Under the pieces are notes generated by a model. It saw nothing but the letters and a program-made list of their open reading frames with translations. It was not told the origin of the DNA and did not search any database. 64,000 bases of DNA from the IMG/VR virus record IMGVR_UViG_3300045988_119411, one strand, 5' to 3'. Source of the DNA: a virus. Shown here piece after piece: positions 1 to 64,000 of the stretch. Made by a program: the position numbers and the translations under genes. Every line of letters starts with the position of its first letter. Position 1 is the first letter of the stretch.

Positions 1-1
1 T

Positions 2-42
2 TTGCCCGGACTAGTCCGGGCAAGCCGTGATAAAGTCACGGC
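2..42. terminator. Two adjacent perfect stem-loops at the window edge, possibly the terminator of an upstream gene
   Basis: 22-nt perfect palindrome TTGCCCGGACTAGTCCGGGCAA (2-23), then GCCGTGA-TAAAG-TCACGGC (24-42). No clear T tract. Confidence 0.3.
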
Positions 43-61
43 TTGAATGAATCGCTGATTA

Positions 62-284
62 TATCACAGCACGTGTGTGATAATTCGGACATTTAAGTGC
101 GGCACGTCGTAGAAAATTTTAATACCAATTTGTGCATGATGGATATTGCAAATATCGAACAGATGTTTTAATATTAGATGTAACAAAAATAATTTCGACC
201 GTGTGATAACATGAAAATAGAGAGCGACGGAAGAAAGGGAAATGGAAGATGGACAGAGAAGAACTTATAAAGAAAATTATCACA
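62..284. promoter_or_regulatory. Four copies of the 7-8-mer TGTGATA(A)/TATCACA, a candidate operator set
   Basis: TATCACA 62-68, TGTGATAA 76-83 (inverted pair), TGTGATAA 202-209, TTATCACA 277-284, all in an AT-rich leader. Confidence 0.3.
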
Positions 285-404
285 CAGTTGGATGGACTAA
301 ATATTGAAGAGCTTAACGAGATTTATTCCTGTTGCGAATTACATCAATCTGGGCGGAAAGAGACTCCAGCGTGTCCAGAGAAAGGCCATCCAAAGACGCA
401 ATAA
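249..404 (+). CDS. Small ORF (51 aa) whose N-terminal half resembles the C-terminal tail of the convergent repressor
   Basis: ATG 249 follows AAGGGA. MDREELIKKIITQLDGLNIEELNEIY resembles repressor VRAKIIASLDGLSLDTLESL. The 3' end overlaps 313-681 antisense. Below the ORF-track length cutoff. Confidence 0.3.
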   Translation: MDREELIKKIITQLDGLNIEELNEIYSCCELHQSGRKETPACPEKGHPKTQ

Positions 405-681
405 TTTTTGCTCGAACTTCAGCCTCCGCACTGTTATCAGTGTTGGGGCTGCTTTTTTTTGCTTTTTCTTGCTGAATGGTAGGCAATTCGTCTCCGTCAA
501 GCTCCGCAAGTGTAATACCAAAGTGATCAGCGATTTTTTGCCTCGTCCTCGTATGGGGAATAGTCTTTCCTGCTTGCCAAAGCAATACGGCTTGATTGCT
601 AGAGCCGATTATTTTTGCAAGGCGATAGGCGGAATACCCCTTACTTTGCATACAGTAATTTAGATTATGCACAAATGCCAT
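313..681 (-). CDS. XRE-family HTH repressor (CI-like)
   Basis: N-terminal HTH_3 pattern (YRLAKIIGSSNQAVLLWQAGKTIP, IADHFGITLAEL). Divergent from a Cro-like gene. Confidence 0.8.
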   Translation of the reverse strand: MAFVHNLNYCMQSKGYSAYRLAKIIGSSNQAVLLWQAGKTIPHTRTRQKIADHFGITLAELDGDELPTIQQEKAKKSSPNTDNSAEAEVRAKIIASLDGLSLDTLESLSAQIDVIRNRNKSR

Positions 682-724
682 AATTAGACCTCAAATTTTG
701 TACAATATGATACTTAAAGTTTGA

Positions 725-753
725 TTGACATATACGTAAACTTTGAGTACAAT
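725..753 (+). promoter_or_regulatory. Sigma-A-type rightward early promoter within the divergent switch region 682-888
   Basis: TTGACA (725-730), 17-nt spacer, TACAAT (748-753). Flanked by imperfect inverted repeats ACTTAAAGTTT / AAACTTTGAGT. Confidence 0.6.
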
Positions 754-888
754 AATAACTGTGGACAGGCAGTAAAAACCTGAACACTCTGACAATACAG
801 GTCGGAGTGAACTCAATGTTGTAGCAAACTTAGAGTATCACCAACTACTTGATTTGTCAACAAAATAATCTAAGTTGGAGGTGAAATA

Positions 889-1089
889 GTGGGTTTTGCG
901 AAAAATCTCACCAACTTACAGGCTGAACACGGCGAAACGAATTATCGTCTTGCAAAGGAAATCGATGTTACTCAAACTTCCGTTAAAAGTTGGAATACTG
1001 GGGAGCGTCTACCGCATCCGAAGACACGAAAAAAGATTGCGGAACACTACGGCATAACCGTGGAAGAACTGATGAGGGAGGATGAATGA
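889..1089 (+). CDS. Cro-like XRE HTH regulator
   Basis: GTG start after GGAGG. HTH_3 pattern (NYRLAKEIDVTQTSVKSWNTGERLP, IAEHYGITVEEL). Confidence 0.8.
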   Translation: MGFAKNLTNLQAEHGETNYRLAKEIDVTQTSVKSWNTGERLPHPKTRKKIAEHYGITVEELMREDE

Positions 1090-1769
1090 GGGAACTGATT
1101 CCAATGGATGAGTATGGGGTATTTGCTGACCGGAATGATACAGCCAGAGTGAGCAGTTTGATGGTGGCTAAATATTTTGACAAAAGCCACAATCACGTAT
1201 TGCGAGACATTCAAAATCTGGACTGCTCCGACGCATTTCGACTGTCCAACTTTGGACAGTCCCTATACATCAACGAACAGGGAAAGCGACAGCCCTGCAT
1301 TTGTATGACACGGGATGGATTTATGTTTCTCGCGATGGGGTACCGAGGGAAGAAAGCGGCGGCAATCAAAGAAGCGTATATCAAACGCTTCAACGAAATG
1401 GAAATGTTCATCCGCACGTTGGTTGAAACCAGACAGGAATTCCCGCTACTGACCGACAATATCAAATTGATTCATGAAAAACCGAAACCTTATCATTTCT
1501 CAAATGAAGCTGATATGCTGAACCGGCTGGCTCTTGGCATGACGGCAAAAGAGTTTCGCATGGCGCATGGTCTGAAGGCTGGCGAGAGCATTCGACCTTA
1601 CTTGACGGAGAAACAAATTTCTGTTTTGGACACGCTGCAAAAGGTCGATATTGGACTGTTACTGGCAATGCCAGATTTCAATCAGAGGAAACGACAACTG
1701 CAATGGTATTTGGCCCAAACGTCAAATACCGAGAATTACAGGAAGGAGGCCGCCAATGCCGGATGTTAA
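1086..1769 (+). CDS. Rha-family phage regulatory protein / antirepressor-like
   Basis: N-terminus VSSLMVAKYFDKSHNHVLRDIQNL matches the Rha signature. Confidence 0.7.
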   Translation: MRELIPMDEYGVFADRNDTARVSSLMVAKYFDKSHNHVLRDIQNLDCSDAFRLSNFGQSLYINEQGKRQPCICMTRDGFMFLAMGYRGKKAAAIKEAYIKRFNEMEMFIRTLVETRQEFPLLTDNIKLIHEKPKPYHFSNEADMLNRLALGMTAKEFRMAHGLKAGESIRPYLTEKQISVLDTLQKVDIGLLLAMPDFNQRKRQLQWYLAQTSNTENYRKEAANAGC

Positions 1770-2022
1770 AAGCAGCGAAAAAAAGCAGCGCAAAAAAATT
1801 GTCAACAACAGCAGAAAAAAACAGCCGGATTTTTTCGCCATTACGCGGCTGATTCGTGGATATGCCACGCCGCCCCAAGTGGCCGTGATCCTGAACTGCT
1901 CGCCGACTACGGCAAGAAAAAAGATGAATGCCCCGGAACTCTTCACGCTTGGCGAATTGAAGTGGATTTGTCATGAGACACACATTCCGGTGGAGGAGAT
2001 GCAGAAGGCGGCTATGGTATGA
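1756..2022 (+). CDS. Small basic protein with a putative HTH (88 aa)
   Basis: In-frame ATG 1756 after GGAGG. The track ORF 1651-2022 extends upstream across the Rha 3' end. Confidence 0.5.
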   Translation: MPDVKSSEKKQRKKIVNNSRKKQPDFFAITRLIRGYATPPQVAVILNCSPTTARKKMNAPELFTLGELKWICHETHIPVEEMQKAAMV

Positions 2023-2666
2023 GCCTGATACGAAAACATTTCGAGGATCGGCGGAGCTGGCTGGAAGGTCGGCAGGAGCTGGGGCTTGGCGGCTCCGACG
2101 CGGCGGCGGTCTGCGGGTTATCACCTTGGATGTCGCCGGTGGAGCTCTGGAAGATCAAAACGGGGCAGAAGAAGGCGAAGGACATTTCGAGTGATGAGGT
2201 CGTAGAACGCGGAGTCCGGATGGAACCGGCGCTCAGAACGCTGTATGCGGCCATGAACCCGACGGTTCAAGTGGAGTATTATCCGTTCGATATTCTGGCG
2301 CAGAGTGAGAGGCCATGGCTGACGTCGACGCTTGACGGAGAATTGATCGACGAAAACGGCCGGCGAGGAATTTTGGAAATCAAGACCGGCCAGACCATGA
2401 AAAAAGCGGATTATGAAAAATGGTCGGACGGAAAAATCCCGGACAACTATTACTGCCAGACACTGTTTCAGCTCCTTGCGACCGGCTGGGAGTTTGTGGA
2501 TCTGTTTGCGGCGCTCGAAGACATCCGCGGGGATTGGTCAATCCGGACGCGCCACATTGAACGGGCCAGCTGCGAGGATGACCTTGCATGGCTGCTGGAG
2601 AAAGCCGAGATATTCTGGGGTTATGTGCAGAGACGGCAGATGCCGCCAATGGTATTGCGTTTGTAA
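2019..2666 (+). CDS. YqaJ-like viral recombinase exonuclease
   Basis: GLGGSDAAAVCGLSPWMSPVELWKIKTG motif. Sits upstream of RecT. Confidence 0.8.
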   Translation: MSLIRKHFEDRRSWLEGRQELGLGGSDAAAVCGLSPWMSPVELWKIKTGQKKAKDISSDEVVERGVRMEPALRTLYAAMNPTVQVEYYPFDILAQSERPWLTSTLDGELIDENGRRGILEIKTGQTMKKADYEKWSDGKIPDNYYCQTLFQLLATGWEFVDLFAALEDIRGDWSIRTRHIERASCEDDLAWLLEKAEIFWGYVQRRQMPPMVLRL

Positions 2667-2678
2667 GGAGGAAAAATT

Positions 2679-2912
2679 TTGTACGTTGCAGTAAAATTTT
2701 ACCGTGAAAAGACGGGCGGTTATTCTGGCATGGCGTATAGCTATGAAACGGATCTGCCGCTGAAAGCTGGCGACCGCGTGATCGTTCCGGCTGGGAGCGG
2801 AAAGAACCGGGCCATCGTTGTGAGAGAGAACGTTCCGCAGAGCGAGATCAATCCGGCGTTCTTCCCGCTGAAGAAAATCACGGAGTATGACGTGGAGGAG
2901 GCGGAGGGCTGA
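2679..2912 (+). CDS. Hypothetical protein
   Basis: TTG start after GGAGGA. Abuts the next gene. Confidence 0.5.
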   Translation: MYVAVKFYREKTGGYSGMAYSYETDLPLKAGDRVIVPAGSGKNRAIVVRENVPQSEINPAFFPLKKITEYDVEEAEG

Positions 2913-3784
2913 TGCAGACGACAGAAATTCGGATGATCACAGACCTCGACAGTGCCGTTCCGCAGAGCCTTGACTTCAACTTTGAGGAAGTAAAAGACTG
3001 GCTTGCCGAAAATCTGACGGCCTACCGGTCCATGGTGGTCACGGAGGATGCGCTGGGCGCCGCCAAGGCCGATAAGGCGAAGATCCGAAAGATCAGCTCG
3101 GCAATTTCAGAACAGCGGATCGCGGTCAAGAAGCGCTATCTGGAACCATACAACTCCTTTGAGGCGAAAATGAAGGAGCTTTCCGCGATGTGCGACGAGG
3201 CTGCGAAGAACATCGATACGCAAGTCAAAGCATTTGAGGAAAAGCGGAAGACAGAAAAATGTGATCTCCTCAAGCAATACTTCTCTTCTGTCAATCATCA
3301 GAGTTGGCTCACGTTTGAGAGAATTTTCAATCCTCGTTGGCTGAATGCGACGTTTTCCTTTGATGAGGCAAAGAAGGAGATCGACAGCAGAGTCAAGGTT
3401 GTTGAAGTAGACTTGGAAACCATCCAAAAGATGGAGAGCGATTTTCAGGATGAGCTGATGCTGGAATACCAGCGGAGCCTTGAAATGAGGACTGTGTTCG
3501 AGAAACAGATCATGCTTGGGCAGATGAAAAAGCAGCGTGACGCCCAAAGGGTTGCGCAGGAAGCGGCAGCGAAGGCAGCTGCTGAGAGAGTGGCTACTGC
3601 GCAGAAGCCCGAAGAGCCGGTTGCCAAAACTGAGCCGGTGGCAAGGCAGAGTGAGGAAACGGCGGAGCCGCTGGAAGTTCTGGATTTTCGCTGCTATCTG
3701 ACCAGAAGCCAGAAAATCGAGCTGCGGGACTGGCTGATCAAGCACGGTATTAAATTTGGCCGTGTGCCGAAAGAGGATTACTGA
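2912..3784 (+). CDS. DUF1351-like phage protein (recombination-module partner)
   Basis: N-terminal FNFEEVKDWL...AKADKAKIRK pattern. Lies between the exonuclease and RecT. Confidence 0.6.
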   Translation: MQTTEIRMITDLDSAVPQSLDFNFEEVKDWLAENLTAYRSMVVTEDALGAAKADKAKIRKISSAISEQRIAVKKRYLEPYNSFEAKMKELSAMCDEAAKNIDTQVKAFEEKRKTEKCDLLKQYFSSVNHQSWLTFERIFNPRWLNATFSFDEAKKEIDSRVKVVEVDLETIQKMESDFQDELMLEYQRSLEMRTVFEKQIMLGQMKKQRDAQRVAQEAAAKAAAERVATAQKPEEPVAKTEPVARQSEETAEPLEVLDFRCYLTRSQKIELRDWLIKHGIKFGRVPKEDY

Positions 3785-3799
3785 GGAGGAAATTGAGAT

Positions 3800-4825
3800 A
3801 TGAATACAACAAATAGATTGGCCCCGAGACAGCAGACCTTTTCTGGCGCAATCACATCCACGACGATGCAGACGATGATCCAAAAATCGCTGAAGGATGA
3901 CCGGGCCGCTGCACGCTTTACATCAACGCTGATTTCGGCCGTCAATGCATCGGATCAGTTGAAAGCCTGCGAGCCAGGGACGATTGTGGCGGCAGCACTG
4001 CGAGGTGAGGGCATGGGCCTGAGCCTTGGAATGGGGTACTATCTCGTTCCGTATGGGCAGACCTGCACGTTCATCGTTGGATATAAGGGGTTGATCGCTC
4101 TGGCGCTGGCGACGGGGCAGTACAGCGACATTGACTGCATTGACATCCGGGAAGGTGAATATAAGGGCCGTGACCGGAGAACCGGAAAGCCATCGTTTGA
4201 CTTTGAGGTCTATGCGGACGATGAAGAGCGGGAAAAAGCGAAGATCATTGGGTATTATGCATATTTTGAGCTGAAAAACGGCATGTTCCGTTCGGAATAC
4301 TGGAATATGGACAAGCTACTCAAGCATGCAGACAAATATGCACAGGCGTTTAAGCTCGATAAATTCAATGCCTTTGTCAACGAAGAACTCAGCGAGGCAG
4401 AAACGGCAAAGCTGAAAAAGTCCTCGCCTTGGTACGATGTTGGAGGCGGACAGGAGCGGATGTGCAAGAAGACGGTTCTTCGCAGCCTCTTGAATTCTGG
4501 TTATGCTCCGCTGTCAAACGAGGTCCGCTATGTCCTTTCGGAAGATGATGAAGATGGCATGATTCCGGATCTTCCGGTTCTCAGCGTGGATCGGAGCACC
4601 GGCGAGGTCATTGATCCTGCGCCGGCAGCGATTGAGAGCGCCAAAGACGATGATTTCTTCGGCGGCGGAAATACGGTCGAGGAAGAGCTGAAGCAGCGGG
4701 AAGAGGCCGCACAGACTACTGAGGCCACGACAGAACCCAAGAGCCAGAAGAAAAGTCAGAAAAATGCTGCACAGGCAGAAGATGACTTCTCGGATGATGG
4801 GTTCTTCGGCATGGGTGAGGCATGA
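3800..4825 (+). CDS. recT: RecT-family single-strand annealing protein
   Basis: RecT core (LVPYGQTCTFIVGYKGLIALA) and an acidic C-terminal tail. Confidence 0.85.
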   Translation: MNTTNRLAPRQQTFSGAITSTTMQTMIQKSLKDDRAAARFTSTLISAVNASDQLKACEPGTIVAAALRGEGMGLSLGMGYYLVPYGQTCTFIVGYKGLIALALATGQYSDIDCIDIREGEYKGRDRRTGKPSFDFEVYADDEEREKAKIIGYYAYFELKNGMFRSEYWNMDKLLKHADKYAQAFKLDKFNAFVNEELSEAETAKLKKSSPWYDVGGGQERMCKKTVLRSLLNSGYAPLSNEVRYVLSEDDEDGMIPDLPVLSVDRSTGEVIDPAPAAIESAKDDDFFGGGNTVEEELKQREEAAQTTEATTEPKSQKKSQKNAAQAEDDFSDDGFFGMGEA

Positions 4826-5412
4826 GGCCGCTTGTAAATCGCGTAGAGCAAGACCCAAAAGACCCAAAACGCAAATTCTGCCAAAGCATGGTTATCTGGG
4901 GGAAGGTTACGCGCGACGCAAAGCTGGAATACACGAAGGGGTCGGAAACAGCCCCTCCAAAGCCAAAGGTCACGTTCGGTGTCGCGTATGGCGACAAGGG
5001 CGCAGAAAACGATAAGAAATTCATGAACTGCATCTCCATCGGAGAGTGCTACCAGACGGATTTGGCGCAGCGAGTTCGTGCTGGGGACTATGTTTTGATT
5101 GCCGGAAGATGGTCCAGCAAGGAGTATACAAACAAGGACGGAGAGCAGAGGACTTGGAATGAGCTGCGGATCGAACACATCGAAATCCTCAGTGATGGAT
5201 TCCGGGAGGCTGTAGTGGATGCCATGACGACCGCAATGTCGAAGATATTGACGTTGGGGCGCTATGATGAGAAGCGTGATTTCGTGAAAGCCTTCAATTT
5301 GTCCTTTGTTGATGCCTTCTGGAATCTCTGTCAGGAAATGCAGGGCGAGGCCGCGGAAGAATCGGTTGACGGTGATGGATACGGTGCCGATGACTATGAA
5401 ATGACGATTTGA
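4822..5412 (+). CDS. SSB-like OB-fold protein (putative)
   Basis: ATGA overlap with recT. OB-like layout (VIWGKVTRDAKLEYT...GDYVLIAGRWSSKEYTNKDGEQR) and an acidic C-terminus. Confidence 0.5.
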   Translation: MRPLVNRVEQDPKDPKRKFCQSMVIWGKVTRDAKLEYTKGSETAPPKPKVTFGVAYGDKGAENDKKFMNCISIGECYQTDLAQRVRAGDYVLIAGRWSSKEYTNKDGEQRTWNELRIEHIEILSDGFREAVVDAMTTAMSKILTLGRYDEKRDFVKAFNLSFVDAFWNLCQEMQGEAAEESVDGDGYGADDYEMTI

Positions 5413-5418
5413 GGAACT

Positions 5419-5931
5419 ATGGGGCTGAACATGAGCTTATCGGATCTGCCGGAGCCTTACAGAAAGCAGGCGACGGAGAAAATCCTTTCTCAGATGAAGA
5501 AAAAACAGACTGCGCCGCCACAACCTATCCAGAAAGAAAAAAAGACGCCGAAACTGCACAACAAAAAAGTTGAGCGCGGCGGCAAGACTTTTGACAGCAT
5601 CAAAGAAGCAAACCGATATGACGAGCTTGTGCTGATGGAGCAGCAGGGGATGATCCGAAATCTGGAATGGCAGAAGAAATTCCCTCTGCTGCCGGCACAA
5701 TATAAAACAGTCGTCAGATATGGAAAAAATGGAGCGCGCCTGAAAGATGGGCAAAAGCTGGTGGAACGGGCGGTCGATTATTACGCCGATTTTGTGTATA
5801 AGAAAGACGGCATTTTGGTGGTGGAGGATGTGAAAGGCTATCGAAATCCATCTTCCGCGGCCTACGCAAAGTTCGTACTAAAGCGGAAAATGATGCTTTA
5901 TTTCCACGGAATTGAGATTACGGAAGTTTAA
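5419..5931 (+). CDS. DUF1064-domain protein (putative nuclease/resolvase-like)
   Basis: FDSIKEANRYDELVLMEQQGMIRNLEWQKKFPL...YYADFVY pattern. Confidence 0.6.
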   Translation: MGLNMSLSDLPEPYRKQATEKILSQMKKKQTAPPQPIQKEKKTPKLHNKKVERGGKTFDSIKEANRYDELVLMEQQGMIRNLEWQKKFPLLPAQYKTVVRYGKNGARLKDGQKLVERAVDYYADFVYKKDGILVVEDVKGYRNPSSAAYAKFVLKRKMMLYFHGIEITEV

Positions 5932-5951
5932 CTGCACCGGAGGAAAACAAA

Positions 5952-6278
5952 ATGGAAGTCAATTATGAATCATTGGTGATCCGGGCGTCAGTGCCTTGGC
6001 AAAGCGTTTACCGGGAAGAGGTCGTGGAAAGGCATACGACAGATTCTCAGGAAGATATAGATTTCTGCCTCAACCACTGCCCTTATGCGAGCGATGAGTG
6101 CTGCAACTGCCTCGCCGGTGGAAAACCGGAGGCGAAGCGAGGGCGCCCGGAAAAGTTTGACATAGAAAGACTGGCTGAGATGCTGCGGTTGAAAAAAACC
6201 AGCGCTGAGATCTGCAAAGAGCTCGGAATGAGCAGGATGACCGTTTCCAGGTATAAGAAAAAATTGTGTGGTGTTTGA
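5952..6278 (+). CDS. Small protein with a C-terminal HTH
   Basis: RGRPEKFDIERLAEMLRLKKTSAEICKELGMSRMTVSRYKKKL. Confidence 0.55.
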   Translation: MEVNYESLVIRASVPWQSVYREEVVERHTTDSQEDIDFCLNHCPYASDECCNCLAGGKPEAKRGRPEKFDIERLAEMLRLKKTSAEICKELGMSRMTVSRYKKKLCGV

Positions 6279-6279
6279 C

Positions 6280-6453
6280 ATGACAAAGCGAGAGAAATTG
6301 ATTCAGCGGCTCCGCTGCCCGAAAATTGCATCCTGTCCATTTGAACTGCGCGAGACAACATGCAGCAAGTGCCAGAAAACTGTGAAGGAAGAGGCTGCTG
6401 ACGAGTTGGAGCGGATGGAAAAGCAGTCCTGCATTGCGGAGGGCGTGGAATGA
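6280..6453 (+). CDS. Hypothetical small Cys-containing protein
   Basis: ATG 6280 lies 1 nt after the previous stop. Confidence 0.45.
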   Translation: MTKREKLIQRLRCPKIASCPFELRETTCSKCQKTVKEEAADELERMEKQSCIAEGVE

Positions 6454-6680
6454 AGGGCGGATGGCGTTTGATGGCCTCCGGTAGCATGATCCGCTGCCGG
6501 AACGGTCATATCGTGGGCTGCGTGGAGGACGGGCGGCTCGTGATGCGATATAGAAAGCGGACGGCTGTCTATTCTTCGGAACGTGGGGATGCGGAGATCA
6601 TCTGCGACCAGTGCGGAGCGATGGTCAAGACGCATCTGATCGGTGGAGCAGTCTATTTGGAGGAATGGAATGAAAATTGA
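6450..6680 (+). CDS. Hypothetical protein
   Basis: ATGA overlap with the upstream ORF. Confidence 0.5.
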   Translation: MKGGWRLMASGSMIRCRNGHIVGCVEDGRLVMRYRKRTAVYSSERGDAEIICDQCGAMVKTHLIGGAVYLEEWNEN

Positions 6681-7122
6681 AAAGGGCTACTATCTCAAGA
6701 TGAGAAATGGCTATATTGGCTACATCTCTGCTGTTTTGAAAACTGACTCGGAAGAGAACCATGCTTTTGAGTACACCATTACACATCCGGAAATCGGGAA
6801 ATACGCATTTTTCGTGGGGTCCGAAAAAGAAATGTGGAGAAAGTTTCACACGATTGGCACGGAATCCATTCCAATCGTTGTGGAAGACGAGTCAGATAAG
6901 GCAAAATGCAGTCTTGAGAAGAGAATCAAACCATTTTCACTCGTTAAGAAAGAACAAAGAGAATGTTGGAAGATTCAAACAGACCGACATGGCGGCGTGA
7001 CAAAAAATTTTGGAATACATGATATTTATCTGAAGGATATTCCGGACAACGAACGCCTTGCATTCAAGATCAATGAAATCATAGAAGTTTTGAATGGGAT
7101 GATTGATAAAGATGGAAATTGA
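6670..7122 (+). CDS. Hypothetical protein (lower-GC segment)
   Basis: ATG 6670 after GGAGGA. The track ORF begins at 6643. Confidence 0.5.
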   Translation: MKIEKGYYLKMRNGYIGYISAVLKTDSEENHAFEYTITHPEIGKYAFFVGSEKEMWRKFHTIGTESIPIVVEDESDKAKCSLEKRIKPFSLVKKEQRECWKIQTDRHGGVTKNFGIHDIYLKDIPDNERLAFKINEIIEVLNGMIDKDGN

Positions 7123-7450
7123 TCTCGGACGGGCGATTCCGCTTCCAATTCTGGAAGTTCAGGAGATGGAGGCCAAAGGGATGCCGATTGAGCTGGTTCT
7201 GTGCCCTCTATGCGGAGTGGAGCCTGTGAGGGAGCAGCAGGAAGTGATGCTCGGGAAGATTCAGGACGGCGGCTATCCGGTTTTGCAGGGCCGACTTGTT
7301 TGTCCGGAGTGCGGCTTCGGGCAGACATGGGGGCAATCATATTGCATTGGGAGTCCTTGGGATCGCAAGAGAGATTGGCGAGTCAACATTGTGGTATGGA
7401 ATCGACTCGCAAAAATGGAGGAACAGCATGAACAGAATGACAAAATATGA
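7103..7450 (+). CDS. Zn-ribbon protein, Lar-like (possible restriction alleviation); start uncertain (7103-7181)
   Basis: CPLCG...CPECG and a C-terminal VWNRLA resembling the Lar-family WNRRA end. Confidence 0.4.
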   Translation: MIKMEIDLGRAIPLPILEVQEMEAKGMPIELVLCPLCGVEPVREQQEVMLGKIQDGGYPVLQGRLVCPECGFGQTWGQSYCIGSPWDRKRDWRVNIVVWNRLAKMEEQHEQNDKI

Positions 7451-7943
7451 GGAGCGCGACGGCGTGAAACGTGCCGTGGCGCTGGTCGATCACGATACGG
7501 CAATCACGCGGCTGGCGGAATATGAAGATTCGCTTCTTCCGCCGGAAGATGTCATTGGAAATAAGAAAATTATTGAAATGGCTTTTGAAGATGATCTGTC
7601 GAGAGCAGCGCAGCTCCGCAAGCTGGCTGTGGCCGATGCGGCCGGAAAAGTTCTTGTCCAGCCGTTTGTTCCGGGAGAGTGCGTGTGGGTGGTCGAACGG
7701 GATGAGGACGGAGATCCCTACGAGATAAGCGGATATATCTTTGTTGCACTCGTCCATAAAACCGTGATCGTATCACCATACATCAATGGCGGTGATGATA
7801 TTGATGCTGCATTGGAGTATGCGGTAGAACAGAAACAAAATTGCGACGAAGCAGTCCTCGAAGCATATTCAGTCTATGACTGTTTTGCCACAAAAGAGGG
7901 TGCCAAGGCACATCTGAACGGATCGGAGGAAGAATCTTGGTGA
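7428..7943 (+). CDS. Hypothetical protein
   Basis: ATG 7428 after GGAGGAACAGC. The track ORF is 5'-extended. Confidence 0.55.
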   Translation: MNRMTKYEERDGVKRAVALVDHDTAITRLAEYEDSLLPPEDVIGNKKIIEMAFEDDLSRAAQLRKLAVADAAGKVLVQPFVPGECVWVVERDEDGDPYEISGYIFVALVHKTVIVSPYINGGDDIDAALEYAVEQKQNCDEAVLEAYSVYDCFATKEGAKAHLNGSEEESW

Positions 7944-8365
7944 ATGGTAAAATGAAGATCGTTTTGGAGCCGTGGGCCATTATGCCTACGAGGGCACACG
8001 AGTTTGACGCGGGCCTTGACCTTTATTCGACTGACGATGATGTTTATATCTATCCGGGTGGAAGCGCTATCTTTAACACTGGGGTGCATGTCCAACTGGA
8101 AAAAGGAACCGTCGGCATGGTCAAAAGCAAGAGCGGATTGAACGTCAAGCATGGAATTACCAGCGAGGGCGTGATCGACGTCGGTTATACGGGGAGCATC
8201 ATGGTAAAACTCTACAACCATTCGGATCATCCGTACAGAGTGCGAAAGGGAGACAAAATCTCTCAGCTGGTGATTTTACCCTGCCTGCTGCCAGAGCTGG
8301 AAGTGGTCTCTTCATTGGAAAAGACGGAACGAGGAACCGGCGGGTTCGGGAGCACGGGGAGGTAG
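7937..8365 (+). CDS. dut: dUTP diphosphatase
   Basis: AGLDLYS, GVIDVGYTGSIMV and the C-terminal RGTGGFGSTG motifs. Confidence 0.9.
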   Translation: MVNGKMKIVLEPWAIMPTRAHEFDAGLDLYSTDDDVYIYPGGSAIFNTGVHVQLEKGTVGMVKSKSGLNVKHGITSEGVIDVGYTGSIMVKLYNHSDHPYRVRKGDKISQLVILPCLLPELEVVSSLEKTERGTGGFGSTGR

Positions 8366-8372
8366 ACTGAAA

Positions 8373-8645
8373 ATGCACGGATTTATTGAGGTCACGACGG
8401 AAGCAAGCCAGGGAAAGTCACTCGTCAATGTCGATTGGATACAGATGGTCGTTCGAAAAACCGACTGCACGATGATTTACTTTGCGTTCAATGTGCCATA
8501 CGCAGGCGAGCAGGATTACATTGTCGTTGCGGAGGATTATGATTCTGTCAAGAGAAAAATCGAATATGCGACAAGAAGGGATGACGGAGGTACTGAATGC
8601 GGTGTGATAAAATCAGAATTCACGCAGAAATCCCAGTTGAGATAG
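8373..8645 (+). CDS. Hypothetical protein
   Basis: ORF with a nearby RBS in the early-gene series. Confidence 0.5.
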   Translation: MHGFIEVTTEASQGKSLVNVDWIQMVVRKTDCTMIYFAFNVPYAGEQDYIVVAEDYDSVKRKIEYATRRDDGGTECGVIKSEFTQKSQLR

Positions 8646-8917
8646 AGAATGGCATCTTCGAGGATGGCAACAAAGTCAAATACTCCGAAGAAGCCATCCG
8701 GAAGGCATGTGAAAAAGCGGATGGCCGGCCGATCGTGCAATTCGACAGAGATGGGAACCCGCTGGTGATTGGGATTGCTGAGCATGCGCAGTGGAATACG
8801 AAAGGCTTTGTGGAAGTGGAAGGTTTTCTGTTTGCCAGAGGAACCGAAGAGAAGGTCGATTTGAATGAAAACGTGGTTACAGAAATGGAAATCGAGTCGT
8901 TTGGCGTCGCGCCATAA
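8597..8917 (+). CDS. Hypothetical protein
   Basis: ATG after GGAGG. Overlaps the previous ORF by 49 nt. Confidence 0.45.
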   Translation: MRCDKIRIHAEIPVEIENGIFEDGNKVKYSEEAIRKACEKADGRPIVQFDRDGNPLVIGIAEHAQWNTKGFVEVEGFLFARGTEEKVDLNENVVTEMEIESFGVAP

Positions 8918-8930
8918 AAACGGGGATGGA

Positions 8931-9128
8931 ATGGCGCTACAAAACTATTATAATGCGCTTCTGGAAGAACGCTCAAGGTGGTCAGAGATATTTTATCAAA
9001 CGAGCGATTATAACTTAAAAATCCGCATTTCATGGATGATTCAAGGATTGGAATTTGCAATTTCAAATTTTCAAAAAGCATTTCCTGATATTGTCGAGTT
9101 GAATGAGAAGGATGGGAATAGAGAATGA
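8931..9128 (+). CDS. Hypothetical protein (AT-richer)
   Basis: Internal ATG chosen just past the upstream stop. Weak RBS. Confidence 0.35.
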   Translation: MALQNYYNALLEERSRWSEIFYQTSDYNLKIRISWMIQGLEFAISNFQKAFPDIVELNEKDGNRE

Positions 9129-9424
9129 AATGGATCAGCAATGCACCGGCGAGAAAGAATCCTGAAGAAGGAACGATTTATCGTTTGGATGCAACAATGG
9201 TTTCCATCCATCACTATGCTGGACTTGGAGAAAAGTGGTTTCTGACGTACAAACCATTGAACATTTCAATGCATGATCTTGGAACTGATGATTTTAGAGT
9301 GGCAAAAGAGAAATCGTATCTATATATCAAGAAGATATTTGAAGAGCAGCAGGAGGCAGTGACGCATGCAATGCAAATGCTCTCAACTTCCTTGGGGGAA
9401 AAGGATGATTTTTCTTGGTATTGA
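9125..9424 (+). CDS. Hypothetical protein (AT-richer)
   Basis: ATGA overlap with the upstream ORF. Confidence 0.45.
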   Translation: MKWISNAPARKNPEEGTIYRLDATMVSIHHYAGLGEKWFLTYKPLNISMHDLGTDDFRVAKEKSYLYIKKIFEEQQEAVTHAMQMLSTSLGEKDDFSWY

Positions 9425-9486
9425 AATTTCTGTTGCATTTTTATTGGAAGTGTGGTATAATCCGTTACAAAGAATAGTGTGACTTC

Positions 9487-9538
9487 ACGCCGTTTCGGTG
9501 TATCTATCAAAGATACCGGAACGGCGTTTTTCGTTTTT
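9487..9538 (+). terminator. Rho-independent terminator between the early region and the packaging module
   Basis: ACGCCGTTTCGGTGTATC / GATACCGGAACGGCGT stem followed by TTTTTCGTTTTT. Confidence 0.75.
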
Positions 9539-9551
9539 CAGGGAGGAAACG

Positions 9552-10514
9552 ATGGAAGACCAGACAAACGAACTTCAGCAGCAGGAATATTATGTCGAGC
9601 TTGCAAAGAAGACCTCAGAGAGTCTGGCCTATTTTTATTGCTGCGTGAAATACGATGTCCCGTTTGCGCGGGACTGCGTGCCGCGCGACGAGGGCCGGGA
9701 TAAATGGCTCTCTTACATTGACAATCTGCATATCAAAAAGCTGGACGTCAATAAGGCTGGGGAACCGTTTGGGTTTTTGGATGGACTGACCGACATCACA
9801 AAAATCTTCGGAGAAGGGCTGAAGGACGGAGAGTTTACCAAGGCCATCTATGCGGAGCAGAATGCAAGAACAGCGAGGTTTGGAACGCAGCGGCAGCGCA
9901 AGGACTGGGGCACAGGAAGCCCGGAGCGGCCGTTCACGAATGAGGATTTTGCGGAGTTCGACCGGATCTACGCAATTCTGGTCTCTGATTATGGCGGAGA
10001 AAGCGCATTGAGCGCAAAACAGCAGCTCATTTTGCGAAATGTGACGATCTGGATGAAGCAGATGAATGATGCATCGGCGGCCGGCAAGTTTGACATGGCA
10101 AAGAAGCTGTCCAGCCTGATTCAGGAAAACCTCGCAAGCGAAAATCTGCGGAAAAAGGACGTTCGGCCGGCAGACATTATCCGAGTCGATGAGATCACAG
10201 ACCGGCTCGAAAAGGCGGGGCTCCTCAAAAACGGAAAGCAGTGCAGCCCAGATGAGATGTTTGAATTTTTCTTTGGCCGTAAGCCGAGATACCAATACAC
10301 AGCGGATGCCGTAGACCAGATGATCCTCATCAACGAAAATCGGATGCGGCAAAATGATGGGATGCCGGAGTTGAGTACGCTTCCGGATGAAATGAGAATC
10401 CACGATGATTTGGGCGAATTTGCACAGGAGCCAAACGAGGCGGAGAAGGAGGCTTATGAGAAATTGGGCCTGATTCGTATGCCGCCGCTGAAGAATCGTA
10501 AGGACGGAAAATAA
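9552..10514 (+). CDS. Putative terminase small subunit (called from position only)
   Basis: ATG 9552 after GGGAGGA. Immediately upstream of the large terminase. No motif recognised. Confidence 0.35.
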   Translation: MEDQTNELQQQEYYVELAKKTSESLAYFYCCVKYDVPFARDCVPRDEGRDKWLSYIDNLHIKKLDVNKAGEPFGFLDGLTDITKIFGEGLKDGEFTKAIYAEQNARTARFGTQRQRKDWGTGSPERPFTNEDFAEFDRIYAILVSDYGGESALSAKQQLILRNVTIWMKQMNDASAAGKFDMAKKLSSLIQENLASENLRKKDVRPADIIRVDEITDRLEKAGLLKNGKQCSPDEMFEFFFGRKPRYQYTADAVDQMILINENRMRQNDGMPELSTLPDEMRIHDDLGEFAQEPNEAEKEAYEKLGLIRMPPLKNRKDGK

Positions 10515-10528
10515 GGCGGTGAATCTGG

Positions 10529-12379
10529 ATGGCGCGACGTGCTGGGAAGGCTTGGGCCCCCGGAGTTGGCTGGGTCAGCAAGCGCGAAGTTGAGCAGCGT
10601 GACTATTCTTCTTTTGAGTCGGAATGGTGGGCCTTCCTGATTTGGGTACTTCGCTGGTATCCGGACAAAGGGTGCGACTTGCTCCGAGATGAGTCTGCTG
10701 ACTATGCCAATGAGGAATTTATGCAGCGGCTTATGATGCGCTGCTATGCCAGATATGAAGATGTTGCGTTCACAGGAACGCGAGGAATTACAAAAACAAG
10801 TACAAAGTTCAAATATGAGCTGCTGAATGGGCTTGTGTGGCCGGGAACGCAGAGTGCATATTACGGTCCGTCGTATAAGCAGATGGCCGCGATCGGAAGC
10901 AAGCAGTTCAAACAGATTTCGCATGATTATCCTGCGATGACCAAGGGATGGAGAATCACGGCCGAGAGTAAGGATGACTTCAAAATCGAAACTGATCTTG
11001 GAAGTGCATTTTATATTTCGGCGTTCCGCGGCGATAACATCCATGCTGTGACAGCCGAAGAATTTGCACAGGAAGAGAATCCTGCTTTTGACTTTACGGA
11101 ATATTCGACAATCGTTCTGCCGGCCGTGCGTTTGCGGCACAATGTAAACGGAAAACCGGACGAGAACTTCGTCGCGTATAAAAACCACTCGATCACAAGC
11201 TCCGGGAGAAAACAGCATCCGTCGTTTCAGGTCCGATGCGATACGCTCAAAGAGATGAATCGCGGAGAGAGTGCCTTTGCTTATGATATGAGCTGGGAAT
11301 GCGTCGTGCTTCAGCAGATGCGGCCGTATTCATGGGCGATGAAACTAAAGGCAAAGCTGACACCAGAGCGGTGGATGCGGGAGATGGAGAGTCGATACAC
11401 CGGCGCGGACGAGAATCCGATCATCTCCGACGAAACGCTCTCAGAAAGCTGCTGTTTGATGACAATGGAGCGGCAGCACTGCTGCAAATATCCGGGATGC
11501 AAAGTTGATCCCAATGATGTGACCTACATCGTCTGCTACGACGTTTCTTATGAGGATAACAAACGAAACGCGAAATGCGCCGTTGGCGTTTGGAAGCTGA
11601 CGCGGCAGAGCGATTTTCTGAAGCGGGATAGATACCTAAAACAGCTGGTTTGGCTGGACGACTGGCCGCCGCCTGACAATGCGATGAAACAGGCTCGGAT
11701 GCTCAAGGATGTTTGGTATCGGTTCTGCTTTGACGGTGGAAACACGACTTATATTGCAATAGACGGATGGCAGTACGGCAAGGCGGTCATTGAAGATCTT
11801 ATGAAGGATCTTGGAGATGGGCTGCCTCCACTCTGCATCATGGACCACACAGAGTATATGGCCCTAGAATTGGACGGCGCGCTTCCAATCATCTATCCGA
11901 TCAAGGCCGGCGGCACAGGCGTCACAGACCCGGACGCAGAAATGATCCGCTATGCGCAGATCCAATTTGACAACCACAACGTTCAGCTGCTGACGATGAA
12001 TACCCGCGACGGCGTGGAAGCATATAAGCGGCTGCACAAGATCAAAGAGGACGATATGGATTATCGCATTGCGCGTCCGTATCAAAAGACGAGAGAGCTT
12101 TCGGCGCAGATCCAGAACCTGAAGGCCGTTCCGAGCGGCGCTGGGTTCAGCGAGAAGCGCATCTCAAGAGCAATCCAGCGAGACAGTTGGTCAGCCATCA
12201 AATATGGCCTGCGGCTGGCACAGAAGTTGGAAAAGCAGCTTGCAATCGAGTCTGCCAGAAAAAAGAGCGACTGGGACTCGATTCTGGCGAAATACAAAGG
12301 GAAGCCGTTGACCTCCAGTGCCGGAAGAAGCGCAGGAGGAAGAATTGCGGTGGGACGCCGGGGAGGGCGCTTATACTGA
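10529..12379 (+). CDS. terL: Terminase large subunit
   Basis: 616 aa. Walker-A-like GTRGITKT, acidic AEEFAQEE segment. Lies upstream of the portal gene. Confidence 0.7.
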   Translation: MARRAGKAWAPGVGWVSKREVEQRDYSSFESEWWAFLIWVLRWYPDKGCDLLRDESADYANEEFMQRLMMRCYARYEDVAFTGTRGITKTSTKFKYELLNGLVWPGTQSAYYGPSYKQMAAIGSKQFKQISHDYPAMTKGWRITAESKDDFKIETDLGSAFYISAFRGDNIHAVTAEEFAQEENPAFDFTEYSTIVLPAVRLRHNVNGKPDENFVAYKNHSITSSGRKQHPSFQVRCDTLKEMNRGESAFAYDMSWECVVLQQMRPYSWAMKLKAKLTPERWMREMESRYTGADENPIISDETLSESCCLMTMERQHCCKYPGCKVDPNDVTYIVCYDVSYEDNKRNAKCAVGVWKLTRQSDFLKRDRYLKQLVWLDDWPPPDNAMKQARMLKDVWYRFCFDGGNTTYIAIDGWQYGKAVIEDLMKDLGDGLPPLCIMDHTEYMALELDGALPIIYPIKAGGTGVTDPDAEMIRYAQIQFDNHNVQLLTMNTRDGVEAYKRLHKIKEDDMDYRIARPYQKTRELSAQIQNLKAVPSGAGFSEKRISRAIQRDSWSAIKYGLRLAQKLEKQLAIESARKKSDWDSILAKYKGKPLTSSAGRSAGGRIAVGRRGGRLY

Positions 12380-12777
12380 TGGAAGAGCAGAAGGAGACGG
12401 CCGTATATCGGCTTTATGCGTTGAACCTGACGCAGGAAAACATTGGGCTGGCGTTGGAACAACGATTCAGTCGAATCGCATCAGGTTATATTCTCATCTA
12501 TACGTCTGGAGAGGCACCGAAAAAGAGTGTTGAGATCAACGGCAAGGAGATTCGGCGGCTGACAAAGGCTGACGAAGAATGGATCATGGAATGTGCGGCG
12601 AATCTTCTGCGGGAGCGGATAAAGAAAGAGGAGCCGAAGACGATGGAACGTCTCAGCAGCATGGTAGATCAGCTTGCAGAAGCGTTGGACGCGGAACGTG
12701 TAAAGTTGACACAGGAGAAGAAGGGGGAAAAGACGGATGGCGATACCGACAGAGGAGCTGCGGAAGGCGCAGTATGA
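12379..12777 (+). CDS. Hypothetical protein
   Basis: TGATG stop/start overlap with terL. The track ORF 12187-12777 is 5'-extended. Confidence 0.5.
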   Translation: MEEQKETAVYRLYALNLTQENIGLALEQRFSRIASGYILIYTSGEAPKKSVEINGKEIRRLTKADEEWIMECAANLLRERIKKEEPKTMERLSSMVDQLAEALDAERVKLTQEKKGEKTDGDTDRGAAEGAV

Positions 12778-14488
12778 GTCTTTTCCGGAAATCTTCAAGC
12801 GATTCAGGACACTGGCACAGGAAAACGGCGGGATGCCGCTTGGCAGTCTCATTTCTGCATTTTCTGGGATCAACAGTGGACGCTATGGGCTGGCAAACCC
12901 ATACATTCAAAACCGCCGCGTAAAGAAAATTTCGTCACTCCCGGAGGATTACTCCAAGGATGATGTGGCGCAGATGCTCACCAAGCCGTATGAAAGCGAA
13001 ATGCAGCTCCGGCAAGTGGCGCACATTCTGGAATATACAGCATATCCGTTTTTCCACATTCGGAAAAGCTATCAAAATATGCTGACCTATCACAGCTACA
13101 TTGCGCCGAACCTCGTTTCTAAAGAGGATGCGGGGAAAGACGATTTCATGCGGGAGTGGACGTTGGCAGAAAAGCTGCGAACGGAGTTCCGACCGAAAGA
13201 GCTGGCGCATCAGATTGTCGGGCAGACCGGCGCAGAGGGAAAGGTCTTCTACTACCCTCGATACAGCGTGGACAAGAGCCACAACAAGGTCAATTACGCA
13301 TTTGCCCAGCAGCTCCCGAGCGATTGGGTGAAGATTACGGGATTCAACAACGTCTCGAAGTACACCATCGCATTCAATATGATGTACTTCCTCCAGCCGG
13401 GATGCGTTCCGGAACAGTTTGGAGATCTCTTCCGACCGTATCTGTACGATTTTGCACAGGTGGTCGGGAAACCGAAAGGAACCGGTTCATCGGTGGTATT
13501 TGCGAGACGGCTCGTCGATATGGAGCGGTTCAACCTGATCCAATCGAATGGGCCGATGGCAGGAACACCGGATGTCTATTATCAGAATGGGCGCTGGTAT
13601 TACTGGGTCTATCTTCCGCCCGAGGAAGTATTTCCGTTTGAAGCGGATGACGTGAGCCGCGCGGTGATCTCTCCGTTCTCCGGTTTGTTTTTGAGTATGA
13701 TTCAGCTGGCGCAGATGGAACAGATCCAGTTGGAGCTGATCCAGAATCCGCTCGTAAGCCTGCTGCATGGCGAGATCCCGTACAGGGATGATGAAAACGC
13801 ATCCTCAGACGACCAATACCGGCTGAGCAATGCAGGAATCCTGCTGTTTCAGGCAATGTGGTATGACATGATGCGGGAGAACAACACATCCGGAATTGGT
13901 CTCTATATGGCGCCACTGGAGAACATGAAGCTCGAAAGCCTGTCTGAGGCGCCAAGCGCGATGGACATTGTGAAGCAGGGCTACAGCGATACGATCAATC
14001 AGGCCGGCCTCGGTGCGATCATGCCGATCGACTCTGACGCGAAGGCGGCTACCGCACAAATCTCCTTGCAGATCGAAAGTAAGTTCATGCAGACAGTCTA
14101 TCGGGATTTCGAACGGATGATGAACACCATTCTGAGGCGGCTGAACCTCAAATATGAGTGGAAATTCGTGATGTTTGGTGACATTGCCGAGGATGAAAAG
14201 ATGCTCGACCGGTGTATGAAGGGCATGGAGCACGGAATTTTGCCGGATGCGATCCTCTATAATGCGTTGTTGGACCGGTCGATTCTGGATGATATTTCGC
14301 TCTCGGAAGTGGTTTACAAGAGCGGAATTTTGGACAGGCGCATCCCTCTGGTGACGAGCTACAACATGAAACAGGAATCCTCTGGACTTCCGCCGCAGAA
14401 CACGGGGAGACCGAAGGGAGACGGAAACGTCACCACAGATGGCACAGAGGCGATGGTTGACACTTACGGGGACACGAACCCGGTCTGA
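12737..14488 (+). CDS. Portal protein (putative)
   Basis: 583 aa, downstream of the terminase. Size and position fit. Confidence 0.6.
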   Translation: MAIPTEELRKAQYESFPEIFKRFRTLAQENGGMPLGSLISAFSGINSGRYGLANPYIQNRRVKKISSLPEDYSKDDVAQMLTKPYESEMQLRQVAHILEYTAYPFFHIRKSYQNMLTYHSYIAPNLVSKEDAGKDDFMREWTLAEKLRTEFRPKELAHQIVGQTGAEGKVFYYPRYSVDKSHNKVNYAFAQQLPSDWVKITGFNNVSKYTIAFNMMYFLQPGCVPEQFGDLFRPYLYDFAQVVGKPKGTGSSVVFARRLVDMERFNLIQSNGPMAGTPDVYYQNGRWYYWVYLPPEEVFPFEADDVSRAVISPFSGLFLSMIQLAQMEQIQLELIQNPLVSLLHGEIPYRDDENASSDDQYRLSNAGILLFQAMWYDMMRENNTSGIGLYMAPLENMKLESLSEAPSAMDIVKQGYSDTINQAGLGAIMPIDSDAKAATAQISLQIESKFMQTVYRDFERMMNTILRRLNLKYEWKFVMFGDIAEDEKMLDRCMKGMEHGILPDAILYNALLDRSILDDISLSEVVYKSGILDRRIPLVTSYNMKQESSGLPPQNTGRPKGDGNVTTDGTEAMVDTYGDTNPV

Positions 14489-14505
14489 CGGATGGAGAAC
14501 GTGAA

Positions 14506-14658
14506 ATGACAGAGTTTGTAAAAGCGGATGATCTGAGGGTCATCAATAAGGCGCTCAGTGAGGAAAAGGACGTGCGAATCCAGCGGACGCGGGACGGATA
14601 CCGCATCGTGGAGGACACGGTTCGGGTGCTGAAAAAGAGCGCGATTCTTGAAAAATGA
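14506..14658 (+). CDS. Small ORF (50 aa)
   Basis: MTEFVKADDLRVINKALSEEKDVRIQRTRDGYRIVEDTVRVLKKSAILEK. Below the track cutoff. Confidence 0.4.
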   Translation: MTEFVKADDLRVINKALSEEKDVRIQRTRDGYRIVEDTVRVLKKSAILEK

Positions 14659-14732
14659 CTCCTACCAAGCCGAAGGCTTGCGCTGGATGCGCGGGGTATT
14701 GAAGTAGGCGCGGCGGGAGAATATAGAAAATC

Positions 14733-14812
14733 TTGCGGCGAAAGGGCGCTGCAAAAGGGCTGAAGAGAGCCAACTGACTACGATTTATAGTCGGTTGGCT
14801 CTTTTTTGTTTT
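14733..14812 (+). terminator. Two-hairpin terminator-like module, copy 1 of 3
   Basis: TTGCGGCG-AAAGG-GCGCTGCAA, linker AAGGGCTGAAGAG, GAGCCAACTGACTA/TAGTCGGTTGGCTC, then TTTTTTGTTTT. Confidence 0.7.
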
Positions 14813-14828
14813 GAAAGGAGATGCGGCC

Positions 14829-15362
14829 ATGGCACGGCTGAGAGATCGAATGAACTTTGAAAACGGCGCACTGGCTGCGGTGCGCGACGCGGCGCGGGAC
14901 GCGACCGGCGCCTATCAGGATGCGGCACGTGGGCTGGATACGCTGAAAGAGCGTGTCTTGATCGAATTTGGGATGCCCAAGACGGCGGAAGTGATCCACC
15001 GACTGGCACATGAGCAGCCGAAACGGTTCGACACCGTTGGAGACATTCTGCATCAGCGGCATATCCTGCAGATCTACCCGGAGACTGCGGAATATGAAGG
15101 ACGGCCGGATGATCTGGACGGCGTATTTGAAGCGATCATCGATTTGCTTCAGCGCATTGAAGATAAGCTCCGCATCTGCGTCCGTGTATGCGATGAAAAC
15201 GGCCTTTTCCCATTGGGACGGCAGTTTGAAACCCTCCAGATGGAGAACAGCGAGAGCTACCAAAAATTCCTCTACGCATGGCAGATGAGTTCGGAGCACG
15301 AGATGAGCGCAACGAGCTTTGAGGGATGGATCGAAGAACTCTTTGAAGAGGACGGTGATTGA
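14829..15362 (+). CDS. Hypothetical head-module protein
   Basis: ATG 14829 after AAAGGAG. Confidence 0.55.
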   Translation: MARLRDRMNFENGALAAVRDAARDATGAYQDAARGLDTLKERVLIEFGMPKTAEVIHRLAHEQPKRFDTVGDILHQRHILQIYPETAEYEGRPDDLDGVFEAIIDLLQRIEDKLRICVRVCDENGLFPLGRQFETLQMENSESYQKFLYAWQMSSEHEMSATSFEGWIEELFEEDGD

Positions 15363-15363
15363 G

Positions 15364-16767
15364 ATGCCGGTGAAAGGAAGGACGCGGAGCCTCGGAACAG
15401 GGCAACTGCGTGTGCTTCAAAAGCTGAACCCCTATGAGTTTGGCGTGGAGCTCTGGCTGATGCGGGATGGACCGAACGATAACCACTGGAACTATCAAAA
15501 CCTCGAAAAATACTACCTGACGTTTGTTGGCCGGCCGATCCTGATCGCATACGTGATGGGAAAAATCGGCGATGGGCACAACTCCAGAGTAAAAATCGAT
15601 TTCAGGACTGGAGAAGAGTATCAGTCCTATACCGATGGGACAGCGGAGCGCATTGTCGGTACGCTGTCGGATGACAAAAATGACTTTTCCCTCCGGGAGA
15701 GGGATGGCCATACATGGATCGTGGCGAAAGGAAAGCTTTTTGCGTTCTACGCCAAGGAGACTGTGGATGAGATCGTGCGAACAGGGCGCATGGACGTATC
15801 CGTGGAAACCATGACGGACGAGGAACACCAAGACGGAGAAATTACCGTTTTTGACGTCTGGGAGGGCCTCGGCGTGACGATCCTTGGGGCGGGCGTTGCT
15901 CCGGCAATTCCGGGGGCCAACATCGCTCGACTTGCCGCGATGAACGATGAGTTTAAGGCATTGAAGCTCAGAGCGGCATCTTTGCAGAAGGCCCCGGACA
16001 GCAACGACCCCAATTTTGGGAAGAAAACTCAAAAAGGAGTGAGAAATTTGGACATCTTCAACAAGAGACAGCTGGCAACGCTGAGCGCTCGTTTTGAGGG
16101 TTATACGGTTCTCTCCGCCGCGAAGAACAAGGATGGCAAGATCTTTGTCTGCCTGATGGCGAAGGACGGCGGCTTCAAGTCCTACGTGATGGAAAACGAA
16201 GCCGAAACGATTGCCCCGGAACGGCTCCAGAGCATGACGGTAAATGCCGCGATGAAGTTTGGAGACGAAGAGTGCGCAGAAATGGACGTTCAGGACTTCA
16301 TGGAGTGCGTAAACGGCGAAACGAGAACGCGCATGACGGAAGCGGAAGACAAAGTCGCTACGCTGGAATCGAAGCTCGAACAGGCGAACAATCAGCTCAA
16401 TGCAATGCAGGAGTTTGAGAACAAGCGTCGGCTGAACGCCGCGAAGGCGAAGGCCACTGAGGTTCTGGCTCGATTCAATGCGAGCCGCGCGGAAAAGGTT
16501 GCGGAGTCGGCCATTTCGGCAATCCTCGGTGACATTGATGGCGGCCTTTATACCAACAGCGTGGACAAGGACGGCAACTGGATCGGCGAGAAGCAGGTTT
16601 CGGATGCGGTTTACGCAGTCTGCGGCAAGGCCGTTGAGGAAATGGACGCTGCGGCCGCACAGAAGAACCGGAAGGTCTTCTCGTGGGACAAGTTCCAGAC
16701 GAACGAAAAGCACGACGACGGCTCCGTGTCCGGTCTGCTTGCAAGCTGGGGCATTGACGCTCAGTAA
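15364..16767 (+). CDS. Putative prohead protease / scaffold fusion
   Basis: The N-terminal half resembles HK97-type prohead proteases (GDGHNS..., GRMDVSVE). The C-terminal half is coiled-coil (ATLESKLEQANNQLNAMQEFENKRR). Lies upstream of the capsid gene. Confidence 0.45.
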   Translation: MPVKGRTRSLGTGQLRVLQKLNPYEFGVELWLMRDGPNDNHWNYQNLEKYYLTFVGRPILIAYVMGKIGDGHNSRVKIDFRTGEEYQSYTDGTAERIVGTLSDDKNDFSLRERDGHTWIVAKGKLFAFYAKETVDEIVRTGRMDVSVETMTDEEHQDGEITVFDVWEGLGVTILGAGVAPAIPGANIARLAAMNDEFKALKLRAASLQKAPDSNDPNFGKKTQKGVRNLDIFNKRQLATLSARFEGYTVLSAAKNKDGKIFVCLMAKDGGFKSYVMENEAETIAPERLQSMTVNAAMKFGDEECAEMDVQDFMECVNGETRTRMTEAEDKVATLESKLEQANNQLNAMQEFENKRRLNAAKAKATEVLARFNASRAEKVAESAISAILGDIDGGLYTNSVDKDGNWIGEKQVSDAVYAVCGKAVEEMDAAAAQKNRKVFSWDKFQTNEKHDDGSVSGLLASWGIDAQ

Positions 16768-16787
16768 GAAAAGGAGAGTGAAACAAG

Positions 16788-17390
16788 ATGTTTATCGAAA
16801 AAACCGCGTTTGAACCGCGGATCACGAACAACAGAAACGACGATCTCTGCAACATCACCGGACGGTATCAGGAGAGCGGCGCGGATGCGGACTGCTCGGC
16901 CGGTATCCTCTGCGTGCGCGGAGAGAATTTGCCGTGCGCGGGATTTCCCAATGTGAAGAACGAAAATGCGTTCTACATGGAAGCTGCTGGCGCGAACGCC
17001 AATGCGGCGACTGGGATCTACGCCTGCAACACCTATGAGACGCAGATGCTCGCAGGCCGGCACGGCAACGCCTACTACATCGGAACGGAAACCCTCGGCC
17101 TCGGCATTCCGGCTGGCCGTGACGGCACGTTCACCGAGATCGTTTTCAACGGCAAAACGACTTACCGTTTCGGTATCGGCAACCTGTCTGCAGAGCTTGG
17201 CAGCAACAAGTTCTTCACGATCGCAAACGGCATGCTGGTCCCCGCGGCTGCGGCCCCGACCGGCAACGGCGCGATCTATTTTGAGCTGAAAGACCCCGGC
17301 ACCGGAAACTTCACCGAGGGTACGACCAGCAGCTTCGAATACATTGATGTATTCGCAAAAACGGTCGTCTCCGCCGTGGCGGCCGGCTAA
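16788..17390 (+). CDS. Hypothetical head protein (decoration-like by position)
   Basis: 200 aa between the scaffold and capsid genes. Confidence 0.4.
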   Translation: MFIEKTAFEPRITNNRNDDLCNITGRYQESGADADCSAGILCVRGENLPCAGFPNVKNENAFYMEAAGANANAATGIYACNTYETQMLAGRHGNAYYIGTETLGLGIPAGRDGTFTEIVFNGKTTYRFGIGNLSAELGSNKFFTIANGMLVPAAAAPTGNGAIYFELKDPGTGNFTEGTTSSFEYIDVFAKTVVSAVAAG

Positions 17391-17410
17391 TCAGGAAGGA
17401 GTGAATTGAA

Positions 17411-18649
17411 ATGTCGAAACTTTCTTTGAACAGCGTTTCTCCGTCCGTGTTTCAGGTGAACGCTGAGAGCGGCAGCGGCATCGCCAGACAGCGAGCAGAC
17501 GTCGTTGCAAAGGGCCGGATGCTCTTCTTCGAGCACTCTGCCAAGGGCAAGAACGCCATGAACGCGGCCAGAGGCAGTACCGAGCGCGTGGCGAGCCTGA
17601 TGAACGCCAACGCCTACAAGCAGCTCAACGAGCAGTTCCAGGCGGAACATCTGCTGTTTGCGGCGAAGGTCTGCTGCGCGCAGAACGGCGCTGTGGCTCC
17701 TGACAACTTTGCCGATTTCCGCCGTCAGGGCCGGAACTTCTACAACAACAAGCAGTTCTACGCCGTGCTTCAGGGCATTTATCAGGAAATCGTGACGCCG
17801 ATCATCCCGGCAACCTATTCTGAGGCCGTGGACATGTTTGCAGACACCGTGGAAGTTGGATTCGGCACGACCGAGACCATTTCCATCAGTTCCAACGACA
17901 TTCCTATCTTCCAGGATTCCTCTTGGGGTGCAAGCCGCAGTGTGCCGCGAAACCGGTTCTATTCCAAGGACTACACGCTGAATCCGCAGCCGAAGACCGC
18001 ACAGATCAATGCGAAGTGGCATCAGCTGGTTGGCAACAATCAGGACTTCGGCGCCTTCTTTGCCAACATCGTGGCTGGCATGTATGCCAAGACCATGGGC
18101 ATGTGGAATGAGGCGATGACCATTGCGGCGGCTGACACCAGTCTCGTCCCCACGGATCTGAACTATGTTTTCAATAGCCAGAACTGGATGAAGGCCGCAA
18201 ACAAGCTGTCTGCGCTGAACAACATCGGCATCAACGGCCTGTTTTCGACCGGCAGCATGGTTCCGCTGTCGAAGGTGCTGCCGACCGAGGCAACCGGCAC
18301 CACCAACGTCAACATGGATGCTGCGCTGGCGACGCTGCTCGGCGACCGCTACAACCGCGCGGGCTATCTCGGTGAGTTTATGAGCGTGCCGCTGCTGCCG
18401 CTCCGCGATGCAATCGTCCCCGGTACGCAGAACACCAATCCGCAGACGATCCTCGGCGAAAACGACATTTGGATGATGGCATCCAACCGCCGGAAGCCGA
18501 TGACCATTGCGTACACCGCTGAGACCCCGATCTCCATTGAGATCGATCCCGTTCGGGATTCCGCGGACTTTGAAATGGCCCTCAACCTGACCATTGCAAT
18601 CGACGCTGTGGCGACTTTTGCCAGCAAGATCGCGCACTTCACAATCTAA
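17411..18649 (+). CDS. Major capsid protein (putative)
   Basis: 412 aa in the right position. Strong RBS (GGAAGGAG). Stable hairpins follow. Confidence 0.6.
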   Translation: MSKLSLNSVSPSVFQVNAESGSGIARQRADVVAKGRMLFFEHSAKGKNAMNAARGSTERVASLMNANAYKQLNEQFQAEHLLFAAKVCCAQNGAVAPDNFADFRRQGRNFYNNKQFYAVLQGIYQEIVTPIIPATYSEAVDMFADTVEVGFGTTETISISSNDIPIFQDSSWGASRSVPRNRFYSKDYTLNPQPKTAQINAKWHQLVGNNQDFGAFFANIVAGMYAKTMGMWNEAMTIAAADTSLVPTDLNYVFNSQNWMKAANKLSALNNIGINGLFSTGSMVPLSKVLPTEATGTTNVNMDAALATLLGDRYNRAGYLGEFMSVPLLPLRDAIVPGTQNTNPQTILGENDIWMMASNRRKPMTIAYTAETPISIEIDPVRDSADFEMALNLTIAIDAVATFASKIAHFTI

Positions 18650-18661
18650 GGATGGGACACG

Positions 18662-18729
18662 CTGCGTGAAACTCACGCAGATGTTATAGGCGTGCTCCGT
18701 GGGGAGGGTTTACCTCCGGCCCTCCCCAC
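18662..18729 (+). other. Two stable stem-loops downstream of the capsid gene, no T tract
   Basis: CTGCGTGA-AAC-TCACGCAG (18662-18680) and GTGGGGAGGG...CCCTCCCCAC (18699-18729). Confidence 0.4.
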
Positions 18730-18845
18730 ACTTACCTATATTGTAATGTATAAACGGCTCCGCAAGCGCGAGATGCCGGTGCAAGTCCGGCAGGAGCAGA
18801 CACGAGAAGGAACAAGGCATCTAAAACCGAAAGGAGATCATAAAA

Positions 18846-19751
18846 ATGCCCAGAAAAGCAAACAGCAACAGCAACGCCGGAGAAAAGAAGCCGGAAGAGA
18901 AGAAAACGCAGGATTTTGGCGCACTCGGAGAATTTGAAGAGGCTGCGACCTCGACCTCGGCTGCGCCGGAGGGCTATGAGGTTGCGGCGGAGGACGTGAC
19001 TGCGGTTGGCTACGATGGCAGCGAGACGCCGCTGGTGGATGTGGAACCAGCGCTGAAAGGCGAGGCAGTTACCGTGCCTTCTGAAGCTATCATTCCGGCG
19101 GATGAGGCTCCGGTTGTCAGCGAGAAGACGGAGAAGAAGACCTATTCTGAAGATGATGTGCAGAAGATGATCGCGGACGCGGTGTCGGCGGCCGTGGCGA
19201 AGGCGATGGCCGGGATGCAGCAGCCGGCACCGCAGATCGTGCAGGTCATGGGAGACAGCGAAAAGGTCCATTTTTTGTGGCAGGCGGAGGTTGCAGATGA
19301 CAACGTCGTCCTCTTCGGGGAACACGGGATGTACGGCCAGATCGTGGGAAAGACGGGAAGCTTCTACGTGCCGAAGAACGACCTTTCGCGCGTGCTGACT
19401 GATCTGACGCGCGTATTTTTGAAGAAGCGCTGGCTGATTGCGGTGAGCGGCCTCAACGATGAAGAGCGCGAAGCTCTTGGCTGCGACTACTGCGAGGGCG
19501 AGCTGCTGGATAAAAAGGCATTTGCGAAGATGGTGGAGATCGGGGATGAGATGCTGGACATCTATCCGCGTCTCTGCGAGGGCCACAAGAAGATGGTTGC
19601 AGCTCGGTATGCCGAGGCATTTGCAAAGAACAGCCCGTATGTGACGCGCGAGCGCGTGGTAAAGCTGAACGAGATGAGCAAGACCAAGGAAAACCCGCGT
19701 GGCGACTTCGTGAGCATCATCGAGCAGATGAACGAGCGCGAGGCGCAGTAA
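18846..19751 (+). CDS. Hypothetical protein with an acidic/Pro-rich N-terminus
   Basis: RBS AAAGGAG upstream. Confidence 0.55.
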   Translation: MPRKANSNSNAGEKKPEEKKTQDFGALGEFEEAATSTSAAPEGYEVAAEDVTAVGYDGSETPLVDVEPALKGEAVTVPSEAIIPADEAPVVSEKTEKKTYSEDDVQKMIADAVSAAVAKAMAGMQQPAPQIVQVMGDSEKVHFLWQAEVADDNVVLFGEHGMYGQIVGKTGSFYVPKNDLSRVLTDLTRVFLKKRWLIAVSGLNDEEREALGCDYCEGELLDKKAFAKMVEIGDEMLDIYPRLCEGHKKMVAARYAEAFAKNSPYVTRERVVKLNEMSKTKENPRGDFVSIIEQMNEREAQ

Positions 19752-19784
19752 AAATATAAGCTGAATCGGAAAGGCGGCGGTTTT

Positions 19785-19925
19785 ATGGATGATCGGAGGA
19801 GAATCGAGGCGCTTTGCGGCGTCGTGGAGAGTCTTTTGGAGCTGATCGAGGATGAAGCCGCCGCCGATGAGCAGAGAGAAGCCTATCGCCGGATCATGCG
19901 GAGGGGCGAAGAGGGGGAGGACTGA
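19785..19925 (+). CDS. Small acidic ORF (46 aa)
   Basis: MDDRRRIEALCGVVESLLELIEDEAAADEQREAYRRIMRRGEEGED. Stop lies 2 nt before the next start. Confidence 0.4.
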   Translation: MDDRRRIEALCGVVESLLELIEDEAAADEQREAYRRIMRRGEEGED

Positions 19926-19927
19926 AC

Positions 19928-20644
19928 GTGAGCGGAACGACGTGGAGCGAGATCATCACGGGATATGCAATGGTCGTGATCGGCGATGAGCGGATGACAG
20001 ACGACCTCGCGACGGACGCGGCCCTCTTTTTCCGGCGGATGAGTATTTGGCTGAAGATGGCGATGCCGATGCTGAATCGGCCGCCGGAGCTGCTGACATA
20101 TCTCTCGGAGGGGCTGACCAATCCGGTATACGCGGATGCTGAATGGGTCAGCACGCAGGAGAGCACAACGAGGGAGACCGTTGTGGAGACGGGGAAGGCC
20201 GGATTTGAGCTTTGCTCCTGTGTGATCGCGATTTCGGCGCGGAACGGCGATGTGACCTTCGTTCCATATACGGATTTTAGTTATGATCCGGAAACAGGGA
20301 ACGTCACTTTTCCGCAGCAGGATAACGCGGGGACGGAATACCGGCTCGATTTTTATACAGACGGGGCCTTCGCTCATGAGCTGACCGAAACACAAAAGAG
20401 GCTGCTTGGCTTGGCTGTGGCCGTGACGTGGGACAACCGGTTCAACCGGGAATGGCTGAACATCCAGCCGAAGCCGCACGACAAGAGTTTCGACGTGCCG
20501 AATGAGAACACGACGATGAAGGAGTCGACGGCACGCTACAAAGAAAATGCACAGCTCTTTTTTGCGGAGCTGCGGAAATATGAGCAGGATTGCGCCTATA
20601 TGCGGCGGGTGAACCCCGTGCGGCGCATCTGGAAGATGATCTGA
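19928..20644 (+). CDS. Hypothetical head-tail connector-region protein
   Basis: GTG start after GGGGGAGG. Confidence 0.5.
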   Translation: MSGTTWSEIITGYAMVVIGDERMTDDLATDAALFFRRMSIWLKMAMPMLNRPPELLTYLSEGLTNPVYADAEWVSTQESTTRETVVETGKAGFELCSCVIAISARNGDVTFVPYTDFSYDPETGNVTFPQQDNAGTEYRLDFYTDGAFAHELTETQKRLLGLAVAVTWDNRFNREWLNIQPKPHDKSFDVPNENTTMKESTARYKENAQLFFAELRKYEQDCAYMRRVNPVRRIWKMI

Positions 20645-20650
20645 GGGAGG

Positions 20651-21364
20651 ATGACTATGGCTTGCGAATTCAGCCGCCGCGGTGGTGTGGTAAAGCTGCA
20701 GAAGAAGACAGTCAGCGCATTGACGACGGGAAAGGTAAATGTCCTTCCAGATCCGGGCTACACGGCCCTTTCTGGCGTGGATGTGGATCAGATCCGACTC
20801 CAGAGCAAGAACATTCTGCCGGGAAGCCTCCCTTATACTTTCTCGCCGGATGCAAATTATGATGGACTTGGCAGTGCAGTTGTGCAGAAACCGAGTGCGC
20901 TGATTGCATCGAATATCAGGAGTGGCGTAAGCCTATTTGGCGTAAGTGGAACATACGAAGGAGACTCTGCTACATCTATTAAACGTATTGTTCAGTCGTC
21001 TCCGCCGTCTTCATCTTCTACATTAAAACAGTTGATAATTCCTGTCCCACAATCGTCAAAAAGGATAACCGCAATATCATTCTATTGTTCTGATTCTAAT
21101 GGTGGTTATGCAGATCCATCGAGACCCACAGCTATAGCTTGCGCAATTCCAGTTCTGGAGGAGCCGGTTTTGGTTGGTAGTAGCTATACCGTTCCAAAGG
21201 CGTATGAGGTTTATGGTAATACTGGGTCGTATAGGGGTTATGACTTGTATCTAGTTGATAATTCTCTTTCGATAATATTTTCAAACGGCTCTGTGATAAT
21301 AGAGGCAACCATTGGTGCTCAGTTTGGAGTCGGATACTATACGTTCGCCATTGGACTTGGATGA
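20651..21364 (+). CDS. Hypothetical structural protein; the 3' half has visibly lower GC
   Basis: GGGAGG RBS. Start at 20651 or 20657. Confidence 0.5.
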   Translation: MTMACEFSRRGGVVKLQKKTVSALTTGKVNVLPDPGYTALSGVDVDQIRLQSKNILPGSLPYTFSPDANYDGLGSAVVQKPSALIASNIRSGVSLFGVSGTYEGDSATSIKRIVQSSPPSSSSTLKQLIIPVPQSSKRITAISFYCSDSNGGYADPSRPTAIACAIPVLEEPVLVGSSYTVPKAYEVYGNTGSYRGYDLYLVDNSLSIIFSNGSVIIEATIGAQFGVGYYTFAIGLG

Positions 21365-21382
21365 CGCAGAAAAGGTGATTTT

Positions 21383-22699
21383 ATGAGTATCGCAGACAGC
21401 GCAAAAAATGGAATCATTCTCGGCGGCTGTCTGCAACAGGCGGTGAAAAACTCGCCAGAGGAATATAGGAGCCGCAGGCGGCAGTACATGGGGGAAGCGG
21501 CGACCGAGTTCGTCCACAAGTACGCCAAGTACGCAACTGACTATTTTGACGCAGACGTTCAGGGACTCGACCCGAACGACCCGGATGGATGGGAAACGGT
21601 CCAGATCCGCATGGCGGACATCTCAACCGTTTCGGCGGCGACACTGCGGCGGCAGGACGACTATAAAATCATCCTGTTTGCAGACGAGAGCATCGACTAT
21701 GTGAGGCTGGGGACGAAGATCCGGACCATGGGAAGCATGTGGCTAGTGGTGAATCCGCAGAACATCTCAAGCGCGGTGGGCTGTGCAATCATTCAGCGGT
21801 GCAGAACCGTTTGGAACTGGCTGGATTGGTACGGCAGGATGCAGTCGGAGCCGCTGTGCGTGGAGAAGGGAGAATTGCTCTCCAACGACAGCGACATGCA
21901 GGAATATGCGCTGATCACGAAGGGCTATGTGAACGTGGTTTGCCAGAGAAACGAAGCTACAAAGAACCTCGCTACGAACAGCCGCATCATTCTCGGCTCG
22001 GGCGCGTACAAGATCACCGGATTTGGCGATTTTACGCAGGAATTTACCGGAGATTATGATTCGGTGCGGCTTTTGGAGTTCGCGGCGCGGTATGAGCCGC
22101 CGAACCTAGAAATTGACGATATGGAGCGGCACATTGCCGGAGGAAAGAACTTCTCATGGGAGCTCCGAATTGACGGAAGACCGACGATCCGCGAAGGGCA
22201 GACGACGCCGCTGAGTGCGGTGAGCGTCCGGAACGGGGAATTTGTGAGCAGCACGGCGGACAGGCCCGTGAGCTATCTTTGGTGCAGCTCGGACGAGGAC
22301 GTGATCTTGATGCGGCCAGACGGCGTGGCTCGCGCGATGGGCGGTGGAGAATGCACCGTGCGCTGTACGCTGGCGCAAAACCCGGAAATCTTCGCAGAAT
22401 ATGAAATGACCGTGGAGCCGGCGGCGGAGACCGAAGTGCTCTTCACCGGGAGCGTGCCGAAAAAGCTCGGGATCTTTGAGAGTGCGACGATCCCGGCAGC
22501 GTATTTTGAGAATGGCGAGGAAACGGGGCGGACCGTGGAATTTTCGTTCGAGGGGCCTGACAGCATGGCCTACAGCGTGGATCAGAATCAGAACAGCGTG
22601 ACTGTGATGTGCTGGAAGGGCGACAACGTTCCACTGAGAATCACGGCGAAGTGCGGCGAGAGCAGCATTTCGGCGGAGATCGAGCTGGAGGGAATCTGA
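21383..22699 (+). CDS. Structural protein with C-terminal Ig-like (Big_2-type) repeats
   Basis: 438 aa. ECTVRCTLAQNPEIFAEYEMTVEP and VTVMCWKGDNVPLRITAKCGESSISAEIELE segments. Confidence 0.5.
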   Translation: MSIADSAKNGIILGGCLQQAVKNSPEEYRSRRRQYMGEAATEFVHKYAKYATDYFDADVQGLDPNDPDGWETVQIRMADISTVSAATLRRQDDYKIILFADESIDYVRLGTKIRTMGSMWLVVNPQNISSAVGCAIIQRCRTVWNWLDWYGRMQSEPLCVEKGELLSNDSDMQEYALITKGYVNVVCQRNEATKNLATNSRIILGSGAYKITGFGDFTQEFTGDYDSVRLLEFAARYEPPNLEIDDMERHIAGGKNFSWELRIDGRPTIREGQTTPLSAVSVRNGEFVSSTADRPVSYLWCSSDEDVILMRPDGVARAMGGGECTVRCTLAQNPEIFAEYEMTVEPAAETEVLFTGSVPKKLGIFESATIPAAYFENGEETGRTVEFSFEGPDSMAYSVDQNQNSVTVMCWKGDNVPLRITAKCGESSISAEIELEGI

Positions 22700-22701
22700 A
22701 A

Positions 22702-23406
22702 ATGGGAATCTGGATGATGCAGGGAGACCAATATGCGCTGCCATTTGCGCTGGAAATGCTGGATGGGACGCTCATCACTGACAAGATGGTAAAGACCGTG
22801 GTGCTGAACCTCGGAAGCCTATCTCGCCAGTATCCCGGTGATGTGACCTATGAAAACGGAAAATGGCTATTCCCGCTGACACAGCAGCAGACCTTCGCTA
22901 TGAAGGGGCTGATTGAGCCGCAGGCGAGAGTAGAGTTTGAAAATGAGCAGATCTTCGGCGGGGCCGGGGACGGCATCGACGTGCAGAGCGCTTTCAACAA
23001 GGGAACGCTTGGAACCGGAAGCGGCACGGGGAGCCAGAAAAACCGAAATCAGGGCGGTGGTCAGACAAAACTCTGCGGGACGATCTTCGTGCGGGTGTCG
23101 GCGGCGGGCGTTCAGTATACGGCCGAGGGTGCAGTTCGGTATGACGTGCAGCAGGATTTGACCGAGGCGGAAAAGGCACAGGCCCGGCAGAACATCGGCG
23201 CGGACGAGGCTGGGAAAGGCTCTGTCCGATATGACATCCAACAGAACCTGACGGAGAAAGAACAGCGTCAGGCAAGGGAAAACATCGGCGCCGGCGTATT
23301 TTCAGCGGCGGACGACGGAAACGGAAACATCGTCATCAACAACATGCCGGGAATGGCTGCGGCGGATGACGGGGACGGAAATCTTGAAATCTACTGGGAA
23401 GCCTAG
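22702..23406 (+). CDS. Fibre-associated protein with a tandem LTExEKxQARxNIGA motif
   Basis: AVRYDVQQDLTEAEKAQARQNIGA then SVRYDIQQNLTEKEQRQARENIGA. That motif is common in phage fibre proteins. Confidence 0.55.
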   Translation: MGIWMMQGDQYALPFALEMLDGTLITDKMVKTVVLNLGSLSRQYPGDVTYENGKWLFPLTQQQTFAMKGLIEPQARVEFENEQIFGGAGDGIDVQSAFNKGTLGTGSGTGSQKNRNQGGGQTKLCGTIFVRVSAAGVQYTAEGAVRYDVQQDLTEAEKAQARQNIGADEAGKGSVRYDIQQNLTEKEQRQARENIGAGVFSAADDGNGNIVINNMPGMAAADDGDGNLEIYWEA

Positions 23407-23430
23407 GGAAAAGAAAGTGAGTGAGAGAAC

Positions 23431-23703
23431 ATGGCAACAAAACCTCTGCGATCCGTAAAATTTCCGGGCTTGCCGGATACCTACACCATCCCGCAGGGCG
23501 GCGGAACGTCAGACACCTATGTGTTTGCACAGAGCGTCGCTTCTGATACGTGGATCATTCAGCACAATCTCGGGAAATATCCGAGCGTGACCGTCGTGGA
23601 CAGCGGCGGGAACTTGGTGGTTGGAGACGTACAGTATCTCGACCGCAACAACATCACTCTCAGATTCGCGGCTCCGTTCAGCGGAAACGCTTATCTAAAC
23701 TAA
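23431..23703 (+). CDS. Hypothetical small structural protein
   Basis: 90 aa with an RBS, in the fibre block. Confidence 0.5.
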   Translation: MATKPLRSVKFPGLPDTYTIPQGGGTSDTYVFAQSVASDTWIIQHNLGKYPSVTVVDSGGNLVVGDVQYLDRNNITLRFAAPFSGNAYLN

Positions 23704-23724
23704 AAACAAAGGGGATAGAACAAT

Positions 23725-25260
23725 ATGAGTCAAATTCTTTCCAATCTGAATCTCAACAAAAATGAGCTTCAGAACGCCGTGCTGCATCCGCTGGCAACGG
23801 CTCCGGCGAATCCGAAACTGTATCAGATCTACACGGATTCTGCGACCGGTGTCATCAAGCAGTACCTCGCGGAAGGCTGGCAGATCGTTGGTGCGGTCTA
23901 TAATCAGGCGAACAGCACCGGTGCAGTTCTGACCGGCATCGGCAAGGATGGCACCGTCAAGGTCACGGATGTGATCGATCTGACGCTCGAAGGCTATACG
24001 CCGCTGGACGGCGGCTACGTCACCGCGGGTATGACGATGGCTGCGGCTTTGAAGGCCATCGATACGGCACTGAAAAACGTCGTTTCTGAGGGCGGCGAGC
24101 CGAACCAGAATGCCTTCAGCAACATCAACATTCCCATCCAGAGCACCAACGCCGACACGCAGGTAGAGGGTCAGACGGCGGCTGCGACCATTTCGGCCAC
24201 GGCAAAGACCGACACCTTCATCTTTGCCTCCGGCGACAAGTGGAGCATCGTCCACGCTGATCCGGACACCAAGACCATCTCGCTCGGTCATGCGTTCTCT
24301 GGCGCAACCGCTGGTTCCTATGGCGATGCGACGCATGTTGCGAAGATCACCGTCGATAAGGCTGGCCATATCACTGCCGTTGAGGCTGTCGAGATCGTTG
24401 GCGCGGAGTACATCAAGAACCTGACCAGCGATGCGCAGGCGCAGATCGACGACAAGATCCCGCTTTCTCAGAAGGGTCAGAAGAACGGTGTCGCGTCTCT
24501 GGATGAAAACGGCCTTGTTCCTTCCGCACAGCTGCCGAGCTATGTAGACGACGTTGTGGAGGCGTATGTTGTTGGCGATACCGCGCTGGCGGCTGGCTGG
24601 CTTTCCAAGACCGAGGGTGGCGAGGCCCTGACCCCGGAGACCGACAAGATCTATGTTGTCGTCGGTCCGGATGGCACTCCCTATCTCAACAAGCAGTACC
24701 GCTGGGGCGGCACGACCTATGTTGAGTGCAACCCGTCGGACGTCAACTCCGTCAACGGCAAGACTGGCATCGTCACCCTGACGCAGGATGATGTGCTCCC
24801 CGGTGAGACCTACACGCAGTTTGCCAAGACCGACAAGGAAAAGCTGGATGCCATCGACGATGAGGCCACCAAGAACACCATCACCATGAATGGCGCGGAG
24901 AACAAGAACCCGAGCTTCTACGCACCTACGGATAGCGGCACGGTCGGACAGGTCCTCGTTTCTGGCGGCGAGAACGCGGCTCCGACTTGGCAGGCGATGC
25001 CCAACCATCTCCAGAAGTACAGCATCAACAACCCCGTGATCGCAGCGGCCGGCGGCGCCTTCACTTGGACCATTGCGGCGCAGGAGAATGGCCCACAGAC
25101 TCCGATGCTGGTCCAGATCTACGAGGCCGGCACGAACGAGATGGTGATGGCCGATGTGACTGTGAATGCGGACAACAGCATCGTTATCAAGATCAACCAG
25201 ACGGATTCTTCCGTCACTTCGCTGGCTGCCGGCACCTATAAGGCTGTTGCCATCGGCTAA
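23725..25260 (+). CDS. Fibre protein (head/neck or tail fibre)
   Basis: N-terminus LSNLNLNKNELQNAVLHPLATAPANP and the SAQLPSYVDDVVE motif, both typical of phage fibres. Confidence 0.65.
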   Translation: MSQILSNLNLNKNELQNAVLHPLATAPANPKLYQIYTDSATGVIKQYLAEGWQIVGAVYNQANSTGAVLTGIGKDGTVKVTDVIDLTLEGYTPLDGGYVTAGMTMAAALKAIDTALKNVVSEGGEPNQNAFSNINIPIQSTNADTQVEGQTAAATISATAKTDTFIFASGDKWSIVHADPDTKTISLGHAFSGATAGSYGDATHVAKITVDKAGHITAVEAVEIVGAEYIKNLTSDAQAQIDDKIPLSQKGQKNGVASLDENGLVPSAQLPSYVDDVVEAYVVGDTALAAGWLSKTEGGEALTPETDKIYVVVGPDGTPYLNKQYRWGGTTYVECNPSDVNSVNGKTGIVTLTQDDVLPGETYTQFAKTDKEKLDAIDDEATKNTITMNGAENKNPSFYAPTDSGTVGQVLVSGGENAAPTWQAMPNHLQKYSINNPVIAAAGGAFTWTIAAQENGPQTPMLVQIYEAGTNEMVMADVTVNADNSIVIKINQTDSSVTSLAAGTYKAVAIG

Positions 25261-25273
25261 AATTGAAAAAATC

Positions 25274-25346
25274 CTGCTGCGAAAGAGCGCAGCAGAAGGC
25301 TGAGAGGAGCATGACGGCATGACGCCGCTATGCTCTATTTTTGTTT
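25274..25346 (+). terminator. Two-hairpin terminator-like module, copy 2 of 3
   Basis: CTGCTGCG-AAAGAG-CGCAGCAG, linker AAGGCTGAGAG, GAGCAT...ATGCTC hairpin, then TATTTTTGTTT. Confidence 0.7.
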
Positions 25347-25401
25347 CTCCCCGGTCCGCAAGGGCCGGGGAGAGGGTGAAACGGAAAAGGAGTATGGCGA
25401 A

Positions 25402-25656
25402 ATGAAGAATCTTGGGCTTTACAATGAAGAACTTTCGGTGCCTAGAAAGGAAGATGTCCCACAGCCTTCTGATGATACGCCAAAAGGACCGGGAGTGGCA
25501 TCGGCGGGATCGGAGAATGCGTATGCCCGATGGGATCATGTGCATTCGAAGGAGCTGCCAACTGTCACCACGTCGGACGACGGGAAGTTCCTGCGCGTTG
25601 TTTCTGGCGCATGGGCCGCTGCGGCAATCGCAAACGCGAATGGAGGTAGCTTCTGA
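25402..25656 (+). CDS. Small fibre-related protein
   Basis: GSENAYARWDHVHS motif, found in fibre proteins. ATG after AAGGAG. Confidence 0.5.
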   Translation: MKNLGLYNEELSVPRKEDVPQPSDDTPKGPGVASAGSENAYARWDHVHSKELPTVTTSDDGKFLRVVSGAWAAAAIANANGGSF

Positions 25657-26780
25657 TGGCTGAATATTTGACAAATACAACCGACCTGGAAAAGGTTGCC
25701 GACGCAATCCGCGCGAAGGGCGGTACATCTGACCCACTGGTCTATCCGGACGGATTTGTTATGGCCATTCAGGCCATTCAGACCGGTACAGAACTGAAAA
25801 TCATCGTGTCTGTGACCTCGGGTGCAACTGTTACCGCTAAAAAAGGAAGCCTGTCTGTGAGCGGCACATCGGTTAACGGAACGTGTACGTTGGTCGTTCC
25901 AGAAGAAGGAGAATGGACGGTTAGTGCAACATTGGGTGGGGAAACGAGCACTAGTAATATCGTGAACGTTACATCTTCGTATGATACATCTCTGGTATTT
26001 ATATCTACCATACTGAATGATAATTCATGGGAAACCATTCGTGGGATTTCTGATGCTGGAACAGGTGAAAACTTTTGGAGCATCGGCGACCGAAAGGAGA
26101 TCACGCTTAACGGAACGGTTGGTACACTGACGCTCTCGAATTACACAACATACGCATTTATCATCGGATTTAACCACAATCAAGAGCTGGAGGGAACAAA
26201 CCGCATCCATTTTCAGCTTGCAAAGACCGCGTTGTCCAGTGGTACAGATGTTGCGCTATGCGATAGTGGATATGGAAATGCTTTTATGGGACAATTTATA
26301 ATGAATTCTAGTGAATCAAATGATGGTGGTTGGGAGTCGTCATTTATGCGCAAGTACATCTGCGGTACGAGCATGATAAGCTATTCCAATACAATCATTG
26401 CGGTTATTCCAGAAGCACTCCGTACAGTACTTAAATATGTCACAAAGTATACAAATAATACAGGTAGATTGCAACCTGGTATGGAAGCTGCTACAGCGAC
26501 AACAGACTATTTCTTCTTGCTGTCTGAATACGAGGTGTTTGGGACATTCGGTGCTTCAAACATTGGTGAATCAAAAAAACAGGCACAATACTTGTATTAC
26601 AGCTCCGGAAACAGTAAGGTCAAATACAATTACAGCGCAACAAGTATAGCTGTTATTTGGTGGCTCCGTTCCCCGGTGGCAAGCGGTTCCGAGCAGTTCG
26701 TAACCGCAAGCGCGAACGGCACGGTCGCGTCTGATGATGCGAGAAGATCGTTTGGCTTCGCGCCCGGCTTTTGCGTATGA
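25656..26780 (+). CDS. Putative receptor-binding / fibre-tip protein; the central part has visibly lower GC
   Basis: ATGA overlap. C-terminal WWLRSP...FGFAPGFCV signature, recalled as a DUF6273-like module. Confidence 0.45.
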   Translation: MAEYLTNTTDLEKVADAIRAKGGTSDPLVYPDGFVMAIQAIQTGTELKIIVSVTSGATVTAKKGSLSVSGTSVNGTCTLVVPEEGEWTVSATLGGETSTSNIVNVTSSYDTSLVFISTILNDNSWETIRGISDAGTGENFWSIGDRKEITLNGTVGTLTLSNYTTYAFIIGFNHNQELEGTNRIHFQLAKTALSSGTDVALCDSGYGNAFMGQFIMNSSESNDGGWESSFMRKYICGTSMISYSNTIIAVIPEALRTVLKYVTKYTNNTGRLQPGMEAATATTDYFFLLSEYEVFGTFGASNIGESKKQAQYLYYSSGNSKVKYNYSATSIAVIWWLRSPVASGSEQFVTASANGTVASDDARRSFGFAPGFCV

Positions 26781-26789
26781 GGTACGATT

Positions 26790-27158
26790 ATGGACTATAT
26801 CACATACAAACGCTTCAAAGGAAAATCCATCTCTGGGGAGGTTAATATCCCATACGGCACGATTTTGCAGGAGCATGAAAAATTCCTCTATCTGGACGGA
26901 AAGCCGGTTTGCTGCGTGACGAGTGAAAACGGCTGGGAGCACTTCCGGCCCAACACCGACGAGGGGCAGAGACGGCAAGCGATACTGGAAAAGCTCTATC
27001 GCTGGTACATGAAACACGGCTGCGGCGAGGATTTCACCGATGAGAACTGGCCGGGACAGGAGAACGGCTATTGGAAGAACCGGCTGCGGACGGCCAGCAC
27101 GGAACGGTTGGAGAAAATCTATCAAGAGAAATTTGGAGGGACACCATGTATGCAGTAA
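26790..27158 (+). CDS. Hypothetical protein
   Basis: 122-aa ORF in the operon series. Confidence 0.5.
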   Translation: MDYITYKRFKGKSISGEVNIPYGTILQEHEKFLYLDGKPVCCVTSENGWEHFRPNTDEGQRRQAILEKLYRWYMKHGCGEDFTDENWPGQENGYWKNRLRTASTERLEKIYQEKFGGTPCMQ

Positions 27159-27457
27159 AAAAAGAGGGTGCGTTTGCCGGGTATGCGGACAGTATTGTGC
27201 TCATCCGGCTGCACGGCAACGGCTGCTATGTGCCGTGCGAGGAGGCCGAGGCCGAGGGCTTTTGCGCGAAGATGGCAGTGACGCTGACCGACGAGGACGG
27301 GAAGGCGTATCAGGCACTTTCTGACACGGTGTTCCGACTGGCGGGCAAGCTGTTGAAAGGCACGGAGCCAGAGGGCAGCTATGAGCAAATGGGCGCCGCG
27401 ATCCCGCTGACGGATGCAGAGACAGCGGCGAAAATTTTACTTGGGGAGGCGGAATAA
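27146..27457 (+). CDS. Hypothetical protein
   Basis: Internal ATG 27146 after GGAGGGAC. Short overlap with the previous ORF. Confidence 0.5.
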   Translation: MYAVKKEGAFAGYADSIVLIRLHGNGCYVPCEEAEAEGFCAKMAVTLTDEDGKAYQALSDTVFRLAGKLLKGTEPEGSYEQMGAAIPLTDAETAAKILLGEAE

Positions 27458-27459
27458 TA

Positions 27460-27918
27460 ATGACCTACACAGAAAGGGCCAGAGCATTGCGCCCCTATAT
27501 CGTAAAAGCGAGCGCCAGTCTGACGGACGCGGACGCCTTAAAGGCGATGGAGCTTTACCGACGCTGGGAACCTGGTCTGGTTATCAAAGCGGGCGACCGA
27601 CTTGTGTTCCCGGTCAATGGCACGGACAGGCTGTTCCGCGTCAACGAAGGACAGGCCCACACGACACAGGAGGGCTGGGAGCCGGACAAGACACCGGCGC
27701 TGTTTACCGTCATCGACGAGACCCACGCGGGCACACAGGACGACCCCATCCCCGCCGCAAAAGGCATGGAGTACACCTACGGACTTTACTACATAGACCC
27801 GGAGGACGGCAAGCTCTATCTTTGCGAGCGTATCGGCGAGGCTGCCGGCGGTAAAATCACGCTGCAATATCTGCCGCATGAGCTGATTGGGCAGTATTTC
27901 ACAGAAGTGGAGCAGTGA
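27460..27918 (+). CDS. Hypothetical protein
   Basis: 152-aa ORF starting right after the previous stop. Confidence 0.5.
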   Translation: MTYTERARALRPYIVKASASLTDADALKAMELYRRWEPGLVIKAGDRLVFPVNGTDRLFRVNEGQAHTTQEGWEPDKTPALFTVIDETHAGTQDDPIPAAKGMEYTYGLYYIDPEDGKLYLCERIGEAAGGKITLQYLPHELIGQYFTEVEQ

Positions 27919-27933
27919 TGAGGAAGAGCGGCT

Positions 27934-28119
27934 ATGAGTGAGCACTGCGCGCATGCGTATCACAAGCCCGGCGATGTGAGCTTACACTGCCGGATTTTGG
28001 AGAAGAAAGATGAAAAGCGCGACTGGTGCGCACATCAGTTCCTCTGCAAGAGAACGCGGCGATGGGAAGTCTCGGATGGGGCAATTCAGTGCGAAATTCG
28101 GAGACAGGGACAGAAATAA
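27934..28119 (+). CDS. Small Cys/His-rich ORF (61 aa)
   Basis: CAHAYH...HCRIL...WCAHQFLC. Fills the gap before 28163. Confidence 0.35.
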   Translation: MSEHCAHAYHKPGDVSLHCRILEKKDEKRDWCAHQFLCKRTRRWEVSDGAIQCEIRRQGQK

Positions 28120-28162
28120 TAGAAGTAGGACGAGCCATGGGAAACCGAAAGGAGTAGAGAGC

Positions 28163-28738
28163 ATGGACAAAATTGTGATCACTGCGGAAAAATTGATGGA
28201 AATGCGGGATTATGTGCCGCTGGCGGAAAAACTGCGATTCGTGGGAGAGGCGGCAGACGGCTGCTTCGACCGGATGGAGATCAAGATCAAAAATGGAGCG
28301 GACAGTTTGCCGATCCCTCCGCTCTATAAGGAAAACACCGGGATCAAGAGCAGGATGCTGATGGGCGCGTTTGCTCGGCTCTATTGCGGCGCCAAGATCG
28401 ACGCGGAGAAGGAAAGCCCGTGGCTGATGAGCGTGGGAGAATATGACCGATGGGCAGGAAGCCACGTTTTCAACCAGATCGACCGGCTGAAGAAAGGGAG
28501 CGCGGAGGTGCGCGACCGGGCATTTGACATTCTGGTGGACTACAAAGATCTGGAGAAGCGGATGAACGCGGAGATCTTTGGGATGCTGCAGGTGATGAAT
28601 GAGCCGGTGTCGCGGATCATGACGGCCATCGGCCAGCAGACGACGCCGGAGGCGATGACAGCTCTGAAACAGGAGCTGGAGGGCGTGCAGAAGGAGCTTC
28701 AGGATTACGCGGTGAAGAAGAATGGCGGTGGGGCCTGA
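28163..28738 (+). CDS. Hypothetical protein
   Basis: ATG 28163 after AAAGGAG. The track ORF is 5'-extended. Confidence 0.55.
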   Translation: MDKIVITAEKLMEMRDYVPLAEKLRFVGEAADGCFDRMEIKIKNGADSLPIPPLYKENTGIKSRMLMGAFARLYCGAKIDAEKESPWLMSVGEYDRWAGSHVFNQIDRLKKGSAEVRDRAFDILVDYKDLEKRMNAEIFGMLQVMNEPVSRIMTAIGQQTTPEAMTALKQELEGVQKELQDYAVKKNGGGA

Positions 28739-28739
28739 G

Positions 28740-29441
28740 ATGGGCATTCCATTCAGTTCTGACAGCTATCCATACGAGAGAATTCAGTCAGGATTTAACC
28801 GGCTGCGCGGTTCTGAGAAGATCCCCGAGAAGGTTTTGCTCTATTTGCTCGATCTGCCGGATGCCAATGGATATTTTCCACAGGATGACAACCGACGGCC
28901 AAGAGTTCGGCTGATAAAATACCTCTGGTATGATGGCGCACGTCCGCTTGGCAATCCGCTTCCGACGCCGGTAGAAAAGCTTTCGATGGTATTTGACGGG
29001 GAAGAGCCAGTTTTGAATACGCAGGAGCTTCGGGAAAAGCATCCGAAGGGATACCGCATCTATCCGCAGCGCGTTTGGGGCCAGAGCGATACAGAGGCTG
29101 GGGTGACGCTCAAATGCTATTTGGGCAGAACCGTGGCAAAGGACAATTTTCACACGGTCTTCGGGCTTACGTTCGAGATCCTTGTGAATGTCAATTTGGA
29201 GAACACGACGAGAACAGACGCTTATTCCCGTGCTTACGACATTGAACAGTGCATCATCGAGGCACTGCACGGAGTCAACATGACGGGAATCGGCGTGGTG
29301 GATTTCAGCCGGTACGCGCATCCGGACAACGGGAGCGACAGTATATTCGATTACGGCACCCATGTTGGGCGTAGGCTCAAAATGAGCATCGAATGGTGCG
29401 ACAGCGAAATGGACGTGCCGGCGGAGGAAGACACAATTTGA
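28740..29441 (+). CDS. Hypothetical neck/tail-region protein
   Basis: ATG lies 2 nt after the upstream stop. Confidence 0.5.
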   Translation: MGIPFSSDSYPYERIQSGFNRLRGSEKIPEKVLLYLLDLPDANGYFPQDDNRRPRVRLIKYLWYDGARPLGNPLPTPVEKLSMVFDGEEPVLNTQELREKHPKGYRIYPQRVWGQSDTEAGVTLKCYLGRTVAKDNFHTVFGLTFEILVNVNLENTTRTDAYSRAYDIEQCIIEALHGVNMTGIGVVDFSRYAHPDNGSDSIFDYGTHVGRRLKMSIEWCDSEMDVPAEEDTI

Positions 29442-29449
29442 TATAGAAG

Positions 29450-29529
29450 CCCCGCGGCGGAAGAGCGCGGCGGGAAGGCTGAGAGGAGCATGACGGCGAT
29501 GTGCCGTGATGCTCCGTTTTTTATTTTTT
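29450..29529 (+). terminator. Two-hairpin terminator-like module, copy 3 of 3
   Basis: CCGCGGCG-GAAGAG-CGCGGCGG, linker GAAGGCTGAGAG, GGAGCATGACGGC/GCCGTGATGCTCC, then GTTTTTTATTTTTT. Confidence 0.7.
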
Positions 29530-29552
29530 CAAACCGGGAGGAGAAAGAACAC

Positions 29553-30386
29553 ATGAATGGACTCCCTTTGAGCATGGTTCAGGCCGTTTCGCAGTACGAA
29601 CCCATCTGGGCGGAGGGCCTGCGCCTATTTCCAATCCGCGTGCGAGAATTTGAGACGTTTTCCATGGCACGGGCAGCAATCGAGTTTATGCAGCAGAGCC
29701 TCCCTGTGGCTTTGATGTCGAAACCACTGCTGCAAGCGTTTTACACGCTCGAATTTGAGGCTGCGGCGCAAGGAAAGCCGAGCGTCGGTCTGCTATACCA
29801 GAGCATTTTATTCCTGATTCTTGCCATGCGAGTGGGAGAAGACAAAGAAACCGGCGAACGGATGAAATACGCGAGAATCTGCCCCAAAGAAAGTGACCCT
29901 CGGGTGCTCGATGCAATCATCATTGGGAATGAGCGGCGGACACTGCGGGTGACACCGGTGCAGTTTCAGCGGATTCGCCCGATTCTGGCTGCCCAGAACG
30001 GCATTGAACTGGTTTCAGAAAATGCCAACCCTGAACTGGTGCAGGCGGAGAGGGACCTTGCAGAAATGAACGCCCCGAAACTGGACTACCGGCTGGAGAG
30101 CATGATGGCGTCGATCGCGCTGGTGAGCGGTGCGGACGAGGCGGAAATGTACGACTGGCCGATTTTGAAGCTGATGCGGCGTAAGGAAGCATTGCAGAGG
30201 ATGATGGGCTATCTGGTATGCGGCGTGGCAGAGGCGCAGGGGGCAAAGTGGAAGGGCGGAAATCCGTTCCCAAGCCCGCTTTTCTCCAAAGAGGATAACG
30301 GCTCCGGCGGCGTGATCGCAATGGAGAATTTCGCCGGAGGGGCTGGAATGCGGGCCGTTCAAAATGCGGGAAACCGCACGACGTAA
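29553..30386 (+). CDS. Hypothetical tail-module protein
   Basis: ATG 29553 after GGGAGGAG. Confidence 0.5.
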   Translation: MNGLPLSMVQAVSQYEPIWAEGLRLFPIRVREFETFSMARAAIEFMQQSLPVALMSKPLLQAFYTLEFEAAAQGKPSVGLLYQSILFLILAMRVGEDKETGERMKYARICPKESDPRVLDAIIIGNERRTLRVTPVQFQRIRPILAAQNGIELVSENANPELVQAERDLAEMNAPKLDYRLESMMASIALVSGADEAEMYDWPILKLMRRKEALQRMMGYLVCGVAEAQGAKWKGGNPFPSPLFSKEDNGSGGVIAMENFAGGAGMRAVQNAGNRTT

Positions 30387-30422
30387 GAAAACTGAATTTT
30401 TCGACAAAAGGAGTGGAATTCA

Positions 30423-31547
30423 ATGATTCGTTTCACTGACAAAAGACTGTATCTGAAGGGCACGTCTGAAGCCATCTGTATGGACAAGGCGACGGGCGAC
30501 ATCCTGTATTACTCCAACAAGTTCCAGACCGGCAACGTGACCACGGGCGTCACGATGGGCGAGATCCGTGCGGGCCTCGGCAACGCGGTCGCGGCGATCA
30601 TTCCGTCTGACGCGGCGGTCAATGTCGAGTTCACGGCGGCGGACTTCTCCCTGTGGGGCAAGGCGGCGCAGGTCGGCGCAGCGCTGAAGTATTCGGCGCC
30701 TGTGATGACCTGCCAGAACGTGACGGCGGAAGGTACGGCCCTGACCGTTGACGTGAAGGGCGGCGCGCCCGTTGCGCAGCAGGGCTTGAGCCGGATCTGC
30801 TGCTATGTGCAGGAAGTCGGCGCGGGTTCGCTGATCTCCGTGGGCGGCAAGGCATACGACATCAGCCCGACGACCGGTGCGGTCTCCGGCTTTACGGCTG
30901 AGAGCGGCAAGACCTACAAGGTCTGGTACTTCGTGAACCGGGCGGATGCGCAGATCGCCACGATCACGTCCATGCTCGACCCAAAGGTCGTTCATTTCAC
31001 CGCAGCGATGGCCGTTTATGCCAATGAATCCGGCTCTGCGCAGAACGAGGGCACGCGCGTCGGCACGCTGTACGTGATCATCCCGTCGCTGAAGTTCGGC
31101 GCCAACGGCGGCGTGGTCGGCGACCAGACCAACAACGACACCACGTCGATGTCTGGTCAGGCAATCATCTATGACTCTGACGTGATCTCTGAGAGCTGCG
31201 AGGACTGCAACGGTGGCGGCTCCGATCTCGCTTACTACATCTACGTTCCTTGCGAAGGAAGCGCGGATAGCTATCAGGGCATCATCGCCAAGATCGGCGG
31301 CGTCATCACCATGGCACAGAGCGCGACCGCACAGGTCCAGCCGAAGGCCATCATGGACAACGGCCAGCTGGTCGACCTGACTCCGAGCCTCTGCACCTAC
31401 GAAGTGACTGGCGTGGCGGGGCTTACCGTTTCGGACACCGGTCTTCTGACTGCCGGGACCACGGCGGGCGACGCGACGCTGACTGTGAAGTATACGGTTG
31501 GGGAGACCGAGTTCACCGACAGCTGCACCGTGACCGTGCAGGCGTAA
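30423..31547 (+). CDS. Putative major tail (tube) protein with a C-terminal Big_2 Ig-like domain
   Basis: 374 aa. TYEVTGVAGLTVSDTGLLTAGTTAGDATLTVKYTVGETEFTDSCTVTVQA. Lies upstream of the tape measure. Confidence 0.45.
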   Translation: MIRFTDKRLYLKGTSEAICMDKATGDILYYSNKFQTGNVTTGVTMGEIRAGLGNAVAAIIPSDAAVNVEFTAADFSLWGKAAQVGAALKYSAPVMTCQNVTAEGTALTVDVKGGAPVAQQGLSRICCYVQEVGAGSLISVGGKAYDISPTTGAVSGFTAESGKTYKVWYFVNRADAQIATITSMLDPKVVHFTAAMAVYANESGSAQNEGTRVGTLYVIIPSLKFGANGGVVGDQTNNDTTSMSGQAIIYDSDVISESCEDCNGGGSDLAYYIYVPCEGSADSYQGIIAKIGGVITMAQSATAQVQPKAIMDNGQLVDLTPSLCTYEVTGVAGLTVSDTGLLTAGTTAGDATLTVKYTVGETEFTDSCTVTVQA

Positions 31548-31645
31548 ACAAAAGCGGCCCGGAGGGGCGAAAGCCTCTCCGGGAAATGCGCGAATCCATC
31601 AAGGAATTGGCGGGTTGGCGCATTTTTTGCAGAGGGGGGCGTCGT

Positions 31646-32092
31646 GTGGCAATCGAAGATATTGTGGCCCGGTTCAACGCGAAACTCGATGCGGCCATCG
31701 GACAGGCGATGGAAAACGACGTGGCGACGATGGTGAGAGTTGCGCTGGCGACGGCCGTGCAGACCGAAGTCTATGATGCTTATCAGCCGCACATGTATGA
31801 GCGCCGGGGCCCGGAGGACGGCGGCTTACATTCGCAGAGCAAGGACGTGATGGTTGCGACCTATGACCCGGCGACGATGACGCTGGAAGTGCAGGACATG
31901 AGCCGGGATGACGACACAGGGCGGCTGATCGCGCCGGTTGTGGAAAGCGGCGAAGGTTACCAATACCCATGGAAGGGGCAGAAGGCCAGACCGTTCCACG
32001 AAAGAGCGCAGGAAGACGTGGTTGAGAGCGGCTGGTTTGAGGGTGCGCTGGTCTCTGCGCTGCGCGGAGCAGGATTTACGGTAAAAGACTGA
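31646..32092 (+). CDS. HK97-gp10-like head-tail / tail-completion protein (start uncertain)
   Basis: GQKARPFHERA segment. GTG 31646 after an AGAGGGGGG RBS. The track ORF starts at 31586. Confidence 0.4.
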   Translation: MAIEDIVARFNAKLDAAIGQAMENDVATMVRVALATAVQTEVYDAYQPHMYERRGPEDGGLHSQSKDVMVATYDPATMTLEVQDMSRDDDTGRLIAPVVESGEGYQYPWKGQKARPFHERAQEDVVESGWFEGALVSALRGAGFTVKD

Positions 32093-32106
32093 TTGGAGGG
32101 TATACG

Positions 32107-35100
32107 ATGGCGGGAAACGTCGATAGAGTTCAGTTGCAGGTTGAGGTCGTTCGCAATCAGCTCGATACGCTGATCAAGGATGTCAACTCGCTCAAAGGGC
32201 AGAAACTCTCCATCAGCGTAGAGTCCTCCGGTATGGAGGCCATCAATAAATTTAATGCGTCGATCAAGACGCTGGAACAGAATGTCAGTAACCTTGGAGG
32301 AAAGTTTACCCAAATTTGGGCTGGCGCTGCAGATGGTTCGCCGACAAGGACTATTGAGACCGTGAACAATGGCCTCGGCCGCACGACGGAGATCATACGG
32401 ACGCTGGATGAGGAAACACAGTCCTATACGACCGTGCAGACCAAGACCACGGCCAACTATGACCAGATGGCAAAGGCGGCACAAAAAGCTGCCGAGCAGG
32501 CAGAAAAACTACGCCAGCGCCAAGAAGGCGATATGTGGCGTTCTTACAATGCAGAGCTTGAGGATCAGCAGAGAATCCTTTCAGAGACAAATCAGGCTTG
32601 GGCGGAATATGCCCAGCAGCAGGAGAAGACCGAGCGGCAGATCGCAGACAGCACGAAAAAGGAGATCGCATGGTACGACAGCTGGCTTGACGGGCAGGAG
32701 AAGGTTTTTGAATCGGCACAGCAGAATATGCCGACGCTGCAAAAGCAGTATGCGGATCTGGCGCGGTCGATTGAAAGTGCAGCAGACAAATATCCCAAAG
32801 GGACATTTGATGAAATTGCTGATGGAGTCTCCTCGGCTCGGGAAAGCCTCCGTGCGCTGGACGCGGGGTTGGCGGATGGGACCGTCAGTTACGAAGATTA
32901 TGTAAATGGAGTCGATAAGGCGAAGGCTGGCTTAAAGGGCTTGCAGTCTGAATTCGCTCAGACGAAGGCAGATACGGAAGAGCTGAAGAACTCAACCAAT
33001 ATTCTCGGGGACAGCCTTACTAACATTGTAAAGAAGATTGTTGCATGGCAGGTCATCAATGCTTCCGTCGCAAAGGTGATCGGGATGTTCCGCGAGGCGG
33101 TCTCCACGCTGAAAGAGGTCGATACAGAGCTGACCGCCATCCAGAAGGTGACAAACAATACCGATGCTGAGATGGCAAAACTCAGCGAGCATGCATACGA
33201 AGTGGCTTCTCAGTATGGCGTGGCCGTGACGGATTATCTGGAATCGACGGGCACGTTCGCCAAGGCTGGCTACAAAGAGCTTTCAGAGGACATGGCGGAG
33301 CTGGCGACGAAGACGCAGCTCGTCGGTGATGTGAACGCAGAGACAGCGAACCAGTTCCTGATTTCGGCGGATGCGGCCTACAAGATGGAGGGCAACGTCA
33401 CCAGACTTTCGACCGTGCTGGACAAGGCCAACGTCATTGAGAACAACTATGCGACCTCGATTGAAAAAATAGCTGAAGGTTTCCCGATTGTTGCCAATGT
33501 AGCCTCTATGGCAAATATGAGCATTGAAGAACTGATCGCAATGCTCGGAACAATTACTGCGGTGACACAGGAAAGCGGGACAAAAGCAGCTACAGCGGCT
33601 CGCGCCCTCATCTTGAATATCATGGGCGACACAGAGACTGAACTCGCTGATGGCGTTACATGGACAAAAGATGAGATTGAGAATTTGACTCAGGTGCTTT
33701 GGACTTATTCCAAGGAAGCTATGGAAGCGGCTCAGGCATCTGGAAAGATCGTAGATCCGATGAAGGCTATTGCCGGCCTTGCACAAGCCGCTAAGGAAGG
33801 CGTTCTGACGGAGGCAGAGCTTGCGCAGATCGAATCGGACCTCGGCGGCAAGCTCCGCACGAACCAGCTCGACGCACTTATCAAAAACTACGATATGTAC
33901 GCCGAGATGCTGGATAAGGTGGCAGATTCGGCGGGGAGCGCAGATCAGGAAGTTGAGATCATGCTGTCCTCTTGGGAGAGCAAAGCCAACATCCTGCAAA
34001 ACACCTGGACACAGTTTATTGCGAAGACCGTCGATACGGATTGGATCAAGGGCCTTCTGGATGGAATCACGTGGCTGATCGACGGATTTGACAACCTTGG
34101 GAACGTCATCTTAGTTTTTGGCGGAACGCTTCTGACGCTGAAATGGAACAGCGTGGTTTCGGCACTTGGAACGCTGAAATCCGTGCTTGGAGCGCTGCCG
34201 ATGCTATTTAGTGCGGCAAAAGGCGGCGCTGCTGGTTTTGACGCTGGGATGAAGGCCCTCAATCTTTCTCTGACCAGTACGCAGCTTCTTGTGGGCGGAG
34301 TCGTGGCGGCAATCTCCATCGCCGTGATCGCATTCAACAAGATCAAAAAGGCAGAGGAAGAAGCAAGGCAGGCGGCGATAGAGACAGGAGAGGCTTCCAC
34401 AGAAGAAGCGAAGGAGGTCGTTTCCCTTTATCAGAATTATAATGACCTAAAAAAAGCGGTTGATGACGGTTCTGGATCAAAAGACGAATTTTTGAACATT
34501 TCGGAAACGCTGACGAAAAAGCTCGGGATTGAGAAGGCGGGCGTGGATGCGCTTTCAGATTCTTATGATGAGCTTGACCAGTCGATTCGGAATGCAACTG
34601 CGGCGCAGATCGAAAGTGCTCTTTATGATGCGAAAGCTGCGGTGGCCGCGGCAGAAAGTGACCTGAAGGGCGCAAGCGATTTCCAGTTCTTCGGTATTGG
34701 ACAGAATGACGTCAGCGAGATCACAGCTTATTATGATGCGCTGATGAAGGAGCGGAACGAGCTGATCGATTCTGGCGATACCAGCAGCGTAAAATACAAC
34801 AACATTGTAAAAGAACTGACTGAGCTTCAGCCGTTGATCGAGGCGTATAACAGTGCCATTGAGAATCAGAGCTATTTGGAAGGCGCTCTGGCGGCGGCAC
34901 AGAATGGGACGCTTGAAAGCTACTTGAAGGCTGAAGATGCAGCACATGAGGCAGCTGGTGCGGCCGGAGAATATGCAGATGCGACGGGGGAGGCGGCGGA
35001 AAACCAGAAAACGCTGGCCGAGCGGCTTCAGGATGCTTCGAAATCTCTGACTTCGCAGAAAAATGACCTGAAGACAGCAAACGCGGCGCTCAGTGAGTAT

Positions 35101-37290
35101 CAGCAGACCGGGAAAATTACGACGTCGACGCTGCAATCGCTGCTTGGAATGAGCGAGAATCACGTCGATGTACTCATTGACGAAAACGGAAAGCTGAAGG
35201 TGACGGAAGAATCTCTGCGAGAGCTGATTTCTGCCATCTATGAGGACATCGAGGCAACCAACAAACAGATCGGCGTGACAGATGATGCGAACGTTTCAGC
35301 AGAAGCGTTTGTTTCCACGTTGATGGACGAGGCCAAGCAGAGCGGCAAAACAGGGCAGGCGATTCGGGAGCTGGTTTTGGAGGAAATCAAGCTCAACAGC
35401 ACCAATCTGAATCTGGAGCAGCAGATTGCAGCGGTGATGGCGCTTGGAAACGCCGCCGGCGCGACAGCAACGTCGATTGCAATGCTGTATTCGTATGGCG
35501 GAACGTCGGCGAGCAACGCGGAACGGACGATTTCCGGATACCTTCAGACTGGACAGGCGAAGACGCGGGCAGAGGCCGAGGCCAAGTACCTGCAGAACCT
35601 CTACAATCAGTTCGATTTTTCCAAGGCGGATTCTGATACGTCTACGTCCGGCGGCGGGGGCAGCAGCTCGGACGCAAGGCTGGAGGCGCTGAAGGATCGG
35701 GTTTCTCTGCTGAAATCGGAACTGACCTTGATGGAAAAGCAAGGTAAGAGCGCCGACGAGCAGAAGGCCAAGATGAAGGAGATCCAGCAGGCACTCCATG
35801 CGCAGGCCCAGTATCTCCGCAGCATCGGCGGCAATGAGGCAGACATCAATGATCTTTCTGCAGAATGGTGGGACTGGCAGAAGAAGATCAACGGGGAGCT
35901 CGAAGATTCGGCCGACCTTCTTGATGAGCTGAAAAATGCGCTTCAGGAGGCAATGAATCGGCAACAGGACGCACGAGATGCCGAGCTGAAAGCCATCGAC
36001 GACCAAATAGATGCGCTGAAAAAGCAGAAGGACGAGAAGGACAAGCAGGTTGAGCTCGAAGAAAAGCTGCTTGCCATTCAGCAGGCGGAGGCGGATCTGG
36101 CTGCTGCGCAGGCAGAACGGACGGTCCGGCAGTACAACGCTTCTTCTGGCCAGTGGGAATGGATCGCAAATCAGAAGGACATTGATGAGGCCCAAGATGC
36201 ACTGGACAAGGCAAAGAAAGATCTTGAAGATTTTCAGGATCAGGCAGAATATGACGCGCGGCTGGCGGAGCTGGAAGCGCAGAAGGATGCCATCAACGCC
36301 AAATATGATGCGCTGGAGGCGCAGTATGACCGGTTCCTCGACTCCTTGAAAGAGAAGACGCGCGGCATTGGCGAAATTTTGCAAGATATTCTCAAAAATG
36401 CGACGCCGGAGCTGCGGCAGATCATTTTGGAAAATGCCGAGCTTTTCAAAGCATTTGGCATTGATGTTTCTGAACTGCTTAATTCGTTCACGGAGACGGT
36501 GAAGAAGATCGTCCGCGTCCTTCCAGGCGGCAAGGCCCCGGCCGGGCTCAATGTCGGCGATCAGGTCGTCACGGGCGGCGGCACATTTGAGATCACTGGC
36601 GTCAACCCGGACGGAAGCTACGAATCGAAGAAGGTAGACCCGAACCAGACCATCTACAACTATGATGGCCCTTATGATGATGTGCCGGGCGGCTATACGG
36701 GTTCTGACACCTATCCATCCGGCAACGGAGGATCTGGGTCACGCGGCGGAAGGACCGTTCGCGTGGAAAGCGGGACCGGGAAGGCACCGAAGGGCCTTTC
36801 CGTTGGAGATAAGGTCGTGACGGCGGTTGGCACGTACATCATTGTGGCGGTGAATCCGGATGGAACTTATCAGTCGCAGATGTATGACAAAAACCAGACG
36901 ATCTACAACTTCCGTGGGACTTACGATGCCTATGATGAAGGCGGAATTCTGCGCGGGATGGGCGCGATCAAGGCGACGGAACGCGACGAATTTGTGGCAG
37001 ACCCCGATACAACGGAGCTTTTGAAGCGGCGGTTTGGAAGCTGGAACGCATTGGCTCCGGCACGGGACGCACAGAGCGACAGCATCATGCGCGGAATCAG
37101 GATGACGCTGGGAAATCGGGATGGTGGAACGACTGCAAACTCTTATAGCTCCAACAGCATCGGCACACAGCACAATGGACCGCTCTATCAGATCGACGGC
37201 GTGACGATCACGGAGCAGGAGGCGCAGACGATGACCGTAAAGCAGCTGGCTGACGCGGCGCGGACGCTGGCGATCAAAAAGCAGGCGTAA
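32107..37290 (+). CDS. Tail tape measure protein
   Basis: 1727 aa. TP901-type TMP core, coiled coils, hydrophobic segments (VILVFGGTLLTL..., LVGGVVAAISIAVIAF) and a duplicated C-terminal domain. Confidence 0.9.
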   Translation: MAGNVDRVQLQVEVVRNQLDTLIKDVNSLKGQKLSISVESSGMEAINKFNASIKTLEQNVSNLGGKFTQIWAGAADGSPTRTIETVNNGLGRTTEIIRTLDEETQSYTTVQTKTTANYDQMAKAAQKAAEQAEKLRQRQEGDMWRSYNAELEDQQRILSETNQAWAEYAQQQEKTERQIADSTKKEIAWYDSWLDGQEKVFESAQQNMPTLQKQYADLARSIESAADKYPKGTFDEIADGVSSARESLRALDAGLADGTVSYEDYVNGVDKAKAGLKGLQSEFAQTKADTEELKNSTNILGDSLTNIVKKIVAWQVINASVAKVIGMFREAVSTLKEVDTELTAIQKVTNNTDAEMAKLSEHAYEVASQYGVAVTDYLESTGTFAKAGYKELSEDMAELATKTQLVGDVNAETANQFLISADAAYKMEGNVTRLSTVLDKANVIENNYATSIEKIAEGFPIVANVASMANMSIEELIAMLGTITAVTQESGTKAATAARALILNIMGDTETELADGVTWTKDEIENLTQVLWTYSKEAMEAAQASGKIVDPMKAIAGLAQAAKEGVLTEAELAQIESDLGGKLRTNQLDALIKNYDMYAEMLDKVADSAGSADQEVEIMLSSWESKANILQNTWTQFIAKTVDTDWIKGLLDGITWLIDGFDNLGNVILVFGGTLLTLKWNSVVSALGTLKSVLGALPMLFSAAKGGAAGFDAGMKALNLSLTSTQLLVGGVVAAISIAVIAFNKIKKAEEEARQAAIETGEASTEEAKEVVSLYQNYNDLKKAVDDGSGSKDEFLNISETLTKKLGIEKAGVDALSDSYDELDQSIRNATAAQIESALYDAKAAVAAAESDLKGASDFQFFGIGQNDVSEITAYYDALMKERNELIDSGDTSSVKYNNIVKELTELQPLIEAYNSAIENQSYLEGALAAAQNGTLESYLKAEDAAHEAAGAAGEYADATGEAAENQKTLAERLQDASKSLTSQKNDLKTANAALSEYQQTGKITTSTLQSLLGMSENHVDVLIDENGKLKVTEESLRELISAIYEDIEATNKQIGVTDDANVSAEAFVSTLMDEAKQSGKTGQAIRELVLEEIKLNSTNLNLEQQIAAVMALGNAAGATATSIAMLYSYGGTSASNAERTISGYLQTGQAKTRAEAEAKYLQNLYNQFDFSKADSDTSTSGGGGSSSDARLEALKDRVSLLKSELTLMEKQGKSADEQKAKMKEIQQALHAQAQYLRSIGGNEADINDLSAEWWDWQKKINGELEDSADLLDELKNALQEAMNRQQDARDAELKAIDDQIDALKKQKDEKDKQVELEEKLLAIQQAEADLAAAQAERTVRQYNASSGQWEWIANQKDIDEAQDALDKAKKDLEDFQDQAEYDARLAELEAQKDAINAKYDALEAQYDRFLDSLKEKTRGIGEILQDILKNATPELRQIILENAELFKAFGIDVSELLNSFTETVKKIVRVLPGGKAPAGLNVGDQVVTGGGTFEITGVNPDGSYESKKVDPNQTIYNYDGPYDDVPGGYTGSDTYPSGNGGSGSRGGRTVRVESGTGKAPKGLSVGDKVVTAVGTYIIVAVNPDGTYQSQMYDKNQTIYNFRGTYDAYDEGGILRGMGAIKATERDEFVADPDTTELLKRRFGSWNALAPARDAQSDSIMRGIRMTLGNRDGGTTANSYSSNSIGTQHNGPLYQIDGVTITEQEAQTMTVKQLADAARTLAIKKQA

Positions 37291-37305
37291 GAGGGGAGAT
37301 ACAGT

Positions 37306-40137
37306 ATGTTATATCAGCCGACAAATATCTATCCGAGCATGACCGGCAGCCTTGGAAACGGGGTCGTGGATGCGACGGAACCCCTGACCGTCAGCTTTCA
37401 GGTAAACGGTAACTCGGCGCTGCAAGCGTTTCAAATCACGATTTATCGCAACGACTCTGCCTCGACACAGCTTTACACGACGGGAAAACTGACGCAGGGC
37501 TGCCCATTTTATGGCGTGGACTATGCGGGAAACATTCAATTTTTCAGCTACACCATCCCGGCTGCGACGCTCTCGGCCAACGGGATCACAAACGGCGGAG
37601 AATACAAGCTCATCATCAAACAGTGGTGGAACAGCTCAGATTCTGTGACGCAGACGAGCGCGAGCGCGTTTATTACGCGCTCGGGCCCGACGCTGACGCT
37701 GGGAACGGTCCCGAATCCGCTGGAAGTGCGGGAATACACGTTTTCGGCCAGCTACGCACAGGCACAGGGAGACAACCTGAACTGGGTGCGATGGGAGATC
37801 GCATTGGTGGACGATGGGGAATACCGCGTGCTGAAGGACACGGGCCGCATTTACGGCACGGCACAGCTCCAATTCGGATACGACGGCATGTTTTCTGGCA
37901 GCACCTATGCCATCCGCTGCATCGTGCAGACGGAAAACGGCGTGGAAGCTGACACGGGATGGCGGAGCTTCGCGGTGCAGTATGAGATGGAATCGGTGAG
38001 CGGAACGCTGACAGCCTGCCAGAGCCGGAGAGCCAATGGCGTTCGGCTGACCTTCCCGCAGGTGAAGAACATTCCGGCGACGATCACTGGAAACTACACC
38101 ATGAGCGACAGCTATCTGAATCTTGCCAGTGGAGCAAAGGCTGTCTGGAACGAGGTCAACGACGAGGCGATGCAGTTTTTGCCGCCGTTTGACATTGTGT
38201 GGCGCGGAAAGAACACGGCAGTTGGGACAACGCTGAAGGTTTTTGGAAAAGTTCTCAGCCGGTCGGCTTCGACGATGCTGCCGAGTGAATCTTGTTGGGA
38301 CTCCGTTTGCTACGGAAATGGGACGTGGGTCGCCGTTTCGAGCAGCGGGAAGATTGCTTATTCCACAGACAACGGGACGACATGGAACACGGCTACGAGC
38401 CCGTCCAGCGATGGATGGTTTTCTGTTTGCTATGGCGGGGGACGATTTGTTGCTGTGGCGTGCGCGAGCAGTGCAGCGGCATATTCCACGGACGGAAAGA
38501 ACTGGACACTGGCGGCGCTGCCGGCCTTTGGCTATTGGAACAGTGTGGCCTACGGAAATGGACGGTTCGTGGCGATCGCCACAGGGACGCAGAGCGCGTG
38601 GTCGGAAGACGGCGAGACATGGACGGCGGTGGAGATGCCAGCGGAACTCGGATGGTATTCTGTTTGCTTCGGTGCCGGGAGATTTATTGCAGTTGCCAAC
38701 AGCAGCGCAAGCTTTGCATCTTCCACGGATGGAACGGACTGGGTGCTCGGAGATCTGCCGGAGATGGGTTGCTGGAACTGCGTGACGTTTGGAACCGGTA
38801 AATTCATCGCAGTGCAGACCGGCGCAACTTGCGCATACAGCTCCGATGGACTGAACTGGATCTCCCGCGCGATGCCGGCAGATCAAGACTGGATCAGCGT
38901 AGCCTACGGGGATGGAAAATTCATGGCTGTAGCTTCGGAAAGTGCTGTTTCAGCGGAATCGACAGATGGTGCGAGCTGGACCGCGGAGTCGTTGACTGTG
39001 GCTGATTTCTGGGAATGCGTCTGTTACGGTGAAGACCGATTCTTCGTTGTGGCAGACAGCGGAGACCGGGCCGTCTATGTGACAGGCGAGACCACGGAGC
39101 TTGACGATGTGCTGCAAGTGGACATTTCTTCTGCGAAGGTGATGACCATTACGGCGCATGGGTCCATTCAGGCGACGCAGGACTTACCGACTGGGGCAGA
39201 CCTGACGCTTTTCTTCGGAAAGAACACGATGTATTGGAGCGCCGGGTCAAGCGGAAGCACGCCGCTTTCCATGGAATGGACGCAAATCAATGGATTTGAG
39301 TTGAATGGCGTGCAATCCTGTGACTATCTGTTTTTGAGCAATGGGAATCTGACGGATGCGGTCCGGAACCGGCTGCTGGCGGATATGACCTACCATCCGA
39401 CGGATCAATCCGCGCTTTTCTTTGCGGACTTCAACGGATCGACCAACGCCGGCGGCATCGGAGACACGAAATTCTCTGCCTTTGCCATCTACCGCTATTC
39501 TCCGGGAGATGCGACGCTGACGCACGTGGTGAACACGACGGCAGACAGCGGCAATGTCATCATTGACAGCGGCGCGGTGGTCGGGAAAGAGTACGTCTAC
39601 TACGCCTTCGGCATGGGCGCGAGCACGTATGTTTCGGCGGCGCTGATCTCGAACTCGATCACGCTCTGCTTCTGGGACTGGGCCCTGCTGTCCTGCACGG
39701 TGGACAGCGATGGGGTCTACCATCCGCAGGAAATTTTCCTGTTTGGAAAGAACCTTGTGAGCGGCAGTGTGTCCAACAACAACACGCCGCAGGTGCTGCA
39801 GAATTTCACCCGGTATCCGACGGTGCAGCCGGCACCATGGAATTATCGGAGCGGCGCGCTGCAAAGTTTGATCGGGACGATCTCGGACGGTGTTTATTCC
39901 GACACCCGCGCAACACGCGATGCGATCCGTGCGCTCGGAACGACACAGAACACACTTTTCCTCAAAAACCGGAAGGGCGACCTGATGAAGATCCGGACGA
40001 ACGGCGCCGTAGAGATGGAGACGATGGACAATGCGGCCTGTCAGGCGCAGACGATGACTCTGCCGTGGGTGGAGATCGGGAGCGCGGATGACGCGCAGAT
40101 CGTTGTGATGAACAGCGACGGTGCGTGGCCGTATTAA
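37306..40137 (+). CDS. Tail-tip structural protein with an embedded Asp-box (BNR-like) beta-propeller
   Basis: 943 aa directly after the TMP. Six to seven repeats W.SV.YG.G.FVAV with S.D.G..W. Confidence 0.65.
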   Translation: MLYQPTNIYPSMTGSLGNGVVDATEPLTVSFQVNGNSALQAFQITIYRNDSASTQLYTTGKLTQGCPFYGVDYAGNIQFFSYTIPAATLSANGITNGGEYKLIIKQWWNSSDSVTQTSASAFITRSGPTLTLGTVPNPLEVREYTFSASYAQAQGDNLNWVRWEIALVDDGEYRVLKDTGRIYGTAQLQFGYDGMFSGSTYAIRCIVQTENGVEADTGWRSFAVQYEMESVSGTLTACQSRRANGVRLTFPQVKNIPATITGNYTMSDSYLNLASGAKAVWNEVNDEAMQFLPPFDIVWRGKNTAVGTTLKVFGKVLSRSASTMLPSESCWDSVCYGNGTWVAVSSSGKIAYSTDNGTTWNTATSPSSDGWFSVCYGGGRFVAVACASSAAAYSTDGKNWTLAALPAFGYWNSVAYGNGRFVAIATGTQSAWSEDGETWTAVEMPAELGWYSVCFGAGRFIAVANSSASFASSTDGTDWVLGDLPEMGCWNCVTFGTGKFIAVQTGATCAYSSDGLNWISRAMPADQDWISVAYGDGKFMAVASESAVSAESTDGASWTAESLTVADFWECVCYGEDRFFVVADSGDRAVYVTGETTELDDVLQVDISSAKVMTITAHGSIQATQDLPTGADLTLFFGKNTMYWSAGSSGSTPLSMEWTQINGFELNGVQSCDYLFLSNGNLTDAVRNRLLADMTYHPTDQSALFFADFNGSTNAGGIGDTKFSAFAIYRYSPGDATLTHVVNTTADSGNVIIDSGAVVGKEYVYYAFGMGASTYVSAALISNSITLCFWDWALLSCTVDSDGVYHPQEIFLFGKNLVSGSVSNNNTPQVLQNFTRYPTVQPAPWNYRSGALQSLIGTISDGVYSDTRATRDAIRALGTTQNTLFLKNRKGDLMKIRTNGAVEMETMDNAACQAQTMTLPWVEIGSADDAQIVVMNSDGAWPY

Positions 40138-40150
40138 AGGAGGTTCGGAT

Positions 40151-41416
40151 ATGTCACTTTTGACGCATGCGGAGCAGATGAACGATTACCTACGGCAGCT
40201 GCGAACGCCGTTTACAAAGCTGTGCCGGCTGCGCTTTTTGCAGCCGGACGGCTCGACGGCCTTCGCGCTCGACAACAACCCCGGAAACCGGAGAAGCGGC
40301 GCCTTTTTGCAGGATGGCACGATCTCAGGAAATTTGCAGAATGGGCAGCGGCGAACGGCAAACGTGATGCTGGCGAATCTGGATTCGGAGTACGACTACA
40401 ACGTCAACAACGTGTGGTTTGGACAGCAGATCGCCATTGACGAGGGCTTGATTTTGTCTGACGGCTCTGACTTTTACATCCCGCAGGGCGTTTTTTACAT
40501 CGCGGAGCCGCAGGAAACACTCTATCCAAACGCTCGGACGATGGAATATCCGTTGGTAGACAAGTGGTCCTATCTGGATGGCTCACTGTTTGGCCGGTTG
40601 GAGTCCACCTACGAAGTGCCGGTGAACACGAATATTTTTACGCCAATTACGGCGCTGCTGGCGCTCGACCGGGGCAACGGATACCCTGTGGACAATGTGA
40701 CGCCGATTTTCACGGAATATTACAACGGCAAGACACAGACGCTTCCGAATGGGAGCACCGTGAGTCTCGTTCTTTCTCCGTACACCCTGCGCGTCGACAG
40801 TGACGAGGGAACCTATGCGGATGTTGTGCTTGGGCTGGCGGAGATGGTAAACAGTTGGGTTGGCTATGACTCAAATGGAGCGCTCAGAATCGACCCGTCC
40901 CAGGATGACATTCTTGACACGACGAAGCCGGTTCTGTGGCAGTTTTCCACAGATGAGGCGGAGCTGCTGGGCGCGACGTATGTGGTGAAGAACACAGAGG
41001 TCTACAACGACTACATTGTGATCGGTGAGCAGACATCCGACTATGCACAGGCGGCCGGCAGGGCCCAAAATCTCGACCCAAGCTCGGACACGAATGTCTA
41101 TGCAATCGGGAAGAAGACCTTCCGCACGACGGCGGCCGGATATTACACGAAGAAGCAGTGTGAAGATCTGGCAGCGTGGAAACTGAAACGGTCGACCGTA
41201 CTGCAGAAGGCTGTGACGATCTCCTGCAAGCAGATGATGCATATTTTTGAAAATAACCTCGTTTCAATCTGCAGGAGCGATAAACCCGGCGCGCCGGTGG
41301 AGCGGCATCTGATCCAAGGCTATTCCCGGCCGCTGACGAGCACTGGTAACATGACGATCTCGGCGACATCGGTCAACGACCTGCCGATTGCAACGATTAC
41401 AGGATGGCCGGCATGA
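40151..41416 (+). CDS. Tail-tip / baseplate-hub-like protein (siphovirus Gp37-like)
   Basis: ATG after AAAGGAGG. 421 aa following the distal tail protein. Confidence 0.5.
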   Translation: MSLLTHAEQMNDYLRQLRTPFTKLCRLRFLQPDGSTAFALDNNPGNRRSGAFLQDGTISGNLQNGQRRTANVMLANLDSEYDYNVNNVWFGQQIAIDEGLILSDGSDFYIPQGVFYIAEPQETLYPNARTMEYPLVDKWSYLDGSLFGRLESTYEVPVNTNIFTPITALLALDRGNGYPVDNVTPIFTEYYNGKTQTLPNGSTVSLVLSPYTLRVDSDEGTYADVVLGLAEMVNSWVGYDSNGALRIDPSQDDILDTTKPVLWQFSTDEAELLGATYVVKNTEVYNDYIVIGEQTSDYAQAAGRAQNLDPSSDTNVYAIGKKTFRTTAAGYYTKKQCEDLAAWKLKRSTVLQKAVTISCKQMMHIFENNLVSICRSDKPGAPVERHLIQGYSRPLTSTGNMTISATSVNDLPIATITGWPA

Positions 41417-41432
41417 GGAAGGTGGTGAGAGG

Positions 41433-41615
41433 ATGGCGAAAAAGAAGGCTCCTGAAACGCGAGGAAAAGTTTTGAAGCTACGAGACGGCAGAAAAATTCC
41501 GGTAGTTCGGGAAGATGGACGGTATTGGTACTGCGGGAAGACACGCTTTTTGAAGACGAATCAGGATGTTTTGGATGTGCTGGATGTGAAGAAAGGAGAG
41601 CATGACGATGCGTAA
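41433..41615 (+). CDS. Small basic protein (60 aa)
   Basis: MAKKKAPETRGKVLKLRDGRKIPVVREDGRYWYCGK... Confidence 0.4.
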   Translation: MAKKKAPETRGKVLKLRDGRKIPVVREDGRYWYCGKTRFLKTNQDVLDVLDVKKGEHDDA

Positions 41616-41763
41616 ACTGTGGAGCTGCCCGAAGTTTCAGACGACAGAGGAAACCATGGTGTTTGGCGTGAGCGCGTGCATCCAGTTTTGCAGCCATAAA
41701 TGGGTCCCTCCCCCTTGAGGCCCGGATGCGGGCCAAATACAGATAGATTGATAGGAGAATGAA

Positions 41764-42057
41764 ATGGAAGCATTCAAAAACATTGTGACGGTGTGCGGCG
41801 GAGTGACCACGATCGGTGCGATTTTGATGGTTTTTGCAAATCTGTTTTTGTGGATGAAGAACCTGAGAGAGGGGCTGAAATGCCAGCTTCGGTCGGACAT
41901 GCTGCACACCTACTATAAGCACAAGGACGAGAAGAAGATCCGGCAGTATGAGATCGAGAATTTTATCTATTCCTACAAGGCGTACAAGGCACTGAAAGGG
42001 AATAGTTTTATTGACCAGATCCATGAGGAAGTGAGCGAATGGGAGGTTGTGACCTGA
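41764..42057 (+). CDS. Single-pass membrane protein (lysis-module accessory)
   Basis: TM segment VTVCGGVTTIGAILMVFANLFLW. Confidence 0.5.
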   Translation: MEAFKNIVTVCGGVTTIGAILMVFANLFLWMKNLREGLKCQLRSDMLHTYYKHKDEKKIRQYEIENFIYSYKAYKALKGNSFIDQIHEEVSEWEVVT

Positions 42058-42350
42058 TGAAATCTGTGGAGAAGCTGTGCCGATTGGACTGCAGCAAGAA
42101 AATCCTGATTTTCTCATATTTCGTGCTGGCGGTTTTGATTGTGATCCATCTGACCGTCGCAGACACGGCCTCTTTCGCGACCATCGTTTGCGCGTGGATC
42201 GTGGAGTGCGGTGCGGCGACCGGATTTTATTTTTGGAAGGCCAAGAATGAGAACCGGTCGAAGTATGCGCTGAAGTTCATCCGGGAATTGGCTGACAAAT
42301 ACGGGATAGAATCCGTGGCGCGTGTTTTGGAAACTGTTTTGAAGGACTAA
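42057..42350 (+). CDS. Holin-like protein with two TM segments
   Basis: ILIFSYFVLAVLIVIHL and ATIVCAWIVECGAATGFYFW, then KAKNENRSKY. The stop and start codons share 1 nt (TGATG) with the upstream ORF. Confidence 0.6.
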   Translation: MKSVEKLCRLDCSKKILIFSYFVLAVLIVIHLTVADTASFATIVCAWIVECGAATGFYFWKAKNENRSKYALKFIRELADKYGIESVARVLETVLKD

Positions 42351-42367
42351 GAAAGGCGGAAAATGCT

Positions 42368-42592
42368 ATGAACAAATGGTGGGAAACTCTGATTGCGAAT
42401 CTTTTCAAGGTAAAGTCTCTGGTGACGATCATGCTGACGGCGGCATTTATTGCGATGTCGCTTCAGGGGAACGTGGAGCCGAAGGATTTTTACTCGATCA
42501 TCGTAATGGTGCTGACGTTCTACTTCGGCTACCAGAGCGCGAAGAGTGAGGATGGAATCGGTGGAAAGGATGATGGCGATGGTTCCAATTAA
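42368..42592 (+). CDS. Holin-like small membrane protein
   Basis: 74 aa, two hydrophobic segments, charged C-terminus. Directly upstream of the endolysin. Confidence 0.6.
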   Translation: MNKWWETLIANLFKVKSLVTIMLTAAFIAMSLQGNVEPKDFYSIIVMVLTFYFGYQSAKSEDGIGGKDDGDGSN

Positions 42593-43241
42593 AAAGATTC
42601 TGGCGCACCGGGCCAACTATGGAACGAAGCGTGCCGGGGCCGTCGAGTGGATCGTGATGCACTACACGGCCAACGACGGCGACTCCGGAGCTTCCAACGG
42701 AAAGTATTTTCAGCAGGCATTGAATCCGGTGGCAAGCGCACATTATTTCGTCGATGACAAGTCCATTACGATCTCCGTGCCGGAGGATTATGTGGCGTAT
42801 CACTGCGGGGCCGACAAGTACCGACATCCTTTCTGCCGGAACTACAATTCCATCGGGATTGAGATGTGCGACACGAAGCGGGATGGGCGCGTGATGGCGA
42901 CGGACAGAACGATTGCCAATGCTGCTGATCTGGCTGCGATGCTCTGCGAGCGATACGGCCTACCGGTGAGCCATATCATCCGGCACTACGACGTGACCGG
43001 GAAGCTCTGCCCCAAGTATTGGGTGGACGATCCGCTGGGGATCGTAAAATTCCGTGAGATGGTAAAGGAGAGAGTTGAAATGGTAACGAAAGCGAAGATG
43101 ATCGTCGATGGACGAGAAATCGAAGTGGAGCGGATCTTGAAGAACGGGACGAACTACATTAAGATCCGTGACATTGCGACGGCGCTCGATTTGAAGGTGA
43201 GCAATAAGGGTAATATCCCGGTGCTCGAATCGAAGAAGTGA
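42570..43241 (+). CDS. Endolysin: N-acetylmuramoyl-L-alanine amidase (Amidase_2) with a C-terminal wall-binding domain; start 42570-42579
   Basis: VMHYTAN, AHYFVDD, HCGA and NSIGIEMC motifs. C-terminal NGTNYIKIRDIATALDLKV (copper-amine-oxidase-N-like). Confidence 0.85.
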   Translation: MMAMVPIKKILAHRANYGTKRAGAVEWIVMHYTANDGDSGASNGKYFQQALNPVASAHYFVDDKSITISVPEDYVAYHCGADKYRHPFCRNYNSIGIEMCDTKRDGRVMATDRTIANAADLAAMLCERYGLPVSHIIRHYDVTGKLCPKYWVDDPLGIVKFREMVKERVEMVTKAKMIVDGREIEVERILKNGTNYIKIRDIATALDLKVSNKGNIPVLESKK

Positions 43242-43247
43242 AAGAAA

Positions 43248-43280
43248 CTCCGGGAGGGTAGAACCTCCCGGAGCTTTTTT
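43248..43280. terminator. Bidirectional rho-independent terminator at the convergence of the two arms
   Basis: CTCCGGGAGG-GTAGAA-CCTCCCGGAG with CTTTTTT on plus and TTTCTTT on minus. Confidence 0.85.
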
Positions 43281-43554
43281 ACGGTTTTCCATAGAATACC
43301 GATTCGCTCAGGTTGATGTGCTCAATCTTTGCTCTCAGGTTCAGAATTCTAAGGTATCTAAGCATGGATTCCGCCTGACATTCCAGTATGTGGACGGAGC
43401 AGGTTGGTGTGAAGGTGAGCGTGTCGGCACGATATTTTTCAATCATGCGAGTCAGGCTTTCGAGGCGAATCCGGAGCTGCCAATATTCGGCGGCGAAACG
43501 CTCTTTGTAGTCCTCACTGCACATCAAGAAGGCCGTGTTTTGTAAGTCTGTCAT
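43279..43554 (-). CDS. Hypothetical protein, recalled as similar to the crAss001_48-related family
   Basis: ATG 43554 after AGGTGGTGAG. EYWQLRIRLESLTRMIEKY...CSVHILECQAESMLRYLRIL. Confidence 0.5.
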   Translation of the reverse strand: MTDLQNTAFLMCSEDYKERFAAEYWQLRIRLESLTRMIEKYRADTLTFTPTCSVHILECQAESMLRYLRILNLRAKIEHINLSESVFYGKP

Positions 43555-43838
43555 GGTTGTCTCACCACCTTTAAGCTGGCATATAGAATCCCATCGCGTT
43601 CTTCCCATCTGATAAAATTTCTGTCGTTGAGTTGCTGGACAAACTCACTGACAATATATCCACGAGCAAATTCGTCGATATGCAGGCATTTTGCGGTATT
43701 CATATCATAATCAACGTTGATTGTTTCAACCGGCCGAGTTACCTGCACCAAAAGATTTGCATACTCTTTGCAATGAACGCATGGCGCAACATATCCGCCC
43801 AGCTTTCGGATCAGCCATCGTTTGAATTTAGTCCACAT
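43551..43838 (-). CDS. Hypothetical protein
   Basis: 4-nt overlap with the downstream gene. Confidence 0.5.
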   Translation of the reverse strand: MWTKFKRWLIRKLGGYVAPCVHCKEYANLLVQVTRPVETINVDYDMNTAKCLHIDEFARGYIVSEFVQQLNDRNFIRWEERDGILYASLKVVRQP

Positions 43839-43840
43839 CT

Positions 43841-44107
43841 TTACTCCTTCCTACGGGCCCAGTTGCAGTATCCGTCATCACTTGCGTAGTCAACAAGACC
43901 GCTGCCAAGTGTTTCATGCACCATAGGGCAAAAAATTGTTCCGCGCTTGTCGCATTCCTTACAATGCACCACCAGAACCGCATCCACAGTTGGCTGCTCG
44001 TCAATCAATTCCGCCAGCCATTGCACGCCAGCATCGAACGTGTCTTCTCGCCCTTCCGTATCTGTGTAAGAAATGACCTCTAACTTGTCCGCGTCAATCA
44101 ACCTCAT
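43841..44107 (-). CDS. Small Cys-motif protein of the RLIDA-type family (paralogue 1)
   Basis: MRLIDADKLEV...VVHCKECDKRG. ATG 44107 after GGAGGAAGAAACC. Confidence 0.55.
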   Translation of the reverse strand: MRLIDADKLEVISYTDTEGREDTFDAGVQWLAELIDEQPTVDAVLVVHCKECDKRGTIFCPMVHETLGSGLVDYASDDGYCNWARRKE

Positions 44108-44411
44108 GGTTTCTTCCTCCATCCTGACGTTCCCCATAGGAGCAGAAATCGTGTCCGTTGGTATCAATATCGTGCTCGAAACAGTGTCCGTTCGGGCTGT
44201 CGATAAAACCGACGTTTCGCTTCCAGTTCTGGCAGTCCTTACAGCGCACGACGGGCTCGGCCTCGACAGTTGGGGTGTCGTCAAGCTGGCAGATGCAGTT
44301 GAAAATCGTCGAACCTTCTATGTTTTCTTGCTCGTCATCGCCGGAGTTCATCCCGGAGATCCAGCCCTCCAAAATGCGCTTGTAGGCATTCGCATCAATG
44401 AGACGCATCAT
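44094..44411 (-). CDS. Small Cys-motif protein of the RLIDA-type family (paralogue 2)
   Basis: MMRLIDANAYKRIL...VVRCKDCQNWK. Confidence 0.55.
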   Translation of the reverse strand: MMRLIDANAYKRILEGWISGMNSGDDEQENIEGSTIFNCICQLDDTPTVEAEPVVRCKDCQNWKRNVGFIDSPNGHCFEHDIDTNGHDFCSYGERQDGGRNHEVD

Positions 44412-44742
44412 CTATGCCTCCTTCCATGTTCGCACCACAATGCGGGCAGTATAACATACCTCTCATATCCAGTTTTGCAACCGTGCCCTTGTCTGTCTTA
44501 AAACTGAAGTCCGTGTGGCAACTTGCACACTCTGTGTACGGGTTTCCGACTGTAGTATAATGTACGATCCATTTTCCTTCCAACACCGGCGCAACTTTTT
44601 CGGCGGGAAGGGCAGCAATCTGGTTGGCAACCTCGTCGTATGCCGCGCACAATTTTCTATCCGTCTTGACAAAAGCAGCATGGCGCGCCATTTCCAGACA
44701 GCAAAGCGCATCCTCGCGCCGGATATATTCATTAAGCATCAT
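44395..44742 (-). CDS. Small Cys-motif protein (related architecture)
   Basis: YIRREDALCCLE...CASCHTDF...CPHCGANM. Start at 44742 or 44739. Confidence 0.5.
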   Translation of the reverse strand: MMLNEYIRREDALCCLEMARHAAFVKTDRKLCAAYDEVANQIAALPAEKVAPVLEGKWIVHYTTVGNPYTECASCHTDFSFKTDKGTVAKLDMRGMLYCPHCGANMEGGIDDASH

Positions 44743-44995
44743 ACGCCCTCCGGTTCCAAAACTCTGCGGTTTTCTCTTCGGTGTCGTAGATATACACGCC
44801 GCCGACAATGCCGCCGTCTACTTCATATCTCGCAATCGGGCAACTCGGGTTTTCTTCGTGGGCATGCCTGATCATAAATCCAACACCGCTATAAGGTTTC
44901 ATCGCATAGTCTTCATCGTGAAGATTTCCTTCATCGTCGCACAGGACGATTCTGGCTGTCCCGCCGCAAAAAGGATACGGCTTTAACTCAACCAT
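44732..44995 (-). CDS. Lar-family restriction alleviation protein
   Basis: MVELKPYPFCGG...TEEKTAEFWNRRA, the signature Lar N- and C-terminal motifs. Confidence 0.7.
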   Translation of the reverse strand: MVELKPYPFCGGTARIVLCDDEGNLHDEDYAMKPYSGVGFMIRHAHEENPSCPIARYEVDGGIVGGVYIYDTEEKTAEFWNRRAYDA

Positions 44996-45212
44996 CCCGT
45001 ACCTCCACATTTGCTTTTTCCAGCAGATCATCCAGGCAGCACTCGTCGCTGCACCCGATAAAATCCCCGTACTCGTCGTAGTACTGATAGGCCGTATACG
45101 GTCGGGCCTCGATCCCGGCATATTTTCGGAGCAAAGAGTGTCCGTATTCGATGCCAAACTCGCAGGCTTCTTCAAGCTCCTCCATCTGTTCCGCAGTTAT
45201 ATATTTAGCCAT
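44988..45212 (-). CDS. Hypothetical acidic protein
   Basis: 74-aa ORF overlapping the downstream gene by 8 nt. Confidence 0.5.
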   Translation of the reverse strand: MAKYITAEQMEELEEACEFGIEYGHSLLRKYAGIEARPYTAYQYYDEYGDFIGCSDECCLDDLLEKANVEVRDG

Positions 45213-45435
45213 CTTTCTTGCCCTCCATTTGCTCTATCAGATCGCACAGCGCATCCGTTACATCATTGCCATAGAGGAGTTCTTCGTAACCGCAGCCGTC
45301 ACCGCTGCTCAATTTCTCCACGTCTAACCCGTACCGTTCGAGCCAGAGGCCAACTTCGCGGTCAAGAGCACTTGCCTTACTGGCATATAGTGCAATTTTG
45401 TGCATCTTTTCTCTGATTTGTCTCGGAATCTTCAT
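45205..45435 (-). CDS. Hypothetical protein (start uncertain)
   Basis: ATG 45435 after GGAGGAGAAAG. Overlaps the HNH 3' end. Confidence 0.4.
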   Translation of the reverse strand: MKIPRQIREKMHKIALYASKASALDREVGLWLERYGLDVEKLSSGDGCGYEELLYGNDVTDALCDLIEQMEGKKDG

Positions 45436-45793
45436 CCTGCTCTTTCTCCTCCACTTCCTCAAAGTAGAACTTGATCGGTTTTACATTCTCAACGACATTC
45501 CCGTAAACCACACCGATCTTGTAAATGTAGTTCTCGCGGAGCTTGCGGGGGATCTCCGCGATATAGCGCCGGAAGGTTTCCAGCGAGTTCGCCCGCTTGT
45601 AGTGGTTGCACATCCTGCAGCTGGGCATGAGGTTTGAGAGATCACTGCTTCCAGCATCTCCGCCGTCCCACGCCCGCAGAGGCCGGAAGTGGTCTACCTG
45701 CATATCTCGGATGGCGATAGACCGACCGCAGTAGGCGCAGTGTCCATCATATTTCGCATAGACGGCTTCCCGCGTTTTCTTGCTGAAGCTCAT
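45377..45793 (-). CDS. HNH endonuclease
   Basis: CAYCGRSI...DHFRPL...NLMPSCRMCNHYK. Confidence 0.85.
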   Translation of the reverse strand: MSFSKKTREAVYAKYDGHCAYCGRSIAIRDMQVDHFRPLRAWDGGDAGSSDLSNLMPSCRMCNHYKRANSLETFRRYIAEIPRKLRENYIYKIGVVYGNVVENVKPIKFYFEEVEEKEQDEDSETNQRKDAQNCTICQ

Positions 45794-46197
45794 GCATTGC
45801 CCTCCATCGATTCCTGAACTTCTCTAAGATCGAGCAAGGCGACCTTCTTTCCGCTCGGTGTCGGCTGATTCTCTGCAAACGTTGTCAGATGAATGTTCCA
45901 GTGATCTGGCTTAAAAGCGACGCCGTTTCGCATGAGTTCAATGTCTGCATCGCCCCGGCAAGGAAGAACCACCACGCGGCCCTCTTTGTCGGCACACATC
46001 AGCTCCACCATGCGCTCGATGGAGTAGCCATACTCTGAAAGTTCCTCCTCGATTTCCGCAGCCTTTGCGGCTCCGGTCGGAGACAGACTCGAGTTTTCAT
46101 AGGCCGCAAGGCGATCCACGAAATCCGCTTGGTATTGTACGCCGCCAAAATCAAGCCGCCAGTGGCCGTCTTTGAAATACGTCAGTCTTTCCATCAT
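45790..46197 (-). CDS. Hypothetical protein
   Basis: 4-nt overlaps with both neighbours. Confidence 0.55.
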   Translation of the reverse strand: MMERLTYFKDGHWRLDFGGVQYQADFVDRLAAYENSSLSPTGAAKAAEIEEELSEYGYSIERMVELMCADKEGRVVVLPCRGDADIELMRNGVAFKPDHWNIHLTTFAENQPTPSGKKVALLDLREVQESMEGNA

Positions 46198-46460
46198 TCG
46201 GTCTCCTTTTTGATCCTGTGAAATCTCATCTCATCCAAATTCCAATCTGGTGGGTATCGATACATGTCTACGACCGGAATATCTTTTCGTTCACCATCCA
46301 CCATCATCCAGCCTTCGTGAATCTTGGTGTCTGGCGTGACCTCTGGCGGATTTTCCGGGTCGATAGCCACAATATACCACGCATTGATCGGCTCACCGGC
46401 CCAGACCGGCAGGCCGTCCATTTTCACAAGCTCCTGCAACGTCAATGGAGTGTTTTCCAT
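46194..46460 (-). CDS. Hypothetical protein
   Basis: 88-aa coupled ORF. Confidence 0.5.
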   Translation of the reverse strand: MENTPLTLQELVKMDGLPVWAGEPINAWYIVAIDPENPPEVTPDTKIHEGWMMVDGERKDIPVVDMYRYPPDWNLDEMRFHRIKKETE

Positions 46461-46480
46461 AGGAATGGTTCCTCCTTTGC

Positions 46481-46789
46481 TTACCTCGCATCACGAACCC
46501 TGAAGAAAACCGTGATGCTCAGTTCGTAGTCATTTTCAAAGATTTCCCGGATACCGATTTCTCTCCACTGAGAGCCGTGGTCATAGGATTGCGAGACCAG
46601 GCGATCAACGATCTGGTTCACGACCTCTGTTGCAAATTGTATTGAGCATTGCTGGAACTTGAAAAACGTGAATTTGTAACCGAAATCAGTTTTCAGCTTT
46701 TCGTAGTAAACGTCGATTACATCGTCGACTTTGAGACGCAGTGCGGACGGGATAAACTCGTCATTCGGAATATAAAATTCAATTTTCAT
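46481..46789 (-). CDS. Hypothetical protein
   Basis: 102-aa ORF. Confidence 0.5.
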   Translation of the reverse strand: MKIEFYIPNDEFIPSALRLKVDDVIDVYYEKLKTDFGYKFTFFKFQQCSIQFATEVVNQIVDRLVSQSYDHGSQWREIGIREIFENDYELSITVFFRVRDAR

Positions 46790-47228
46790 GATTCTCCTCC
46801 TTAATCGGCACGAGCCGCCATTTCAGCCATCCATTCTGTGTGTCGCGCTGTGCGCTCAGATAATACTTCTTCGACAGCTCATAGAGTTTGTGGATGCAGT
46901 AGGGTTCATTCTTCTGGCAGTAATCGCCGTCATCCGCATGCTCAGAATCAAAATGCTCGCAGTCCGGGCAGACAAAGGTACGGCACACGTCGGCGCAAGC
47001 ATCCAGAAAGTCATCCGAGGTCATACCTTCCCACGGATCAACGTAGTCCCACAGGAACGTAGAAACTGCATCGCACTCCATGTGTGTTTTCCAGTCGTAC
47101 ACATCGCCGTCGAATTTGTATGTGTCATATCCATATTGTTCGCCCGGTTTGATCTCCTCACAGCACAGAGAGCATCTGTGCAGTTTCCGAGCAGTCCGCG
47201 TCTCGGATCTCAAAAGTTCAGGCATCAT
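46779..47228 (-). CDS. Cys-rich hypothetical protein
   Basis: HRCSLCCEEI...HMECD...CPDCEH... Confidence 0.5.
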   Translation of the reverse strand: MMPELLRSETRTARKLHRCSLCCEEIKPGEQYGYDTYKFDGDVYDWKTHMECDAVSTFLWDYVDPWEGMTSDDFLDACADVCRTFVCPDCEHFDSEHADDGDYCQKNEPYCIHKLYELSKKYYLSAQRDTQNGWLKWRLVPIKEENHEN

Positions 47229-47617
47229 GGAATATCCTCCTGCGCCTCCGGTAGCGGCATCCAGCGGGTGATCTCGTTCGATGGGACGGGCCAGTCTTCA
47301 CAAAACCATCCGTCACCCGGAAAATATTTGGCGACGTCTACGAGCGCGCCGGCATCGCCGCGAAATGTGACAAGGTATTTGTCCACACGATCTGGCGGCA
47401 TCCGATCCTTGCAGCTGATCCATTGCGGAATCTTCTCGCGCAGCTCTGCGAGCTCCTTCTGGTCGCGCTCGATCTGCTCAGCTCCCCAAGCGATCATCAG
47501 GTCCTGACAGCGATGCTCGACCAACGCAGCAGCCGGGCAATCCTTCACCATGCAGCGCGAAGTTGGATTTGCACATCTCCGCATGGCATCGATCATTTTC
47601 TCAGGCGTCCAATCCAT
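47225..47617 (-). CDS. DUF551-like protein
   Basis: ATG 47617 after GAGGAGGG. C-terminal WISCKDRMPP...ITRWMPLPE. Confidence 0.55.
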   Translation of the reverse strand: MDWTPEKMIDAMRRCANPTSRCMVKDCPAAALVEHRCQDLMIAWGAEQIERDQKELAELREKIPQWISCKDRMPPDRVDKYLVTFRGDAGALVDVAKYFPGDGWFCEDWPVPSNEITRWMPLPEAQEDIP

Positions 47618-47855
47618 TTTTGCCCTCCTCTGACAGGGCCGATAGCTGTGCCCGCAGATGCGCATTTGATTCTTCGAGCAATTTCACCGTTTTTTGCAGC
47701 TCAGAGATTTTAGCTCGCTGCTCACGATCACAGGCGCGAAAGCGCGCGAGCTCTTCACTCACACCACACAAAAACTGATGACAGTCTTTCTCAAACGGGA
47801 ATAAGCAGTGTTCGCATGTGCTAAGTCGATCGATTACTTTCTCCATGTCCATCAT
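47601..47855 (-). CDS. Hypothetical coiled-coil protein
   Basis: ATGA overlap with the PP-loop gene stop. RBS GGGAGGA. Confidence 0.5.
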   Translation of the reverse strand: MMDMEKVIDRLSTCEHCLFPFEKDCHQFLCGVSEELARFRACDREQRAKISELQKTVKLLEESNAHLRAQLSALSEEGKNGLDA

Positions 47856-48745
47856 AATAAATCCTCCCGAAATTCTTTCAGTACTTCTTGGCCCGGAAGT
47901 ACGCCGTCTTCCAAAATCCAGTGATATACATCTACGCCTGTTGTGCCCCAACGCATCTCGCCTTGCATTTTTCCAAGGCGCTTGCGCTCTAACAGCATCC
48001 GGTCGTAGGCCCGGATATATGCCAGTCTGTACTTCGGGTAGAGCGCAAATTCCATCAGGCGTTTTTTCTTCGACGCCAGAACGCAGCCAATGCAACCAAT
48101 ACGACAGAAACCGCAGTCATAAAGCGGATTCATACAAATATGCTCGGCTGCAACATAATCCCACACGTCTGTATCATCCCAGCCGATGATTGGATTTACG
48201 ATGCGCTTTCCTTTCATCTGGCATGTTTCAAATTGCATGCGTGATTCATCGTTATCATTCAAAAGTGTCAGCTTTTTACTGACATCGTGTGTTTGCACTT
48301 CGATGAGCCCACGAACGTTTTGCCGCTTGGGTGATTCGGCCCATCGCACACCAGTCGCAATAAACCTACCTTTTCCGCCACCTTCTTTGAGAATGGAGCA
48401 GCAATATCGCACCTGCCTCGTGGGCGGCATCAGCTTCTTGGGAATCAGATTCCACATGGTGATGCGCTTTCCGTTTGGCTGGACGTGGCAGTCGATCTTC
48501 GTCGGGATTCCTTTTTCATCCAACTTCCGGAAGGTCTTTCGCACATGATAGACCGTTTCCGGCGCATCTGCCGTTGTCAGGGAGTGGAGGACTTCGAACG
48601 GAATACCGCTGTTGATCGCCAGCCGGAGCAGCACGTCGCTGTCTTTTCCGCCCGAGTAGGTAATAACAAGCGGCTGCTTGTAGAGCTTCAAGCTCTGTGC
48701 CGACGCGAACCGCAGCGCCTCAAACGCGCTCTGTTCCAAGTCCAC
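47852..48745 (-). CDS. PP-loop ATP pyrophosphatase of the PAPS-reductase / DndC-like family
   Basis: VITYSGGKDSDVLL PP-loop, RYCCSILK, and a C-terminal Cys cluster CGFCRIGCIGC. GTG 48745 after TAGGAGGA. Confidence 0.8.
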   Translation of the reverse strand: MDLEQSAFEALRFASAQSLKLYKQPLVITYSGGKDSDVLLRLAINSGIPFEVLHSLTTADAPETVYHVRKTFRKLDEKGIPTKIDCHVQPNGKRITMWNLIPKKLMPPTRQVRYCCSILKEGGGKGRFIATGVRWAESPKRQNVRGLIEVQTHDVSKKLTLLNDNDESRMQFETCQMKGKRIVNPIIGWDDTDVWDYVAAEHICMNPLYDCGFCRIGCIGCVLASKKKRLMEFALYPKYRLAYIRAYDRMLLERKRLGKMQGEMRWGTTGVDVYHWILEDGVLPGQEVLKEFREDLL

Positions 48746-48756
48746 TACAGATCCTC

Positions 48757-49602
48757 CTACCAATATTCATTGAATTTCTTCCCCGTGATAATCGGCCTGC
48801 ACCATTCACGTTGAAACCTTCGCCACGCGGCGTCCGTTTTTCCTTCTTCATCCCGGAAAAGCATTGCGTATGGTACAAATCCGGCCTGCATGGTCTGTGT
48901 CAGCCGCAACTCCGCGTCCTCAAAACTGTCCCCAGCATATCCAACAAGGACATAGCAGCACATGGCGTGACTCTTTGGCCGGAACCCCGCAAGGCGTAGT
49001 TTCCGCCCCATCTCAATCAGAGGTTCCAGATCATCCTTTGTGTCGTATGCTGTGTAAAGCCGCTTCGGTTTTACCTCCCGCAGCAAATCCGCCTGCCATT
49101 GCTGAAGCAAGGACGGTTCCAGTCCTCCGGTGAAGATTGCAAAATGCTCCTGCCTCTTGAGCATTTCGCAGACCGCCCGGAAATGGTGTTCAGACGTTCC
49201 GAGAATGTTGTCGTCGAGGATGTTCCATCCGTTCACGATCGGCAGCTCCCGAATCACGCCATGTGCGCAGCGCGGAACCGAGCAGAACCAACATTCCTTC
49301 GTACAGCCGCGCGACGTGAAGATATAGCCGTCTCGGAGATACATTCCCGGCGTGAAATCACCCATGCGGTCATCAAATGCCGGGCCTCCAACTTCAACCG
49401 GAACACCTAGGATTTGCCACGCATAGTAGAGATCTTCTGCACGCGGAATGTCCCATGTGAAGGTTGTAGAGATGTGCACCGCTTCAACTTCAGCCTTGAT
49501 ACAATCTGCGATATTCTCGATTGTCGGTGCACCGAAGAACGCTAGCGTATCCGTAGGCGATGCAGCCGTCTTTCTTGGGAATACCCGCGCAATCCGATTC
49601 AT
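48757..49602 (-). CDS. Radical SAM protein
   Basis: FTSRGCTKECWFCSVP carries the CxxxCxxC cluster motif. 281 aa. Confidence 0.7.
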   Translation of the reverse strand: MNRIARVFPRKTAASPTDTLAFFGAPTIENIADCIKAEVEAVHISTTFTWDIPRAEDLYYAWQILGVPVEVGGPAFDDRMGDFTPGMYLRDGYIFTSRGCTKECWFCSVPRCAHGVIRELPIVNGWNILDDNILGTSEHHFRAVCEMLKRQEHFAIFTGGLEPSLLQQWQADLLREVKPKRLYTAYDTKDDLEPLIEMGRKLRLAGFRPKSHAMCCYVLVGYAGDSFEDAELRLTQTMQAGFVPYAMLFRDEEGKTDAAWRRFQREWCRPIITGKKFNEYW

Positions 49603-49850
49603 TTCAGCAACCCCATTCTTTTCAATCTCGCTACACTCCGTGACCGCTTTTCCGCGTCCGCAGTGTAGGCGTCGCGGCTCCGTTCAACTTCTCTCGCGGC
49701 TTTTCTCCCTCTGCAATTTTCCGCCAATGCCTTGAAAATCGGATATGCCTGCTGCGGCACTACCGCGTTTCCGAGGCATTTAAGTCTGTCCACCCGATTG
49801 GGAATCCCATGAGCCACTCGCACCACGTCGGGTTCACCATAGCGCCACCT
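49599..49850 (-). pseudogene. 3' remnant of a DNA cytosine-5 methyltransferase gene
   Basis: WRYGEPDVVRVAHGIPNRVDRLKCLGNAVVPQQAYPIF matches the Dcm C-terminal motif. No start and no N-terminal motifs. The frame runs into the DPPY MTase gene. Confidence 0.55.
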
Positions 49851-50508
49851 GTGCCGTATACGCTGCGAAGCGTTCTTCCTGTGCCTCGAAATAATGACTG
49901 TCAATCTCGCATCCCACAAAATCCAAACCGGCGTCATACGCCGCGATCCGGCTGCTTCCGCTGCCAAGATGGGTGTCGAGGATTTTGTCTCCCGGTTTTG
50001 CGTAGCGGCTGAAGATCCATTCGTAAAGCGCGACTGGCTTTTGCGTGGGATGGATACGCTTTTCGTTCTTGCGTTTGTCTCCCTGCATGACCGCACCTTC
50101 TACGATACTTTTTCCCTGACACATCCCATTCCACATAAAGCGAAATAGACGAACGCTGTCATGGCAGTTTGTGGCGGCAATCTCACAATCGCTGAATGAA
50201 CTGGAAGCATTGCATTTGTCCCACACAATCCGCCCGGCGGGGAAGTGATAGTAGAAGTAGTTGCAGCCCCATACGATGTACTTCTTCGCCACTCTGTCCA
50301 GCTCTTTGAAATATGGGGCCTGCGGCACATCCCACTTTGGGGAGATTGGATAATCACGATGAACGCCGATGGAGCTTACTTTGTTCCCGTAGTAGCCGCG
50401 CCGTTCGGGGCCGGAAAAATACGGAGGATCGACCACAGCCAGATCAAATGCCTTGTCTGGCAGACTGCGCATATATTCAAAGCAATCCACGTTGTAGACG
50501 ACGTTCAT
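49834..50508 (-). CDS. DNA methyltransferase, beta-class (N6-adenine or N4-cytosine)
   Basis: LAVVDPPYF (motif IV) precedes ILDTHLGSGSS (motif I). ATGA overlap with the ASCH gene. Confidence 0.85.
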   Translation of the reverse strand: MNVVYNVDCFEYMRSLPDKAFDLAVVDPPYFSGPERRGYYGNKVSSIGVHRDYPISPKWDVPQAPYFKELDRVAKKYIVWGCNYFYYHFPAGRIVWDKCNASSSFSDCEIAATNCHDSVRLFRFMWNGMCQGKSIVEGAVMQGDKRKNEKRIHPTQKPVALYEWIFSRYAKPGDKILDTHLGSGSSRIAAYDAGLDFVGCEIDSHYFEAQEERFAAYTAQVALW

Positions 50509-51128
50509 TCTCGCAATTCCTCCACATATCCCCAGCTCTGGGGGGGATGGCGAATTGTATTTCCACATTCCGCGATGTTAATGCTGCCGTCTGGATTGTA
50601 ATCATATCTCTGGAACGAACACGCAATCCTGCGTGACGGGCACGTCCCATCATCATTTTTATACCTGCAAGCAGCCGTGAACTCTCCCAGCTCCTTCGGC
50701 TCATCGTAGATCTTCAGGCTGGAAATGTGCCAGCCATAACCAACGGCAACGCCTAGATACTTGTGAAGCTCTGCGGGTTCCAAGCAAGTCGGCCGCGCAA
50801 CGTCCGACTGGATTCTTCTTGCACCATCAATTTCGACGATCTCTTCGCACACAAATTCACCGATGACCTTCTGACGCTTGCCCCACATATCGCAAACTGA
50901 GCCTTCGTCCGTTTTGATGAAAACCGGCTTGCCGTGATAAATCTCGCCGTAATTCTCGTCGCCATCTTTCAGGATACAGATGAGCCGTTCTTCTGCCTTT
51001 GTGCAGTAGATGTAGCACTTGAAAGGCGTTTCCATCTTCGGCCGCGTCTTGCGAACCTCGATGGTCTTTTCTCCGGACACGATCTTCCCGCACCATTGCG
51101 GGCGGATGCTGATTAAAACTGCTTTCAT
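50505..51128 (-). CDS. ASCH (PUA-like) domain protein
   Basis: MKAVLISIRPQWCGKIVSGEKTIEVRK, an ASCH N-terminal signature. Confidence 0.7.
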   Translation of the reverse strand: MKAVLISIRPQWCGKIVSGEKTIEVRKTRPKMETPFKCYIYCTKAEERLICILKDGDENYGEIYHGKPVFIKTDEGSVCDMWGKRQKVIGEFVCEEIVEIDGARRIQSDVARPTCLEPAELHKYLGVAVGYGWHISSLKIYDEPKELGEFTAACRYKNDDGTCPSRRIACSFQRYDYNPDGSINIAECGNTIRHPPQSWGYVEELRE

Positions 51129-51137
51129 AGAGGTCCC

Positions 51138-51431
51138 TCACAGATTGGAAAGTGTGCCGTTGCCGATGATAACGGCATTGGTCAGGCTGGAACCGAGGAC
51201 AAAGACTGTGACCTGAGAGCCGACGGAGGCGGAGGCCATGCTGGAAACGTAGGGGAGGGCGATTTCTTCATCGAAGGGGCGCTTGACGGTGATTTTCCCG
51301 CCAGAGGCTGCTTTCGTGACCTGTGCGCGGAAGAACCAGACGTTGGAGCTGATGAGATCTTTGATTTTTGGCTGGAAGTAAGTCCAGAGCGCATCGGCAA
51401 AGGCTTTCATTTCAACATCGTTGTTGGTCAT
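51138..51431 (-). CDS. Hypothetical protein
   Basis: 97-aa ORF coupled to the upstream ORF. Confidence 0.5.
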   Translation of the reverse strand: MTNNDVEMKAFADALWTYFQPKIKDLISSNVWFFRAQVTKAASGGKITVKRPFDEEIALPYVSSMASASVGSQVTVFVLGSSLTNAVIIGNGTLSNL

Positions 51432-52159
51432 GTTGAGTCTCCCTTCAGGTTGGAGTCAATCAATTCGCAGGAGATCATGTCATTTGGAAGGAGCAGACGG
51501 GCCGCGTCAAAGCTTTCTGCTTCGACCGTTACTTCTTCCGGTTTGCGTCCGATTCTCTGGATCGCAAACCGATAGGATGCGCGGATGACGTTTGTGTGGT
51601 AATTTCGGTTTTGATTCATCGCAAATGTTCCTTTTCCGCTGTGAATAGTTACCATGTCCGCAAATTTTGGGAGATTTACGAGCGGCCCATCGTATATGAT
51701 TTCGTTGGTCTTTTTGTTGACGATACGAATGCAAGCCGGGGCGGTCATAAAGAAGCGCTTCCCCTGATGCTGCTCCGGAGCGGCATGCTCTTCGTCGTTT
51801 TCGCTCGCCTCTGCTTGAAGGTGTTCATATTCCTCCGTCAGGCGCTGCGATTCGGCATGAAGCTCTGCATGGTTGGTGACGATGGAAAAGTATCGCTCTT
51901 CCGGCGGTTCGTAGAAATACTCGCCCGGCTTATCGTCGTAGAGAGGGGTGCTGGCGACGATGGAACGCGGCCAGTAGCCAAGCTCGAAGTCGTTATAGGA
52001 AACGGCGGGAGGATCGCAAGCACCGAAAACGTCACGAACCAGAGGTCGCGGGTAGGCGGAAAGAAATTCCTCGAACTCGGATTTGCTGACTCTTTTCGTT
52101 TCGGCCTCGAGCGCGGCGTGTTTGTCAATATAGTCCGAAAGGGCTTTCGTCATTTCCAT
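51428..52159 (-). CDS. Hypothetical protein
   Basis: 243 aa, no recognised motif. Confidence 0.5.
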   Translation of the reverse strand: MEMTKALSDYIDKHAALEAETKRVSKSEFEEFLSAYPRPLVRDVFGACDPPAVSYNDFELGYWPRSIVASTPLYDDKPGEYFYEPPEERYFSIVTNHAELHAESQRLTEEYEHLQAEASENDEEHAAPEQHQGKRFFMTAPACIRIVNKKTNEIIYDGPLVNLPKFADMVTIHSGKGTFAMNQNRNYHTNVIRASYRFAIQRIGRKPEEVTVEAESFDAARLLLPNDMISCELIDSNLKGDST

Positions 52160-52162
52160 GGG

Positions 52163-52504
52163 TCATTCCTCCCAGATGTTTAAGATGGTGAAGGTGATGA
52201 GGATGCCGGCGTCGGTTTTGCAGAGGGTAAGGTCGTCACAGAGCAGGGCAGATTCGGCCAGACGGCTTTTGAGCTTGGTGCTCATGACGTGCGTGGCCGG
52301 CGGAAATTCCAGTTGGCAATAGGCGGTCTGGCTTTCCTTTCGCGGCGGGACGATGTTGATGCCGATGTTTGCAGACTTCGCAAACTCAACCAGATTTTCG
52401 CGCAGGAGTTCAAACTTTCGGACGGGCCACGGATTGGGCTTCATTCCGTGGGTGGTTTCGCTTTCTCGAAGAATATCGCAAAGCGGATCGTTGATATGAT
52501 TCAT
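52163..52504 (-). CDS. Hypothetical protein
   Basis: ATG 52504 after AAAGGAG, about 45 nt downstream of motif copy E. Confidence 0.5.
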   Translation of the reverse strand: MNHINDPLCDILRESETTHGMKPNPWPVRKFELLRENLVEFAKSANIGINIVPPRKESQTAYCQLEFPPATHVMSTKLKSRLAESALLCDDLTLCKTDAGILITFTILNIWEE

Positions 52505-52547
52505 GGAAATGCTCCTTTTCATTTTCAATTTGAAAGCTCGGACGCTG

Positions 52548-52600
52548 TTATTGCTACTCGGATTTCGGATTTGTCCCGTGGAGAAGACGAAATTTTTTTG
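52548..52600 (-). promoter_or_regulatory. Leftward-arm motif copy E
   Basis: Minus strand: AAAAAAATTTCG...GGGACAAATCC-GAAAT-CCGAGTAGCAATA, upstream of ATG 52504. Confidence 0.5.
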
Positions 52601-52802
52601 CACAGCCTTCGCAGGCCGGGGAGAACAGCACCTGATTTCCCAAGCCACCGCGTAGCTCAAAGGTAAACATGAAAAAATGCAGCGTGCCATCTGATTCCAG
52701 CTGTATTTGTGGCAGGATCGGCCTGCCGCAGCATTTGCAGGTTGCTGCATAAAAATTTACATCGGTCATGATGCCATCAAGGATGGACTGTGTGAGTTCC
52801 AT
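52554..52802 (-). CDS. Small Cys-rich protein coupled to the cysteine desulfurase
   Basis: CKCCG...CEGC. TAATG stop/start overlap with 52802-53884. Confidence 0.45.
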   Translation of the reverse strand: MELTQSILDGIMTDVNFYAATCKCCGRPILPQIQLESDGTLHFFMFTFELRGGLGNQVLFSPACEGCAKKFRLLHGTNPKSE

Positions 52803-53884
52803 TACTGATTTCTCAGCTCCTTTACGTTTTTCGCCACAAGTTTGACGGCCTCGTCGATCTTGGCGCGGTCGGATGCTTCGCTCCTGCCATAGGCCGGTGA
52901 AGTTTCATTTGGTTCAGAAAGTGTGAAGTCGAAGGAGAAGCGGATGGCGCTGGCGGCACGGTCTGCGGAATAGCCGGAATTGATCAGAACGCGGGAGGGC
53001 TGCGGATTGCCGCTGGAGCAGGCCGCGCCGGAGGAGACCATGACGCCATCGGCCGCGAGACGCAGGACGAGCGCGTGATTTTCAACGCCGGGGAAGGAGA
53101 GATTGGCGATGTAGGGGGACTGCGTGCCGTTGCTTCCGCGGGAGAGCTTGCCATTGAGCTGCGCGTCTGGAAGTTCGTTTAGGATGCCGGTGATGAGACG
53201 GTCGTGCAGGTCTTCGGCCAGTTCTGAAAATTCCCGTAGGTGCTGCGTCCGGAAATGGAGCGCCTGCGCGAAGGCGGCGGCAAGGGGGACGGATGGTGTG
53301 GCGAAATGGTAGCTGGAAGTGATGCGGCTCGGTTCTTTGGCGATGAGAACGCCGACGCCGACCGGGGCGCCAAATTTATGGCCGCCGCCGCAGATGTAAT
53401 CAAGGCCGGATTTTTTGAAATTCAGCTCAGATTTGCCCATGGCGGCCGTACAGTCGGAAAAGGAACGGTCTGCGCAGGAAAGTGCTTGTTTCAGGTTGTA
53501 GACCCGACCGGTTTCGTTGTTGGTGTGGATGTGACAGCAGAATTTGCTTTCTGAGAAAGGAAAACCGTATGCGCCCACGTCCTGATATACCGTAACAACG
53601 GACTGGTGCTCCACATCTGAAATGTGGATATAACCGTCGTGAATCGCTTCGTGCATGGTTAGGTTGATGCTTTCTGTGGCGGATGTGGTGAAGATCACCT
53701 GCTCCGGCTCGCAATGGAGGCAATCAGCAACAATCTCCCGCTGTGAGAAAAGCATTTTTTCAGCGGATTGGCCGAAGGAATGGCTGCTGTTTGGATTGCC
53801 CCAGAAAAAGCGGCTGGTTCGCTGGAATGCGAAGAGTGCCGTTTTCAGAGTGGGAGAGGTCGCTGCGTAGTCCAAGTAGATCAT
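52802..53884 (-). CDS. Cysteine desulfurase (class V aminotransferase, NifS/IscS-like)
   Basis: IYLDYAATSP, GNPNSSHSFG, IFTTSATESINL, HTNNETG, GGGHKFGAPVGVGVL (PLP-Lys context), SSGAACSSG (catalytic Cys loop), AIRFSF. Confidence 0.85.
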   Translation of the reverse strand: MIYLDYAATSPTLKTALFAFQRTSRFFWGNPNSSHSFGQSAEKMLFSQREIVADCLHCEPEQVIFTTSATESINLTMHEAIHDGYIHISDVEHQSVVTVYQDVGAYGFPFSESKFCCHIHTNNETGRVYNLKQALSCADRSFSDCTAAMGKSELNFKKSGLDYICGGGHKFGAPVGVGVLIAKEPSRITSSYHFATPSVPLAAAFAQALHFRTQHLREFSELAEDLHDRLITGILNELPDAQLNGKLSRGSNGTQSPYIANLSFPGVENHALVLRLAADGVMVSSGAACSSGNPQPSRVLINSGYSADRAASAIRFSFDFTLSEPNETSPAYGRSEASDRAKIDEAVKLVAKNVKELRNQ

Positions 53885-54441
53885 ACGGCGGCTCCTTTCG
53901 GCCAGTTCTGGATGTAGGAGGCGCAGATTTTTTCATAGATCTTCTGCTGCGCTTCCAACTGAATGATTCGTTCGCGCAGGACGGCGGGTTCTTCCAGAAT
54001 GCCGGATTCAGGTGGAACTTCCTCCTGCTGAACGAGTTCGTTGGTTTCCGATAGAGGAGGAAGTCCTTCTTCTTTTTTCGGCGTTTCTTCCGCGGCGATC
54101 GGCCGTGTAATACCGAGGCTGATCAGGATGGCCGCATCGACGAGCGCCATTTCTTCCATGTCGAGCGTACAGAGATAGCTTTCGATCCGTTCTTTGGAGA
54201 CGGTATAGACAGATTCGCAGAGGACCGTGTTTTGTCGGCCATAGATGGAGATTGGGACATGGGTTGGAAGCGGCTTTTTGAAGGCTGTGGTTAAGTAAAC
54301 GATCTCGACCAAAGGTGAATACTGATTGTTTTTTTCATTGGAAACGATGACGGCGGGACGAGTCTTTGCCATTTCGGAGCCGACATAGTAGCCGGAATCC
54401 CGAATGTAGAACACGTCGCCGCGGTGAATTTTCAGTTCCAT
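53881..54441 (-). CDS. PemK/MazF-fold protein with a C-terminal extension of about 70 aa
   Basis: RGDVFYI...GSEMAKTRPAVIVSN...YLTT. ATGA overlap with the desulfurase gene. No antitoxin-like ORF adjacent. Confidence 0.6.
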   Translation of the reverse strand: MELKIHRGDVFYIRDSGYYVGSEMAKTRPAVIVSNEKNNQYSPLVEIVYLTTAFKKPLPTHVPISIYGRQNTVLCESVYTVSKERIESYLCTLDMEEMALVDAAILISLGITRPIAAEETPKKEEGLPPLSETNELVQQEEVPPESGILEEPAVLRERIIQLEAQQKIYEKICASYIQNWPKGAAV

Positions 54442-54460
54442 AGGGGCATCCTTTCGTCAG

Positions 54461-54498
54461 ATTTTTATAAAAATGGCGCGGCGGGAGATCGCCGCGCC
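54461..54498 (-). terminator. Rho-independent terminator after the HU gene
   Basis: GGCGCGGCG-ATCTCC-CGCCGCGCC followed by ATTTTTATAAAAAT on the minus strand. Confidence 0.75.
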
Positions 54499-54513
54499 AA
54501 GCGGTTCGTTTTG

Positions 54514-54789
54514 TTATTTCGCGACGATGTCTTTCAGCTTTTTGCCGGGTGTGAATTTGATACCGTAATGAGCTGCGATCTGAATGGGTTCTCCGGTTTT
54601 CAGATTCTTTGCCGTTCTTGAAGCTTTCCATTTTGGCTCGAATTTGCCAAAGCCGATGAGCACAACGTTTTCCTTTTCGGCCAGCGCCTCGGTGATGGAA
54701 TCAAGGACGGCGTTGACCGCATCTTCTCCGAAGGATTTGGTGACGTCCAGTTTGGCGGCAACGGCTGCGCTGAGTGCTTCTTTTGTCAT
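54514..54789 (-). CDS. hup: HU-family DNA-binding protein
   Basis: 91 aa. VNAVLDSITEALAEKENVVLIGFGKFE...RTAKNLKTGEPIQIAA. Confidence 0.9.
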   Translation of the reverse strand: MTKEALSAAVAAKLDVTKSFGEDAVNAVLDSITEALAEKENVVLIGFGKFEPKWKASRTAKNLKTGEPIQIAAHYGIKFTPGKKLKDIVAK

Positions 54790-54818
54790 GGGTGGCTCCT
54801 CCTTTCTTCAAAAATGTC

Positions 54819-54894
54819 TGGTGGGCCGCCCCGGAGTCGAACCGGGATCATACCAGTTATGAGCTGGTCGCTCTGGCCTTTGAGATAGCGGCCC
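54819..54894 (-). tRNA. tRNA with a CAT anticodon (Met, or Ile2 if lysidinylated), CCA encoded
   Basis: Manual cloverleaf: perfect 7-bp acceptor GGGCCGC/GCGGCCC, anticodon arm ACCAG-CTCATAA-CTGGT, T arm CCCGG-TTCGACT-CCGGG, A73-CCA. One D-stem mismatch. Confidence 0.85.
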
Positions 54895-55449
54895 ATTGAG
54901 TATCCGGCTTGATGTACCGGACGTGAGGGTTTACCGGATGCCCAACATCAGATCTCATTTTCGGCAGTACCTGACAGCGCCGCTTTCTGCCCGGTAGCTG
55001 GCCCGGCAGAGCCGATTTTGTCAGTTCGGCTTCTCAAGTGTCCTCATCTGGGTGAACCGCGCGCGGGTTTTTCCCGGCAAGCTGAACGGGCTGCACTGCG
55101 GAAGTGCGTGCCGTTCTACGAAGACCTTAGACACACGATCTTTACGAGTTGGTTTCGGCCTCCCACGCATCAAGCGCAGAGGATATGATGGCTGTTCCTC
55201 AAACTCCATTTAACTCAGTCAAGCACCAACCTCGGCCAATACTCATCTGCTGCACCATCATCTTTTCGGAGCGCGCAACCGGCTTTTACTGCGCTGGCGG
55301 CACAAGGGAGTTCCTTGCCCCGGTGGGGTTTCACCACAATATTCTGTTGGCTCCGTGGTACGAAGTGCCTTATCTGCGTCATTATAACGGCATTTTCTCC
55401 ACATCGGCCGTAGCGCGCGGTACTAACCATGCAGATTTGCAGACTTCGT

Positions 55450-55515
55450 TGGCGCGGCCTGAGTGAATCGAACACTCTGGGACAGACCGGGATTCCGCCC
55501 GTTGCCAAGGGCCGC
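55450..55515 (-). ncRNA. tRNA-like module b (66 nt, CCA end, lacks one arm)
   Basis: Acceptor GCGGCCC/AGGCCGC, T arm GAGTG-TTCGATT-CACTC, G73-CCA. Only 31 nt lie between the acceptor and the T arm. Confidence 0.4.
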
Positions 55516-55685
55516 ATATTGTGCCGGTCTGTTCCCGGCTGTCACCGCTGTGAAATCCTCGCTTTTGGGAGAGCAGGTTCTTCCGCAATTACAACATCGA
55601 GGCTTGAGGGGCTTACTTCAGGACTTCGCATCGCCCATGCGACTGTTCCGCTATACGCTATTCACTCGCGGCGTCCACGCAGAAT

Positions 55686-55790
55686 TGGTGGAGAAGGTGA
55701 GGGCTTGAACCTCACACGCCTGTTTTTGCTCTGGTCAGGTTACAGGCTAACTGGCCGAGCGTTGAGACATTCCCGTTCTGTCACTTCTCC
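55686..55790 (-). ncRNA. tRNA-like module c (105 nt, CCA end, expanded core)
   Basis: Acceptor GGAGAAG/CTTCTCC, D-like GACA-GAACGGGAA-TGTC, T arm GTGAGG-TTCAAGC-CCTCAC, A-CCA. No canonical anticodon arm could be drawn. Confidence 0.4.
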
Positions 55791-55796
55791 ATATAG

Positions 55797-55918
55797 TTGG
55801 ATGTTTTGCACCTTGCGCCATCTGATTCGAACAGAATTGGCTTGTGGACTCGAACCACGCTGCACATCCAAGGACTGCCATCGCCCTATGCGTTGCGCGG
55901 AATAGGCGATCACCGCGC
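55797..55918 (-). ncRNA. 75-nt domain closed by an 8-bp helix holding two T-loop-like hairpins, followed by a predicted H-type pseudoknot
   Basis: TTGGATGT/ACATCCAA closes GTGG-TTCGAGT-CCAC and TCTG-TTCGAAT-CAGA. In 55880-55918, GCGCGG pairs with CCGCGC inside the loop of ATCGCCTAT/ATAGGGCGAT. Confidence 0.35.
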
Positions 55919-56204
55919 TATGAGCCTTTGCCGTTTTTCGCTCTTTGTCTGGTTTTCTGTCAACCAGCAAACACCTCATCTGAATGCGCACTCAATGAGG
56001 ATTTCAGGCGCTGCCAAATAACGTCAGGTCGGTCAGCCGTCTCGTAGCTATTTGGCAACTTGCATTACAACCGAACAAACTGGATCAGCCGCCGTGACCA
56101 AATCTTAAAGCTGACCTTACAAACAAGTGGATTTTCTTGCTTTTCCAGACGGCCGCCGTGGTGCGCTTGCAATGCCAGACAGAGGCGTGACGGACGTTGA
56201 GAAA

Positions 56205-56273
56205 TGGAAGCAACCGGATTCGAACCGATAACAAACGCCAATGGCGCTGCTCTACACCTTGAGCTATGCTTCC
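56205..56273 (-). ncRNA. tRNA-like module e: complete acceptor, D and T arms, but a 3-nt loop where the anticodon loop should be; no CCA
   Basis: GGAAGCA-TA-GCTC-AAGGTGTA-GAGC-A-GCGCC-ATT-GGCGT-TTGTT-ATCGG-TTCGAAT-CCGGT-TGCTTCC-A. Confidence 0.45.
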
Positions 56274-56294
56274 AGATAGTAGGCTTTAGGCTCA

Positions 56295-56330
56295 ACCTAC
56301 CGGAACCGTCGTTGATTTGTTTTTCCGACG
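56295..56330 (-). promoter_or_regulatory. Leftward-arm motif copy G (degenerate)
   Basis: Minus strand: ACAAATC-N10-CCGGTAGG, immediately upstream of tRNA-like module e. Confidence 0.35.
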
Positions 56331-56559
56331 CATGCTATCGGGTGGCAGGAATTCAAACAACGATCAACAAACCGTAACTGCTGGAGATGGGCTTTCTGGA
56401 TGAACCCATCAGAACCGCCCACGCTGTTGTGTTTGGCGTACCAGCGCAAGGAGGACTTTCATCGGTTCCGATTTTCTACACAGCGGCACGCTCGTGCGAA
56501 CTAGCCAAACTCAGATGGTATCTCAACACTCTGATGGTGATGAAATCAGATTTCACGAT

Positions 56560-56934
56560 TTACTCGATTTCTTTCATCCAGAAATCGCGGCGGCATTTAT
56601 CACAAGTACTTTTTTCGAGCGGCCCATCAATACATTTTTTCTGACCAACATATTTTGGACACATACAAAACCATCCGTTTTCAAGAGCTAAGTCAGGAAA
56701 CAACTTTTGCAATTCACTCTGCCGCGTCTTGATTGGGTGTTCTTTTGCCCATTTCTCAACTTCTGCAACGACATTGGATGGAGCATTTGCTTCTGAAAGA
56801 ATGGAGATTTCACATTTTGTCGCTTTTTCCATTCGCCTGTATTCTCCGATAAATTCAACAGCGTCCAAATTTTTCATCCTCTCTGGAATGTTTCTGTGTG
56901 GCAACTTCTCAGTATGGAGCGGCTTACGAGGCAT
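56560..56934 (-). CDS. Hypothetical protein with a C-terminal Cys motif
   Basis: 124 aa. WFCMCPKYVGQKKCIDGPLEKSTCDKCRRDFW. Weak RBS. Confidence 0.45.
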   Translation of the reverse strand: MPRKPLHTEKLPHRNIPERMKNLDAVEFIGEYRRMEKATKCEISILSEANAPSNVVAEVEKWAKEHPIKTRQSELQKLFPDLALENGWFCMCPKYVGQKKCIDGPLEKSTCDKCRRDFWMKEIE

Positions 56935-57185
56935 GATCTCGCAATACCAGTTTGGAGGACTGGGGTGTTACCAATTACACTAAAGCCGCGGATTTCGTGC
57001 CGGAGCGGGGAAGTCAGCCGCGGCGGCACGGCCCGTCTTTCCGGGCGGCCAGCATGATTTCAGGAGGGGGATTGGGTTGCAGACGACCGGTTCCCGCGCC
57101 GGCGGTCTGCGTAGAGGCTCCCCGGTTTTACGTTGGTGCGGGAGCGTTCTTCCCAACAACCAAAAGCCAAACATCTCAGTTTGGA

Positions 57186-57211
57186 GCACCGGAATCTCAG
57201 ATTTGTTCCGG
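57186..57211 (-). promoter_or_regulatory. Leftward-arm motif copy F (degenerate)
   Basis: Minus strand: CCGGAACAAATC-TGAGATT-CCGGTGC. Confidence 0.3.
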
Positions 57212-57399
57212 CGAGCGCCTTCGCTTACTTTGGTGGTCGCTTTTCTACATAGAAAGGAGCCGATATGCCTCGCCGCAAGGAGGTATCAGACTTGCGGCAA
57301 GATCGGTTGGTCGGAGCCGGAGTTGCACCGGCTTGTCCGGGAGAAAGGAAGCCCGGAGAGCAACTGCGCCCAACCGTATGGCCGGAGATTATCCGGCAA

Positions 57400-58488
57400 T
57401 TATGCGTGAAGTTGAGAAGTTGTGTTGTTCAGCGCGGGGGGAAAAAAGTGGTCGCCCTTTTGCTGAAGGCGGAGAATGTTTCGCTGGGCCTGACGATCCT
57501 TTTCCATCTGCACCTGCTTGGTTTTTTTGCGGGATTTGCGGCTCGTGAGCTTTCCGGAATAGAGCTGCGTGACAGTGACGGATTCGTGGCCGAGCTTGGA
57601 CTGCAACTCCTCAAAGGACATGCCGCTGTTCAGATCGAGCCGCGCGCCGACATGTCGAAGGTCGTGCGAGCGGATCATGTCAACGCCGGTGACGGATTTT
57701 ACATGACGGCGGACGACATCGGAGAGCCATTGGCGCGTTCCCGGATGCCAGGATTCGCCGCTGTTCTGACCGGAGAAGGTTTTTTCGGCATAGGTTCCGA
57801 AAAGCACTTCGTCGTCGCGGGCGTTTTTGGGGCGGATGCCGCTGCAAAGATAGAGCCGGACAGCTGTCTGCGCGACGAGCGGAAAGTCCACATTCCGGAA
57901 TTTGTCGCCTTTGCCGTGTTCCACGACGATCTCAGAATTTTCCCAGTCGAGGTCGTTCGGCGTGAGCGCCAGAAGTTCACTGTTCCGGATCTCGGTCGTG
58001 AGCAGGAGAATGACGATGGCGTAGTTCCGTTCCCAAAACTGCGGACGCCGGAGGCCCTGCGGCGGGTTGTTCCGCCAGAGGAGAATGACCTGATCGTCGG
58101 TGAGGAACTGTTCATAGGGACGCCGCTGCTCTTTTTTGATGTCAGGAATGAGTAGCTTGGAAACGGGATTTCTGTCATAGAAGCGAGATTCGCCAAGCTG
58201 TTCAGAGGAGGCGTAGTTGTAAAAAGCTGCGAGCTCCTGAAGGTATTTTTGGATGGTGGATGCCTTTTTCCCTTCGCGGCGAAGCTGATCGCGCCACGCC
58301 TGAATGTCGGTGAAGCTCTCCTCATGGTCCCAGTTGCTGCGCTCTTCGACCATGAAAGCCGAGAAGGCCATGAAGATGAAATCTTTTGAGCGGATGGTCT
58401 GTTCTGCGCGGCCGATGGCGCGGAGATTGTTTTCGTAGGCGGCCATAGCGGCCATGAATTTTTTCTCGGCCTTGATGGGTGCTGCCAT
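57400..58488 (-). CDS. int: Tyrosine recombinase / phage integrase
   Basis: 362 aa. C-terminal catalytic region HDLRHVGARL...LGHESVTVTQLYS. RBS AGGAGGG. Confidence 0.9.
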   Translation of the reverse strand: MAAPIKAEKKFMAAMAAYENNLRAIGRAEQTIRSKDFIFMAFSAFMVEERSNWDHEESFTDIQAWRDQLRREGKKASTIQKYLQELAAFYNYASSEQLGESRFYDRNPVSKLLIPDIKKEQRRPYEQFLTDDQVILLWRNNPPQGLRRPQFWERNYAIVILLLTTEIRNSELLALTPNDLDWENSEIVVEHGKGDKFRNVDFPLVAQTAVRLYLCSGIRPKNARDDEVLFGTYAEKTFSGQNSGESWHPGTRQWLSDVVRRHVKSVTGVDMIRSHDLRHVGARLDLNSGMSFEELQSKLGHESVTVTQLYSGKLTSRKSRKKTKQVQMEKDRQAQRNILRLQQKGDHFFPPALNNTTSQLHA

Positions 58489-58511
58489 TGATTTGCCCTC
58501 CTATTTTCAGT

Positions 58512-58543
58512 GTATCATGCGCCCAAAATGAATTATGTTACAT
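58512..58543 (-). promoter_or_regulatory. 32-bp element shared with 62888-62919, upstream of int
   Basis: GTATCAT-N6-AAAA-N-GA-N-TTATGTTACAT, with 24 of 32 positions identical between copies. The minus strand reads ATGTAACATAA...TGATAC. Confidence 0.45.
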
Positions 58544-58778
58544 CGGTTTTTGGCTTTTCTGCGACGCAGGCGAGAAACTGCGCCATGGCTCCGCGCTGGG
58601 TGTCCTCGTGGATGGTGTATTCGGCGAAGTAGGTAGGGAAGTGGTAAGGACCGTTTTCCTTCAGCATGATCCACCAGCCGTCGTCATCCTTGAAGAAATC
58701 CACGATGCTATCGCGGTACTGCCGCGGCAGGCGGTCGATGGGACGGACGGGCTTTCTTTTTCTCGGTGTGGTGCGCAT
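58533..58778 (-). CDS. Hypothetical protein
   Basis: ATG 58778 after AAAGGAGG. Confidence 0.5.
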   Translation of the reverse strand: MRTTPRKRKPVRPIDRLPRQYRDSIVDFFKDDDGWWIMLKENGPYHFPTYFAEYTIHEDTQRGAMAQFLACVAEKPKTDVT

Positions 58779-58780
58779 GG

Positions 58781-58984
58781 TCAGACCTCCTTTGCAGGCT
58801 GCCGCAGCCAGTTCAAACAATGTTCAATACATTTTGCGTCGCAATGGGTTTTCAGTTCTTCTTCGCACATTGTGCAATGGAAAGATATGATGCCGCGCGA
58901 CATTTTCTCTGCAAGCTCTTCGTCTGTCATGGAACGAAAGCGGTCAGCATTGGTCATGTAGATATGGTCAGCAAGTTTTTTCAT
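58781..58984 (-). CDS. Small Cys-motif protein
   Basis: FHCTMCEEELKTHCDAKCIEHCLNWL. Confidence 0.5.
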   Translation of the reverse strand: MKKLADHIYMTNADRFRSMTDEELAEKMSRGIISFHCTMCEEELKTHCDAKCIEHCLNWLRQPAKEV

Positions 58985-58990
58985 AGGTAC

Positions 58991-59488
58991 TCAATCCTCC
59001 TGAATACCGAGGAACTGCCGGTTGATGCGATCCAGCTCCTCCATGTATTTGGGATGAACGTAGGTGTTCAGGGCGCGCTCGATTTTCTGCGCTTCCTGCT
59101 CGCGGCCGAGGATGCGAAGATAGTCTGCGGCGATCTGACGATAGGACCGGCGGATCTTGTTCAAGGGATCGAGATACTGTTCAAAGACCGGCGTATAGCC
59201 GACCGGATAGTCGAGGCCGAAGAGTACCTTGTATCCCTCAGTGATGAGCGGGACAAATTCCGTCGCAAATTTTTGCTCGTCCATCAGAAAGGAATCGTAC
59301 TCGCCGGTGACGCGCTTTCCATCCTCTGTGAAAAATTCTCCGTGCTCGGCGGCGTACTGGTAGGCCAGCCGCTCGCGCTCCTGCGCGTCGGCATAGGCTT
59401 TTTCTGCGGATTTCATGGCGGCATAGCAGGCAAGGCCGACGGTTCGCAGCTCGTTGATCGCTTGCGTCTGAGATTGTGTGATAGTCAT
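58991..59488 (-). CDS. Hypothetical protein
   Basis: ATG 59488 after AAAGGAG, about 35 nt downstream of motif copy D. Confidence 0.5.
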   Translation of the reverse strand: MTITQSQTQAINELRTVGLACYAAMKSAEKAYADAQERERLAYQYAAEHGEFFTEDGKRVTGEYDSFLMDEQKFATEFVPLITEGYKVLFGLDYPVGYTPVFEQYLDPLNKIRRSYRQIAADYLRILGREQEAQKIERALNTYVHPKYMEELDRINRQFLGIQED

Positions 59489-59520
59489 GGGTGGCTCCTT
59501 TCGATTTGGTGGTTGCACAG

Positions 59521-59570
59521 TTAGTGCTACCGGAAATTTGGATTTGTCCCGGCGTCGTGGGAAATTTTAT
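59521..59570 (-). promoter_or_regulatory. Leftward-arm motif copy D
   Basis: Minus strand: ATAAAATTT...GGGACAAATCC-AAATTT-CCGGTAGCACTA. Confidence 0.5.
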
Positions 59571-59772
59571 CGAGGCAGGAATCGCAGACAACTACGGCGT
59601 CGGCGTTGTTTGAAATGCGCATTGTAATGATATTCTGAAATTTTCGGTCAAGCTTCGGAATATCGAGCCCCGGAATACTGCTTGGGTCAGGAACGACCTG
59701 CTTTCCGCAGAAACAGCAGGGGATCGTCCGGTATCCTCTTGCGTCATCCTTGAAATGCCCGACGATGATCAA
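59527..59772 (-). CDS. Small Cys-motif protein (TTG start)
   Basis: IPCCFCGKQV...VVVCDSCLDK. RBS GAGGAGG 9 nt upstream. The track ORF merges this with the next gene in another frame. Confidence 0.45.
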   Translation of the reverse strand: MIIVGHFKDDARGYRTIPCCFCGKQVVPDPSSIPGLDIPKLDRKFQNIITMRISNNADAVVVCDSCLDKISHDAGTNPNFR

Positions 59773-59788
59773 AAAATCGCCTCCTCGT

Positions 59789-59941
59789 TCATCTTTCCAA
59801 GAATTTCGAATAGTCCAGCTTGGCTCCGCAGACAGGGCACAGCTCCGGGAGATCTCCGTTTTGGTCACATTCGAGCGACGCACCACAGTTTTCGCAGCAA
59901 AGCTCGCCGTAGTCTCCAAGATTGACAGTTGCAGTTTCCAC
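59789..59941 (-). CDS. Zinc-ribbon mini-protein (50 aa, GTG start)
   Basis: VETATVNLGDYGELCCENCGASLECDQNGDLPELCPVCGAKLDYSKFLER. RBS AAGGAGG. Not in the track. Confidence 0.45.
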   Translation of the reverse strand: METATVNLGDYGELCCENCGASLECDQNGDLPELCPVCGAKLDYSKFLER

Positions 59942-60529
59942 TCAATCGGCCTCCTTCGAAGATTCATAACCATAGTCGTGTGTAAGAAATTCATTCAGTT
60001 CGTCCGGCGTCATGAGACGGGCCGTCTTTTCGATGTACTTGATATTGCGGAAGCAGGTCTGTTTTTCAGCTTTCGTGAGGGTTTCGCTTTCCTGCCAGTT
60101 GGGTCGATCCCACATCATGTATTCGGAGGCAGACATCGGCTCTTTCCCAAATTTGTCTTCAATTTTTCTGAAAGCGTAGGAAATTTTCCCTTCTTTTGAA
60201 ATGTTGATGAAGAGCTGGCCGTTATTGTTGCCCTGCCAGTTGAACACCACATCGTTAAATGGATCAGAGGAAAACTGTTCTTTCCACTCGTCGATGAGCT
60301 TTTGGGAAATCTGGTAATCCTTCATATCAAAATTCACATCGAAAATGCGGCGCAGGTGCTCAATATTGGTATCCCGAAGGAAAAACCATTTATAATCGCT
60401 GCTGGACGCGATGAAGTCAATGCCATATCTGGCGCGCGAGATCATTCGCTCGGAGTAGTTCCACTGGTAATAGTTTGCGATGATGAGCTGTCCGTCGAAT
60501 CGGACGTAGATTTGTGAACGCATGCCCAT
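59942..60529 (-). CDS. Hypothetical protein
   Basis: 195 aa, about 40 nt downstream of motif copy C. Confidence 0.55.
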   Translation of the reverse strand: MGMRSQIYVRFDGQLIIANYYQWNYSERMISRARYGIDFIASSSDYKWFFLRDTNIEHLRRIFDVNFDMKDYQISQKLIDEWKEQFSSDPFNDVVFNWQGNNNGQLFINISKEGKISYAFRKIEDKFGKEPMSASEYMMWDRPNWQESETLTKAEKQTCFRNIKYIEKTARLMTPDELNEFLTHDYGYESSKEAD

Positions 60530-60565
60530 GTTATGTACCTCCTGTAGGTGAGTTTGATTTCACTT

Positions 60566-60625
60566 GTATAGCTACCGGGGACGCGGGTTTTGTCCCGCTT
60601 CTCCAAGGATTCTTTCAAATTTTTC
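60566..60625 (-). promoter_or_regulatory. Leftward-arm motif copy C
   Basis: Minus strand: AAAAATTTG...GGGACAAAACC-CGCGTCC-CCGGTAGCTATA. Confidence 0.5.
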
Positions 60626-61829
60626 GGTAGATGCAGCAGTCGTAGCGGTAGAGCACTTCCAGCTTCCATTCGTCGCCGTCGTAGGCGTGGACGATTTTGG
60701 GCGTTCTCCGGACGATCTCGCCGGTGGATTGATTGCGGAGGGTGACGGTCGATGCGCTCGTCTTGACGATCTCCCACGTTTCCTTTACGGGTTCAGGCTG
60801 TCCCAGCTTGAATGCGTCGAACTGGAAGGTTTCACCGACTTTGAAGGGGTGCGTAGGCTTGGATTTTTCCTCGCTGCTGGTCACTTCCAGAATTTCGGCA
60901 TAGGCTGCACGGCCAGTGAGGCCCGCTGCGCCGCCGGAGAGAATTTTATAGACGATATTTTTCGGGCCGGTACTGACGACTTCGCAGATGCCCCAGCGGG
61001 CCAGTTTCACTTGGTAGCCCGGCTTGACGTTCTCGCGGCTAAACTGCACGCCCCCGAGCGCGTCGATGCAGGAGTGGTAATAGCAGAGGCGGGAGATCTC
61101 GGATTCGAGGCGATCTTCCGCGTCCTCGATCCAGCGTTCGACCGTTTCGGTGGGGATGGGCGTGCCGTCATAGAATTTCTGTGGTTCGCCGTGCTGGATT
61201 TTTTCGAGCCGGGTGCGATAGCTTTCGAGATTTTTCTGGATGGCCCGGATGTTTTTCTCGGCGTCTTTGACGCGGCGGTCGCAGAAGGCTTTATCCTTGG
61301 ATTTAGTAAGGTCTGCGGTTTCGCGGGCGATGGCGGCGCGCTCGGCGTAATATTCCGATTTCCTGAACTCTTCCATGCCGCGGTCATAGGCAGCAAACAT
61401 TTTTTCACGCTTCCGAGTGAACGCGATACCGGAAGATGCGTTGATGTTGGGCTGCGTGAAGAAGGCAATGTCACCGTGCATGTCATTGATTGGCTTTTGC
61501 AGGGCCTCGCCGCGAGACTGAGCCGCAGCGGCCTTTGCCTCCATCCGGTCGGCGCGGGATTCTGCACGATCGGCCGCACGTTCCATTTTTTCCTCAAAGC
61601 TCAGAGACTCGCCGGTCTTGCCCTGATACTCGGCGCCGAGGTCTTTTGCGACCTGCTCGGCACGCGAAAGATTCGGGCGCTTGGCGCGGCTTACCCAGCA
61701 GGAAAAGCGCTTGGAAAAGAGAAAGTTGCTCTTGATCTTAGATTTCTCGGCGTCACCGAGCGTCTGGTATTCTTCCTTGGAGAAGTGCAGCTCCAGCTTG
61801 TCCGTCTCGCGGTTGATGATGTAATACAT
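60615..61829 (-). CDS. DUF3560-like protein
   Basis: 404 aa. N-terminal ELHFSKEEYQTLGDAEKSKIKSNFLFSKRFSCWVS, a pattern recalled for DUF3560. Confidence 0.5.
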   Translation of the reverse strand: MYYIINRETDKLELHFSKEEYQTLGDAEKSKIKSNFLFSKRFSCWVSRAKRPNLSRAEQVAKDLGAEYQGKTGESLSFEEKMERAADRAESRADRMEAKAAAAQSRGEALQKPINDMHGDIAFFTQPNINASSGIAFTRKREKMFAAYDRGMEEFRKSEYYAERAAIARETADLTKSKDKAFCDRRVKDAEKNIRAIQKNLESYRTRLEKIQHGEPQKFYDGTPIPTETVERWIEDAEDRLESEISRLCYYHSCIDALGGVQFSRENVKPGYQVKLARWGICEVVSTGPKNIVYKILSGGAAGLTGRAAYAEILEVTSSEEKSKPTHPFKVGETFQFDAFKLGQPEPVKETWEIVKTSASTVTLRNQSTGEIVRRTPKIVHAYDGDEWKLEVLYRYDCCIYRKI

Positions 61830-61869
61830 GATCGGTTCCTCCTGAAATTTTTGTGATGCCTCACACCTT

Positions 61870-61918
61870 TATTGCTACCGGCGGGATGGGATTTGTCCCG
61901 CCGGTGCGGAAATTTTTT
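61870..61918 (-). promoter_or_regulatory. Leftward-arm motif copy B
   Basis: Minus strand: AAAAAATTTCC...GGGACAAATCC-CATCCCG-CCGGTAGCAATA, with a 9-bp stem CCGGCGGGA/TCCCGCCGG. Confidence 0.5.
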
Positions 61919-62162
61919 AGCGGAAATCGTGTTCGTTGAAGTCTGCGAACGCCTGCTCAGCGCGGCACAGATCCTCTCGAGCTGCATCGTAGTGCGCTTT
62001 ACTGGCGGCAACGTGCTTTTCTGCTTCTTTGCGGTTGGACATTCCGTCAGCCTCATCGACCTTCTTGTTATAGGCTGATTTGGTGAGTTCCAGCGCGCTT
62101 CGGCGGACTGTAATGTCTCTGATCAAGAGGTTGTGTAGGTAGGAAAGCGTGGAATATTTCAT
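61917..62162 (-). CDS. Hypothetical protein
   Basis: ATG 62162 after AAAGGAGG. Confidence 0.5.
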   Translation of the reverse strand: MKYSTLSYLHNLLIRDITVRRSALELTKSAYNKKVDEADGMSNRKEAEKHVAASKAHYDAAREDLCRAEQAFADFNEHDFR

Positions 62163-62176
62163 GATGCTACCTCCTT

Positions 62177-62407
62177 TCACGCGAGCGGCAGGACACCGGA
62201 GCCAACGAGAACGCCGAGAACAGCAGACACGAGCATCCCGGCAAAGAGGATTGAAATTCTTCTGCGGAGCTTGGCGTTGCGCGCTGCCTCGGCGCGCCGG
62301 GCGTCGCGGAACCGGACTTCCGCGTGATGGCGATTGACGATAGGCTCGAAGACGTTCTCCGGCGTGATGGCGGGAAGGACGGTGAGATTAGAATGGAAAT
62401 GGTTCAT
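62177..62407 (-). CDS. Small protein with a C-terminal TM segment
   Basis: ISILFAGMLVSAVLGVLVGSGVL. RBS AGGAGG. Confidence 0.5.
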   Translation of the reverse strand: MNHFHSNLTVLPAITPENVFEPIVNRHHAEVRFRDARRAEAARNAKLRRRISILFAGMLVSAVLGVLVGSGVLPLA

Positions 62408-62437
62408 GATGTGACCTCCTGAATATTTGGTGTGTTT

Positions 62438-62486
62438 GTAATGCTACCGGGATTTTGGATTTGTCCCGGCTTTTGAAAAATTTTTT
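62438..62486 (-). promoter_or_regulatory. Leftward-arm motif copy A
   Basis: Minus strand: AAAAAATTTTTC...GGGACAAATCC-AAAAT-CCCGGTAGCATTA, 30 nt upstream of ATG 62407. Confidence 0.5.
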
Positions 62487-62838
62487 ACTGGGCGTATTTG
62501 ATCTCCAACGCAAGCTGATGGAGGAAATCTCCGTTTGGCAGCTTTCCTTTGTGGGGATCAATGGATGCGCCGAAAATCTGCTCAGACAGCTCCGGCGAAA
62601 TCCGAAGAAAGACCGCTTCTGCGGCATGGCGAATGGAGCGTTCGACGCGGCCCGGCGTAGTGTTGTGCTGCTTGGCAATTCTCGCATAGAGCCCATACGG
62701 GCCAGTGATGGGGATGCGGTGATAGCCTTTGTCTAAGAGAATGTGCAGCGCGGTGGAAATGTAGGCGTGACCGTCTAAGCTTGCGGGAACGCCGATGCGC
62801 TTGAGCAGCGTGTAGATTTTGCGGTCAAGTTCCTCCAT
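62485..62838 (-). CDS. Stand-alone Spo0A C-terminal (DNA-binding) domain protein
   Basis: IGVPASLDGHAYISTAL, LYARIAKQHNTTPGRVERSIRHAAEAVF and KLPNGDFLHQLA align with Bacillus Spo0A-C (IGVPAHIKGY..., TTASRVERAIRHAIEVAW, KPTNSEFIAMVA). No receiver domain. Confidence 0.8.
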   Translation of the reverse strand: MEELDRKIYTLLKRIGVPASLDGHAYISTALHILLDKGYHRIPITGPYGLYARIAKQHNTTPGRVERSIRHAAEAVFLRISPELSEQIFGASIDPHKGKLPNGDFLHQLALEIKYAQ

Positions 62839-62887
62839 AGTTGATTTCCCTTCCTTTTTCGATGTTTTTTGGGCTTCTGATTTCATC

Positions 62888-62919
62888 GTATCATTTGCTT
62901 AAAACGATTTATGTTACAT
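62888..62919 (-). promoter_or_regulatory. 32-bp element shared with 58512-58543, upstream of the Spo0A-C gene
   Basis: Same GTATCAT...TTATGTTACAT element, read on the plus strand. Confidence 0.45.
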
Positions 62920-62951
62920 GTAAAATGGGCATAAAAAATCCCGCAAAAGCC

Positions 62952-62982
62952 TTGACTTCTGCGGAAAATGGTCTTATATAAT
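62952..62982 (+). promoter_or_regulatory. Near-consensus sigma-A promoter
   Basis: TTGACT (62952-62957), 17-nt spacer, TATATAAT. Confidence 0.7.
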
Positions 62983-63025
62983 GGAAATGGGGACGATCGT
63001 GAATAAAAGTTTGGAGGTAGAAGTG

Positions 63026-63169
63026 ATGAGCAGGAGAGGAAACTGGTGCGAGTTTTGGAAAACGAATAGATGGAAAATTAACGACAATTTAATCGGAATG
63101 GTGTTGTCTACATTGTCTATTGTGTGTTTCCTTGCGTTTTTGACTTTGGTGTTACTCGGAAGATACTAA
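63026..63169 (+). CDS. Small membrane protein (47 aa) with moron-like architecture
   Basis: GGAGG RBS. MSRRGNWCEFWKTNRWKINDNLIGMVLSTLSIVCFLAFLTLVLLGRY. Has its own promoter and terminator. Confidence 0.55.
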   Translation: MSRRGNWCEFWKTNRWKINDNLIGMVLSTLSIVCFLAFLTLVLLGRY

Positions 63170-63171
63170 AA

Positions 63172-63200
63172 CAGCCGCTCACTGGGCGGCTGTTTTTGGT
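63172..63200. terminator. Rho-independent terminator (possibly bidirectional)
   Basis: CAGCCGC-TCACTGG-GCGGCTG followed by TTTTT. Confidence 0.75.
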
Positions 63201-63416
63201 TTATTGCCAGCTTATTTGAAGTTTGCGCTGATTCTTCGCGCAGTCACGGAGATACAGGTTGATCAGGGTTTGATAGGGAATACCGACGGAATCAGACTGC
63301 TCCTTGAAGTAGTCGATGGTGGTGGTATCGAGGTTGATGGAAATTTGCCGCTTGAGCTGAGCAGCATAAGGATTTTTCCGAGGATTTAGTTTGCTGATGT
63401 CATATTCGTCAAGCAT
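63201..63416 (-). CDS. brnA: BrnA-like antitoxin
   Basis: 71 aa. LNPRKNPYA...ISINLDTTTIDYFKEQSDSVGIPYQTLINLYLRDC. Confidence 0.75.
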   Translation of the reverse strand: MLDEYDISKLNPRKNPYAAQLKRQISINLDTTTIDYFKEQSDSVGIPYQTLINLYLRDCAKNQRKLQISWQ

Positions 63417-63422
63417 AATATA

Positions 63423-63719
63423 TTACCATCCTTTCATATAGAAGCCCCGTTCTTTGTTGGTTGCTTTTCTGGCTGAGATGATCCGAATTACGTTATCACT
63501 GTCTCGGTCTCGGTAGCAATGGCTTACGATGCAAATTTTCCCGGAATCAATGGTTCCGATAACGAGAAAGCGGTCTTCTTCATCAGAGTGCTCGGGATCG
63601 TCGAACATGATGGCGAAATCATCGTAGAAGACCTGGCGGGCCGTCTCAAAAGACATGCCGTGCTTTTGCTTGTTGATTTCATTCTTTTCGGGGTCCCATT
63701 CAAATTTTAGTATCTCCAT
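63423..63719 (-). CDS. brnT: BrnT-like toxin (DUF497)
   Basis: FEWDPEKNEINKQKHGMSFETARQVFYD...RIISARKATNKER. Confidence 0.8.
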   Translation of the reverse strand: MEILKFEWDPEKNEINKQKHGMSFETARQVFYDDFAIMFDDPEHSDEEDRFLVIGTIDSGKICIVSHCYRDRDSDNVIRIISARKATNKERGFYMKGW

Positions 63720-63786
63720 AATTATATTATAATTATCCCATATTATTTGTCAAGAGAAATTCGTCAGAATTAGAACACATGCGTTG

Positions 63787-64000
63787 TCATTCGAAATAGA
63801 CCTGATCTCCGATTTGGAGCGTGACAAGGAAAACTTTTTCTCCGTCTACCTCTGCCATGATTGCCCATGTTTCTTGCAGCATGGCTCCATAGGTGTTTTC
63901 CGATTCAACAGTTCCAGCCATGCTATAAATACCGTCTGTGCCTTTTTCAAACGCACACTCAGACATGGGGCAGAACTTTGCACTGGATGGCGATTTCAGA
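63787..64000 (-). CDS. Hypothetical protein, possibly truncated by the window edge
   Basis: The frame stays open to position 64000. A possible ATG lies at 63966. Confidence 0.3.
   Translation of the reverse strand, partial: LKSPSSAKFCPMSECAFEKGTDGIYSMAGTVESENTYGAMLQETWAIMAEVDGEKVFLVTLQIGDQVYFE

Follow-up and report, generated by a model that had tools for sequence, protein, structure and literature searches.

What does the long gene-poor stretch upstream of the HU gene (hup) of a temperate gut phage of Clostridia encode, one large structured RNA or an array of smaller ones? The stretch occupies positions 54819-56330, with the minus strand as its sense strand, of the window, by which we mean the whole 64,000-nt stretch of DNA analysed (IMG/VR record IMGVR_UViG_3300045988_119411). 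Human guts commonly carry this phage, whose exact HU protein is recorded in 331 sample blocks. The original prediction had proposed, for about 1.4 kb transcribed together with tRNA-Met and hup, either a large structured RNA or a tRNA-like array. Our analysis indicates that the segment is a mosaic of at least ten separable modules, and that the second half of this description is the better one. Read in the sense direction, the order is tRNA-like unit A, a spacer, tRNA-like units B and C, element E, minihelix D, the hairpin-ACCA unit D2, two spacers, tRNA-Met, hup and a terminator.

Table. Modules of the array and its flanking elements, in the sense direction, with the helices of element E.
Feature	Position	Strand	Description or basis
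Copy G, promoter/operator-like hairpin motif	56295..56330	-	similar to the repeated family GSCGGGACAAATCC..CCGGTAGCAWTA
Unit A, tRNA-shaped	56204..56274	-	ARAGORN 'Asn att'; Rfam tRNA, 52 bits, anticodon loop deleted
Spacer S2	55927..56203	-	several stable hairpins, including TTGCCAAATA..TATTTGGCA and CCTCAT..ATGAGG; z = -1.96
Unit B, degenerate tRNA-like	55838..55926	-	T arm GUGG-UUCGAGU-CCAC; 4-bp GGCU/AGCC closing stem
Leader S3	55791..55837	-	small hairpin GAUG-GCGCAAGGUGCAAAA-CAUC; CUAUAU just 5' of unit C
Unit C, 105-nt tRNA-like	55686..55790	-	stem+N+CCA scan; fold
Element E, ~165-nt conserved RNA, directly 3' of the unit C CCA	55523..55685	-	conservation, covariation
E helix a	55676-73 with 55624-21	-	alignment A2
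E helix b	55671-68 with 55651-48	-	alignment A2
E pseudoknot d	55636-33 with 55612-09	-	alignment A2
E helix e	55603-598 with 55561-56	-	alignment A2
E helix f	55584-79 with 55572-68	-	alignment A2
E pseudoknot g	55576-73 with 55549-45	-	alignment A2
E terminal hairpin h, loop GAACAGA	55539-35 with 55527-23	-	alignment A2
Unit D, 66-nt minihelix-type tRNA-like	55449..55514	-	acceptor GCGGCC/GGCCGC; T arm GAGUG-UUCGAUU-CACUC; GCCA end
Unit D2, long imperfect hairpin	55356..55448	-	7-bp stem ACGAAGU/ACUUCGU + ACCA; without T loop
Spacer S4, window-specific block	55147..55355	-	fold not exceptional
Spacer S5, leader of tRNA-Met	54895..55146	-	hairpins conserved with L042, 79% identity
tRNA-Met (CAU), canonical, encoded CCA	54819..54894	-	ARAGORN; Rfam, 53.7 bits
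hup (HU, 91 aa)	54514..54789	-	ORF list; PF00216 in relatives
Intrinsic terminator closing the unit, after hup	54474..54499	-	10-bp stem, 9 G-C pairs, U tract

The segment, read on the minus strand, holds no credible gene, as had been predicted: its open reading frames overlap on both strands, the eight longest of the region gave no meaningful match to PHROG or Pfam, and in seven related contigs independent gene callers predicted nothing in the roughly 1.7 kb ahead of hup. A marginal PHROG match (E 0.0046) was seen on one plus-strand ORF of the region. Together with tRNA-Met and hup the segment forms a single terminator-free block on the minus strand, and the only strong intrinsic terminator lies 3' of hup, where the prediction had placed it. 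The 29 nt that the prediction had counted from the end of the segment to the hup RBS run instead from the tRNA-Met CCA to the hup ATG and contain the RBS. Copy G, situated about 20 nt upstream of unit A and invariant in five of six close relatives, resembles a repeat family found ahead of early genes at 52549, 57181, 59522, 60561, 61864 and 62439, and is likely to be the start of an RNA operon. Further upstream, an att-type junction may lie at tRNA-Gly (56915-56989), where homology with relatives breaks. A MazF/PemK-like gene is found 3' of hup and is absent from most arrays that carry element E; a type III (toxI-like) antitoxin RNA for this gene was considered and rejected, as TRF finds no tandem repeats in 54300-57500, and direct repeats in the segment are at chance level only.

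A cmscan search of the window against all 4227 families of Rfam 15, at gathering scores, returned tRNA only, and Infernal at E<=10 with relaxed filters over 54400-57300 added only matches far below the gathering scores (Plastid-ycf2, ncS54 and an S4 leader). The Plastid-ycf2 matches are antisense echoes of two tRNA or tRNA-like genes and the ncS54 match is the hup terminator; both were discarded. Neither search produced a covariance-model match to ROOL, GOLLD, HEARO, RNase P RNA or group I/II introns, and the HDV, hatchet, twister, pistol and hammerhead models had no match at E<=10 in 54400-57300. No tmRNA was found by Rfam, or by ARAGORN even with relaxed thresholds, and the calls that ARAGORN made with introns allowed and thresholds lowered were rejected as implausible, having 1.4-kb 'introns'. 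A search of 12 related loci gave no Rfam family but tRNA. The context, a Firmicutes phage beside tRNA genes, fits what the original prediction had stated of ROOL and GOLLD; membership of these or HEARO, or identity with tmRNA, RNase P RNA or a group I/II intron, is refuted within the detection limits of Infernal with Rfam 15 and, for tmRNA, of ARAGORN, and we consider it barely credible. Blastn against INPHARED phages matched element E in one uncultured faecal phage, all other matches being to tRNA-Met. Our literature search found no specific description of E or of the array; the supplements of a catalogue of 10,006 csRNAs, which lay outside that search, may list it. Among 20 early-region proteins scanned, we found neither RNA-handling enzymes (reverse transcriptase, ligase, Ro, CCA-adding enzyme) nor an RNA-processing or RNA-binding partner encoded near the array.

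The tRNA-like character of the segment is evident from several features. A scan for a 7-bp stem followed by N and CCA found six units on the minus strand, compared with 2.0 +/- 1.4 in shuffles and one on the plus strand, and the features of a processing substrate (7-bp stem, T-arm-like hairpin, NCCA) are present in the array. T-loop-type hairpins are located at about 56224, 55855, 55710 and 55470, in addition to that of tRNA-Met, in agreement with the four that had been predicted. The complementary pairs named in the prediction are all present in the minus-strand sequence; they are local hairpins spanning 20-40 nt and not long-range contacts, and the pair described as a perfect 10 bp, TTGCCAAATA/TATTTGGCAg, consists of 9 bp plus a U.G. 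The tRNA-Met had been placed correctly, and a second tRNA-like gene detected by Rfam and ARAGORN, unit A, had been left out of the prediction's headline. Position -1 is a U in units A, C and D and in tRNA-Met, and is not in tRNA-Gly or D2.

Decoding tRNAs are a minority of the units in the locus, and most tRNA-shaped units cannot decode. In the segment, only tRNA-Met combines a 5-bp anticodon stem and a 7-nt loop with detection by the tRNA models, and its anticodon stem covaries across relatives (AG/CU, GC/GC, UC/GA). Unit A, whose acceptor, D and T arms are normal, has an 'anticodon' loop of 3 nt, does not encode CCA and cannot decode; in L144 its acceptor pair A-U is replaced by G-C and its T-stem CG/CG by UA/UA, both compensatory, while its anticodon stem-loop decays. 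Units B, C, D and D2 were detected by neither ARAGORN nor Infernal. Unit B ends in ..GCCA followed by AUUCUG, its T stem GTGG/CCAC is replaced by GGGG/CCCC in L141, L143 and L144, and GGGC/GUCC becomes GGAC/GUCC in relatives; the string CCAATTCTG that follows it repeats the first 9 nt of the junction between CCA and E. In unit C, which ends in ACCA and has no anticodon arm, a 7-bp acceptor stem (GGAGAAG/CUUCUCC) is accompanied by a D-like arm and by the T arm GUGAG-GUUCAAGCC-CUCAC; the acceptor and T arms are invariant in relatives, and the interior varies uncompensated. Unit D is 81% identical to its copy in L042, with a different interior hairpin; in relatives UUGG/CCAG is changed to UUGG/CCAA, and the inner loop is enlarged in L141 and L143. 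Unit D2 directly abuts the CCA of unit D, and homology with all relatives stops exactly at the D2 CCA, at 55356. In a further family of tRNA-like units, GCAGACG...CGUCUGC-ACCA, the acceptor, T stem and ACCA are kept across 34 variants with wholly different interiors, and a compensated pair, GCAGAUG/CAUCUGC, is included.

Comparison with six close relatives (88-99% identity) located the gain, loss and replacement of modules at the CCA junctions and at the 5' ends of units, and block content varies even between near-identical phages. Since modules are gained, lost and swapped at CCA junctions, the segment is not a single large RNA, and this part of the prediction has to be abandoned. Homologous loci conserve both sequence and structure, the compensatory changes lying in the anticodon stem of tRNA-Met and, for units A and B, in acceptor and T stems; the pseudo-anticodon arm of unit A and the interior of unit C drift. 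The MFE z-scores were -1.96 for 55927-56203, -0.86 for 54895-55355 and -0.08 for element E, and only unit A (-3.3) and tRNA-Met (-3.4) stood out. Folding energy alone is weak evidence of structure and conservation with covariation is decisive; because the z-scores are uninformative for E and weak elsewhere, we relied on covariation instead. At a larger scale, the terminator-free packing of tRNA genes and non-tRNA structured RNAs on one strand recurs in more than 50 related loci, and the succession of array and HU gene is found in more than 30 related contigs from two phage clades.

The spacers differ in their conservation. The 5' 200 nt of S2 are near-invariant in the six relatives, L141-L143 and L145 have unrelated sequence in place of its 3' ~80 nt, and no homologues of S2 were found outside the phage clade. 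Leader hairpins related to S3 (CCCRCC..GCGYAAACAA..GGYGGG) precede tRNAs in other arrays, and at the position of S3 both L144 and L059 carry an insertion of about 300 nt made of two units and an element H. The position of S4 is taken in all six close relatives by another conserved post-CCA element, F (UGCCCGCC...GGAAUGAAACCUCC...). In S5, a hairpin (UCCGG-UACAUCAAG-CCGGA) lies about 8 nt ahead of tRNA-Met; its UCCGG/CCGGA stem is CCCGG/CCGGG in L042, and CUGCCGGG..CCGGGCAG is CUGCCGG..CCGGCAG in L141 and L144, these changes being compensatory or strengthening. An exact 18-mer search of IMG/VR with S5 gave one chance coding match and a relative already known. S2, S4 and S5, which are without homologues beyond a narrow clade and have unexceptional folding energies, may be filler. 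Spacers E, F and H each close with a covarying hairpin whose loop is of the GAAAGA type and which lies 5-10 nt ahead of the following unit; this fits a protective 3' hairpin left by RNase P cleavage.

The original prediction that an undescribed phage RNA is present holds for element E, which belongs to no Rfam family and, judging from its alignment, is apparently a well-conserved, double-pseudoknot RNA family of its own. Element E is present in over 50 contigs of phages or MAGs (40+46 IMG/VR stretches and 4 GTDB MAGs) that represent Clostridia-type genomes or come from gut and rumen samples; each contig has a single copy, and its orientation is invariably that of the tRNAs. In all loci it starts at the nucleotide after a CCA, with at least eight different tRNA or tRNA-like types upstream. 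The helices follow the order a,b,b',d,a',d' and then e,f,g,f',e',g', which gives two domains and seven helices, two of them pseudoknots. In alignment A2, curated by hand from 19 sequence types, pairing holds in 96.4% of cells, compared with 32-48% when the partners are slid, percentages that are inflated because A2 was fitted by hand to the proposed structure; double changes occur in 20 of the 33 pairs, and none of 500 shuffles was as good. All helices that vary also covary, both pseudoknots included, and the covariance model R1 has a single match in the window, E itself, at 131 bits. Many unpaired nucleotides of E are invariant, and nucleotides +4 to +6 are variable, without covariation, by inspection, with the e/f junction or any candidate partner. 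Several other interpretations were set aside. As a sigma-70 promoter (TTGACA-N19-TATAT), hairpin h would place the start in an acceptor stem, and the -35 is missing from most copies; a tmRNA-like RNA, a permuted tmRNA or a conserved mini-ORF (AUG-UUG-UAA) does not agree with an AUG and stop codon that are not conserved; and a match of 19 complementary nt that would join hairpin h to unit D's interior is lost in L141, L143 and L144 and is therefore treated as chance.

We propose, with a probability of roughly 0.5, that copy G to the terminator after hup constitutes a co-transcribed RNA operon in which the tRNA-like units would be punctuation for RNase P and 3'-end processing and the spacers would be released as stable RNAs. 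Each cassette comprises a tRNA or a look-alike followed by a folded spacer, and the look-alikes, most of which have lost a usable anticodon arm, keep what the tRNA-processing machinery reads, namely a 7-bp acceptor-type stem on a T-arm-like hairpin and a 3' NCCA. The units would act as punctuation marks because each would be cut at its 5' end by host RNase P, and every CCA would be a site of cutting or trimming by the enzymes that mature tRNA 3' ends. Out of this processing would come the spacers, as separate small RNAs capped by hairpins, together with tRNA-Met and a liberated hup mRNA. One such spacer RNA would be element E, its 5' end set by the upstream CCA; it would probably work in trans, as a small RNA that binds a protein or another RNA. 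The pattern of substitutions suggests that selection falls on the parts relevant to processing, as the acceptor and T stems are compensated and the pseudo-anticodon arm drifts. A hairpin ending in ACCA is said, after work by McClain, Guerrier-Takada and Altman in 1987, to be a minimal model substrate of RNase P, and by this analogy unit D2, merely a hairpin with ACCA, would speak for the same reading. The proposal does not explain the many invariant unpaired nucleotides of E, its conserved GAAAGA loop, or the retention of a single acceptor sequence (GCAGACG) throughout one tRNA-like family; the last might instead mean that a specific protein, for example an aminoacyl-tRNA synthetase, recognises this sequence.

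The roles of units and spacers might also be reversed, the look-alikes being the effectors and the spacers mere connectors, so that tRNA mimics would sequester or inhibit host proteins with affinity for tRNA bodies, the candidates being anticodon nucleases and further defence toxins directed at tRNA, modification enzymes or a synthetase. Defences that cleave tRNAs, such as PARIS, retron-associated PtuAB and PrrC, are known to be countered by tRNAs that phages encode. A constant acceptor/D/T body with hypervariable 'anticodon' regions across the 34 variants suggests an arms race, shortened anticodon loops are seen repeatedly (unit A and the CCCC-GAAAU-GGGG type), and members without a cloverleaf keep a T-like loop, GGRCMUCU, that by inspection is complementary to the GUCC after the acceptor strand, so that an elbow could persist. 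We nevertheless regard mimicry as unlikely, since it leaves unexplained both E, which surpasses the units in conservation and covariation, and the elements F and H, while unit D2 is without any tRNA body and no target anticodon of an anticodon nuclease is recognisable in most variants. A decidedly unlikely combination would make E, and perhaps F and H, a new functional RNA class acting on the fused tRNA 3' end, with the anticodon-less bodies as programmable mimics against host tRNA-directed functions; E might then be self-cleaving or otherwise catalytic, or it could dock on the CCA end or elbow of the tRNA, its invariant CCAAUU pairing with the invariant AAUUG of the e/f junction.

Self-cleavage by E would make it a new class of ribozyme that cuts at its own 5' end and produces the CCA 3' end of the upstream tRNA, a theta-like role. 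The zero spacing to CCA at every one of more than 50 loci, whichever tRNA lies upstream, the pseudoknotted core with many invariant unpaired nucleotides and the precedent of theta ribozymes beside tRNAs in gut phages (PMC10879173) favour this candidate. It remains very doubtful to us: the unrelated F, H and D2 also abut CCA, so the array as a whole, and not E in particular, accounts for the zero spacing, and the ribozyme models had no match even at E<=10. The helix order of E also differs from the nested P1-P2-P3-P1-P4-P2 of HDV-like ribozymes, its size is about three times that of theta, the upstream units encode CCA, compared with 4.5% of theta-associated tRNAs, and +4 to +6 vary without a covarying partner. 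Equally improbable in our judgement is a cis-acting leader, in which E with hairpin h would be a riboswitch-like sensor, a processive antitermination element or a stability element for the downstream gene, hup or another ORF. In L046/L051 and L054-L056, E and h do stand directly upstream of an RBS and ORF and not of a tRNA-like unit, and the core, pseudoknotted and with invariant nucleotides at its junctions, is reminiscent of an aptamer. The GAAAGA loop on a 5-bp stem, which we take to be similar to boxB-type protein-binding hairpins, would favour a leader as well. Most loci, however, have more RNA units after E, 0.3-1.3 kb before hup, the downstream gene is not constant, and no terminator or alternative structure sequestering the RBS was found. 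That everything but tRNA-Met is debris of decaying tRNA genes and attachment-site recombination beside the integrase, with no present function, would account for the degenerate units B and C, the scar-like duplication of CCAATTCTG, the lack of distant homologues and ordinary folding energies of S2, S4 and S5, and the differing block content of near-identical phages. It seems highly improbable, because E is conserved and compensated across divergent phage clades and MAGs, attP debris does not readily account for full-length closing stems with compensatory changes, degenerate units too have compensated stems, and the array-then-HU order is kept in more than 30 loci, with the exact HU protein, and so this type of locus, in 331 sample blocks.

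The usual view of phage tRNA clusters is that they aid codon usage or replace tRNAs lost to tRNA-cleaving defences, and small RNAs are also known to come from them. In T4, RNAC and RNAD derive from tRNA precursors through RNase P-dependent processing. These two (species 1 and 2), made by the T4 tRNA cluster, are stable RNAs of still unknown function (PMC9697503). The array described here is similarly a phage tRNA cluster with non-tRNA structured RNAs, in our case known from sequence; it differs from T4 in host and phage lineage, has no sequence relation to it, consists mostly of non-decoding 'tRNAs', and has larger, pseudoknotted spacers in a mosaic followed by hup. Theta ribozymes, minimal HDV-like ribozymes that lie at most a few nucleotides from tRNA 3' ends in human-gut phages, have a proposed role in tRNA 3' maturation (Kienbeck et al. 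2024, PMC10879173), and 4.5% of the associated tRNAs encode CCA (PMC10879173). Element E likewise lies directly 3' of a phage tRNA in human-gut phages, but has ~165 nt as opposed to ~50, another helix topology that is not the nested double pseudoknot (P1, P1.1, P2, P3, P4) of ~45-70 nt, no match to HDV models and Clostridia as hosts, those of theta being mostly Bacteroidota; catalysis by E is conjecture. ROOL and GOLLD also reside in Firmicutes phages and prophages, often near tRNA genes, and are single RNAs of ~500-800 nt, in contrast to an array of 60-280-nt modules without a match to their models.

Other RNA ends are set by tRNA processing. The E. coli 3'ETS-leuZ, the C4 RNA of P1/P7, which is matured by RNase P, and the tufB operon with its four upstream tRNAs are examples linked to tRNA genes. 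As proposed here, their small RNA or mRNA ends are made by tRNA-processing enzymes on a co-transcript; 3'ETS-leuZ and C4 have no sequence or structure similarity to E, being short RNAs that act by simple base pairing. Element E is a well-defined candidate of ~165 nt for a new ribozyme, a protein sponge or a tRNA-interacting RNA, and the swapping of cassettes suggests an exchangeable pool of phage RNA genes that is invisible to protein-centred annotation. In plant mitochondria, t-elements and tRNA punctuation use tRNA-like structures as RNase P and RNase Z signals that set transcript ends (PMC1920247). Acceptor and T arms are kept in both systems; the mitochondrial one is an organelle system whose flanks are mRNAs, whereas here a phage would place mostly structured non-coding RNAs between its units, with cleavage predicted. 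If the units do serve as processing marks, the array would be the bacterial-virus counterpart of mitochondrial tRNA punctuation, and a natural version of the tRNA-scaffold arrays with which synthetic biology frees many small RNAs from one transcript.

The array segment, which lies between the tyrosine integrase gene and hup, contains no credible coding sequence, in agreement with the original prediction. About 1.7 kb before hup was left empty by gene callers in seven related contigs, and the overlapping ORFs had no meaningful PHROG match apart from a marginal one (E 0.0046) for a plus-strand ORF. The complementary pairs and T-loop hairpins described earlier were found in the minus-strand sequence; the pairs form local hairpins and not the long-range complementarity that had been claimed, and the 29 nt said to separate the segment from the hup ribosome-binding site is the distance from the tRNA CCA to the hup ATG. 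The only strong terminator is located 3' of hup, as had been stated. The tRNA-Met was detected by both ARAGORN and Rfam and is not alone, since these searches also returned a tRNA-shaped gene (unit A) with an anticodon loop of just 3 nt and a tRNA-Gly further upstream. Folding energy by itself is not convincing evidence of structure (z = -1.96, -0.86 and -0.08 for three large non-tRNA stretches). Units made of a 7-bp stem, N and CCA were counted six times on the sense strand vs 2.0 +/- 1.4 in shuffles, and once on the opposite strand.

To Rfam 15 (all 4227 models), the array yielded only tRNA at gathering scores. A relaxed scan over 54400-57300 at E<=10 added matches that were all far below threshold: Plastid-ycf2 antisense of two tRNA or tRNA-like genes, ncS54, which coincides with the hup terminator, and an S4 leader. 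The Rfam scan of 12 related loci also gave nothing but tRNA. These scans do not support ROOL or GOLLD, the families suggested at the outset, nor HEARO, tmRNA, RNase P, introns or any catalogued ribozyme, and membership of the array segment in a known RNA family was excluded by the strict and relaxed scans of the window and by those of the related loci. In the structural-gene half of the window, the DUF3800-VIII RNA model matched with 43.5 bits vs a gathering score of 40.2.

Features of the RNA array, listed 5' to 3' on the minus strand, followed by other features of the window and by elements F and H in related loci (L handles denote phage or MAG loci compared with the window)
Feature	Position	Strand	Remarks
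Copy G	56295-56330	-	Promoter-like motif, array 5' end
Unit A	56204-56274	-	tRNA-shaped
S2		-	Spacer
Unit B		-	Degenerate; T arm covaries
S3		-	Short leader between units B and C
Unit C		-	105 nt; acceptor, D-like and T arms plus ACCA; lacks anticodon arm
Element E + hairpin h	55523-55685	-	
Unit D		-	Minihelix type; 3' end GCCA
Unit D2		-	Plain long hairpin plus ACCA
S4	55147-55355	-	Spacer
S5		-	Spacer
tRNA-Met	54819-54894	-	
hup	54514-54789	-	Flank of array
Terminator		-	
MazF/PemK-like endoribonuclease gene	53881-54441	-	Directly after hup; acidic C-terminal extension of ~80 aa
Region with cysteine-desulfurase-like gene	47852-53884	-	PAPS-reductase-like, radical-SAM-like, ASCH and DNA-methylase genes
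Tyrosine integrase	57400-58488		Other flank of array
tRNA-Gly(UCC)	56915-56989		
Partial copy of tRNA-Gly anticodon arm	57177-57192		16 nt; 229 nt upstream
GAAAGA-type hairpins	57029-57047, 55523-55539		
String CCAATTCTG	55832-55840, 55680-55688		After unit B; unit C/E junction
Further copies of hairpin motif	52549-52580, 57181-57212, 59522-59553, 60561-60598, 61864-61901, 62439-62470	-	
DUF3800-VIII match	14656-14722	+	
Element F	L058 2972-3143; L140-L145 2472-2643; L007 about 1490-1345; L001 about 4752-4900; L042 about 3469-3560	- in L007	
Element H	L007 about 1025-890; L144 insertion; L010, L019, L035	- in L007	

A hairpin-bearing motif (GSCGGGACAAATCC..CCGGTAGCAWTA on the minus strand) is repeated before early-region genes and before the RNA array; the set looks like phage-specific promoters or operators, and the RNA operon probably starts at copy G. 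In most spacers the 3' end is a covarying 5-bp hairpin with a GAAAGA-type loop; UGRCR precedes it and 5-10 nt separate it from the next unit. The same hexaloop hairpin precedes tRNA or tRNA-like units at many loci. A purely protective role leaves the loop conservation unexplained. This hairpin may bind a protein in a boxB-like manner or make a tertiary contact.

The sequences of element E were aligned by hand over 19 sequence types, and the alignment tool kept the columns unchanged. Seven helices were supported, including two pseudoknots: RCCC pairs with a GGGY loop in pseudoknot d, and a segment 3' of helix e pairs with the loop of hairpin f in pseudoknot g. In this alignment, which was fitted to the structure, 96.4% of cells were paired and 20 of the 33 pairs had both partners changed; the observed values were reached in none of 500 shuffles, and slid partners gave 32-48% paired. 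Double changes affected all five pairs of pseudoknot g and five of the six of helix e, and helix a and a possible CCAAUU/AAUUG pairing are invariant and thus give no covariation signal either way. Hairpin b is replaced by a tetraloop in L023 and L055, and in two rumen/colon Clostridia MAG contigs (L054 5021-5270 and L056 2279-2528) it contains an insertion of ~95 nt, a tRNA-like domain with a T arm (GGUUCGAUUCC). The covariance model built from the alignment had one match in the window (55523-55688, 131 bits), and each contig that has E carries it just once.

Among deposited phages, blastn recovered only ~110 nt (55582-55691), in one faecal phage with identical synteny. An 18-mer from this part identified 39 true IMG/VR loci, a 5'-end pattern search added seven more divergent ones, and a gapped core pattern gave four true matches in 185,579 species genomes. 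These four comprise MAGs of Clostridiales and Clostridia and two bins that bear the labels Prevotella and Staphylococcaceae, in which phage contigs were probably binned wrongly. Together with a Spo0A_C-domain protein in the phage, the MAG matches point to Clostridia as the likely host. At about 64 kb, the window represents a nearly complete phage genome; structural genes occupy the plus strand as far as about 43 kb, and the minus strand has the early and lysogeny genes. Of 50,697 deposited phages only one, a faecal phage that is not annotated, has a close relative of the large terminase. The identical HU protein is on record in 331 sample blocks (contigs of 66-87 kb), which makes this a common phage of gut metagenomes. 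The MazF/PemK-like gene is followed by a class-V aminotransferase gene of the cysteine-desulfurase type, and the genes of that region may form a thiolation/modification module that acts on DNA (Dnd-like) or RNA. The MazF/PemK-like gene has no separate antitoxin gene and is confined to the clade of the window, being missing from L002/L003-type arrays; the cysteine-desulfurase-like gene adjoins hup in both phage clades.

We compared the window with six relatives (88-99% identity) and with the more distant L042. In the six, unit A shows compensatory changes in its acceptor and T stems, unit B in its T stem and tRNA-Met in its anticodon stem. Unit A has drifted in its pseudo-anticodon arm and unit C in its interior, and blocks were swapped at unit boundaries. 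We conclude that the locus is built as an array of cassettes and that the unit parts read by processing enzymes are under selection. In place of S4, all six relatives have an unrelated conserved and structured element, F, which starts directly after CCA (UGCCCGCC...GGAAUGAAACCUCCRCAUCUGGCAGYGG...) and whose hairpin CUCCRC/GYGGAG shows a compensatory replacement of A-U by G-C. An insertion of about 300 nt, made up of two units and element H, sits directly before unit C in L144 and L059. Element H, a third post-CCA type, reads NAUCCAGYG...GGCGAAGUACA...GAAACGUGUACC...GCAGCGGUGACAG plus hairpin h; E of the window also has GCAGCGGUGACAG at its 3' end, which suggests that cassettes have recombined. 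The 3' end of S2 is replaced in L141-L143 and L145, and in L042, whose HU is 86% identical, units A-C and E are all absent and unit D, S5 and tRNA-Met are kept. The duplicated 9-nt string CCAATTCTG looks like a cassette-insertion scar from short-homology recombination. The tRNA-Gly(UCC) 3' end is the precise point at which homology with L042, L058 and L140-L145 stops, and past it the small ORFs differ between relatives; this breakpoint next to the integrase may be an att junction or a cassette junction.

The best-supported reading, to which we assign a probability of about one half, is a single RNA operon punctuated by its tRNA and tRNA-like units. RNase P would cut the 5' end of every unit, tRNA 3'-end processing would act at every CCA, and E-type spacers would be released as discrete RNAs with a 3' hairpin cap, along with tRNA-Met and the hup mRNA. 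This model fits the retention of acceptor, T arm and NCCA, the make-up of unit D2 as a hairpin plus ACCA, and the zero spacing to CCA seen for E, F, H and D2. It also fits the absence of terminators inside the array and the conserved order of array and HU. It leaves unexplained the conservation of the junctions within E, of the GAAAGA loop and of a single acceptor sequence across the tRNA-like family.

That family, found in other phages, encloses 34 different interiors in a constant frame, GCAGACG...CGUCUGC-ACCA, with GCAGAUG/CAUCUGC as a compensated acceptor variant and 'anticodon' loops of 3-5 nt in some members. The commonest mimic (L002, L006, L014, L020, L026, L035 and others) presents CCAGGAGGUAUG, Shine-Dalgarno-like plus AUG, in the anticodon-arm position, others have pyrimidine-rich loops (CUUCUGUCCUUUCC), and both may be ribosome- or mRNA-directed decoys. 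That the tRNA mimics are themselves the effectors seems rather unlikely. In non-cloverleaf members (63-70 nt; L007, L014, L026, L030, L037) GGRCMUCU replaces the T loop, and a GUCC directly 3' of the acceptor strand is complementary to its GGRC, possibly as a pseudoknot stand-in for the D-loop/T-loop elbow. E starts in all cases at the nucleotide that follows CCA, whether the unit upstream is a tRNA or tRNA-like; at least eight different such units occur, tRNA-Thr(CGU) and tRNA-Gln among them. We find it very unlikely that E would be a new 5'-cleaving ribozyme. A cis-regulatory leader is a highly improbable role for E; the GAAAGA-type hairpin does stand before an ORF in L046, L054 and L055. 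Non-functional debris is also a very unlikely explanation of the segment.

With element E, a human-gut phage that is common offers a clean candidate, open to testing, for a new class of functional RNA; E may already figure without a name in a large catalogue of candidate viral RNAs. Phage tRNA clusters that give rise to stable RNAs other than tRNAs are known already, the T4 tRNA cluster with RNAC and RNAD being the precedent, and phage RNAs matured by RNase P exist. Mitochondrial tRNA punctuation and t-elements provide the precedent for tRNA or tRNA-like units as processing marks. Judged by Rfam 15 and by the literature that could be searched, three features are new: that non-decoding tRNA mimics predominate, that the cassettes form a mosaic, and element E.
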